Assembly (NCBI GenBank): GCA_944323445.1
Contig: CALUSM010000024.1
Span: 1 to 32,000 of the forward strand
Length of the DNA: 32,000 bases
Source of the DNA: an uncultured Bacteroidales bacterium
GTDB taxonomy: Bacteria > Bacteroidota > Bacteroidia > Bacteroidales > UBA932
Direction: 5' to 3'
Shown here: positions 1 to 32,000 of the stretch, piece by piece
Position numbering within the stretch: the first letter of the stretch is position 1
How the letters are laid out: the number at the start of each line of letters is the position of its first letter
Made by a program: the position numbers and the translations under genes
The notes under the pieces: generated by a model
What the model saw: the letters and a program-made list of their open reading frames with translations, nothing else
Told to the model about the DNA's origin: nothing
Databases searched by the model: none

Positions 1-195
1 ATCCGATTCATAACTGACAGATGCCGGAGCATCCCCTGGAACGTATGCCCGGTCAACCCGCATCGTATCTCCGTCCTGAATATAAAAATACCTGTCGATG
101 ATGACACTCGTATCCCGCTGCTCCTGTGCCGCAGAGAAGAGACAGCAGAAAGACAGGAATAAAGAACACAATATTTTGGGGACACTGCCTGACAT
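1..195 (-). CDS. Secreted protein of unknown function, N-terminal fragment (gene runs off the left window edge)
   Basis: Manual translation of the - strand from ATG at 195-193 gives MSGSVPKILCSLFLSFCCLFSAAQEQRDTSVIIDRYFYIQDGDTMRVDRAYVPGDAPASVSYESD, open to position 1. The N-terminus is hydrophobic and signal-peptide-like. It is absent from the ORF track because the window edge truncates it. No family recognised. Confidence 0.4.
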   Translation of the reverse strand, partial: MSGSVPKILCSLFLSFCCLFSAAQEQRDTSVIIDRYFYIQDGDTMRVDRAYVPGDAPASVSYESD

Positions 196-238
196 GCTGC
201 AAATATACTGTGCAATGCCGAATATACAATGATTTTTG

Positions 239-246
239 TAACTTTG
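239..246 (+). promoter_or_regulatory. Bacteroidetes-type -7 promoter box (TAACTTTG) upstream of the 275 gene
   Basis: Exact match to the TAnnTTTG -7 consensus of Bacteroidetes sigma-A promoters, 29 nt upstream of the ATG at 275. Confidence 0.45.
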
Positions 247-274
247 AGGCTGGAAATCCAAAAGCGCACAGACC

Positions 275-1846
275 ATGGACACACAGCAGAGACTCTTCCC
301 GATAGGACGGCAGGACTTCGCCGAGATAAGGACGGCGGGTAATTTCCTTTATGTAGACAAGACAGAGTACGTCTACAGGATGACTCACTCCGGTGCCAAG
401 TTCATCTTTCTCAGCCGCCCCAGGAGGTTCGGAAAGTCGCTGCTGGTATCCACCCTCCACAGTTACTTCGAGGGGCGGAGGGAACTGTTCCAGGGGCTGG
501 CCTTAGAGGCGCTTGAAAAGGACTGGACGGTGCATCCGGTACTGCACTTCGACATGAGTATCGCCAAGCATACGGACAAGGAGCAGCTGGAATTGATGCT
601 GGATGACCAACTCTCAGGATACGAAAGAATCTACGGATTGAAGTCCGAAAAGGACAAAGGTCCGAACCTGCGTTTAAAAAGGCTGATTGAGACCGCCTGC
701 ACACAGACCGGGCAGAAAGTGGTCGTGCTCATCGACGAATACGACGCACCACTGCTGGATGTGGTGCACGAGGACACTACCCTGCCGGTGCTCCGCAACG
801 TCATGCGCAACTTCTACAGCCCCCTCAAGGCCTGCGACCCGTATCTCCGCTTCGTCTTCATGACCGGCATCACCAAGTTCTCCCAGCTCAGCATCTTCAG
901 CGAGCTCAACAACCTGGAGAACATCAGCATGCTGGAGCAGTACGCAGCCGTATGCGGCATCACCGAGGAGGAGATCCTTACCCAGATGAGCCCGGACCTG
1001 GACATTCTGGCCGGAAGGCTGGGCCTGAGCCGGGAAGATACCTTCGCCAGACTGAAAGCCAAGTACGACGGCTACCACTTCACCTGGCCCTCGCCCGACA
1101 TCTACAACCCGTTCAGCCTCATCAGAGCCTTCGCCAATGCAAAGCTCGACTCCTACTGGTTCGGAAGCGGAACTCCGACATATCTCATAGAGATGATACG
1201 CAAGTTCCGCATGACACCCATCCAGCTGGGAGAGACCTGCAAGGCCGGCAAGGACGAATTTGACACTCCCACAGAGAGACTGTCCAGCATCATCCCCCTG
1301 CTCTACCAGAGCGGATACTACACCATCAAAAAGGGCATTCCCGCCATCGAATCCTATACTTTGGGCATACCCAACCAGGAGGTACGCATCGGCCTGTTCC
1401 GCTCGCTGATACCGTACTACGTGACTCCTGACACCATATCGGCTTCCTCCACCCTCATAACCATGGCGGAATGCCTCCTCGAAGATGACATGGACGGAGC
1501 GCTGAAGGCCATGCAGACCTTCCTCGGCACCGTCCCCTACACCGACAACACCGATTACGAGGGCCACTGGCAGCAGGTACTCTACATCATCTTCTCCCTC
1601 CTCGGCTACTTCGCGGACGTGGAGGTCCACACTCCGAAAGGCAGAGTGGACATGGTCATGCGCACCGCCTCTAAACTCTACTTAGTGGAGCTGAAACTTG
1701 ACGCCGGCGCGGAAGCCGCCATGCGGCAGATAGACCTGAAGCAGTATCCGGAGCGCTTCGCCCTCTGCGGCCTGCCCGTCGTCAAGGTCGCGATCGATTT
1801 CGACCGGGAGACACACAACATCTCCGGCTGGAAGATTTCAAGCTGA
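275..1846 (+). CDS. AAA-ATPase-like domain + PD-(D/E)XK nuclease-like (PDDEXK_9/DUF1703-type) protein
   Basis: 523-aa ORF. The N-terminus (FPIGRQDFAEIRTAGNFLYVDKTEYVYRM...FLSRPRRFGKSLLVSTL) is the hallmark of the Bacteroidales predicted AAA-ATPase family. The C-terminal part (GRVDMVMRT...LYLVELKLD) fits the fused PD-(D/E)XK module. Call is by recall of the family, not by search. Confidence 0.75.
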   Translation: MDTQQRLFPIGRQDFAEIRTAGNFLYVDKTEYVYRMTHSGAKFIFLSRPRRFGKSLLVSTLHSYFEGRRELFQGLALEALEKDWTVHPVLHFDMSIAKHTDKEQLELMLDDQLSGYERIYGLKSEKDKGPNLRLKRLIETACTQTGQKVVVLIDEYDAPLLDVVHEDTTLPVLRNVMRNFYSPLKACDPYLRFVFMTGITKFSQLSIFSELNNLENISMLEQYAAVCGITEEEILTQMSPDLDILAGRLGLSREDTFARLKAKYDGYHFTWPSPDIYNPFSLIRAFANAKLDSYWFGSGTPTYLIEMIRKFRMTPIQLGETCKAGKDEFDTPTERLSSIIPLLYQSGYYTIKKGIPAIESYTLGIPNQEVRIGLFRSLIPYYVTPDTISASSTLITMAECLLEDDMDGALKAMQTFLGTVPYTDNTDYEGHWQQVLYIIFSLLGYFADVEVHTPKGRVDMVMRTASKLYLVELKLDAGAEAAMRQIDLKQYPERFALCGLPVVKVAIDFDRETHNISGWKISS

Positions 1847-1890
1847 AAATTTGGATTCTCGAAAAAAATCCATACCTTTGCAGCAACAGA

Positions 1891-1942
1891 TTCCACCACG
1901 CTTCCCGTCGTAAGACCAGCGTACCAGGGTGGAACTTTTTTT
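1891..1942 (+). terminator. Intrinsic terminator-like hairpin + T7 run after the 275-1846 gene
   Basis: TTCCACC+ACGCT (1891-1902) pairs with AGCGT (1918-1922) and GGTGGAA (1928-1934) across a small bulge. CTTTTTTT follows directly (T run 1936-1942). Confidence 0.5.
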
Positions 1943-1953
1943 ATATCTGATTT

Positions 1954-2847
1954 ATGGAATACTTCAGCGAACCTTATGACAGCACCACACTGGTCGAGGG
2001 GCTTCAGCTACGGGGGCTTTCCGTAGCCGATGAGGAGGCCGCACGCAAGTTTCTGGACAATGTGAACTACTTCCGGATACATCCCTACCTGCGGGCGGTA
2101 GAAGCCGACCACAACGCCCACAGATACAGGCAGGACTGCTCGTTCGACATGGTTGCGGACCTGTACAGGTTCGACTGCCGGCTCAAGATTATCCTCTTCG
2201 AGGCCATCCAGCAGATAGAAGTGGCCCTGAGAGCCAGAATCATCAGAGTGTTCTCCCTGCTGCACGGCCCGTTCTGGTTCACTGACGAGAGCCTTTTCTC
2301 GGACAAATCAGCCTTTTTCAGGACTTTAGGCATCATAGAAGACACTGTGGACAACTCACAGGAAGACTACATAAGGGACCACTGGCTGCTGTATGAGACC
2401 ACCCCGTTTCCTCCGGCATGGAAGACCCTCGAAGTCCTCTCTTTCAGCACCATTTCATTCCTCTACCGCAACTTCACCAACAATCAGGCGAAAAAAGCCG
2501 TCGCCCGGGAATTCGGTCTGCCCCAGCACCTCTTCCTCGAGAGCTGGATCCGCTCCATAGCCGTCCTCCGCAACATCTGCGCCCACCACATCCGCCTATG
2601 GAACCGCAAGTTCAACATCAAGCCCCGCCTCCCCAGGCACCTCGACCACCCCTGGATTACCCGCCCCTGCCAGGACATCAACCGCCTCTACCCCATTCTC
2701 ACAGCCGTCGCCTACCTCACCGACCGCCTGCACCCCGCCTCCGACTTCAAGCGGGACCTCAAGGCCCTCATCGCCTCACATCCCTCGGTCAATCTTTCTG
2801 CAATGGGCTTTCCGCAGGGATGGAGGGATGAGCCTCTGTGGGAGTAA
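1954..2847 (+). CDS. Abi-like protein (Abi_2 / AbiD-AbiF family, abortive-infection-type)
   Basis: 297-aa ORF. The N-terminal region (LVEGLQLRGLSV...EEAARKFLDNVNYFRIHPYLRAV) and the central LRNICAHHIRLWNR motif are typical of Pfam Abi_2-type proteins. Assigned by recall. Confidence 0.7.
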   Translation: MEYFSEPYDSTTLVEGLQLRGLSVADEEAARKFLDNVNYFRIHPYLRAVEADHNAHRYRQDCSFDMVADLYRFDCRLKIILFEAIQQIEVALRARIIRVFSLLHGPFWFTDESLFSDKSAFFRTLGIIEDTVDNSQEDYIRDHWLLYETTPFPPAWKTLEVLSFSTISFLYRNFTNNQAKKAVAREFGLPQHLFLESWIRSIAVLRNICAHHIRLWNRKFNIKPRLPRHLDHPWITRPCQDINRLYPILTAVAYLTDRLHPASDFKRDLKALIASHPSVNLSAMGFPQGWRDEPLWE

Positions 2848-2894
2848 ACTCAGCTCCGTCAAGTGTCATAATGACAAAAAATTTATCTTTTTAT

Positions 2895-2902
2895 TATATT
2901 TG
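2895..2902 (+). promoter_or_regulatory. -7 promoter box (TATATTTG) for the adaptation module
   Basis: Exact TAnnTTTG match in the AT-rich junction, 26 nt upstream of the ATG at 2928. Confidence 0.4.
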
Positions 2903-2927
2903 ACGCCGGACTGTAAATCTTCCACCT

Positions 2928-3170
2928 ATGGATTCTTCAATGTTAAAGACTCTTTGCTCCATTGACCATCTGCTGTCATCATGGGACATCATCAAAAGCA
3001 AAAATTCCTCCGGTGGTATTGACGGTGAAAGCATCTCCGAATTTGACAAAAATCTGAAAGACAACCTGCAGGAGCTGGCCGATGAGCTCTCAACCGGGAA
3101 ATGGATACCGCACCCATATCTCAAGATAGAGATTCCAAAGAATAAAATGGATTACTCGAAGCCAGAATAA
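2928..3170 (+). pseudogene. N-terminal fragment of the RT domain of an RT-Cas1 fusion, detached by an out-of-frame internal deletion
   Basis: The 80-aa ORF has group-II-intron-like RT N-terminal sequence (SSGGIDGESISEFDKNLKDNLQELADELSTGKWIPHPYLKIEIPKNK, i.e. RT motif 0 to the start of motif 1). It then hits TAA at 3168-3170. RT sequence resumes in another frame, open from 3146. Confidence 0.75.
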
Positions 3171-3202
3171 AATCTGTAATTACAGACGCAGAAATTGTAC
3201 GG

Positions 3203-4960
3203 TTGATTATGCTCTGCGTCAAGATGGGCGTAGTCACCAAAGGGATAAAATGGGATGACGTAGAGAAGGGTGTCCCTCAAGGAGCCGTACTGTCCCCGCT
3301 GCTGGCCAACCTTTACCTGCACTCAATGGACCAGCACATCATCTCACGTACTGCTGCGTACGTCAGATATGCCGATGACTTCATAATCCTGACAGAGACA
3401 GAAGAAACAGCCAAGGCAATCTGCTCTGATACCGAAACTTATCTTAAAGAAAAATTAAAACTTCCTCTGAATGAGCCGGCGATAACTCCACTCTCTGAAG
3501 GAGTCAAGTTTCTCGGTATCACCATAAAGAAAGACTCCTTCGGCATAAGTGAAGAAAAACGGTGCGAGATACTTGAGAAGATCTCCTCACTGAACCTCAG
3601 CAGCCGCGGGCTGGACCGCAGCAGTGCAAAAAAATGGTCCGGCATCATTGCCTACTACGGCCAGCTGCTTCCGGAGCCCGAGCTTCGGATGATTGACACC
3701 GCATTTCTCTCTTTTCTACAGCAGACTGTCACGGATGACTGGGATAAGTTCCCAAGCCGGAGCGCATTGCGGAAAACCCTGGACGAGTTTCATTTTCTCA
3801 GCGCCGACTTCCGGCTAAGAGAGAAAGACATAAAAATCACCTTGCTAAAATCGTATGCATCAGCGAAGAGAGACAACACCGGTGAGAGCATACAACTGAG
3901 CAACAAAAAAATCATTCTCAAACGCAAACGTGAATACCAGCTTAAAGAGGCTCAGAATTCAGAGCTCATAATCACCAAACCCGGTGTGACAGTAGGGCTT
4001 ACACAGAAAGGCATCACCGTAAAATCCAAAGGCAAGGTCATCAGTTCTTTTCCTCCTTCCAACCTGAAACACATAATAATCCTTTCAGACGGAGTAGGCC
4101 TTTCCAGCAATCTCCTCCGGCATACTCTCAAACACAAAATACCGGTAGACTTTTTCAATTATGACGGTGTGCATCTCGGTTCTTTTCTATCCGCTTCTTC
4201 TTTTCAATGCAGGCTGTGGCAGCATCAGTCAGAGGCAGGGAATATAAAACGGAACTTTCTGGCCGGCAAGATCATAGACGGGAAACTGAGCAACCAGCTC
4301 AATCTCATTAAATACTTTCACAAATATCACAAACTGTCATTGCCGGAGCTACAGACACATCTGGACAGCCTTGAATCCATAGTAGACAGACTCAGAGCAA
4401 CTCTTAAAAACGGGTCCCCGGAAATGCCGGACTTCATACCTGCAATTACAGCTCACGAAGCCAATGCTGCCGCAAAATACTGGGAATGTGTAAGATGTCT
4501 GTTATCAAACGATGATGTGGGCTTTGAGAAAAGAGTACATCAGCACGCCACAGATTTGGTCAACTGCCTCCTCAACTACGGTTATGCCATACTCTACACC
4601 AGATGTTGGCAGGCCCTGCTTGCCGCACAGCTCAACCCCTATGACAGCGTCATCCACGCCCGTCAGCCAGGGCAGCCGACATTTGCATTCGATTTCATCG
4701 AGATATTCAGAGCACAGGCTGTGGACAGAGTAGTCATCTCCATGATTCAGAAAAACGAGCCTCTGAGCATAACTGACGGCAGACTGTCAAAAGAGAGTAA
4801 GACACTCCTCATACGTAACATCTCCGAAAGGCTGTACAAACCGGAGAAATTCCGTAAAGAGAACATGAATCTGGCAAAAATCATCAAAGTTCAGGCTTCA
4901 GAAATCGCCGGATACTTCAATGACGGCAACAAGTTCAGGCCATATAAAGCAAAATGGTAA
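3203..4960 (+). CDS. cas1: RT-remnant (motifs 4-5 onward, thumb) fused to Cas1 integrase
   Basis: The 585-aa ORF starts at TTG in the track; its frame is open from 3146. RT motif 4 GVPQGAVLSPLLANLYL and motif 5 YVRYADDFIIL (YADD at 3368-3379) are present. The Cas1 domain runs from about aa 255 (nt ~3965): ELIITKPGVTVGL..., HEANAAAKYW, NCLLNYGYAILY, AFDFIEIFRAQAVDRVV. The stop overlaps the cas2 start. Confidence 0.85.
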   Translation: MIMLCVKMGVVTKGIKWDDVEKGVPQGAVLSPLLANLYLHSMDQHIISRTAAYVRYADDFIILTETEETAKAICSDTETYLKEKLKLPLNEPAITPLSEGVKFLGITIKKDSFGISEEKRCEILEKISSLNLSSRGLDRSSAKKWSGIIAYYGQLLPEPELRMIDTAFLSFLQQTVTDDWDKFPSRSALRKTLDEFHFLSADFRLREKDIKITLLKSYASAKRDNTGESIQLSNKKIILKRKREYQLKEAQNSELIITKPGVTVGLTQKGITVKSKGKVISSFPPSNLKHIIILSDGVGLSSNLLRHTLKHKIPVDFFNYDGVHLGSFLSASSFQCRLWQHQSEAGNIKRNFLAGKIIDGKLSNQLNLIKYFHKYHKLSLPELQTHLDSLESIVDRLRATLKNGSPEMPDFIPAITAHEANAAAKYWECVRCLLSNDDVGFEKRVHQHATDLVNCLLNYGYAILYTRCWQALLAAQLNPYDSVIHARQPGQPTFAFDFIEIFRAQAVDRVVISMIQKNEPLSITDGRLSKESKTLLIRNISERLYKPEKFRKENMNLAKIIKVQASEIAGYFNDGNKFRPYKAKW

Positions 4961-5250
4961 TGAGAGCAACTAAAAAATTCATCGTTGTCGCATACGACAT
5001 AAGCAATACCAAGCGCCGCAACCGCGTGGTAAAGATACTTAGGCAGTACGGCGTCCGGGTCAATCTCAGCGTCTTTGAGTGCATGCTTTCTGAGAGTCAG
5101 TTCGAAAATCTGAAAACGTCAGTCGCTGAGACCATCAACATCTCTCATGACAAAATCATTTACTACAGCCTATGTCTGGACTGCTACGCAAAAATCACCT
5201 ATATACCGAAAAAACAGGCAAATCCTATTTCCACAACTAATGTAATATAA
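4954..5250 (+). CDS. cas2: Cas2
   Basis: 98-aa ORF directly after cas1. FIVVAYDISNTKRRNRVVKILRQYGVRVNLSVFEC is a typical Cas2 N-terminal ferredoxin fold with the conserved Asp. The alternative start ATG at 4960 forms TAATG with the cas1 stop. Confidence 0.9.
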   Translation: MVMRATKKFIVVAYDISNTKRRNRVVKILRQYGVRVNLSVFECMLSESQFENLKTSVAETINISHDKIIYYSLCLDCYAKITYIPKKQANPISTTNVI

Positions 5251-5717
5251 AAACCGGATGGACTGCTATCATCCACATAACATTTGCGAAAAACCACTTT
5301 TGACCTATCTCTTCATTATTAAGGTATTATCTCCATTGCACCGTTTTTTGACCGAGCAGATTTTTTCGAAAGTCATTTTTTCAGGCTCTTTGCGATAGAG
5401 ATTTGCGAAAAGAAGCACGACCTAAAATGGCAACACTCTGATTACCAAAGTTCTTTCAACCATACTCATACTCTTTTTTTCGCAAATCGCCTCCGGCACA
5501 AACACTGCGCCTACATTTGCGAAATATTTTAATGCTATATCTATCTGATTATTAAGCGGCACTATAGCAAAGAGCCACTTAAATCTCTTGTTTTGCAAAT
5601 AAAAATTCATTACTTTTGCGAAGAAATGTTGAGAAGCGGAGGTAAATCTGTCGTTATCAACCTATTTTGTTCTTTGATCGTTTGAACAAAGAAACAAAAA
5701 CAGTTGAGAATCACATG
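5251..5717 (+). promoter_or_regulatory. CRISPR leader (AT-rich, non-coding, repeated ATTTGCGAAA motifs)
   Basis: 467-bp AT-rich gap between cas2 and the first intact repeat. Degenerate repeats lie at the opposite end of the array. It holds two exact TAnnTTTG boxes (5512-5519, 5611-5618) and at least 4 exact copies of ATTTGCGAAA. Confidence 0.7.
5611..5618 (+). promoter_or_regulatory. Candidate pre-crRNA promoter -7 box (TACTTTTG)
   Basis: Exact TAnnTTTG match about 100 nt upstream of repeat 1. A second exact match, TACATTTG, is at 5512-5519. Confidence 0.4.
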
Positions 5718-6456
5718 GTTTACCTTTTATCCATTAGAACAAGGATTAAGACTGCCTCAGCGAGGTTTGCGGCCTTACCGGAGAGGTGTTTACCTTTTAT
5801 CCATTAGAACAAGGATTAAGACACAAACGCTGAGCCTCGAGAGAGGTTCCGGCCACGGTGAGTTTACCTTTTATCCATTAGAACAAGGATTAAGACAAGA
5901 ACTGGTCGGGCATCTCACCTCCTTTGTAAAGTTTACCTTTTATCCATTAGAACAAGGATTAAGACGTTGAAATCAAACTCCTCCAAAGTTCCCTCACAGG
6001 AGTTTACCTTTTATCCATTAGAACAAGGATTAAGACATTATACTGCCTCGTCAGAGCCGAAGCTGAAACAGTTTACCTTTTATCCATTAGAACAAGGATT
6101 AAGACAAGCTCTTGTAGAGCTTTAAAGTTTTCTTTAGCCGTTTACCTTTTATCCATTAGAACAAGGATTAAGACAAAAAATTTTTAATGGTTACACAATA
6201 ATTATTCAGTTTACCTTTTATCCATTAGAACAAGGATTAAGACTCATCACCTTGAACTCACCTCTCGTCTCAGAATTGAGTTTACCTTTTATCCATTAGA
6301 ACAAGGATTAAGACGGCTGAACCGGTGTCCTTCAAAGGTATCGGGAAAGTTTACCTTTTATCCATTAGAACAAGGATTAATACAACTCTTCGATAATCAC
6401 TGAGTTAGCCCTAATAGTATCGTTTATCTTTTATCCATTAGAACAAGAACTTTGGT
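5718..6456 (+). CRISPR. CRISPR array, 11 repeats / 10 spacers, 35-bp repeat GTTTACCTTTTATCCATTAGAACAAGGATTAAGAC
   Basis: Repeats start at 5718, 5788, 5862, 5931, 6002, 6071, 6140, 6209, 6280, 6349 and 6422. Spacer lengths are 35, 39, 34, 36, 34, 34, 34, 36, 34 and 38 bp, all unique. Repeat 10 has a G->T change (..TTAATAC). Repeat 11 has C->T at position 6 and diverges after about 26 nt. Orientation is inferred from the leader position, the terminal-repeat decay and the 3' octamer ATTAAGAC, which resembles type III 5' tags. Confidence 0.97.
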
Positions 6457-6729
6457 TAATGATTATCCGCCAATGTTCCCCAGTAGATTTTTCCGGTTGG
6501 CGACAGCGTGATTCCGCTTCTTTTTCCCAAAAGGGATACAAATTAAAATGCATTATGCGATGAGAAGTATCGCATATTACAGACACTCGGAGAAAAATGA
6601 AGAATGCTTGTCCTCAGCATGTTGTCTACTTTGAAATCATATATAAATTCGCTAAGACTGAATGACATGGACAACAACCGAGTTTTTGAAATATACAAAC
6701 GGAGACTGGCTCACAGAAGATGATGAATA

Positions 6730-6766
6730 GCCGTACTGCCAAGCAATGATGCCTGAGCAGTACGGC
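6730..6766. terminator. Bidirectional terminator-like hairpin between the array and the convergent cmr6
   Basis: Perfect 10-bp stem GCCGTACTGC (6730-6739) / GCAGTACGGC (6757-6766) with a 17-nt loop. T-rich sequence follows on the + strand. It lies 12 nt beyond the cmr6 stop on the - strand. Confidence 0.55.
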
Positions 6767-6777
6767 GCTTGATTAAT

Positions 6778-7509
6778 TTATTTATTATTAGGCTCAACTT
6801 CCTTTAGTTCCTCTAGCCGGCCATAGCCGACGTTGGTTTTGGCCCCTATACCGTATGTCGTAAGAATCTTCTTGAACCACTCTTCCTTTTTATCTCTACA
6901 CTCCTTCTCCCCTGACAGGTGGAAACGGAATTCTATGGTGCAGCCGGGCGCTATCTTTGCAAAGGTGATGGGTATGGGTTCCTTGAAAGGGTCGTCCTGT
7001 GAATGCGGCGCAAGAGCATCCATCTCAAAGATTGTTTTTCTTTCCTCATTTTTATTTTTATCTCTGACAACAGATGCATCAAAAAAGATATCCCGCTCAT
7101 AGATGGATTTGGTGCTGCCGTCCGGCTTTTTACCCTCGAAAATATCCAGAATGGCGGCATTTATATCCGGATTCTGAAGGTCATACACCTGAGGGAAATA
7201 AGAGCGTAGCACACCCTTTACGGTCGAGCCGCTTATGATGGGCGTACCGTGAGTATAATCAAAATTGATTCCAAGCTTTATCTCTCCCTCAACCCCCATC
7301 TCGTGGCTGACCCCCACACCGGTTATCAGGCCGGGATAACAGACTTTCATTTTGAAATCGGCATTGACGTACTCTACCTTCTCTACCTCGCCTATATCCT
7401 TCGGAGTCAGGCCTGTGAGCTTCCTGTTAAGTCGGGTGATATTGCCGGAAGGCTTTATACCCTCCTCGAAATAATCCTTGTAGAAGAATTTATGCAGATT
7501 CTCGCTCAT
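6778..7509 (-). CDS. cmr6: Cmr6 (type III-B RAMP subunit)
   Basis: 243 aa. Motifs: PGLITGVG, GTPIISGSTVKGVLRSYF, and the C-terminal glycine loop YGIGAKTNVGYGRL. It is the last gene of the cmr operon and overlaps cmr5 by ATGA. Confidence 0.85.
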   Translation of the reverse strand: MSENLHKFFYKDYFEEGIKPSGNITRLNRKLTGLTPKDIGEVEKVEYVNADFKMKVCYPGLITGVGVSHEMGVEGEIKLGINFDYTHGTPIISGSTVKGVLRSYFPQVYDLQNPDINAAILDIFEGKKPDGSTKSIYERDIFFDASVVRDKNKNEERKTIFEMDALAPHSQDDPFKEPIPITFAKIAPGCTIEFRFHLSGEKECRDKKEEWFKKILTTYGIGAKTNVGYGRLEELKEVEPNNK

Positions 7510-7937
7510 GACTCTACCTGTTTATATGTTCTCACTACCAGTTTGAGCGCGATGGCACAGTCTATCATCTCCCGTTTAAGAGCGTTCTCGACTGCCTGGT
7601 CACATTTCGGCGTCTTGACAAAATCCTTCAATTCTGCAACGGATGATGGGAGCTTTACGTCATTTTTAGCATTGTTCTTAATCTTGGTGAATCCGTCCAT
7701 TTTCATCATCTTCAGCAGCACCTCCAGAATCACACCACGATTGACTTTGCCCGAGTCTTTGTCCTGGGCATAGATTATAATGGTGGGTTTCAGACCGCTC
7801 ATGGCAACAGAAACGGGGAAAGCAGACACGAGTCCGTCATACGAGGAGTTTATGGTCTTGTTTTTACTCAGCATACTGCTGCCGGCAAGCGCTTCATCCG
7901 CAATAGGTATCAGTTTGCTTATACGATTCTTATCCAT
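7506..7937 (-). CDS. cmr5: Cmr5 (type III-B small subunit)
   Basis: 143-aa protein with helical-looking sequence, sitting in the canonical position between cmr4 and cmr6. The call rests mainly on size and synteny. Confidence 0.65.
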   Translation of the reverse strand: MDKNRISKLIPIADEALAGSSMLSKNKTINSSYDGLVSAFPVSVAMSGLKPTIIIYAQDKDSGKVNRGVILEVLLKMMKMDGFTKIKNNAKNDVKLPSSVAELKDFVKTPKCDQAVENALKREMIDCAIALKLVVRTYKQVES

Positions 7938-7949
7938 AGTCTGTCCTCC

Positions 7950-8642
7950 CTATACTATCTTGGTTATCCTGCAATATCCGTATCCGATGGTAGCATTGGC
8001 GCCTATCTGCACCAGCGAACCGTCCAGAATCTCTGTAAACCCTCCTACATCCCCACTGGTAAAGAAATACAGTACGGTCTTCGAGGGCAGCACCTGCTCG
8101 TTCCATAGATTGGTACTGAGACCGTTTTCAAGGCAATTCCTGGCGACAATGGGCAGATTCTCGTTATCGCACGCAGTGACAAAACTATCATTACTCATCA
8201 CCGTCCGGTCAAGATGGAAAAAGTCCTCATACTCGTAGGGATCATTGGGAAAGTTATCCCATTCAATACCGAGCATCTTATTTCTCTGAAGAAACAAGTT
8301 CACAACCTGACGGCTCGTCTCATAGTGATACAGTTTGTTGTCGTCCTGAACCGGAAGGAACAGAATATGCGCATCGAAGAAGATTACATTTCCCTTCTGC
8401 TGCTTCTTGTTCTCACCGCATTTATCGGAGCCGAATATGTCTATCCTCGTCCCCGAATCAATTTTCTTGAATTTGGTAAAATACTCATTTATTGCTCCTT
8501 TAAGCGAGCTGGAATTGATGCAGGGAAGGTTAGTAAGGGGGTCGCGCTGTACCGCCTTGTCGATGATACCGTAGTTGGAGCTGTTCTCGTTGCCCACATG
8601 CAGATTGGTTTCGGCTGTTATAAGCCAGAGATGACTGTTCAT
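7950..8642 (-). CDS. cmr4: Cmr4 (type III-B backbone RAMP, target-RNA cleaving subunit)
   Basis: 230 aa. The N-terminus WLITAETNLHVGNENSSNYGIIDKAVQRDPLTNLPCINSSSLKGAINEYF fits the Cmr4/Csm3 pattern including the acidic catalytic position. C-terminal G-rich loop IGANATIGYGYCRI. Confidence 0.85.
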   Translation of the reverse strand: MNSHLWLITAETNLHVGNENSSNYGIIDKAVQRDPLTNLPCINSSSLKGAINEYFTKFKKIDSGTRIDIFGSDKCGENKKQQKGNVIFFDAHILFLPVQDDNKLYHYETSRQVVNLFLQRNKMLGIEWDNFPNDPYEYEDFFHLDRTVMSNDSFVTACDNENLPIVARNCLENGLSTNLWNEQVLPSKTVLYFFTSGDVGGFTEILDGSLVQIGANATIGYGYCRITKIV

Positions 8643-8657
8643 ATCGATTTGCGTTTT

Positions 8658-9791
8658 TTATAATTTGTCTATTCTGTATTGATTATATCCTATCTGACGG
8701 AAATTTTGCGCCGACTCAACGGCATCCACAAACTTCCGAGCATTCTCAGGTCCGGAAAAATAAAACACTGAGCCTGCGCTGAAAAGGTCGTACCGGGAAC
8801 TCTGCTTAAGTCCTCCGTCCGACACGTTATAAGACGTGGTCTTACGTACATCCGAGTTGAGGTGTCTGAAAGGAACCGTTTCAGTTATAGCAAAATCCGG
8901 CAGCGACATTGCATCACCTACCTTGATAAATGAGGGCGAAGTCAGCGATATCCTGACCGCAGTCGTCTGCTCTTCCTGCATAATGGATTCCGGCAGCCAG
9001 CTATCCGCCGGCTCAACGCCTATTCTGAACATGGAGTTGTCCGCCCCGACGGACACTGTCTCTCCATTGAAGGAAAGAATGTCCGCGCAGTCTTCCATCT
9101 CCACATAGAACGCGAACACATAGTAGGAGCCGTTGGCCTGCTTGGCAAAACGGTAATTGATCTGCTTGTACATAGCATTGTCGCCCACCTTTCCGGTATC
9201 CAGATCACGGCTGATGCCCATGCGCCGGTCCTCCGCAAACACCTTGCCCATACCTACTGTTTTTCCACTGCCAGATGCAATAAGATACCGGCCGTAAGCA
9301 TAGCCCTTCTTCTCCGGATAGTTCTGCTTCCGGATAAGGGCCGGAAGCACTTTTTGTTGTCCGTTATACCACCCGTTCTCCTGGCCGTTGCTGAAATCCA
9401 CATTGAACTCAGAGTCAAACGGAGCGGGGAAGAGATTCCTGCAGAAGTTCCCGTTCCCCTGATACTCCCGTATGAAGCACTCGGACAGACGGAGAATCTG
9501 ACCGTATCCGCTGCCTCTGTCGGCAGAGAAGCTGTGTCCGCCGATCAAGCTTAATGCTCCGTCCGGGTCAGTAATCTTACTCCCGTCGAAATATTTGCTG
9601 TGGCGCAGGAGGAAGAAGCGCATCATACCCAGCAGGGATGTCTGCTGAGGAAAATAACCGGACTTGATAATGTAGCTGATTTCAGGAGCGGATTTCTTCC
9701 CGTTTTCCTGAATGCCTGTCGAGAATTTCATCTCTCCTCCGAAGAAAAACTTATCCACCGGAGTCAATGTTATCAGATAATACTTACTCAT
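8658..9791 (-). CDS. cmr3: Cmr3
   Basis: 377 aa. The N-terminus YYLITLTPVDKFFFGGEMKF is Cmr3-like. It lies directly after cas10 with an 8-nt overlap. Confidence 0.8.
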   Translation of the reverse strand: MSKYYLITLTPVDKFFFGGEMKFSTGIQENGKKSAPEISYIIKSGYFPQQTSLLGMMRFFLLRHSKYFDGSKITDPDGALSLIGGHSFSADRGSGYGQILRLSECFIREYQGNGNFCRNLFPAPFDSEFNVDFSNGQENGWYNGQQKVLPALIRKQNYPEKKGYAYGRYLIASGSGKTVGMGKVFAEDRRMGISRDLDTGKVGDNAMYKQINYRFAKQANGSYYVFAFYVEMEDCADILSFNGETVSVGADNSMFRIGVEPADSWLPESIMQEEQTTAVRISLTSPSFIKVGDAMSLPDFAITETVPFRHLNSDVRKTTSYNVSDGGLKQSSRYDLFSAGSVFYFSGPENARKFVDAVESAQNFRQIGYNQYRIDKL

Positions 9792-11259
9792 CTTTCGGAT
9801 CCTCCCCTTTTATAAATTTTGCCGTGCGCATCGCACTGTAGAGCATCGCCTCGTATCCTTCTTTCGGAAAACAATCATAAAGGCGTTCCATCATTTCCCG
9901 GACTGCCGCATGATATGACGAACCTCTGTCCTCCAGGATTTTTTCAAAGAGCATTTTCAGACGTTCATCCCGCAAAGCAGCGTCCTTTGTTTTCAATACC
10001 TGCGTCATCAGGGCTGCGTTCTCGCGGAGCTTGTGAGCCACAGCCGAGACTGTATTGCCGTCTTTCGTCTCATCTATCAGGGCATAGAATGCTTTGGACA
10101 GATTCTCGTCAGAGTTTGAGAATGCCGCTTCGAAACCGCTGCCGCTGTGCTTTGTCAGTTTCCATGCCACAGCATTCTTTCCGGATATTCCCTTAGCCTT
10201 GTTCAGGAGCGAGTCCGCCAGTTCCAAAGCCTCGTAAAGCGGGAACTTGTAATAGGAAATGGACAGTCCATAGGACATGGATGCCCTGATCGTATTTCCG
10301 TCCTTTTTCAGTCCTATGCCATCAATTTCATTTTTCACACCTTTAAAACACTCGGTGCTTATCTCTTTCAACAGCCTGAAAATATCCGTTCCGTCCTCCC
10401 CAACCACAGGCGCAATGAAGAGCAGGTCGTCACCGCCCGCATAAATCGGCAGACCTCCGAAGCCCTTTATCTTCTCCGATGCCAGACGCCCGAAACACAA
10501 AAGCGCATCAGAAATCTGCTCCAACTTTCCTTGCGGCAGATCCGGATGCGTCACCGTCGCACCGACCGAGTCTCCGTCCGCCTTGACTACGCAGATATAC
10601 TTGTGATAGGATTTATAATCTTCCCCGAACGTTTCCTTATAGGCATTCTCTTCAGCCCCGTCATTGTTGAGTAGATTGCTGAACCTATTCCATATCCCAA
10701 CATTTTCTTTTTTCTTTGACACTGCAGCTATCTCTCCCAAGGACGGAATATGGTGAGTATCTTCTCCATATACAAGGAGGAACAGCGGTCTCTGATCCAA
10801 CACTATCTTCATTACTCCCTCAGACAACGATTCAGGCTTAGGGAAATTCATAAGTTCCAGCTTATTGAGGGCATCATTGAGCATCCGCACCGCAACAGAG
10901 TCCGAGCCCGCCTGAACAGTGGCATGCATGATGTTGAAATACTGCCGGTCCAACAGTATTTTTCCATCGATATTCAGACTTGTCGAGAATGTCTGCCAGG
11001 CTTTCTTCTCTATGTCCCCGGCATCTACTGCACCCCGCACGAACAGACGGTCAGGATACAGACCTACCCCCTGTCGGAGCACGGTCCACGGCACTTCTGC
11101 CGGTGAAAGGACGGTACCCTTGGGGACATTGTCGCAAATGCATTTCATCAGATATGAGAACATGTAGCTCGCGGCCCACAGTTCTCTCGGACGGCGGCCC
11201 ATGATGAATGTGGTATATATCGGGCCGATATTGAACGCTGTGTATGTATTCATCGCCAT
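9784..11259 (-). CDS. cas10: Cas10/Cmr2, minimal form lacking the HD nuclease domain; cyclase/polymerase GGDD motif intact
   Basis: The likely start is ATG 11259-11257 (MAMNTYTAFNIGPIY...), forming TAATG with the cmr1 stop; the track ORF extends to 11322. FNIGPIYTTFIMGRRPRELWAASYMFSYL is the conserved post-HD Cmr2 motif and begins at residue ~9, so no HD domain can precede it. Palm2: VVKADGDSVG ... PIYAGGDDLLFIAP (GGDD encoded at 10426-10437). SMSYGLSISYYKFPLYEAL follows. Confidence 0.9.
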   Translation of the reverse strand: MAMNTYTAFNIGPIYTTFIMGRRPRELWAASYMFSYLMKCICDNVPKGTVLSPAEVPWTVLRQGVGLYPDRLFVRGAVDAGDIEKKAWQTFSTSLNIDGKILLDRQYFNIMHATVQAGSDSVAVRMLNDALNKLELMNFPKPESLSEGVMKIVLDQRPLFLLVYGEDTHHIPSLGEIAAVSKKKENVGIWNRFSNLLNNDGAEENAYKETFGEDYKSYHKYICVVKADGDSVGATVTHPDLPQGKLEQISDALLCFGRLASEKIKGFGGLPIYAGGDDLLFIAPVVGEDGTDIFRLLKEISTECFKGVKNEIDGIGLKKDGNTIRASMSYGLSISYYKFPLYEALELADSLLNKAKGISGKNAVAWKLTKHSGSGFEAAFSNSDENLSKAFYALIDETKDGNTVSAVAHKLRENAALMTQVLKTKDAALRDERLKMLFEKILEDRGSSYHAAVREMMERLYDCFPKEGYEAMLYSAMRTAKFIKGEDPKDE

Positions 11260-12587
11260 TAGTTTTGTTTCGGTTTGCTTAAGATAACTTCTCCTTTTCC
11301 ATTGCTGATAATGTTTTCCCATTTAATGTTTTTAGGAATCATTCTATAGCCATTCTTCTTATGATAAGAATCTATTAACTTTTTATAATCAATATACCTC
11401 ATGTCTGTCGGCATTTCCAATACTTCCCTTGACTTCTTCCTACACTCAAATCTGAATTTAACCGTACCTTTATCCCTCATACACTTTATTTCATCTTCAT
11501 TAAATAAAATATAAACTACAACACTTCCGGAATTAAAGACAGGCTTGAAAATAATTGGAGATGCCAGCCTGTCTATCCCTTTATTATTAGTCACGGATAC
11601 GGTATATTGATTTCTGTTGTATGAGTATCCGTTTGACGGATACCCCAACAAAGCTCTCGCAAAGATTGCTGTTCTTCCAGAATCATCATATGTGTCTTTC
11701 TTTCGGCCAAAGAACAAATTAAATTTCGTTTTTATAGCTTTTTTATCCCATGTTCTCTCGGGATTTTCATCTCTTACAAATTGATACAAATAGGATTTGA
11801 CATACGCCCCGCTACGTGGGTAATTTATACCTGACTTCAACGCCCTCCAATAGTAATCTATAACAGAGAACGTTTTATAGAACATAGACTGAGCCGCCAT
11901 ATCCTGTTTTAATGTAAATTCAAAATACTGATAGTTTTTAAGACGTTCCTTTATGTCCTGATCTATTTGGCGCACCTGCTCTCCATCATCATCCTTAACC
12001 TTCCATACAGTAAAACTTCCGAAACCTTTATCTGACCTCTGTCCGAAATTGTTCAGAGCAAAAAACTCTACGATGTTGTCTTTTATCAACTTCCTCAAAT
12101 ATTTTTCTTTGTCGCGCAGAATTTCTACCCGACCTTCTTTTTTCACACAGATTGAAATATTGATACTCAGCTCTACTGTACGCATTCTTTCTTTATCTTC
12201 CTTAACTATGCACAAATCAACATGTTTCGGCTCCCGTCCCATTGTACTCAGCACTAAAGGATAATTCATGTTCTTCAGTGTCACCGAAGTGTCCCTACCT
12301 TGAGCGGATATCTGCATCCTGTAGTTCAGGGCATTGAAACCCTCCTTGCAGAATCTGTTCCTCAATGCCCTTTGTTTTTGCGGATTAGGTGAATAGCCTA
12401 CAAGCAATTCCTCGCATTGCTCAAACTTTCCCTCCCGAGTTGTCCCTGGGAGCTTACTGATCAGGAACCTGTCCAGCTTCGGCTTTACCTCGGTGGCACG
12501 CAGCGTGGCACCTTCGCTGTCATACTGAAAATGCAGCAGCGGGGTATGCTGGATGAGTTTTACGTTAATTTCATTCTCTTTTCCCAT
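11259..12587 (-). CDS. cmr1: Cmr1 (RAMP)
   Basis: 442 aa. N-terminus HTPLLHFQ...GATLRATEVKPKLDRF, and the RAMP glycine loop NNFGQRSDKGFGSFTV. It sits upstream of cas10 as in cmr operons. Confidence 0.7.
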   Translation of the reverse strand: MGKENEINVKLIQHTPLLHFQYDSEGATLRATEVKPKLDRFLISKLPGTTREGKFEQCEELLVGYSPNPQKQRALRNRFCKEGFNALNYRMQISAQGRDTSVTLKNMNYPLVLSTMGREPKHVDLCIVKEDKERMRTVELSINISICVKKEGRVEILRDKEKYLRKLIKDNIVEFFALNNFGQRSDKGFGSFTVWKVKDDDGEQVRQIDQDIKERLKNYQYFEFTLKQDMAAQSMFYKTFSVIDYYWRALKSGINYPRSGAYVKSYLYQFVRDENPERTWDKKAIKTKFNLFFGRKKDTYDDSGRTAIFARALLGYPSNGYSYNRNQYTVSVTNNKGIDRLASPIIFKPVFNSGSVVVYILFNEDEIKCMRDKGTVKFRFECRKKSREVLEMPTDMRYIDYKKLIDSYHKKNGYRMIPKNIKWENIISNGKGEVILSKPKQN

Positions 12588-12588
12588 A

Positions 12589-14871
12589 TCATTTATTTTT
12601 TTGTTTCATAAGATGACTGATTAAACATCCCAATCCGGCACTCAATACTACCACGACACCGAAATACCACCAGAAGTCTGGAATAACGTCATGCCACTTA
12701 TTCATACCCAGGAGTCCTGCAACTAAAGAACCGGGGAGGAAGAACGCAGCCAGCATGTTAAGCCATTCTCCATTCTTATTGCGCCTGCTGTCTATCCTCA
12801 GGTCTATATAGCGGTTCAGCTCGTCTATCTCTCCGTCAAGGGCTTTTATCTGACGCTCGGTGTCAAACTGCCTGGATATCATCTCGTACAGCTCGATACC
12901 CTGATCCTGGGTGGTGACGCTGCGGAAGTATATCTGATTGATAAAGCGGATATAGCCCAGATACAGAGATTTGATAGGTTCTTCTATTTCTTTCAAGTCC
13001 TTTTTCAGGTTTATGTCCCGACATAACTTGGTAACTTCTCCGGAGAACCTCAGAAGGGAGGCGCGCTGGACTATCATCAGCTCGAAGAGACGGGCATATA
13101 TCGTCCGCATGTGCATGGCGATGACACTGGTGGAAAAACCGCTCTCGTCAGTCAATGCCACAAGCGAGTACCTTGATACTCCGTACAAAGTGCCGTAGTC
13201 CTTCCAGCGGGTATATGTGCTCTCGGACAGAAGACGGTCCCTCATCTCCTTGTCCTGACAAGAAGGACAGTTTCCCTCATCCAAAAATACGAACTTGTAC
13301 CAAGAATTCTTAAAACTATCATATTCTGCTATTTTCTGTGACAGTTCTTTGTTTCCGTACCAACAGTTTACCAGCATGCGGTCATCCACCACCGGCACGA
13401 CATCCATATCGGGGAAGATATCGTGTATAAGATTGAGAATCATGGACGACACAGTCCATGTATCATCCACGCCTTTCCGTTTCTCATCCTGTATATAACA
13501 GTAACGGAAATCATCTTTATATCTGTCCTGAGCATCCGACTGCAGACCCCGTATACTGATTGACTTAGCCAGCTGGCTACGCTGCCAGTCATTGAATTCT
13601 CCGGCATTAGGAGGCATGACTCTTCTGCCGTACTGATTGATATTTCTGACATCGGCCTCACTTTTCTGACTCTCTTTCTTATTGGCAAGATACAAAGTGA
13701 GGACACCTATTCCTGTAGAATAAATATTGAGATTTATGGATTCTACTTTCAGTTCATACTTTTTGTCCTTTACTTCTATCTCATACTTCACATCACGGGC
13801 TTCCGGCTCAAGTCTCTCATAATGGCGGAGTATATTGTTTTTCTCATCCATACTGTCATACAGTACCGGATGCACAAATTCGAAAAAGTACTGCTTCTCA
13901 CCGAAAAGCTCCGAGGCCTCCTTCATGGCCATAACATCCCGCTGCGGCACGCCCTTCCTTATCCTGGCCCGCCTCCATACCTTCTGTCCCGGAACCTCCT
14001 TAAGGCCGGCCACATCATACCTGTCCGTAAAAAGCTTACTACCAGTATCCTTAAAGCCCCATTTGAACGGAAAATAGAAAACATGATAGCTGTAGACCTT
14101 CCAATAACCTTTGACCTCCTTTAAAATATCTTCTGTCTCCGTTTCTCCCTTTATGCCTACGCCCCAGTAACCGTCCTCGCCGCCTCCGCTGTACAGACCG
14201 TCCCTTCCCTCAGGGAAAATCTTTTTCCTGACTTCAGCTGCATCCTTGCCATAGTAGCAAAGCTCAGTATCAGTACAAATCACCAATGCGACATAGGGAT
14301 AAAGCCAGTCGGATATAACTGAGAACACTCCCTTGAGAGACTGATATTCTTTAGGAACATTCACAATAGTCAAATCCCCAACGGAATCCTTTTTCGGCAG
14401 AATCTCCTTTTTCACCGTCTTCTCTGTTTCCTTGTCTATTCCCTGAGCCCTCCTGTCTTCCCTACGGATGTCCTCCACCTCCTGCGCCGTCGCCCCCTCC
14501 TTCAACATTCCTGGGATATATCGGGTGTCATTTGCCGCCACAAGCCTCATCCTATGGTCCATCCGCACTCCGAGGATTTCCGCCACCTGCTCCAGCGAAG
14601 ATGGACGGCAGTCCGCATCTCCGTGATGGTCTATGGATGTATAGTTTTCAGGTATCCGGACATCTTCCCGAAGCTCCACTCCATAAATCTGATATTCCTG
14701 CCGGTCCCCATATTTCCGGAGTTCCTCCTCATAATTTATGAGCGAAGCACTGCTCCACGAAAGATTTTTGTCAGAATACAGCAGGCCATCTCCTCTTCTC
14801 GCTTCTAAAAGCTCCTTTATGGTACACATCTCCAGATCGTGTCCCCCGAGCAGAAATACTTTTTTCTTCAT
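12589..14871 (-). CDS. corA: CRISPR-associated membrane effector: DHH/DHHA1 (NrN-like) phosphodiesterase domain fused to a CorA-type domain (2 C-terminal TM helices, GMN motif)
   Basis: 760 aa, inside the cas operon; its start overlaps the cas6 stop as ATGA at 14868-14871. DHH-type signatures in order: GGHDLE (aa 9-14), IDHH (aa 80-83, nt 14623-14634), AANDT (aa 112-116), SGGGEDG (aa 228-234). The C-terminus is WLNMLAAFFLPGSLVAGLLGMNKW...FWWYFGVVVVLSAGLGCLISHL, with GMN at aa 722-724 (nt 12700-12708). Confidence 0.8.
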   Translation of the reverse strand: MKKKVFLLGGHDLEMCTIKELLEARRGDGLLYSDKNLSWSSASLINYEEELRKYGDRQEYQIYGVELREDVRIPENYTSIDHHGDADCRPSSLEQVAEILGVRMDHRMRLVAANDTRYIPGMLKEGATAQEVEDIRREDRRAQGIDKETEKTVKKEILPKKDSVGDLTIVNVPKEYQSLKGVFSVISDWLYPYVALVICTDTELCYYGKDAAEVRKKIFPEGRDGLYSGGGEDGYWGVGIKGETETEDILKEVKGYWKVYSYHVFYFPFKWGFKDTGSKLFTDRYDVAGLKEVPGQKVWRRARIRKGVPQRDVMAMKEASELFGEKQYFFEFVHPVLYDSMDEKNNILRHYERLEPEARDVKYEIEVKDKKYELKVESINLNIYSTGIGVLTLYLANKKESQKSEADVRNINQYGRRVMPPNAGEFNDWQRSQLAKSISIRGLQSDAQDRYKDDFRYCYIQDEKRKGVDDTWTVSSMILNLIHDIFPDMDVVPVVDDRMLVNCWYGNKELSQKIAEYDSFKNSWYKFVFLDEGNCPSCQDKEMRDRLLSESTYTRWKDYGTLYGVSRYSLVALTDESGFSTSVIAMHMRTIYARLFELMIVQRASLLRFSGEVTKLCRDINLKKDLKEIEEPIKSLYLGYIRFINQIYFRSVTTQDQGIELYEMISRQFDTERQIKALDGEIDELNRYIDLRIDSRRNKNGEWLNMLAAFFLPGSLVAGLLGMNKWHDVIPDFWWYFGVVVVLSAGLGCLISHLMKQKNK

Positions 14872-15542
14872 ATCCGTTCTATAGATTTTATTGTTCCGAA
14901 CCCCGTACTGACGCCCTTGCCCAGACCTATGCCGGATGGCAGCATGACATTGCTTTTGAATGATATGTCCAGGCCTATGAAACCGACGCCCTTGTAGGAC
15001 AGCCGGTGCTGTCTGTGCATATCTGAAATGCGGCAGACCACTTCATCCCCGAAGAACAGCCCTACTCCCTTGGCGAAACTCAGGATATTGCCGGTAAGGA
15101 TGTTCTCGAGGAAGGATAACTTGTCGACCAGACTCTCGATAGCGCTGTAAACCTTGTAGTTATCCTCATTGAGCGGAATCCAGCCCGACATCTCGTAGGA
15201 CACAGGCTCCTTCACTATAGCGACCTCGACAGTCTCCTCCCTCACCGAGTCGAGAAAAAGATCGACCGGATGTCCTCCCAATACTACCCGGCTGCTGTAG
15301 TTCGAGAAGTAATCCTGAAGTGCGGCACTGCCCTGCTCTATGCCGATGATCGCTGCACGGCCGTCCAGCACTTTGTACTGCACAAGAGGATAAGAGTACC
15401 TCAGGCCGTCACCTATATGATTGTGAAACATGACATTGTCCTGCTTAAGGCAGTTGATTACAGCTCCACGGAACCGTGGAATCCAGGACCTCGGGACAGT
15501 ATTTCCAAAAAGGACAGTAGTAATGGTGAGGTTCTTCTTCAT
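14868..15542 (-). CDS. cas6: Cas6 crRNA-processing endoribonuclease
   Basis: 224 aa. IPRFRGAVINCL...FHNH...LRYSYPLVQYKVLDGRAAIIGI is typical of the Bacteroidetes Cas6 family. C-terminal glycine-rich loop GIGLGKGVSTGFGTI. It is the first gene of the cmr operon. Confidence 0.8.
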   Translation of the reverse strand: MKKNLTITTVLFGNTVPRSWIPRFRGAVINCLKQDNVMFHNHIGDGLRYSYPLVQYKVLDGRAAIIGIEQGSAALQDYFSNYSSRVVLGGHPVDLFLDSVREETVEVAIVKEPVSYEMSGWIPLNEDNYKVYSAIESLVDKLSFLENILTGNILSFAKGVGLFFGDEVVCRISDMHRQHRLSYKGVGFIGLDISFKSNVMLPSGIGLGKGVSTGFGTIKSIERI

Positions 15543-15570
15543 AGTTCATGCGAATATAGCGATATTTATT

Positions 15571-15578
15571 TAACTTTG
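15571..15578 (+). promoter_or_regulatory. -7 promoter box (TAACTTTG) for the deoxynucleoside kinase gene
   Basis: Exact TAnnTTTG match 22 nt upstream of ATG 15600. It is part of the near-palindrome TAACTTTGCAAAAGTTA (15571-15587), whose - strand reads TAACTTTTG toward cas6. Confidence 0.45.
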
Positions 15579-15599
15579 CAAAAGTTAAAATCTAAGAAT

Positions 15600-16214
15600 A
15601 TGCACATAGCGGTAGCAGGAAACATAGGCAGCGGCAAGACCACCCTGACGGGTCTGCTGGCCAAGCATTACGGATGGGAGCCGCACTTTGAGTCGGTGGA
15701 TTTCAACCCCTATCTCGTGGATTTCTACAACGACATGCGGCGATGGTCGTTCAACCTCCAGGTGTACTTCCTCAACAAGAGGCTCAAGGACATCGTCGAG
15801 TTCCAGAACTCAGGGAAGAACGTAATCCAGGACCGCACCATCTACGAGGACGCGATGATATTCGCGCCGAACCTGCACGACATGGGGCTGATGGACTCCC
15901 GCGACTTCGACAACTACACCTCCCTCTTCGAGCTGATGCAGAAGATGGTGGGCTATCCCGACCTGCTGGTCTACCTGCGCTCGTCGATTCCGAACCTCGT
16001 GGAGCAGATCCAGAAGCGCGGCCGCGAGTACGAGAACAGCATCCGCATCGACTACCTCAAGGGCCTCAACGACCGCTACGAGCAGTGGATCTCGGAATAC
16101 AAGGGCGAGCTGCTGATAGTGGACGTGGACACCTGCCGGTTCGAGGACCGCAAGGAGGACTTCAGTCAGGTCTGCGACCAGATAGACGCAAGGCTCTTCG
16201 GACTTTTCCAGTAA
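15600..16214 (+). CDS. Deoxynucleoside kinase (dAK/dGK family)
   Basis: Starts MHIAVAGNIGSGKTTLTGLLAKHYGW (P-loop), then FNPYL..FY.DMRRWSFNLQVYFLNKRL and the DR(T)IYED motif. The track ORF from 15270 is an upstream extension antisense to cas6. Confidence 0.85.
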   Translation: MHIAVAGNIGSGKTTLTGLLAKHYGWEPHFESVDFNPYLVDFYNDMRRWSFNLQVYFLNKRLKDIVEFQNSGKNVIQDRTIYEDAMIFAPNLHDMGLMDSRDFDNYTSLFELMQKMVGYPDLLVYLRSSIPNLVEQIQKRGREYENSIRIDYLKGLNDRYEQWISEYKGELLIVDVDTCRFEDRKEDFSQVCDQIDARLFGLFQ

Positions 16215-16239
16215 AACAGCAAATCAGCTGTAAAATTAG

Positions 16240-16273
16240 AGAGGCCGTCCCCGATCTGCCGGAGACAGCCTCT
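16240..16273. terminator. Imperfect hairpin between the convergent kinase and iorB genes
   Basis: AGAGGCCGTCCCCG...GCCGGAGACAGCCTCT. The arms pair 6+3+3 bp with two mismatches, followed by TTCTGT. A weak call. Confidence 0.4.
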
Positions 16274-16303
16274 TTCTGTAAGGTGTGAGCGGGTTATTAA
16301 TGG

Positions 16304-16891
16304 TTATCTGTTAGCGTTGACACTGTGGCGGTAACCGGCCTCGAGGGCGGCTATGTTCTTGTCCACGATATCCTGTCCCTTGCGGGAGAACACCTTGGCC
16401 ACGGCGTCGCGGACGGCCTCATAGCTGAGGTCCATCATGGGGATGGCGGCTCCCAGAAGCACCATGTTGGCGGCCTGGGCAGGAGCCCCGGCTTCCTTGG
16501 CGAGAGCCTCTACGTCAAGCATCACGGTATGGGGCAACTTCCGCAGATGGGCATAGATCTCTTCCTTGTCGGGATAGTTCGGAATGTTGACGAATGGCAC
16601 CGACGAGGTGACGATCCAGCCGTCCTTGGACAGCTCCTCGACGTAGCGCAGGGCCTCCATCGGTTCGAGGGACATGATGATGTCTACCTTGCCGTAAGGA
16701 ATCAAGTCGCTGTGTATCGGTTCGGAAGATATGCGCAGGTTGCTCTGCACGTCACCTCCGCGCTGGCTCATTCCGTGGACCTCGGCCTGCTTGATATGAA
16801 GGCCGTTGGTAAGAGCGGCCTCTCCGAGGACTGTTGCGATGGAGAGGATACCCTGTCCTCCCACACCGGCTAATATTATGTCTTTTTTCAT
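16304..16891 (-). CDS. iorB: Indolepyruvate:ferredoxin oxidoreductase beta subunit (2-oxoacid:Fd oxidoreductase gamma-type)
   Basis: 195 aa. MKKDIILAGVGGQGILSIATVLGEAAL...HGMSQRGG is the typical IorB signature. It lies downstream of iorA. Confidence 0.85.
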   Translation of the reverse strand: MKKDIILAGVGGQGILSIATVLGEAALTNGLHIKQAEVHGMSQRGGDVQSNLRISSEPIHSDLIPYGKVDIIMSLEPMEALRYVEELSKDGWIVTSSVPFVNIPNYPDKEEIYAHLRKLPHTVMLDVEALAKEAGAPAQAANMVLLGAAIPMMDLSYEAVRDAVAKVFSRKGQDIVDKNIAALEAGYRHSVNANR

Positions 16892-16921
16892 ATCGGATTC
16901 TTTGTTTTTACGGATTGGACA

Positions 16922-18547
16922 TTACTGCTGTTTTTTCTCCCTGGCGTGACGCTTGAAGGTCTGGATGCACTCGCGGCGGGGGATAACCACCGACACTCCT
17001 TTATATTCCACCTCCTCGCGGATAACGTTCTTTATCTCCTCCATGTTCTTGGCCAGAGGCACCACCACGCGGATGTGGGCCGGATCGACTCCGACTCCGG
17101 CACAGATGCTCTCTATCCTGCCCGTACCTGCCGAGTCCTGCCCTCCGGTCATGCCGGTGGTGAGGTTGTCTGAGATGATGATGACCACATTGGCCTCCGA
17201 GTTGACGCAGTCGAGCAGACCGGTGATACCGGAGTGGGTAAATGTGGAGTCACCTATGACGGCGAACGAGGGGAACTGCCCGGCGTCGGCGGCACCCTTG
17301 GCCATGGTGATCGAGGCGCCCATGTCGACCGTGGTGTGGATAGCCCTGAACGGAGGCAGGGCACCGAGGGTATAACAGCCTATATCGCTGAACACCCGTG
17401 AGTTCTCATACTCGGCAGCCACCTCGTTGAGAGCGGCGTACATGTCCCTGTGACCGCAGCCCTGACAGAGGGCGGGCGGACGGGGCACGACGATATCGTC
17501 CTTGGGGAATGTCTTGTGGGGATTGAGATGCAGGGCTGCACGGACGCTGTCGGGGCTAAGCTCGCCGGTACGGGGAAGCAGGCCTGTAAGACGTCCCTCC
17601 ACCTGTATCTCGGAGCCGATCATACCGCGGATCTTGTCCTCCACGAAGGGCTGCCCCTCCTCCATCACGATGACGCGGTGCACGCCCGAGGCCACCATCT
17701 CGCCCACCAGCTTGCGGGGAATGGGGTAGCGGGTGAGTTTCAGGACACCGCAGGGCACTCCTTTGGGGAAATTCTCCATCAGGTAGTTGTATGCAATACC
17801 GCAGGCAACGATGGCCAGTCCCCTGTCCTCTCCTGGCGTGAAGCTGTTGTGAGGGTCCTCCGCGGAATCCAGGCCGAACTGCTTCTTGTCCTTGATGAGC
17901 TGTTCGTTGCGGACGCGGGAGTTGGCGGGAAGGAGGATCCACTGCTTGGGATTGTCGGGAAAATGAATCCGGTTCTGGGGGCGGATGTCCTCACTGCCGT
18001 CCTTCTGGGTCCAGGTGGACACCTCCGCCCTGGAATGGGCCATACGGGTGGTGATGCGCATCAGCACGGGAATCTTCATCTTCTCGGAGTAGTCAAATGC
18101 CTCCCGCACCATGTCGTAGGCTTCCTGCTGGCAGGACGGCTCATAGTAGGGAATCATAGCGAAACGGCCGTAGAAGCGGGAATCCTGTTCATTCTGAGAG
18201 GAATGCATAGAGGGGTCGTCGGCGGCCACCACCACCAGGCCTCCGTTGGCTCCGGTCATGGCGGAGTTGACGAAAGCGTCGGCGGCCACGTTCATGCCGA
18301 CGTGTTTCATGCAGACCATGGCGCGCTTGCCCATATAGGACATGCCGAGAGCCGCCTCCATGGCGGTCTTCTCGTTGGTGCACCACTTGCAGAAGATACG
18401 CTCAGAGGCCGGATCGGCCTTCTGGCTGTTCTGGATGTACTCGGTAATCTCCGTAGAAGGAGTGCCGGGATAAGCGTATACTCCGGATATGCCCGAATGT
18501 ATCGCCGCCAGTGCTATGGCTTCATCGCCTAATAACAGTAATTTCAT
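16922..18547 (-). CDS. iorA: Indolepyruvate:ferredoxin oxidoreductase alpha subunit (TPP-binding)
   Basis: 541 aa. LLLGDEAIALAAIHSGISGVYAYPGTPSTEI at the N-terminus; TPP region GDSTFTHSGITGLLD...ISDNLTTGMTGGQ. Confidence 0.85.
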   Translation of the reverse strand: MKLLLLGDEAIALAAIHSGISGVYAYPGTPSTEITEYIQNSQKADPASERIFCKWCTNEKTAMEAALGMSYMGKRAMVCMKHVGMNVAADAFVNSAMTGANGGLVVVAADDPSMHSSQNEQDSRFYGRFAMIPYYEPSCQQEAYDMVREAFDYSEKMKIPVLMRITTRMAHSRAEVSTWTQKDGSEDIRPQNRIHFPDNPKQWILLPANSRVRNEQLIKDKKQFGLDSAEDPHNSFTPGEDRGLAIVACGIAYNYLMENFPKGVPCGVLKLTRYPIPRKLVGEMVASGVHRVIVMEEGQPFVEDKIRGMIGSEIQVEGRLTGLLPRTGELSPDSVRAALHLNPHKTFPKDDIVVPRPPALCQGCGHRDMYAALNEVAAEYENSRVFSDIGCYTLGALPPFRAIHTTVDMGASITMAKGAADAGQFPSFAVIGDSTFTHSGITGLLDCVNSEANVVIIISDNLTTGMTGGQDSAGTGRIESICAGVGVDPAHIRVVVPLAKNMEEIKNVIREEVEYKGVSVVIPRRECIQTFKRHAREKKQQ

Positions 18548-18597
18548 AAAATTGTACTTAGTTCTATCAATTTAAAAGGAAAGTCAGTGTCTAGCTT

Positions 18598-18605
18598 CAA
18601 AATTA
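18598..18605 (-). promoter_or_regulatory. -7 promoter box (TAATTTTG on the - strand) for iorAB
   Basis: Exact TAnnTTTG match on the - strand, about 51 nt upstream of ATG 18547. Confidence 0.35.
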
Positions 18606-18668
18606 TAACTAATAATCGTAAAAGGCAAAATTTTTTCGCTCAAATTACATAAAGTCATTGAAAATATG

Positions 18669-18676
18669 TATGTTTG
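18669..18676 (+). promoter_or_regulatory. -7 promoter box (TATGTTTG) for panCD
   Basis: Exact TAnnTTTG match 21 nt upstream of ATG 18697. Confidence 0.4.
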
Positions 18677-18696
18677 CCCCCGATTTCTATACAGTC

Positions 18697-19542
18697 ATGA
18701 AAGTAGCTAAATCATTGGCGGACTTCGAGTCCGCCCGCAAGTCTCTAGGAGACAAAACCGTAGGATTCGTACCTACGATGGGCGCCCTCCACGAGGGCCA
18801 CGCATCACTCATCCGCAGGGCCGTCGCTGAGTGCGGCGCCGTAGTGGTGTCCGACTTCGTCAACCCGACCCAGTTCAACAATAAGACCGACTTCGATACC
18901 TATCCCCGCATCCTCGACCAGGACTGCGCCTTCGTCGAGGCACTCGGAGCGGCCGTCCTCTTCGCACCCCGGGTAGAGGACATCTATCCCGACGGCACGG
19001 ATTACGATCAGAGAATCTTCGACCTCGGAGGCCTGGACCAGTACGGCGAGGGTCCCCGCCGTCCCGGACATTTCAACGGCATGGCCCAGGTGGTCACCCG
19101 CCTCTTCGACATCGTCCGCCCCGAAAGGGCCTACTTCGGAGAGAAGGACTTCCAGCAGCTGGCCATCATCGAGTATTTCGTCAGAAACCTCCACTACCCC
19201 ATAGAGATAGTCCGCTGCCCCATCGCAAGGGCCGAGGACGGACTGGCACTGAGCTCACGCAACAAGCTTCTTACTCCCGCACAGAGAGCAGCTGCCCCGC
19301 ATATCTACGCCAGCATCCGGCAGACCATCGGCATGGTAGGGGAAATACCTGTGGCCGAGGCGATAAAGAGGACAACCGGGTTCATCAATGCCGAGCCACA
19401 GCTCAGGACAGAGTATGTGGAAATAATAAATTCACTAAATTTGCGGCCCGTCTCCGACTGGGACGAGGCGGAGCACCTGCGGCTGACCTGCGCTGTCTAT
19501 GCCGGAGAGGTCCGTCTGATAGACAACATAGAACTGAAGTAG
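18697..19542 (+). CDS. panC: Pantoate--beta-alanine ligase
   Basis: [10 protein letters not shown]...[21 protein letters not shown] (HxGH motif), GEKDFQQL, and SSRN near the C-terminus. The start is taken at ATG 18697 rather than the track's 18658, which overlaps the promoter. Confidence 0.9.
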
Positions 19543-19543
19543 A

Positions 19544-19897
19544 ATGTACATAGAAGTCATCAAGTCCAAGATCCACAGAGTCACCGTAACCCGCGCCAAT
19601 CTCGACTACATCGGCAGCATCACGGTGGACCGCTCCCTGATGGAGGCCGCCGGTCTCTTCGAGGGCGAGAAAGTCTCCGTGGTCAATGTCACCAACGGCA
19701 ACCGGGTGGAGACCTACGTCATCCCCGGAGAAGAGGGCAGCGGCAGCATCGAGCTCAACGGCGCCGCGGCCCATCTGTTCGCTGCCGGAGACATCGTCAT
19801 CATCATGTCCTACGCCATAGTGACTCCAGAAGAGGCCGGGGCCTTCCGTCCCAAAGTGGTTTTTCCGGACACGCGCACTAACAAACTCGTCCTGTAA
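19544..19897 (+). CDS. panD: Aspartate 1-decarboxylase (pyruvoyl-dependent)
   Basis: 117 aa. [29 protein letters not shown] carries the self-processing Gly-Ser site. Confidence 0.92.
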
Positions 19898-20911
19898 ATG
19901 CCGGCACGGAAGCAGATAAAGAAGGTTATACAGTGGTCACTGATGATGATGCTGGCCTTCGTACTGCTGTATTTCGCGTTCCGTGGAGTAAAATGGGCGG
20001 ACTTCATGGAAGGAGTCCGCAGCTGCGATTTCCGCTGGATTGCTGTCTCTATGACCGCCAGCATCCTGGCATTCGTCATCAGAGGACTGCGGTGGCGTCT
20101 GGTAATGCTGCCCCTCAACCCTTCCATCACCCGCCGCGAGGCATACGACGGAGTGACGGTCGCCTACCTGACCAATTTTGCCCTGCCCAGGGCCGGAGAA
20201 CTGGCCCGCTGCGGAGTTATCTCCGCCAGCGGCAAGGCATCCTTCGAGTCGGTGCTGGGAACGGTGGTGCTGGAGCGGAGCTGGGATATGGTGACCTACC
20301 TGATTATCCTATTCATTGTCCTGCTGGCAGGCGAGAGTTCCTTCAGCCAGTTTGTCTCCGATGAGGTATGGGGGCCGGCAGTGGACTCCATGCCCTTCGA
20401 CATCCTGTGGATCATCGGCGGAGCTGCCGCCGTATGCGTAGCCGCCTGCATCCTGATGTTCTGCCACAGGAAACGTCTGAGCCGATATAAACTGTTCGCC
20501 AAGCTATTTTCCCTGGCCAAAGGGCTGATCGGAGGCCTGACGGCCGGACTCCGGATGAAGGGCAAATGGAGATTTCTCCTCTACACCCTACTGCTGTGGC
20601 TCTGCTACTGGATCATGAGCTACTCGACCATCCTGGCCATTCCCCAGGTGGCGGGCCTCAACTGGGCTGACGCCCTCTTCCTGATGGTTGTCGGCAGCCT
20701 CGGCTGGATAGTGCCGGTACAGGGCGGAATAGGCGCATACCATTTTATATTGTCCCTGGCCATGGCCTCGATTTACTCCATTCCCCAGACCTCGGGCGTG
20801 ATTTTTGCTACCATCTCCCATGAGAGCCAGGCCCTGACGATGCTCCTGTGCGGAGCCCTGTCCCTCGGCTCGATTTATCTCAAGAAACGTAAAACCGAAA
20901 AACAGTCCTGA
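19898..20911 (+). CDS. UPF0104 / lysylphosphatidylglycerol-synthase-TM-region family membrane protein (flippase-like)
   Basis: 337 aa with multiple hydrophobic helices. The N-terminal pattern (...FAFRGVKWADFMEGVRSCDFRWIAVSM...RGLRWRLVMLPL) is typical of this family. By recall. Confidence 0.65.
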   Translation: MPARKQIKKVIQWSLMMMLAFVLLYFAFRGVKWADFMEGVRSCDFRWIAVSMTASILAFVIRGLRWRLVMLPLNPSITRREAYDGVTVAYLTNFALPRAGELARCGVISASGKASFESVLGTVVLERSWDMVTYLIILFIVLLAGESSFSQFVSDEVWGPAVDSMPFDILWIIGGAAAVCVAACILMFCHRKRLSRYKLFAKLFSLAKGLIGGLTAGLRMKGKWRFLLYTLLLWLCYWIMSYSTILAIPQVAGLNWADALFLMVVGSLGWIVPVQGGIGAYHFILSLAMASIYSIPQTSGVIFATISHESQALTMLLCGALSLGSIYLKKRKTEKQS

Positions 20912-20913
20912 TA

Positions 20914-21552
20914 ATGAAACATATTCTTACAGCCGCAGCTGCTCTTTTGCTGACAGTTACAGCGTCATACGCCCAGAAGAACCGGGTGAGGGACGTGGAT
21001 TATTTTCCCCGCAGCGAGATATATCTCCAGTACGGTACGCCTTCCCTTATGGAACTCACCACCATACTGTCGCCCAATTTCCACGACGAGGTGACCAGCG
21101 GAGAGACCCGCAACCACAAATTCTCCGGCATCGCGGCCATAGGCTACAACTTCTTCGTCCATCCGAGAGTGTCCATAGGCCTGGATTTCGGCTACGGTTA
21201 CGGAAGTTCCGACATGTACATCTCCGATGTGGATGAGTTCGGCCCTGCAGGAGACCCGCAGTACATGTGCAAGGCCGTCGTCATGAACTACTCCTGCCAC
21301 CTGTCCGGGGCATTCACCTACTGGCAGCAGGGTCCCATGGAGTGCTCCGGCGCCCTCTATCTGGGTGTCAACTACATGGACGAATCGGTAAGGGATGCCG
21401 TCAGCGATGAGCTGGAGCCCAACGACCATCTGAATTTCTCGTTCCACATCACCGCCGTCAAGTTCCGCTACGGGGACATGGTCGGAGGCTTCGCCGAGCT
21501 CGGCTTCGGCTACCGCGGGCTGCTCAACGTAGGCCTCTCCATCAAGATCTGA
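20914..21552 (+). CDS. Outer-membrane beta-barrel (porin-family) protein
   Basis: 212 aa. Signal peptide MKHILTAAAALLLTVTASYAQ. Alternating aromatic/glycine beta-strand-like segments (GIAAIGYNFF, IGLDFGYGYG, FAELGFGYRG). Confidence 0.5.
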   Translation: MKHILTAAAALLLTVTASYAQKNRVRDVDYFPRSEIYLQYGTPSLMELTTILSPNFHDEVTSGETRNHKFSGIAAIGYNFFVHPRVSIGLDFGYGYGSSDMYISDVDEFGPAGDPQYMCKAVVMNYSCHLSGAFTYWQQGPMECSGALYLGVNYMDESVRDAVSDELEPNDHLNFSFHITAVKFRYGDMVGGFAELGFGYRGLLNVGLSIKI

Positions 21553-21562
21553 CCTCCTGCCC

Positions 21563-21889
21563 CTACTCCGGCACGTAGATAATCTCCCCGTTCTCCAGCT
21601 CGTAGGCTATGCCCACGCGCTTCCCCCTCTGACCGGACTTGGACTGGTCCTCGGAAGGGGTGTAGCGGTCGATGTTCTGTCCCTGCTTGACGATGATCTC
21701 CATGTCCTCCTTGCCGGGGTTCTTGACCATCGTAAAGTCCTCGGGCGAAAGCATCTCGGTCATGTTGTAGCGGGTCACGAGGGCGACCATAAGGGCCACG
21801 GCGAAGACCATGGCCACGTCGAAGAGATTGCCCACCACGCTCATCGGGTCGTTCTCCTCGTCCCCTCCCAGCAGTCTTCTCCTCTTCAT
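21563..21889 (-). CDS. hmuV: DUF2149-family small membrane protein (HmuV-like)
   Basis: The probable start is ATG 21889-21887, forming ATGA with the hmuU stop. NDPMSVVGNLFDVAMVFAVALMVALV is DUF2149-like. It is the last gene of the hmu-type operon. Confidence 0.6.
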   Translation of the reverse strand: MKRRRLLGGDEENDPMSVVGNLFDVAMVFAVALMVALVTRYNMTEMLSPEDFTMVKNPGKEDMEIIVKQGQNIDRYTPSEDQSKSGQRGKRVGIAYELENGEIIYVPE

Positions 21890-22521
21890 CGCACTTCCTC
21901 CCCTGTCCTGGTTTCCACTTCCTGCGCACCGGCGCATCCGTTCAGCACCTCCGACACGAACTCCAGCCGGTTCAGGTCGCGGGTGTACCAGCGCTGCTTG
22001 ACCTGCTGGGTGATGAAGCCTATCGCGGCCGAGAATAGGCCCACGACGGTCGTAGCGAAGGCCACCTGCATGTTGTAGGCCATCGAGCCGATATCGCCGG
22101 TGGACAGGCCCACGAGAGCCGGGCCCATAGGAATCAGGGTACCCATCAGACCGAGCATAGGGCCCATCTTCGAGAGGGTCTTGGAGGTGCCTAAGTCCTT
22201 GTCAGCGGCTATCTCGTAGTCGGAGAGCAGCAGCTGGCGGTGCGCCCGGTCCTTCGTGGTGTCTAAAAGACCGGCCAAGCAGTTCAGCAGCGGGGACTTG
22301 GTATTGGCAGGCAGGGAAGCCCTCAACTCCCCGACGGTAGCCGGAGTCAGTGCCTCGACCTTGGTCATGAACAGGCGGTCCACCTTGCGTATCTGAAGGT
22401 ACTGTCCGAAGAAATTGCCGATCAGCAACAGCGACCGGAGGAAAAACAGGATCAGCAGGACCACTACCGGTACGAGCAGTCCGTTGGAAATCCAGAAGAG
22501 AACATCAGATATGTAGTTCAT
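21886..22521 (-). CDS. hmuU: MotA/TolQ/ExbB proton-channel family protein (HmuU-like)
   Basis: 211 aa. An N-terminal TM helix plus SKMGPMLGLMGTLIPMGPALVGL and AFATTVVGLFSAAIGF, as in ExbB/TolQ. Confidence 0.8.
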   Translation of the reverse strand: MNYISDVLFWISNGLLVPVVVLLILFFLRSLLLIGNFFGQYLQIRKVDRLFMTKVEALTPATVGELRASLPANTKSPLLNCLAGLLDTTKDRAHRQLLLSDYEIAADKDLGTSKTLSKMGPMLGLMGTLIPMGPALVGLSTGDIGSMAYNMQVAFATTVVGLFSAAIGFITQQVKQRWYTRDLNRLEFVSEVLNGCAGAQEVETRTGEEVR

Positions 22522-22537
22522 ACGTTTTTATATTTTA

Positions 22538-23251
22538 TTACTTTTTTAAATTATTGTTCGTTTTTAAAAATTTCCGGAAAGGCCGGGCCGTCCTCACGAA
22601 GGAGCCGGCCAGCACTCCGGCGGCAATAAGTCCCAGAACCCCGGCAAGAGCCCTCCAGTCCACCTCGCTCACCCCGGCCACGGCCGTCTGTCCGTTGACG
22701 GTGGCTATCACCGCCACTATCCCGGTCAGGGCATTGGTCAGGAAGAACATCTCCAGGCGGCTCTCCTTGTCGGGGAAAATCCAGCGCATCAGCCAGGCCC
22801 CTCCGGCTATCACCACGAAGACCACGGCGGCGGCACTCCAGGCAACTAAAGGGAAGGATACGCCCGGGAAGGCAAATATCAGATAGACTAAGAAGCTGAA
22901 CAGCACTCCGAATATCAGCACCCCCGGGAACCAGCGCAGGATGCGGTAGCCCCAGACGGTGGAAGCCTTCAGTTTCCCGGAGCTGAGCAGATGCACCGAC
23001 AGCAGGCAGAAGGAGATCTGGAGGATGACCTCGAGGGTGATGACCACCGAGGTGTCGAGCATCAGGTCCGGGTTGGCCAGCCAGGCCTCGATCTGGGAGC
23101 GGGACTGACGCACTGCCACCGGCCACATCAAACCGGTGAAAAGGGCGGCCGCGGCGGCATGGGCCAGGACCGACCACCACTTGTGCCAGGACTGCTTCAG
23201 CACGAAGTTGAAGCAGACCAGCACCATGAGCATAACGACTAGACTGTACAT
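22538..23251 (-). CDS. hmuT: Polytopic membrane protein (HmuT-like)
   Basis: 237 aa, about 6 hydrophobic helices, located between the CobN-like and ExbB-like genes as in hmuYRSTUV. Confidence 0.55.
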   Translation of the reverse strand: MYSLVVMLMVLVCFNFVLKQSWHKWWSVLAHAAAAALFTGLMWPVAVRQSRSQIEAWLANPDLMLDTSVVITLEVILQISFCLLSVHLLSSGKLKASTVWGYRILRWFPGVLIFGVLFSFLVYLIFAFPGVSFPLVAWSAAAVVFVVIAGGAWLMRWIFPDKESRLEMFFLTNALTGIVAVIATVNGQTAVAGVSEVDWRALAGVLGLIAAGVLAGSFVRTARPFRKFLKTNNNLKK

Positions 23252-23269
23252 AGGCAGAGTCCGGATGAT

Positions 23270-26200
23270 TTAAATGCCGCTGGACTTCCTGCGGCGGCGT
23301 ATCAGCAGTCCGCCTCCGATGAACAGGGCGATGATCAGCACCGCCACGGCTATGTTGCTTACCAGCGTGGTTTCCTTCTCCGTCTCACTCTGCAGCCTGT
23401 CCTTGCGGAGCACCATGCCGTCCGAAGCGTCGCTTACCGAAGCCTCCCGGATCTGCCGGATAGCCCCGCGGTACTCTGAGGCGGAGGCCTCGGGCAGGGC
23501 GGAGGCGATGTAGTCCTGCAGGGCCGGATTGTCACAGACAAAGCCGGAGCAAGATGGAGCGAACTCCTCTATCAGACCGGTGTGCAGCTCCGCGATATCG
23601 GCCACCTGCTCCGGCGTTGCGTCCCAGAGCCCCTTGCGGACCGACTCGAGCATGACGGCCGTCACCTCCTCGAGGGCCGCCGGATTGACCTCCCTGAAAT
23701 GCTCATGTACTCCGAGGTCAAATTTATCCTGCACGTACACCTCGTATATCTCGTCCCAGACCCGGTCATCGACGGCCTCCGGCTTCATCACGTTCCAGCC
23801 GAAGGTGTTGGTGACAGTTTCCGCTATGGCTGCCGCATCTCCCGCTCCGCCATTGAGCTTCTCGGCGATGTAAGAGGGGTTGAATATCGTCGTGCGGCTC
23901 TCCACCCCTATCGCCTCCTTGAGCTCCTGCATCCTCACGCGGTTGCGGTTGCGGTAGTCGCTCAGATAGGCATCGGGGTCCTTGCCGGTCACCTCCTTCA
24001 CGGAAAGGTTGAGCCCGCCCATGAACTCGTACACATGGTCGAGGCTGAGGGCGCCCCAGGTATTGCTCTGACGGGGCTGCACCACGGCGTCAGTGCGGGA
24101 GAGGGCCGCCTCAAAGGCATACCGGGAGAACTCCTCCCAGCCCTCCTCGCTTCCGTAGTAGGCTCCCATATTGTTCATGTAAACCCGGGCTATCTCCGAG
24201 CTGGAGGTCCAGCGGTCGGAGGCGGTCACCATGCCCTGAATGCCGGTGCCGTAGTTGCCGTTCACCCCGCCGAAGACCCTGTAGGAGGACATCCTGCGGG
24301 CATCGGCCGGAGTCACGCCCTTCTCGGTGAGTATCCGTTCGGTCTCGCGGATACCTTCGGCCACATTGTTGACGTACTCCCCGTCCTGAGCCTCCGCAGC
24401 CATGCGCACAGCCCTGTCTATCAGGAAAAGGCGCGAAGCCGCAATATCCCGGAGCTGGCCGCTGGTCTGCACCACCACGTCTATCCTCGGACGGCCAAGC
24501 TTCTCCGACGGTATCAGACGGATATCGGTCACGCGGCCGAAGCTGTCGTAGACCGGCTCGACCCCCAGCATGTAGAATATCTGGGCTATTGTAGCTCCCT
24601 CCGTCTCGATGAACTCGCTGCTCCACAGGGTGTAGCTGACCTTGCGGGGCAGGGAGTCGCAGTGCCGCTGACGGTAGAGCCTCAGGGTATTCTCGGCCAA
24701 GGCTACTCCCTTCTCCCAGGCGCTGCGGGTTGGGGTGGCCTCGGCGTTCACGGCGAAGAGGTTGCGGCCGGTAGGCAGGGTATTGGGATTGGCCACGGGA
24801 TCGCCTCCCGGCGAGGGTGCGGTATAGCCGCCGTCCAAGGCGTTGAGCATACTGCCCAGCTCAGCGGAAGGGCTTTCCATCAGGGCCTTGTGGTAGTTGT
24901 ACACATTGAGCACGGCCTGTTCCATCTCACTCACCGCCCGGGCAAAGTCCTTCTCCGCCTGCGTCGGCTGCGCTTTCCGGCCGCCCATCATCCGGCGTCC
25001 GACCGCCGACATCATCTCACTCATTCCCCGGCCGGCAGCCGAATCCTTTTTCAGCTGCTGCATCCCGGCCATCTGAGCCATCATCGACATCATGTCGGGC
25101 GGGGCCTGGAGCGAAGCGGCCACCTCCCGGGCGCGGGCAAGCTCTTCCGGAGTGATACCGGCTATCGAGCAGAGCTGCCGGTCATCCGCCGGACGGCCCT
25201 GGGCCAACAGCCGGGCCACTATCTTCTTTGCCGGGGCCACATACCTGCGGTTGAATACCGACAGCTGTTTCTCCACCCCGTCCACGTCCTTGCCGCGGGC
25301 CCGGTCGATACCCAACAGGCCGTAGGCCACCGGCTCGGTGCTCATGGCATAGACCGTAGACTCGATCTGAGCCGGCAGGTAGGGCTCGCCCATCACGTAG
25401 AGCCGGCCCGTCACCTTCTCGGATGCCAGTTCCTCGGCAAAATTCCCGATGCGCAGGACCTCCTCCTCAGTGTAGGGCACACCCTTATCCAGAGTATCCA
25501 GCCCGAGGTCGGAGGCAATGCCCATCTCTATGGTCAGCTCCTTGATTCTGAGTGCAATGTCCTCGGCGCGGGCAGCATCCGGCCTCTCCCCGTAGAGAGC
25601 GTCCTCATAGCGCTGCAGTTCCTCCGAAAGGTCGCGGTACAGCCCCCTGACATTGCTCTCCATGAAAGGTGCGGTGAGGTAGGACTGGAGCGTAGCATAG
25701 GCGCGGCGCTTGGCCATCACCCCCTCCCCGACATTGGAAATGGTGTATAGGTAAAAATGCGGCACGGTGCCCACCAGGCGGTCCGGCCAGTCGTACCGGC
25801 TCAGGGCCACCTGCTTTTTCGGAGTGAACTCAAGGCTGCCGTGGGTTCCGAAGTGAATCATAGCATCGGCTTCGAAGCCGTAACGGGCGTAGAGGTAAGC
25901 AGCTATATAATTGTACGGAGGTGCGGCGTGCGTGCCGTGTACCATCTGGAAGTCATTCTGACCGCCGCCGGCCGCGGGCTGCGGCAGCAGCACCACATTG
26001 CCCAGCTCGATCCGGGCCAGGGCCAGACGGCCGTCCCTCGACATATAGGGCCCCGGGAATTCTCCGTTCAGGGCCTCCACCTCCTCGCGCAGCCTCTGCG
26101 GCAGAGCATCCTGAGCCCAGCGGGCAAATGTCGGGGCGTCCACCCACTCGGGAGCGCCCCCGTCCATGAAGCGGGAGGCTGCCCCCTCGGCGTAGGAGCC

Positions 26201-27466
26201 GAAGACCGCGCCGCGGCTCTGAATCAGAGCGGCCAAGGCCTCAGGAGAGGACGGCAGCCCATCTACATTGTACCCTGCATCGCGCAGCGCCACGAGAAAA
26301 TTGTACAGCGAGGGCACCACCTCCATACCGGCGGCCGTCAGGGCATTCTGGCCCGCCCCCTTGTAGTAAAATATGGCTATCTTCTTCTCGCTCTCGAGCT
26401 TACGTCTGAGTTCCAGATAGCGGTTGACCGTCTCGGTAAACTCCTGCAGACGCTCCGGAATGGCCTCGAGCCGCTGCAGCCCGTCCTCATCCTCGTAGTG
26501 CCCGAAGAGCACGTAGGGGCGGATGGCTCCGTCTATCTCGGGAGTCACCACGCTCTGGGAGAGGAAGCCCCCGGACATGCCCATCTCATCGGCCTCCCAG
26601 TCGGAGACCAGGGAATTGACATTCAGGGGAGAGAAGATGGGGATGTTGTATTTTTCCAGAAACCTGACCATCCCGTCGCCTAAGCGGCCGTGCGCCATGT
26701 TGACCACCGCCGAAGGGGCTATGGAGTCGAGCTGTCCGGTGCGGAGCATGGGCATGGTGCTGCGGATCGGATAGACGACGTTGCCGGTGGCCTCGAGGGA
26801 GGCTATCAGGTCGGTGGGGTCGCCCATCTGGCCGGTGACGATGATGCGGGGAGCGTCCTCCTTCCATAGGCCATTGTCCCTGAGCCACTGATTATAGGCC
26901 GCTAAGGAGCGGAAGCCCTCCTCCTCCCCTCCGCTACCGTCCGGCGAGGGGTGGTAGATGTTCTCCACCGTGTATTCCTCGGCGGGAGCGGGCTGCGGCG
27001 CGGCGATAACCTTGCGGTCTATCCTGCGGCGGATGAAGGCGAGCATGTTGCGGTAGTTCACCGGACCGCCATAGGAGAGGTAGGCCTGAAGCTCCGGGGC
27101 GAGGGTGGAGTCCACGGTGTTGATGTCGTTGGCCGGATTGGTGACCATGGTCGAGAGCACGGGCAGGCCCCGGTCGGCGGCCTTCTGTATCTGTGCCCGC
27201 TGCTCCTCGGTGATTCTCAGGCCCATGCCGTTGATCAGGAGGATGTCGTAGTGTCCGGCCTTGGAGGCTTCCTCGGGGGTGAGCTCGTAGAGGCGGACCA
27301 TGCGGCTGTCATTGGCCTTGGAGATCTGGCCGAGGGTGATGACCTGGTAGTTCAGGAAGGCCACCCGCGTAGGGGCCGCTAAAAACGCCCAGAGTCCCCA
27401 CAAGATGAGGACTGCCAGGATGGATATCACTATGAATGTTATGAGTTTTGCCGTTTTTTGAATCAT
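23270..27466 (-). CDS. hmuS: CobN/Mg-chelatase-family protein (HmuS-like, putative heme dechelatase)
   Basis: 1398 aa with N- and C-terminal TM anchors. CobN-like segments throughout (e.g. HFGTHGSLEFTPKKQ, GGDPVANPNTLPTGRN, VVQTSGQLRD). Confidence 0.85.
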   Translation of the reverse strand: MIQKTAKLITFIVISILAVLILWGLWAFLAAPTRVAFLNYQVITLGQISKANDSRMVRLYELTPEEASKAGHYDILLINGMGLRITEEQRAQIQKAADRGLPVLSTMVTNPANDINTVDSTLAPELQAYLSYGGPVNYRNMLAFIRRRIDRKVIAAPQPAPAEEYTVENIYHPSPDGSGGEEEGFRSLAAYNQWLRDNGLWKEDAPRIIVTGQMGDPTDLIASLEATGNVVYPIRSTMPMLRTGQLDSIAPSAVVNMAHGRLGDGMVRFLEKYNIPIFSPLNVNSLVSDWEADEMGMSGGFLSQSVVTPEIDGAIRPYVLFGHYEDEDGLQRLEAIPERLQEFTETVNRYLELRRKLESEKKIAIFYYKGAGQNALTAAGMEVVPSLYNFLVALRDAGYNVDGLPSSPEALAALIQSRGAVFGSYAEGAASRFMDGGAPEWVDAPTFARWAQDALPQRLREEVEALNGEFPGPYMSRDGRLALARIELGNVVLLPQPAAGGGQNDFQMVHGTHAAPPYNYIAAYLYARYGFEADAMIHFGTHGSLEFTPKKQVALSRYDWPDRLVGTVPHFYLYTISNVGEGVMAKRRAYATLQSYLTAPFMESNVRGLYRDLSEELQRYEDALYGERPDAARAEDIALRIKELTIEMGIASDLGLDTLDKGVPYTEEEVLRIGNFAEELASEKVTGRLYVMGEPYLPAQIESTVYAMSTEPVAYGLLGIDRARGKDVDGVEKQLSVFNRRYVAPAKKIVARLLAQGRPADDRQLCSIAGITPEELARAREVAASLQAPPDMMSMMAQMAGMQQLKKDSAAGRGMSEMMSAVGRRMMGGRKAQPTQAEKDFARAVSEMEQAVLNVYNYHKALMESPSAELGSMLNALDGGYTAPSPGGDPVANPNTLPTGRNLFAVNAEATPTRSAWEKGVALAENTLRLYRQRHCDSLPRKVSYTLWSSEFIETEGATIAQIFYMLGVEPVYDSFGRVTDIRLIPSEKLGRPRIDVVVQTSGQLRDIAASRLFLIDRAVRMAAEAQDGEYVNNVAEGIRETERILTEKGVTPADARRMSSYRVFGGVNGNYGTGIQGMVTASDRWTSSSEIARVYMNNMGAYYGSEEGWEEFSRYAFEAALSRTDAVVQPRQSNTWGALSLDHVYEFMGGLNLSVKEVTGKDPDAYLSDYRNRNRVRMQELKEAIGVESRTTIFNPSYIAEKLNGGAGDAAAIAETVTNTFGWNVMKPEAVDDRVWDEIYEVYVQDKFDLGVHEHFREVNPAALEEVTAVMLESVRKGLWDATPEQVADIAELHTGLIEEFAPSCSGFVCDNPALQDYIASALPEASASEYRGAIRQIREASVSDASDGMVLRKDRLQSETEKETTLVSNIAVAVLIIALFIGGGLLIRRRRKSSGI

Positions 27467-27484
27467 GCTGCGTTTTTATATTTT

Positions 27485-29626
27485 CTATTTTTTATTGAAA
27501 AACTCCTCGATATTCATCGAAAGGGAGACTGCGGCCGTGGTTCCGACGGTGCTCGGAGTGCTGCTGTAGTAATAGTCGGGCCGGTAGTTGAAGAGGTTGT
27601 CCACTATCACGTTGAGCTGTATGCCCCGCCAGATGTCCTGCGACACGGTCAGTTTCCAGATCGTGTAGGCCGGGTAGGTCTGGGTCTCTGTCTCCTCGTA
27701 GTTGGTGGCGGAGGTGTAGACCTCGGTGGTCACGGCGGAGAGGACGCGGCCGCTGAGAGCCACGTTGAAACCGTAGTTCTTCCAGGACCTGCCGTACTCG
27801 ATGCGGGCCGTGGCCGAATGGGGGCGGGTCTGGGAGAGCAGGGGCTCGCCGGCGCGTATGGCCTCGTCGGTAAAGGTATAGGCCAGCCGGGCCCCGAGAC
27901 CGAAGGGCAGGCGGGTCGAGACGGATACGTCCACTCCGCGCACCTGCAGAGGGCTCATGTTGGTGTACATCATGCCGCCGAGCTCTTCGTTCCAGACGGT
28001 GGTGATACGGTTGTCCACGAAGTTGTAGAAGCCGGAGACAGAGGCGGAAAGGTATTTCCAGTTGTACTCTGCCGAGACATTGAGGTTCTCGCTGGATTCG
28101 GGCTCAAGGTCCGGGTTGCCGTAGATCATGAAGATGCTGGCCATGTCGAAGGACATGTACATCTCCTTGAGGGTCGGGGCCCGGAAGCCGCCGGAATAGG
28201 AGCCTCGGAAGGACCAGCCTCCGGTGCGGTACATCACACTGAGCTTGGGGGAGAAATGGCTGAGCCGCTTCTGGGAGAAGAAGTCGTAGCGCATGCCTCC
28301 GATGAGGTTCCAGTGCTCGTTGATATTGGTCTCCACCTGGGCGAAGACGTCGGCGGTGTGCTGGACATAATATCCGTTGTCCTCGAACTGGTAGGACATC
28401 AGGTAGTCGCGCATGTAGTCGCCCCCGACTATCATGGTGCTCTGCCCGTCGGCTGTCAGGTCGTAGGTGTAGATGCCGCGGACGGTGTGCTGGACGTTGC
28501 TGTAGTCGCGCACGTCGGTGCTGTTGAAGAGCAGGTAATCGCTCTTGTCGTACTGGTCAAAGCCGTAGGACAGTTCCACGCGGTTGCGGTCATTCACGTT
28601 CCACTCCCCGCGGAGACCGCCGCTGAAGTCGCGGTAGCGGTCGCGGGTGTCGCTCTGCAGGTCCCTCTCGCGGAAGAAGTAGCCGGCGCGGGCTGTGAAT
28701 TTCAGGCCGTCCAGCGGCTCGTATTGCAGGCGCTCCTTGACGCTCCAGTTATAGCCGCCGTAGAAGGTGCTGTAGTCGCCCTCCGAGGGCATGGCGTAGG
28801 AGTCGATGCTGGTGTACTGGGCATTGGTCATGCTGTTCAGCTTCCCGGCCTGGAAGCCCACCGAGCCGCCGTAGCGCTGTTCGTTGTGGGCGCCGTAGCG
28901 GGCGTTGACGTTTACGGACCAGGGCTCAGTGGCCCCGGCGCTGATGAGATTGACCACCCCGCCCACGGCATTGGAGCCGTAGAGGGAGGAGGCCGCGCCC
29001 TTGATTATTTCCACGCGCTGGACATTGTCCAGGTTCAGGCGATTGTAGTCGATATTGTCTAATGTCTCACCGGCTATGCGCTCCCCGTCCACGAGGAAGA
29101 GGACCGAGTTGCCGCCGAAGCCCTGCATGTTCAGGGTCACCTGCTGGTCCATCGCGTAGGAGAACTCGATGCCGGGGAGCTCCGCCTCGAGCAGGTCCCC
29201 GATATTGAGGGCATCCACCCTCTCGATGTCCTGCACGGTTATGACGCGGGTGAGTATCGGGCTGTTCTTGAGCAGGCGCGGAGTGCGGGTACCGGTGACC
29301 ACCACCGTCTCGAGGTTCATGTAGTCCTCCTCGAGTACCACGTCCACACTGCCTTCGGGATGCTCCGCGAGGGATATGTCCTGCGACAGGAAGCCCAGAA
29401 GATAAAAATGCAGCACCGCCTTCCCTCCGTCAGGGACTGTGATGCTGTAGCGGCCGTCTTCTCCGGTGGCCGTGTATAGTGTGGAACTGCCCTCCACGGT
29501 GATTTCCACGCCGGCCAGAGGGCTGCCCTTGACATCCGAGACAGTGCCTGCGACCGTGCGCTGCTGAGCGTGCAGGGCCGCGGCCGCCAGCAGGAGGACC
29601 GTCATCAGAAGTATTGTCCTTTTCAT
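27485..29626 (-). CDS. hmuR: TonB-dependent outer-membrane receptor (HmuR-like)
   Basis: 713 aa. Signal peptide, then a carboxypeptidase-regulatory-like domain (VAGTVSDVKGSPLAGVEITVEG...GRYSITV). Plug region (VVVTGTRTP, IEIIKGAASSLYGSNAVGGVVNLI). Barrel ending in an aromatic-rich C-terminus. Confidence 0.9.
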   Translation of the reverse strand: MKRTILLMTVLLLAAAALHAQQRTVAGTVSDVKGSPLAGVEITVEGSSTLYTATGEDGRYSITVPDGGKAVLHFYLLGFLSQDISLAEHPEGSVDVVLEEDYMNLETVVVTGTRTPRLLKNSPILTRVITVQDIERVDALNIGDLLEAELPGIEFSYAMDQQVTLNMQGFGGNSVLFLVDGERIAGETLDNIDYNRLNLDNVQRVEIIKGAASSLYGSNAVGGVVNLISAGATEPWSVNVNARYGAHNEQRYGGSVGFQAGKLNSMTNAQYTSIDSYAMPSEGDYSTFYGGYNWSVKERLQYEPLDGLKFTARAGYFFRERDLQSDTRDRYRDFSGGLRGEWNVNDRNRVELSYGFDQYDKSDYLLFNSTDVRDYSNVQHTVRGIYTYDLTADGQSTMIVGGDYMRDYLMSYQFEDNGYYVQHTADVFAQVETNINEHWNLIGGMRYDFFSQKRLSHFSPKLSVMYRTGGWSFRGSYSGGFRAPTLKEMYMSFDMASIFMIYGNPDLEPESSENLNVSAEYNWKYLSASVSGFYNFVDNRITTVWNEELGGMMYTNMSPLQVRGVDVSVSTRLPFGLGARLAYTFTDEAIRAGEPLLSQTRPHSATARIEYGRSWKNYGFNVALSGRVLSAVTTEVYTSATNYEETETQTYPAYTIWKLTVSQDIWRGIQLNVIVDNLFNYRPDYYYSSTPSTVGTTAAVSLSMNIEEFFNKK

Positions 29627-29628
29627 TG

Positions 29629-30312
29629 TCAGAATTCTAAGGGATATACGTAGTCAATGGTCATGAAGCCCTTGACCTTGCTGTCGTTCATGTAGTTGGT
29701 AAGCTGTATGGCCACCGCTTTGCCCTCCGCTGTTATCAGGACATAGACTTTGCCGGACATCGTGTATACGGGAGGCATGGTGGAGGTATCGACATTGAGC
29801 CATTTGGACAGTTCCGGATTGTACCAGGACGGGGCGTAGACAATGATACCGTCCATCATCCGGGACATGTCTATCGTGACGCGGTCCTCGGTCCAGATGT
29901 CCTCTACCCAGGTGCCCTGGGGCATGGAACCGGATGCGAGCAGGGCGTCTATCGAGGTGAAGGAGGTCTCGATGACCCGGCCGCCGTTGGTCTTGACGTC
30001 GTAGCGGTGCACGGCGAAGTCCCAGCCCTCAGTCACATCTCCTGTCTCGGAACCGTCCTCCGCTATGGCAGTGGTATCCAGGGCAAATGTCTCGAAGTCA
30101 ATGTAGTTCCACCGGGTGTAGGAGGTCGCGTCGAGGTATATCGTACCGGAGGACGTGGCCTGCTCCACCTTCGTAAAACCGAACTCATTGACCTCTACCG
30201 GCTCGTCGTAGATGCCCTCGAAGATCCCGTTGCACGAGGGGAGCGACACGGCCGTCAGGAGTGCCGCCCCCGCCTGCAACATTATCAGTAATGGCTTTGG
30301 GATTCTTTTCAT
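29629..30312 (-). CDS. hmuY: HmuY-family hemophore-like lipoprotein
   Basis: 227 aa. Lipobox LPSC (Cys27). The conserved HmuY core GWDFAVHRYDVKTNGG. It lies immediately upstream of the TonB-dependent receptor. Confidence 0.7.
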   Translation of the reverse strand: MKRIPKPLLIMLQAGAALLTAVSLPSCNGIFEGIYDEPVEVNEFGFTKVEQATSSGTIYLDATSYTRWNYIDFETFALDTTAIAEDGSETGDVTEGWDFAVHRYDVKTNGGRVIETSFTSIDALLASGSMPQGTWVEDIWTEDRVTIDMSRMMDGIIVYAPSWYNPELSKWLNVDTSTMPPVYTMSGKVYVLITAEGKAVAIQLTNYMNDSKVKGFMTIDYVYPLEF

Positions 30313-31146
30313 TTACTTGGTACCTTCAAATTCTACGTTGATGGTCATAGGCATGGCTCCGGGCTTGATATCTGCGCTGACTGTCAGTTTGCTGCCGTCG
30401 GCCGCCACCGTACCTGTAAGGCTGCCGGTCACATTGATCTCTCCTGCCATAGTGTCGATGCTCTCAGCCGCCAAAGCATAGGTGCCGTCAGCAGACTCTG
30501 TGAGTGTCACGTCCACTGTGATATCCTCGAGAGTCATCATGCCCATGCCGAAGCTGGAGATGGTGAGGGATGTCTTGCCGTCGTCCGCTACATCGAGCAC
30601 TACTGTCGCATTCTCCACCGGATCCATGGCGCTGCCCATGACGGACATGTTCAGAGTACCGGTATATGTGCCGCTGAGCACCAGACTGGCAGGAGCCTCG
30701 CCAGGCTGTACGGTAATCTTCAGGCCGCCCATCACGGCGGGGATGTCGAATGTAAATGTGAAGTCATCAGCACTCTTTATGGTCGCCGAGAGGGTGCAGT
30801 CGTACTCACTTTGGGAGTCGGCGGACATGCCCATGACGGTCTTGCCGCTGCCGGTCACTGTGCAGGTGCCGTCAGATTCGGTAACCGCTGCGCCGGTGAC
30901 GGTGAATGTGCCCCAGGTGTCGGAAGTATAGCTGACTGCCACGGTCTCGCCGTTTTCCTCTACAGTGACGGTAATGGTCTGGGTCTCACTTACCATGGGT
31001 GTGGGAGAATACTGGAACTCCGCCTTCGACCAGCCGGAGTAGGTACCGGCAACCTCTGTTGCGGGCTTGATCTCTTCTACGGGATTGCAGCTCATGGCTG
31101 CGAGGGCCGCCATAACGGCCACGGGAATGAATTTTGTCAGTCTCAT
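30313..31146 (-). CDS. Lipoprotein with two tandem calycin-like beta-barrel-type domains (hmu-operon accessory)
   Basis: 277 aa. Lipobox AMSC (Cys20). Two internally similar halves each start GTYSG / GTYTG. T/V/G-rich beta-strand composition. It is the first gene of the operon. The family call is tentative. Confidence 0.5.
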   Translation of the reverse strand: MRLTKFIPVAVMAALAAMSCNPVEEIKPATEVAGTYSGWSKAEFQYSPTPMVSETQTITVTVEENGETVAVSYTSDTWGTFTVTGAAVTESDGTCTVTGSGKTVMGMSADSQSEYDCTLSATIKSADDFTFTFDIPAVMGGLKITVQPGEAPASLVLSGTYTGTLNMSVMGSAMDPVENATVVLDVADDGKTSLTISSFGMGMMTLEDITVDVTLTESADGTYALAAESIDTMAGEINVTGSLTGTVAADGSKLTVSADIKPGAMPMTINVEFEGTK

Positions 31147-31182
31147 TTTATTTATCTTTTATAATTCTTTCAAATGGCACTG

Positions 31183-31190
31183 CAAAATTA
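31183..31190 (-). promoter_or_regulatory. -7 promoter box (TAATTTTG on the - strand) for the hmu-type operon
   Basis: Exact TAnnTTTG match on the - strand, 37 nt upstream of ATG 31146. Confidence 0.4.
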
Positions 31191-31301
31191 CCGTCCGCGC
31201 CCTCCCCGGACAATCGCCAAAAATAGGGATTCCGCCATCCCCGCATAATCATCTGTTGCGAGAATGACGGAATCCGTCTGCTGTTTTCTATTGCCCGCGT
31301 C

Positions 31302-32000
31302 CTATCTCAGGAGACACTCGGGGGCCTCCTTTCCAAGGAGCCAGCGGTACCAGAAGATCAGGTCGGAGTTGGAGGAGTGGATGGCCTGATAGCCTCTGTA
31401 TCCATGATATCCGCCGGGGTAGATCATCAGCTCAAACTGCTTGTCGGCCTTCTGGAGGGCATCGATGAGCTGGAGGGTGTTCTGCATGTGGACATTGTCA
31501 TCGGCTGTTCCGTGGGTGATGCGGAGCATCGAGCCCTTGCCGCCGCGGTACTTGTCGGCACGCTCCCATACGCGGGTGAAGGCATAGCCCTCGGGATTGT
31601 CCTCGGGAGTATCCATGTACCTCTCGGTATAATGGGTGTCGTAGAGCTGCCAGTCGTACACTCCGCCGCCGGCTATACCGTACTGGAAGTAGTCGGCGCC
31701 GTCGGTCAGGGCCAGGACGGTCATCGTGCCGCCGAAGGAGAATCCGGTGATGCCGATCTTCTCAGCGTCCACGTAGGGGAAGGTCCTCAGGTACTTCACC
31801 CACTCGATGTAGTCGGCCAGTTCGGTCTGTCCGAGGGAGCGGTAGACGTAGTTGACGCCCTCCTTGCCGCAGTGGCCGGAGGCGCGGTGGTCGATCGATA
31901 TCTGGATGACGCCCTCGATGGCCCAGAGCTGGTTGCCGCGGGAAGGTGCGCTCCAGCGGTCCATCACCGTACCGGAGTTAGGACCGCCGTACATGGAGAC
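31302..32000 (-). CDS. S9-family serine peptidase, DPP-IV-like catalytic domain (C-terminal part; gene continues beyond the right window edge)
   Basis: Catalytic triad context: GITGFSFGG (Ser), HGTADDNVHMQN (Asp), YPGGYHGY (His). The frame is open to the window end. Confidence 0.85.
   Translation of the reverse strand, partial: VSMYGGPNSGTVMDRWSAPSRGNQLWAIEGVIQISIDHRASGHCGKEGVNYVYRSLGQTELADYIEWVKYLRTFPYVDAEKIGITGFSFGGTMTVLALTDGADYFQYGIAGGGVYDWQLYDTHYTERYMDTPEDNPEGYAFTRVWERADKYRGGKGSMLRITHGTADDNVHMQNTLQLIDALQKADKQFELMIYPGGYHGYRGYQAIHSSNSDLIFWYRWLLGKEAPECLLR

Follow-up and report, generated by a model that had tools for sequence, protein, structure and literature searches.

A type III-B (Cmr) CRISPR-Cas locus of the predicted SAM-AMP class with a fused nrn-corA gene in an uncultured gut Bacteroidales

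The SAM-AMP pathway is known from a 2023 publication on Bacteroides fragilis, and the locus described here would thus be a further example of it, not a new kind. Cas10 of B. fragilis requires residues D70 and E151 for the use of SAM (PMC10600005, PMC13294483); SAM is found near both of them in the 9LQ8 structure (PMC13294483), and synthesis of SAM-AMP is abolished in the D70N/E151R double mutant (PMC10600005). Immunity is lost in the R152A/R153A and D219A/D220A mutants of B. fragilis CorA, and the NrN protein of this bacterium degrades SAM-AMP only, with cA2-6 and pApA left uncleaved (PMC10600005). NrN is needed for immunity and also suppresses CorA toxicity, a combination hitherto without explanation. 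Fusions of nrn with corA, as well as RT-cas1 genes beside such loci, have already been shown (Chi et al., Nature 2023, PMC10600005). In the initial annotation of the DNA analyzed here this signalling class was called small and little-studied, a description that no longer holds: papers have appeared from 2023 to 2026, structures have been solved, and homologues form more than 500 protein clusters, with at least 116 matches in species-representative genomes. The synteny is common to at least 80 Bacteroidota species genomes.

Organization of the locus and the Cmr subunits

The locus is set in a low-GC island of an uncultured Bacteroidales (Rikenellaceae-like) chromosome. We analyzed a stretch of 32 kb, referred to as the window. 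On its minus strand cas6b, a 760-aa fusion gene, cmr1, cas10 and cmr3-6 follow one another in tight coupling, with gene identities backed by profile searches (Pfam, NCBIfam/TIGR, PADLOC):

14868..15542, minus strand: cas6 (Cas6b type, 224 aa), first gene of the operon; Pfam Cas6b_N 2e-22, Cas6b_C 5e-31; PADLOC Cas6 3e-47
12589..14871, minus strand: nrn-corA fusion gene (760 aa); PADLOC DHH_CorA 5e-58 (residues 3-253), CorA 2e-112 (residues 259-742)
11259..12587, minus strand: cmr1 (442 aa); PADLOC Cmr1 2e-64; sole PDB relative B. fragilis Cmr1 9lq5_A, 2e-20
9784..11259, minus strand: cas10/cmr2 (491 aa from the TAATG start); TIGR02577 99 bits (cut-off 79.4); Pfam Cas10-Cmr2_palm2 1e-20
8658..9791, minus strand: cmr3 (Cas5-like, 377 aa); Pfam Cas_Cmr3 1e-13; sole PDB relative 9lq5_C, 2e-28
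7950..8642, minus strand: cmr4 (Cas7 backbone RNase, 230 aa); TIGR02580 116 bits (cut-off 87); PDB 9lq5_D 7e-37
7506..7937, minus strand: cmr5 (Cas11 small subunit, 143 aa); PADLOC Cmr5 1e-20; PDB 9lq5_G 8e-7
6778..7509, minus strand: cmr6 (243 aa), last gene of the operon; TIGR01898 100 bits (cut-off 51); PDB 9lq5_I 4e-32

The initial annotation had described a complete Cmr locus, and all eight minus-strand genes were found at the coordinates it gave, with their identities supported by the profiles. The four junctions from which it had read translational coupling proved exact: ATGA at 14868-14871, where the stop of cas6 overlaps the start of the fusion gene, and at 7506-7509, TAATG at 11257-11261, and genes overlapping by 8 nt at 9784-9791. 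Only 1 nt separates the fusion gene from cmr1. None of the eight effector and processing ORFs is truncated, translational coupling joins them, and every catalytic or ligand residue that we checked is intact.

Cmr1, Cmr3 (Cas5), Cmr4 (Cas7), Cmr5 (Cas11) and Cmr6 are all encoded in this one operon, with profile matches for all five. Cmr3 and Cmr5 scored below curated cut-offs (61 bits vs. 100 for Cmr3; Pfam 19.8 vs. 21 for Cmr5), and both are supported by their PADLOC and PDB matches. For six out of six Cmr subunits the best or sole solved relative is the SAM-AMP-making complex of B. fragilis (9LQ5-8). The predicted catalytic aspartate of Cmr4, D28, aligns to B. fragilis D27, the residue changed to alanine in 9lq6_D. 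Compared with B. fragilis, the subunits are shorter (Cas10 491 vs. 600 aa, Cmr4 230 vs. 279, Cmr6 243 vs. 314, Cmr3 377 vs. 423) and the complex is about 13% smaller, so that its details could differ. Cas10, Cmr4 and Cmr6 had been noted before as short for their families; the lengths are correct, but they are typical of the clade and not unusual.

Both limits of the operon lie inside the window. Upstream of cas6 there is a divergent deoxynucleoside kinase (dNK) gene, and at the other end the operon converges, as previously described, on a CRISPR array of 11 repeats (plus strand, 5718-6455) that faces cmr6 and lies downstream of RT-cas1/cas2. Bounded in this way, the operon leaves no CARF gene to be co-transcribed from outside the window; a CARF or SAVED effector brought in by that route had been named as a finding that would speak against SAM-AMP signalling. 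In agreement with the initial annotation, searches with Pfam, NCBIfam and PADLOC profiles found no CARF or SAVED effector in any ORF of the window, and profile searches of the same 32 kb detected no ring nuclease.

Cas10 and the NrN-CorA fusion protein

The best PDB match of Cas10 is its B. fragilis counterpart 9lq5_B (4e-35 with the single sequence, 2e-63 with a profile), with about 30–35% identity outside the palm. Absence of an HD nuclease, as proposed earlier, was borne out: no profile matched an HD domain, only 21 ORF codons lie upstream of the start, and residue 1 of B. fragilis Cas10, which has no HD either, falls opposite residues 3-5 in the alignment. The palm is intact (GGDD at 275-278, D228/D230), all of these residues being invariant in homologues except for one GGDD with a D-to-E change. 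Acidic residues of the acceptor pocket are also present, D70 and E135 here being equivalent to D70 and E151 of B. fragilis. D70 stands in LYPDR, its B. fragilis counterpart in LFPDR. The stretch around E135 aligns only weakly to B. fragilis, and its equivalence to E151, seen in the profile alignment and in an alignment of 55 sequences, therefore rests on family-wide invariance and on a bridging sequence. The latter is the B. fragilis-like Cas10 of Bacteroides hominis, included in the alignment, in which the local context around the glutamate is identical to that of B. fragilis. Among the 55 CorA-linked Cas10 proteins the aspartate is found in all 55 and the glutamate in 54, and GGDD is again invariant save for the one D-to-E substitution.

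The sole ancillary gene had been recognized before as CorA-type. The CorA part was confirmed; its fusion partner, left unnamed at the time, is an NrN domain (DHH), a second ancillary function, so that a single ancillary gene carries both. An NrN DHH phosphodiesterase occupies residues ~1-255 and a CRISPR-type CorA sensor ~256-700, followed by two transmembrane helices and GMN at ~703-757. The NrN domain matches PDB NrN 9lq9 at 1e-53 over residues 2-253, its closest solved relatives are the NrN structures 9LQ9-C, and its identity to the solved B. fragilis NrN is ~50%, with the DHH (81-83) and GGHDLEM motifs kept. In the CorA part, which shows two hydrophobic segments and GMN at 722-724, R416/R417 correspond to R152/R153 and D496/D497 to D219/D220 of a B. 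fragilis-like CorA, and both pairs are invariant in 24 homologues. By its sequence, the fusion effector is a CorA-1-type protein. Among 63 Bacteroidota genome loci having both parts, nrn and corA are fused in 14.

Adaptation module, leader and array

RT-Cas1/Cas2 adaptation modules of type III systems, e.g., that of Marinomonas mediterranea, were reportedly described by Silas et al. in 2016. The corresponding part of the window holds the following features:

2928..3170, plus strand: 5′ RT-cas1 fragment (80 aa, RT N-terminus); TIGR04416 positions 3-62; ends soon after the junction 3147/3148
3203..4960, plus strand: 3′ part of RT-cas1 (585 aa), RT motifs 4-7 including YADD and complete Cas1 (residues 255-579); Pfam Cas_Cas1 2e-60
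4954..5250, plus strand: cas2 (98 aa); Pfam CRISPR_Cas2 3e-21; TIGR01573 6e-15
5251..5717, plus strand: A+T-rich leader with five copies of TTTGCGAA, at 5283, 5402, 5479 (minus strand), 5516 and 5615
5718..6455, plus strand: CRISPR array; the 35-nt repeat GTTTACCTTTTATCCATTAGAACAAGGATTAAGAC occurs 11 times, its final copy being degenerate, and separates 10 spacers of 34-39 nt
6730..6766, no strand assigned: 10-bp G+C-rich hairpin (GCCGTACTGC ... GCAGTACGGC), read from the sequence, in the interval that separates the end of cmr6 from that of the array

The array does have an RT-cas1/cas2 module of its own, as had been claimed, but RT-cas1 is not intact. Compared with the intact 750–755-aa gene of sister loci (L007, L008 and L091), it is broken by a 232-nt frameshifting deletion after position 3147. 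Protein and DNA alignments showed that codons ~74-154 are missing, i.e., RT motifs 1-3 including LDIDNYFDNI, and that the frame shifts. In the 3′ ORF RVT_1 was matched at positions 116-205 only, while Cas1 gave 204 bits with TIGR00287; from residue ~170 on, this ORF shares 92% identity with the intact RT-Cas1 of L007/L008 (751/755 aa). A complete in-frame RT domain (motifs 1-7, with the catalytic aspartates of motifs 3 and 5) is thus absent from RT-Cas1 here, and the alignments indicate that the reverse-transcriptase function of the module is lost by deletion. With motifs 1-3 deleted and the frame split, capture of RNA-derived spacers should be lost. The Cas1 integrase domain and Cas2 are intact by their profile matches, and they probably still integrate spacers derived from DNA.

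Metagenome contigs encoding an NrN-CorA protein of exactly the same sequence number 23, and the same locus is present in the six cases that we fetched. The RT-cas1 deletion is present in all six of these copies and an array identical to that of the window in five. Arrays do differ between near-identical strains: in one strain, whose NrN-CorA is 100% identical and which has the same deletion, the oldest spacer is the only one in common, pointing to recent spacer gain. Spacer turnover thus appears to have continued after the deletion, while the five identical arrays and the RT lesion would also fit a lineage that is no longer adapting.

The array was oriented by its degenerate terminal repeat and by the position of the leader. 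Its repeat is essentially unstructured, as in Cas6b substrates, and the predicted 8-nt crRNA handle is AUUAAGAC. No protospacer match was found for the spacers of the array. All five copies of TTTGCGAA in the 32 kb are located inside the leader (0.92 expected; none of 100 shuffles reached five), and related loci keep an inverted pair of the element ~200–240 nt upstream of repeat 1 as well as the copy at ~100 nt. The hairpin at 6730..6766 is a candidate bidirectional terminator.

Proposed signalling, alternative readings and comparison with known systems

We consider it probable, at roughly 85%, that this is an intact, functional-looking type III-B (Cmr) CRISPR-Cas system of the CorA-1/SAM-AMP class in an uncultured gut Bacteroidales. 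All the sequence features that separate SAM-AMP from cOA Cmr systems in the literature are present, in line with the signalling proposed in the initial annotation, and each residue that mutants have probed in B. fragilis is conserved here. SAM-AMP as the signal of this Cas10 is well supported, as the class-defining residues are there, CARF and SAVED genes are absent from the 32 kb and the operon is bounded; product specificity is predicted from two residues of Cas10 and the associated effector. The chemical product, the gating of CorA, the crRNA handle and the promoter are likewise predictions from sequence.

In the mechanism that we propose, the array would be transcribed from the leader and Cas6b would cut the repeats, leaving the 8-nt handle, after which Cmr1-6 would assemble on the crRNA. 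Binding of a complementary foreign transcript would activate the HD-less Cas10, which, with the GGDD donor site occupied by ATP and the acidic acceptor pocket (D70, E135) by SAM, would form SAM-AMP. This molecule would bind the cytoplasmic CorA sensor domain of the fusion protein (R416/R417, D496/D497 region) and open or perturb a pentameric GMN-type pore, with membrane depolarisation and growth arrest as the outcome. Cleavage of the target RNA by Cmr4 (D28) would switch Cas10 off, and the NrN domain, N-terminal on each CorA subunit, would hydrolyse SAM-AMP, with SAM and AMP as the products, thereby resetting the channel or preventing its desensitisation. Two extensions of this scheme are tentative, and we hold them rather doubtful: that the fused NrN takes part in the channel's gating cycle, and that the RT-deleted RT-Cas1 is still acquiring spacers, guided by the leader. 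In the former case, each pore subunit may hydrolyse its own ligand in cis and give a self-timed pulse of membrane depolarisation, which, if true, would explain why the B. fragilis NrN is required for immunity and yet suppresses the toxicity of CorA. In the latter, the lineage may represent a natural experiment, and the leader element at about -100, together with the inverted pair at about -200 to -240, may be undescribed.

It is very improbable, in our view, that the product of Cas10 is a cyclic oligoadenylate or another nucleotide in place of SAM-AMP and that the CorA variant found here senses that molecule. Ligands may differ among CorA families, and a different one was speculated for an Actinomyces CorA clade that co-occurs with Csm6-2 (PMC11229360); Cas10, with its modest identity to that of B. 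fragilis outside the palm, leaves room for such a difference. Yet that clade lacks SAM-AMP-degrading enzymes and has Csm6-2, neither of which applies here, where both acidic residues of the SAM pocket are conserved, the effector is fused to NrN, whose B. fragilis relative cleaves SAM-AMP and not cA2-6 or pApA, and the window is free of CARF, SAVED and ring nuclease genes. We are equally sceptical of mixed signalling, in which CARF or SAVED effectors elsewhere in the genome would answer minor cOA or pppApA-type products of Cas10. Traces of other products do arise with the B. fragilis Cmr complex, whose D70N/E151R mutant produces pppApA (PMC10600005), and our gene search covered the 32-kb window. 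[quoted passage not shown]

A decaying remnant, with the RT-cas1 deletion as its first visible lesion and interference no longer under selection, would account for a frameshift present in all six fetched copies, for the 10-spacer array unchanged in five of them and for spacers that found no protospacer. This reading is improbable as well, given the eight coupled, full-length ORFs with their intact residues, the undamaged Cas1 domain and Cas2, and the recent spacer gain in the strain that has the same deletion and the same NrN-CorA. An intact system of the SAM-AMP class remains our preferred reading.

Among described systems, the B. fragilis Cmr/CorA/NrN system (PMC10600005; 9LQ5-9LQC) is the nearest solved relative of every subunit. 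It likewise has cas6b, cmr1-6, an HD-less GGDD Cas10 and no CARF effector, as well as the SAM-pocket residues, the catalytic aspartate of Cmr4, the NrN DHH and the RR and DD pairs of CorA. In contrast, the nrn and corA genes, fused here, stand apart in B. fragilis and in B. hominis, its close relative; all large subunits are shorter here, protein identities are only ~30–50%, and the adaptation module, unlike that system's, is an RT-Cas1 fusion with a deleted RT. By published description, the CorA-1 nrn-corA fusion loci of Aliarcobacter butzleri and relatives (PMC10600005, Fig. 1b; Shah et al. 2019, as cited in PMC10600005) resemble the present one in having a single NrN + CorA polypeptide beside cmr genes. 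Some of them also carry RT-cas1 (PMC10600005); their hosts are Campylobacterota, whereas ours belongs to Bacteroidota. The type III-D2 CorA system, which makes SAM-AMP and SAM-AMP2, shares a Cas10 that conjugates SAM and ATP and a CorA effector, but it has a Cas7x3, Cas7-5 architecture and a toxin-antitoxin module instead of NrN, as opposed to the classical Cmr1-6 set of the window (PMC13294483). Its CorA is only ~15% identical to the III-B type, and SAM-AMP2 synthesis requires a Cas7-5 tryptophan absent from Cmr systems (PMC13294483). The adaptation module shares with the Marinomonas mediterranea type a group-II-intron-like RT with a Cas1 domain fused behind it, then cas2 and the array, and differs from it in the deleted RT motifs 1-3 and the split frame, with which integration of DNA spacers may persist.

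Organization of the Cmr locus and its surroundings

The locus comprises a split RT-cas1, cas2, a leader and a CRISPR array on the plus strand, and eight minus-strand genes that are convergent with the array. These eight were identified with Pfam, NCBIfam and PADLOC models.

Features of the locus (window coordinates)
2928-3170, plus strand: 80-aa ORF, 5′ part of the split RT-cas1
3203-4960, plus strand: 585-aa ORF, 3′ part of the split RT-cas1
4954-5250, plus strand: cas2
between cas2 and the array, plus strand: leader, 467 nt
5718-6455, plus strand: CRISPR array, 11 copies of the 35-nt repeat GTTTACCTTTTATCCATTAGAACAAGGATTAAGAC (final copy degenerate) and 10 spacers of 34-39 nt
7509-6778, minus strand: cmr6
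7937-7506, minus strand: cmr5
8642-7950, minus strand: cmr4
9791-8658, minus strand: cmr3
11259-9784, minus strand: cas10
12587-11259, minus strand: cmr1
14871-12589, minus strand: 760-aa nrn-corA fusion gene
15542-14868, minus strand: cas6b

The complete Cmr locus described in the initial annotation is real, and its description was inaccurate only for RT-cas1, which is disrupted. The coupled junctions reported there were exact (ATGA twice, TAATG and an 8-nt overlap), and a single base separates the 760-aa gene from cmr1. The 442-aa ORF without a Pfam match was considered as a non-Cmr1 protein, which was ruled out by the PADLOC Cmr1 model (2e-64) and by its match to 9lq5_A. Three starts are possible for the Cas10 ORF, at 11322 (512 aa), 11259 (491 aa, with the TAATG coupling) and 11253 (489 aa). 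The 512-aa form is disfavoured by the gene calls of homologues (488-491 aa) and by the alignment with the B. fragilis protein, which favour 11259 or the Met two codons downstream as the probable start. A 10-bp G+C-rich hairpin (GCCGTACTGC / GCAGTACGGC, 17-nt loop, 6730-6766) separates the array from the operon that converges on it, 11 nt past the stop of cmr6, and is a candidate bidirectional terminator. Rfam at the gathering threshold gave zero matches across the 32 kb.

In line with the initial proposal that CARF/SAVED effectors are absent, no CARF/SAVED, ring-nuclease or HD-nuclease protein was found among the ORFs of 80 aa or more across the 32 kb, nor was there any sign of these among the listed short ORFs (at least 30 aa) around the array. 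The cmr operon starts beside a divergent deoxynucleoside kinase (dNK) gene and ends facing the array. Since both bounds lie inside the window, a CARF/SAVED effector co-transcribed from beyond it, the possibility raised at the outset, is excluded for this operon; effectors may be encoded elsewhere in the genome. The neighbours of the operon are housekeeping or unrelated defence genes. On the left flank (275-2847), genes for two proteins immediately precede RT-cas1 in the same orientation: an AAA-ATPase/PD-(D/E)XK protein of 523 aa and an abortive-infection protein, AbiD/Abi_2, of 297 aa. With the CRISPR locus, they make up a small defence island. The right flank carries genes for the deoxynucleoside kinase, a 2-oxoacid:ferredoxin oxidoreductase and panC/panD, followed by a haem/metal uptake-like cluster (21563-31146, minus strand; DUF2149, MotA/ExbB, a CobN-like chelatase of 1398 aa, a TonB-dependent receptor, HmuY and a calycin-like protein), which is unrelated to the CRISPR finding.

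GC content is about 39-50% in the CRISPR island (3-15 kb) and 52-64% in the housekeeping genes on either side, a difference suggestive of horizontal acquisition of the island. A CRISPR locus occupies the same site beside dNK in L091 (a sister locus with 96% NrN-CorA identity) and in L009 (73% Cas10 identity), and the 87%-identical system of L007 lies in another genomic context. In the sister loci L007 (4505-6281) and L008 (131-1907), three extra genes precede nrn-corA, encoding a 297-aa protein with no Pfam match, a DUF4325 protein and a PIN-domain protein; these could be further accessory genes of the clade. In this sister system cas6 lies at the far side of the array.

Sequence evidence for the predicted SAM-AMP signalling

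In B. fragilis, the HD-less Cmr complex produces SAM-AMP, which is bound by CorA and is the sole substrate hydrolysed by NrN (Chi et al., PMC10600005). For all Cmr subunits of the window, the best and usually the only solved relative was this B. fragilis complex (9LQ5-8), with E-values of 2e-20 for Cmr1, 2e-28 for Cmr3, 7e-37 for Cmr4, 8e-7 for Cmr5 and 4e-32 for Cmr6. Cas10 matched its B. fragilis counterpart at 4e-35 as a single sequence and at 2e-63 with a 28-sequence profile, the second-best solved match being P. furiosus Cmr2 (3e-23, profile). The RNase residue of B. fragilis Cmr4 is D27 (Chi et al., PMC10600005), and D28 of the window Cmr4 aligns to the residue mutated in 9lq6_D.

The acceptor site of Cas10 offered a more specific comparison. 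Residues D70 and E151 are absolutely conserved among CorA-1 Cas10s, and SAM-AMP synthesis is lost in the D70N/E151R double mutant of the B. fragilis protein (Chi et al., PMC10600005); in structure 9LQ8, SAM sits near both (PMC13294483). D70 is in place in the window protein (LYPDR vs. LFPDR in B. fragilis). The profile alignment pairs E151 with window E135 in a weakly similar stretch, and the equivalence was therefore re-examined in an alignment of 55 Cas10s, namely 54 corA-adjacent proteins from species-representative genomes and the window protein. B. hominis Cas10 has the same local sequences as the B. fragilis protein (GAGLFPDRYIFKSEP and EKYLNIIENQETFPEQ, 81 residues apart), and its acidic pair falls in the same columns as window D70 and E135. 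The first column held D in 55/55 sequences and the second E in 54/55, with D in the exception, while GGDD was invariant save for one D-to-E substitution. The D and E of the SAM pocket are thus essentially invariant across the 55 CorA-linked Bacteroidota Cas10s.

The ancillary gene had been annotated as a CorA fusion with an unnamed partner. The CorA assignment held, and the partner can now be named as NrN. PADLOC assigns residues 3-253 to the model "DHH family hydrolase, CorA associated" (5e-58) and residues 259-742 to CRISPR-type CorA (2e-112). With about 50% identity to the solved NrN (9LQ9-9LQC; 1e-53), the N-terminal domain retains the DHH triad (residues 81-83) as well as the GGHDLEM motif, the Glu of which is mutated in one deposited NrN structure. 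At the C-terminus are two hydrophobic helices and a GMN at 722-724, like those of CorA channels. Immunity is lost in the B. fragilis CorA variants R152A/R153A and D219A/D220A (Chi et al., PMC10600005). Counted from the MIYSYH start, B. hominis CorA has R152 and R153 in QYGRRIMPP and D219 and D220 in IIDDRMFV, in agreement with the published B. fragilis numbering; these residues align to window R416/R417 and D496/D497, which are invariant across 24 diverse homologues. The sole ancillary gene of the locus therefore encodes the effector together with the enzyme that destroys its ligand. The 90%-identity cluster of the window NrN-CorA (P0287) also has a 471-aa member, found on 12 contigs; it could come from populations in which the fusion allele is truncated or frameshifted. 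Every available sequence-level test backs the SAM-AMP signalling predicted initially, and supports assignment of the system to the SAM-AMP class of Cmr.

Disrupted RT-cas1, spacer turnover and the leader motif

The locus had been credited with its own RT-cas1/cas2 module, of which the Cas1 domain (residues 255-579 of the 585-aa ORF) and Cas2 are intact, but RT-cas1 is split by a deletion. On the NCBIfam group II intron RT model, the 80-aa ORF covers positions 3-62 and the start of the 585-aa ORF positions 159-272. The sister loci L007/L008 (87% Cas10 identity) and L091, at the same chromosomal site, have an intact single RT-cas1 of 750-755 aa. Protein and DNA alignment placed a 232-nt deletion after window position 3147 (junction 3147/3148), which shifts the frame and removes residues ~74-154, and with them RT motifs 1-3 and their aspartate box, LDIDNYFDNI. 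RT-cas1 was split in all six fetched copies of the lineage (L001-L006, metagenome loci with a NrN-CorA identical to that of the window), and in L006 the same deletion was confirmed by DNA alignment, plus a further 18-nt loss.

Five of the six copies (L001-L005) carry the same ten spacers as the window. L006, whose NrN-CorA is 100% identical and whose RT-cas1 has the same deletion, has only the trailer-end, oldest spacer in common (window spacer 10 is L006 spacer 8); the others, nine in the window and seven in L006 (array at ~11.6-12.2 kb), differ. Read most simply, the arrays gained spacers later than the RT deletion, which would imply acquisition of DNA-derived spacers by Cas1-Cas2 alone. RT-active-site mutants of RT-Cas1 reportedly still take up DNA spacers, as in the 2016 work of Silas et al. 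Alternatively, recombination between strains, either of the array or of the deletion itself, would explain the L006 spacers.

The ten joined spacers gave no blastn match (E up to 1) among 50,697 GenBank phage records, and the 24-nt cores of spacers 1-3 had no exact match in IMG/VR. At a tolerance of up to five mismatches, the window contained no self-target, and among the fetched loci from L006 onward (the near-identical L001-L005 set aside) the only match was the copy of spacer 10 in the L006 array itself. A period-140 repeat from Tandem Repeats Finder hinted at related spacers, for which pairwise comparison showed no real similarity. The fold of the repeat was not significant (z = -0.43); as an unfolded repeat is expected for Cas6b substrates, this was not counted against function.

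The motif TTTGCGAA occurs five times in the 32 kb, always in the leader (5283-5622), vs. 0.92 copies expected, and none of 100 shuffles reached five. It clusters in 19 related loci from several genera (leaders with the motif include L007, L015, L022, L024, L028, L036, L039, L041, L043, L046, L052, L056, L063 and L069). In 17 of the 18 loci with a located array, a plus-orientation copy is placed ~96-103 nt ahead of repeat 1, the exception being Xylanibacter muris (116 nt); this conserved copy, ~100 nt upstream, has the context TAnnTTTGCGAA. An inverted pair, TTCGCAAA and TTTGCGAA spaced by ~29 nt, is conserved across genera ~200-240 nt upstream of repeat 1. The rest of the leader, and even the repeats, diverge between loci bearing TTTGCGAA. 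In a 13-locus leader alignment the proximal copy has the consensus T-A-n-n-T-T-T-G-C-G-A-A with TTG ~22 nt upstream, and resembles the Bacteroides TAnnTTTG -7 box. The conserved element is likely a promoter and/or a protein-binding site: the proximal copy probably drives pre-crRNA transcription, and a regulator or integration host factor may bind the inverted pair.

Distribution and relation to known loci

The class had been considered small and little studied, a view that was not borne out. A scan of one genome per species returned at least 116 relatives; 80 loci were retained, almost all from Bacteroidota, including Parabacteroides, Bacteroides, Phocaeicola, Xylanibacter muris, Tannerella, Prolixibacteraceae and Saprospiraceae. 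Wherever the contig was long enough, corA (with nrn upstream in most) was followed by cmr1, cas10, cmr3, cmr4, (cmr5) and cmr6. The fusion protein has more than 500 homologous clusters, the best matches being nearly all ~760 aa, and its exact sequence is present on 23 metagenome contigs, the six fetched loci carrying the same locus. By its PanD cluster, the host falls close to Candidatus Coprenecus (Rikenellaceae). Fusion status was judged at the ORF level, as tblastn matches alone were misleading here. Among the Bacteroidota GTDB loci (L011-L090), 63 had both NrN and CorA, 14 as single-ORF fusions and 49 as adjacent separate genes; in 17 further CorA loci, NrN was not detected within the fetched DNA. 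True nrn-corA fusions are thus a minority.

The subunits had been noted as short for their families. The loops are indeed shorter than in B. fragilis, and the window complex is ~13% smaller. Loss of a domain from Cas10 was ruled out by the profile alignment, which showed only loop shortenings distributed along the protein. Since the 120 best Cas10 homologues are mostly 460-500 aa, short subunits are a trait of the clade.

Little in principle is new about the locus, since publications already cover the pathway, the fusion and the association with RT-cas1. Its practical value is that of a compact system with sensor, pore and signal-degrading enzyme on a single polypeptide, in a host from a widespread gut Bacteroidales clade; it could suit structural work on the gating of CorA by SAM-AMP and on why NrN is needed. 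In addition, the CorA-linked class proves common, not rare, in Bacteroidota. Modest leads on adaptation come from the conserved leader motif and from spacers that apparently kept turning over after the RT deletion. CorA-1 loci with RT-cas1, and others with nrn-corA fusions as in the window (Aliarcobacter butzleri), already appear in Fig. 1b of Chi et al. (PMC10600005), and later surveys and the 2025 classification update recognise the pathway by CorA together with a SAM-AMP-cleaving enzyme. The window system is a further compact, fused-effector member of this published and widespread class.

Follow-up and report, generated by a model that had tools for sequence, protein, structure and literature searches.

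The closest described system is the type III-B CRISPR system of Bacteroides fragilis (PMC10600005; NrN structures 9lq9-9lqc; Cmr structures 9lq5-9lq8). In this system, a D70N/E151R double mutant of Cas10 abolishes the synthesis of SAM-AMP, and mutation of BfrCorA at R152/R153 and D219/D220 abolishes immunity (PMC10600005). In E. coli, immunity from CorA depends on the presence of NrN or of a SAM-AMP lyase that is catalytically active, a requirement for degradation that the authors term enigmatic (PMC12255297). The lyase is unrelated to NrN and can substitute for it (PMC12255297). The degrading enzyme is thus required for CorA, whereas it is dispensable for immunity in cOA systems (PMC12255297). 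Fusions of nrn and corA were described earlier by Shmakov et al. 2018 (bioRxiv 270033) and Chi et al. 2023 (PMC10600005). The named examples are from Beggiatoa sp. PS (EDN71418.1; bioRxiv 270033) and from Aliarcobacter butzleri and its relatives (PMC10600005). A preliminary description of the DNA studied here stated that such fusions had been noted in genomic surveys and were not known to be characterised, which agrees with these two sources (bioRxiv 270033; PMC10600005). We found no published study in the literature that characterises a fused NrN-CorA protein.

The stretch of DNA analysed (the window) is 32,000 nucleotides long and comes from an uncultured Bacteroidales bacterium. The fusion gene and its neighbours are listed in Table 1. 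The 760-aa reading frame is present as claimed in the preliminary description, which did not state the strand. Direct reading of the junctions showed that the cas6 stop and the ATG of the fusion gene share ATGA, and that a 1 nt spacer separates the stop of the fusion gene from the ATG of cmr1. Its placement inside the cmr operon was therefore described correctly, with cas6 on one side and cmr1 on the other. A single open frame without interruption encodes both the NrN and the CorA domain, and this recurs across homologues. This confirms that the predicted product is one polypeptide, which joins a SAM-AMP-destroying enzyme family to a SAM-AMP-responding membrane protein family. We consider it likely, with a probability of about 0.85, that the gene product serves a type III-B (Cmr) CRISPR system as an accessory effector with two functions.

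Table 1. Features of the type III-B locus in the window, with the domains of the fusion protein
Feature	Position	Strand	Description
nrn::corA fusion gene	12589..14871	-	single ORF, 760 aa + stop
NrN domain, putative SAM-AMP phosphodiesterase, divergent DHH superfamily	14101..14871	-	aa 1-257
CRISPR-CorA cytoplasmic sensor domain (by homology)	12772..14100	-	aa 258-700
CorA-type membrane module (predicted)	12589..12771	-	TM1 703-721, GMN 722-724, TM2 733-755, basic C-terminal tail
cas6 (Cas6b type)	14868..15542	-	Pfam Cas6b_N 2e-22, Cas6b_C 5e-31; PADLOC Cas6 2.8e-47
cmr1	11259..12587	-	PADLOC Cmr1 2.4e-64
cas10/cmr2	9784..11259	-	PADLOC Cas10b 1.9e-56; PDB 9lq5 Cas10/Cmr2 5e-35
cmr3	8658..9791	-	Pfam Cas_Cmr3 1e-13; PADLOC Cmr3 8e-28
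cmr4	7950..8642	-	NCBIfam Cmr4 2.4e-33; PADLOC Cmr4 6.5e-35
cmr5	7506..7937	-	PADLOC Cmr5 1.3e-20
cmr6	6778..7509	-	NCBIfam Cmr6 1.5e-28; PADLOC Cmr6 5e-30
CRISPR array	5718..6452	+	11 repeats, about 35-36 nt, GTTTACCTTTTATCCATTAGAACAAGGATTAAGAC
cas2	4954..5250	+	PADLOC Cas2_IIIb 5e-29
RT-cas1, RT part disrupted	2928..4960	+	Pfam Cas_Cas1 1.8e-60, partial RVT_1 match

The locus is complete, with cas6, cmr1-6, a CRISPR array, cas2 and RT-cas1. Both the gene set and its order are those of the B. fragilis system (cas6, nrn, corA, cmr1, cas10, cmr3-6, plus RT-cas1/cas2 and the CRISPR array). Apart from the fusion, this is apparently an ordinary, intact Bacteroidales type III-B system. The array was found as two repeat families (D1 and D2), its last two repeats are degenerate, and Tandem Repeats Finder detects it too. 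The RT-cas1 gene is in two pieces, an 80-aa fragment (2928-3170) and a 585-aa ORF (3203-4960). When B. hominis RT-Cas1 was searched by tblastn, its aa 7-77 and its aa 153-756 matched in different frames, while aa 78-152 were absent. The PADLOC Cas1_IIIb match spans profile positions 168-617 only. B. hominis has a 159-aa ORF separating corA from cmr1, for which there is no counterpart here. We considered this ORF as a NYN ribonuclease and dropped the assignment; its sequence looks like TM plus coiled-coil.

The Cas10 protein, counted from M22, has 491 residues, and the gene callers choose this start too. It is about 110 aa shorter than in the B. fragilis group (491 vs 600 aa) and gave no match to an HD-domain profile. 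Residues D70, E151 and GGDD of B. hominis Cas10, our proxy for B. fragilis, are kept here and align to D91, E156 and D298/D299. D91 becomes D70 if numbered from M22. Judged by homology, this Cas10 thus has the acidic residues by which the acceptor site is adapted to SAM. We infer that this Cas10 is a SAM-AMP synthase; the conserved residues likewise point to SAM-AMP as the signal of the system.

The N-terminal domain (aa 2-253) matches crystallised NrN (PDB ID: 9lq9, chain residues 10-252) with an E-value of 1.2e-53, and the PADLOC model DHH_CorA matches it at 4.6e-58. The comparison of a predicted structure with NrN, proposed in the preliminary description, was carried out with Foldseek. The AF2 model superposes on the NrN crystals 9lqa/9lqb with a TM(target) of 0.92, an rmsd of 1.8 Å and an E-value of about 1e-25. 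The assignment as an NrN-like phosphodiesterase was correct. The entry 9lqa is NrN E21A in complex with SAM-AMP, and 9lqc is the D119A mutant; E14 and D115 here correspond to the residues E21 and D119 mutated in these substrate-trapped crystals. The window protein has E14, D81-H82-H83, D115 and G229-G231, and their conservation among 47 homologues is at least 90%. The domain shares 44% identity with B. hominis NrN and 41-44% with B. fragilis NrN. The motif positions given earlier are exact (GGHDLE 9-14, IDHH 80-83, AANDT 112-116, SGGGEDG 228-234). Describing them as DHH/DHHA1 signatures in canonical order was an overstatement, as Pfam DHH (PF01368) and DHHA1 (PF02272) gave no match at E<=10 to the whole protein or to aa 1-256 alone. 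The tie to the DHH superfamily is visible by structure only (RecJ 2zxo, GdpP 5xsp and PggH 7d62; Foldseek, E 5e-5 to 3e-4). The fold, the DHH triad and the Gly-rich motif are shared with the DHH/DHHA1 phosphoesterases RecJ, GdpP, PggH and NrnA. However, the domain here is compact (about 255 aa vs about 310-330 aa), it carries GGGxxG in place of GGGH, and its crystallised homologue acts on SAM-AMP. It is a member of the divergent NrN family, resembling RecJ, GdpP and PggH only at the level of the fold. By homology, the N-terminal 257 residues are assigned as an NrN-family phosphodiesterase with an active site that, judging from residue conservation, is intact. NrN-family domains also occur fused to CARF-PD(D/E)xK nucleases.

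The assignment of the C-terminal part to CRISPR-associated CorA also held. The PADLOC CRISPR CorA model PDLC01174 matches aa 259-742, covering the soluble and TM parts, at 1.8e-112. Identity to B. hominis CorA is 42% over 473 aa. In an alignment with the B. hominis protein (proxy for BfrCorA), R416/R417 fall on R152/R153 and D496/D497 on D219/D220; they are invariant in 47 homologues and form a putative SAM-AMP site. The GMN motif is exactly where it had been placed, and the two hydrophobic stretches flanking it have Kyte-Doolittle means of 1.6-2.1 (19-residue window). The proposed Pfam check gave a match to CorA (PF01544) at aa 649-749 with 28.3 bits, barely over the gathering cut-off of 27. 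CorA channels in the PDB match aa 681-748 with an E-value of about 0.007, and Foldseek matched the model to CorA structures 8tmn, 3jcf and 4ev6. The PDB copy searched contained no structure of a CRISPR-associated CorA. Homology thus identifies the remainder of the protein as a CRISPR-associated CorA, with a predicted cytoplasmic sensor that carries the RR/DD cluster, a long helical stalk and a TM helix on either side of GMN. This long stalk, the two C-terminal TM helices and the GMN ending TM1 are as in canonical CorA, ZntB and Mrs2 channels. In contrast, no sequence match links the cytoplasmic domain to the canonical funnel domain, gating would be by a nucleotide signal, and the gene belongs to a cas operon.

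The mean pLDDT of the AF2 model is 86.4 and the pTM is 0.78; this is a monomer prediction, in which the packing of the domains is judged from pTM. The junction is predicted with confidence, as a helix (residues 243-257) runs straight into a strand (261-273) with pLDDT of 88-97. The GGG motif and the SYH motif at the N-terminus of CorA are 32 aa apart in the window protein, and in 142 of 164 fused homologues the distance is 27-35 aa. When the two parts of this spacing are added up for the split pair of B. hominis, the sum is 35 aa. The NrN-CorA junction is essentially linker-less.

In the B. fragilis-group reference, a B. hominis locus, nrn and corA are separate genes, as had been claimed, and overlap by ATGA. 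The NrN fold and catalytic residues, the RR/DD cluster and the TM-GMN-TM module of CorA are kept in the single ORF of the window. With the B. hominis proteins, NrN and CorA share just 42-44% identity, and Cas10 just 33%. The fusions from Beggiatoa and Aliarcobacter butzleri, compared by published description, belong to the same architecture class, a single polypeptide in type III-B loci. They are from Proteobacteria and Campylobacterota, and the protein here belongs to a gut lineage that is Bacteroidales-like and uncultured; among its named relatives, Bacteroidales MAGs are the closest. Among GTDB species representatives there was no close copy of the fusion protein, the best match being 52% identical, from uncultured Bacteroidales MAGs. 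The best 120 homologues are mostly full-length, of ~760 aa, with 40-99% identity.

The arrangement proved not to be rare. Of the 150 NrN-family cluster representatives that match best, in a list ordered by similarity to the fused query, 58 are NrN-CorA fusions. In a locus scan seeded on CorA motifs, 80 species-level loci comprised 14 fused, 47 split and 19 without nrn, so that 14 of 61 nrn-carrying loci are fused. Because of this ranking and seeding, both fractions are biased estimates. Fitch parsimony gave 8 transitions between fused and split states (6-8 over 100 bootstraps), against a mean of 12.8 for shuffled labels. In 25 split loci the nrn stop and corA start overlap by 4, 8, 11 or 14 nt, or are separated by a gap of <=10 nt. 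These results show fusion to be common and suggest that it has arisen or reverted repeatedly, in about 6-8 transitions. Since fusions have been in the literature since 2018 and are common, the window protein adds another example of a known arrangement.

Two proteins of a related 90%-identity cluster, P0141 (530 aa) and P0142 (258 aa), were considered as a clean recent fission, and this was rejected. The break is a frameshift within the NrN domain, upstream of the GGG motif, and not a tidy split, so the pair was not used as evidence. Such frameshifted variants (4 contigs each), and the overlap of nrn and corA by a few nucleotides in split relatives, where one indel could fuse both, would be expected if the single ORF were a frameshift artefact or a recent degeneration that joined two genes without a functional fused protein. 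However, 23 contigs from independent ENA metagenome samples encode exactly this 760-aa product, with the gene neighbourhood unchanged, which excludes an assembly or sequencing artefact. Full-length fusions also exist at 96%, 89%, 75% and 70% identity, plus hundreds at 40-50%, the fused clade of the window has 100% bootstrap support, and catalytic and ligand-site residues are retained in both halves. The artefact explanation is effectively refuted. It is also highly improbable that the CorA part is a housekeeping Mg2+/Co2+ transporter merely adjoining cas genes. The Pfam match and the GMN motif are compatible with this, and NCBI labels one homologue "CorA family divalent cation transporter". 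However, the score of the NCBIfam corA equivalog TIGR00383 is 15.7 bits, far short of its cut-off of 200.75, and we rejected the transporter reading on this basis. The resemblance to CorA is confined to roughly the last 100 residues, the soluble domain fits the CRISPR-specific profile, and the gene is translationally coupled to cas6 and to cmr1.

The two remaining alternatives concern the activity and the substrate of the NrN domain. The domain could be degenerate and non-catalytic, serving CorA as a second ligand-binding or regulatory module; the silence of the Pfam models and the GGGxxG motif would fit this. The catalytically active B. fragilis NrN has the same features, at 41-44% identity and a TM of 0.92, and the active-site residues are at least 90% conserved across fused homologues, which makes loss of catalysis quite unlikely. 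Alternatively, the signal degraded by the NrN domain could be SAM-AMP2 or one of the cOA species. For a divergent clade of Actinomyces CorA, a response to cA6 has been proposed (PMC11229360), a type III-D2 system yields SAM-AMP2 besides SAM-AMP (PMC13294483), the NrN-family fusions to CARF nucleases exist, and the window Cas10 is far from its B. hominis relative in sequence. Against this, the equivalents of Cas10 D70 and E151 are conserved, CorA and NrN occur in a III-B CorA-1-type neighbourhood with the gene order of B. fragilis, and the NrN domain superposes on a SAM-AMP-bound crystal structure. A different signal is therefore unlikely.

With a bifunctional effector as the preferred reading, a course of events can be proposed by analogy with B. 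fragilis. Binding of target RNA by Cmr-crRNA would activate Cas10, which would join SAM and ATP into SAM-AMP. SAM-AMP would bind the cytoplasmic domain of the CorA part, presumably pentameric, and the bound CorA would perturb the membrane and lead to growth arrest of the infected cell. Each CorA subunit would keep one NrN part at the membrane, and this part would convert SAM-AMP to SAM and AMP. The fusion would fix a 1:1 stoichiometry and place the hydrolase beside the receptor, so that CorA would never be made without its hydrolase, and the turnover obligatory for CorA immunity may be hard-wired. The fusion may have originated by loss of the nrn stop or a shift of frame at a tightly coupled nrn-corA junction, with ATGA-type overlaps as in split loci, an event that probably occurred or reverted several times. 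Fusion of a type III effector to the degrader of its second-messenger activator is also found in Csx1-Crn2, termed "fuse to defuse" (PMC7293037; PMC11317161), and the same logic is seen in the intrinsic ring-nuclease activity of some CARF effectors. However, the signal of Csx1-Crn2 is cA4, whereas here it would be SAM-AMP. The folds are unrelated (CARF-HEPN and Crn2 there, DHH-like and CorA here), and a soluble RNase there contrasts with a membrane effector here.

The preliminary description saw the fusion as a tethered off-switch. The two domains and their union in one polypeptide stand. A pure off-switch that the signal must outcompete does not, since SAM-AMP degradation is required for immunity and not merely for shut-off (PMC12255297). 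A tentative possibility is that NrN docks on the N-terminal face of each CorA subunit in a 5:5 machine, in both fused and split systems. SAM-AMP might then be turned over on the effector itself, and CorA might be a pulse-generating, self-resetting channel. It draws support from the linker-less and recurrent fusion, the confidently predicted junction, and the coupled translation of nrn and corA where the two genes are split. The substitution of NrN by an unrelated lyase (PMC12255297) implies that physical contact between NrN and CorA is unneeded in split systems, and this weakens the mechanistic need for tethering. If true, the 5:5 docking would explain the enigmatic need for degradation in immunity.

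Within type III CRISPR signalling, no branch is understood less well than the CorA-type effectors. The survey, with its frequency, its linker-less junction and its 6-8 gains or losses, is of modest value for the choice of targets. For structural and electrophysiological studies, the fused protein has the appeal of a single-gene construct. A natural fusion fixes the stoichiometry and may reveal the position of the hydrolase with respect to the sensor domain. That the fusion is frequent, linker-less and recurrent supports the view that NrN and CorA work as a unit.

The N-terminal part of the 760-aa protein of the window is an NrN domain. Residues 2-253 match the crystallised NrN (PDB 9lq9, 9lqa and 9lqc) with E 1.2e-53 in a sequence search, and PADLOC's profile "DHH family hydrolase, CorA associated" matches the same domain at 4.6e-58. 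The whole protein was modelled with AlphaFold2 from an alignment of 47 sequences (mean pLDDT 86.4, pTM 0.78). The modelled N-terminal domain superimposes on 9lqa ("NrN E21A in complex with SAM-AMP") with a TM score of 0.92 and an rmsd of 1.8 Å; RecJ, GdpP and PggH rank after NrN among the structural matches (E 5e-5 to 3e-4). These matches bear out the NrN-like N-terminal phosphodiesterase claimed in the preliminary description. E14 and D115 are the counterparts of E21 and D119, which were mutated in the NrN crystals to trap the substrate. Both are conserved in at least 90% of the homologues, as are the D81-H82-H83 triad and G229-G231. The Pfam search for DHH and DHHA1 that had been proposed as a check gives no match to this domain even at E≤10, a false negative. 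Because both profiles miss the domain, NrN is, by its sequence, a divergent branch of the DHH superfamily.

The remainder of the protein belongs to the CRISPR-associated CorA family, as had also been claimed. The CRISPR-specific CorA profile of PADLOC covers residues 259-742 at 1.8e-112. Likeness to ordinary CorA is confined to residues 649-749, where the Pfam CorA score just passes (28.3 bits, cut-off 27), and the CorA channels in the PDB match at E of about 0.007. The NCBIfam Mg2+ transporter equivalog reaches 15.7 bits where 200.75 is the cut-off, which rules out a housekeeping Mg2+ transporter. No solved CRISPR-CorA structure was found in the copy of the PDB searched. The motifs lie exactly where they had been placed: GGHDLE (9-14), IDHH (80-83), AANDT (112-116), SGGGEDG (228-234) and GMN (722-724). 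The two C-terminal helices described around GMN correspond to strongly hydrophobic segments at residues 703-721 and 733-755. An N-in/C-in topology as in CorA proteins would fit, since basic residues precede TM1 (RRNK) and end the C-terminus (KQKNK). To place the functional residues, the split system of Bacteroides hominis, a member of the B. fragilis group, served as a proxy for the B. fragilis proteins. R416/R417 and D496/D497 align to R152/R153 and D219/D220 of B. hominis CorA; in B. fragilis CorA, immunity is lost when these pairs are mutated (PMC10600005).

The claimed 760-aa ORF is real and lies on the minus strand. Its start shares an ATGA overlap with the stop of the upstream cas6 and its stop is separated from the ATG of cmr1 by 1 nt, both as described. 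Independent metagenome samples contribute 23 contigs that encode an identical protein in the same neighbourhood. The homology search is dominated by full-length homologues of about 760 aa (40-99% identity), among them one RefSeq entry from Culturomica massiliensis that is labelled only "CorA family divalent cation transporter". The fusion is therefore no artefact, and it is not rare. Fourteen of 80 species-representative loci have a single ORF; at 47, nrn directly precedes a separate corA, and at 19, corA lacks an upstream nrn. With only the NrN domain as query, an exhaustive search returned 762 relatives. The best 150 NrN cluster representatives include 58 NrN-CorA fusions, 73 stand-alone proteins or fragments and 14 with NrN C-terminal to another partner, a list in which the fused share is probably overestimated because it is ranked by similarity to the fused query. 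Fusions of nrn and corA were reported earlier from Beggiatoa sp. PS (EDN71418.1; Shmakov et al. 2018, bioRxiv 270033) and from Aliarcobacter butzleri and relatives (Chi et al. 2023, PMC10600005), and our literature search found no study of a fused NrN-CorA protein. The window protein is a new Bacteroidales member of this known architecture, itself uncharacterised; what is added here is quantitative, namely the frequency of the fusion, its recurrence and its linker-less junction.

The NrN-domain search also turned up other partners, in proteins encoded elsewhere than in the window. In P0222, P0229 and P0317 (about 400-612 aa) an NrN-family domain forms the C-terminus of Can2/Card1-type CARF-PD(D/E)xK nucleases (PADLOC CARF4--CARF_PDDEXK, 2e-43 to 3e-48). 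It is curious that a cOA-sensor nuclease is joined to a member of a SAM-AMP phosphodiesterase family; either this NrN branch degrades another molecule or the CARF domain senses another signal. In P0200 and P0217 (about 480 aa) the domain is C-terminal to Cas6 (PADLOC Cas6, 2e-51).

The fused or split state has changed repeatedly. Fitch parsimony on a neighbour-joining CorA-domain tree with 59 taxa gives 8 changes, with 6-8 over 100 bootstraps; shuffled labels give a mean of 12.8 and a minimum of 9. The window protein falls inside a fused clade with 100% bootstrap. Where the genes are split, the stop codon of nrn overlaps or adjoins the start codon of corA: B. hominis and seven others share ATGA, and elsewhere the overlap is 8, 11 or 14 nt or a gap of at most 10 nt is left, so one indel or stop loss suffices for fusion. 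The Gly-rich motif of NrN and the conserved N-terminal SYH motif of CorA are 32 aa apart in the window protein and 27-35 aa apart in 142 of 164 fused proteins; for the two separate B. hominis proteins the corresponding sum is 35 aa. Thus no linker has been added. The final helix of NrN (243-257) leads, in the model, straight into the first CorA strand (261-273; pLDDT 88-97). A rigid attachment of NrN to CorA's cytoplasmic domain would fit this monomer model.

Three deep-branching fused ORFs (L056, L064 and L079) are much longer, at 905-984 aa. Their CorA homology does not pick up until about query residue 524; between NrN and the CorA stalk this points to a large insertion or to a divergent sensor domain. 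In the cluster of P0005, a homologue 75% identical to the window protein, the reading frame shifts on four contigs, upstream of the GGG motif in NrN. The products are a truncated 258-aa NrN (P0142) and a 530-aa CorA-containing ORF (P0141); this may reflect a hydrolase domain inactivated in nature, or a sequencing error that recurs.

The gene does lie inside a cmr operon as claimed, within a complete type III-B locus of cas6, nrn::corA, cmr1, cas10, cmr3, cmr4, cmr5, cmr6, an 11-repeat CRISPR array, cas2 and RT-cas1.

Coordinates of the fusion gene and other features of the locus and its flanks
Feature	Position (nt)	Strand	Remarks
AAA-ATPase_like + PDDEXK_9 predicted protein	275-1846	+	beyond RT-cas1
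AbiD/Abi_2 abortive-infection gene	1954-2847	+	PADLOC AbiD 1e-67
RT-cas1	2928-4960	+	appears disrupted; Cas1 part intact
Two degenerate CRISPR repeats nearest cmr6	6348-6452		…GGATTAATAC and GTTTATCTTTT…
Antisense ORF	7249-7773	+	opposite cmr genes
Antisense ORF	7780-8238	+	opposite cmr genes
Antisense ORF	10147-10674	+	opposite cmr genes
cas10, longest ORF	9784-11322	-	512 aa; 64-nt overlap with cmr1
nrn::corA	12589-14871	-	760 aa

The true start of Cas10 is likely M22, which gives 491 aa and which gene callers pick too; its ATG and the cmr1 stop share 1 nt. D91 and E156 (512-aa numbering) align to D70 and E151 of B. hominis Cas10, and counted from M22 the SAM-site aspartate D91 becomes D70, the same number as in B. 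fragilis. These two residues adapt the acceptor site of Cas10 to SAM, and the double mutant yields no SAM-AMP (PMC10600005). The GGDD motif is intact. Compared with the Cas10 of B. hominis/B. fragilis (600 aa), the protein is shorter by about 110 aa, and none of the HD-domain profiles matches it. With the CorA R/D pairs, the Cas10 D70/E151 equivalents and GGDD all kept, SAM-AMP signalling at this locus is a well-supported inference.

Homology to B. hominis RT-Cas1 is split between frames, with aa 7-77 in one (2949-3161) and aa 153-756 in a second (3155-4957), and the RT domain lacks about 75 residues. The same pair of genes (80 and 583 aa) is called on independent contigs, so the disruption is not an assembly error. 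The AbiD/Abi_2 and AAA-ATPase_like + PDDEXK_9 genes just past RT-cas1 place the CRISPR locus in a small defence island. Degeneracy of the cmr6-nearest repeats suggests a leader at the cas2-proximal end of the array, with plus-strand transcription convergent with the cmr operon. The three antisense ORFs (150-175 aa) are most likely chance ORFs; a family search with the first two gave no matches.

Domain identities, conserved catalytic and ligand-site residues and operon structure are observed at this locus. By analogy with B. fragilis, Cmr-crRNA would sense target RNA, Cas10 would make SAM-AMP, SAM-AMP bound to CorA's cytoplasmic domain would lead to membrane perturbation and growth arrest, and NrN would hydrolyse the signal. 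The observation of the preliminary description is confirmed and its interpretation partly supported. It saw NrN as a tethered off-switch that the signal must outcompete, which is reasonable and parallels the "fuse to defuse" protein Csx1-Crn2, but omits that CorA immunity needs degradation. In an E. coli reconstitution this immunity is seen only when CorA is expressed together with NrN or with a SAM-AMP lyase that is catalytically active (PMC12255297). Since an unrelated lyase replaces NrN, catalysis and not contact is strictly needed. It is rather doubtful that NrN docks on CorA in all systems and that turnover on the effector explains the obligatory degradation; the fused protein would be an ideal sample for testing such docking. 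Given a requirement for catalysis, the fusion is best seen as hard-wiring an obligatory partner: its stoichiometry, its co-expression and its proximity.
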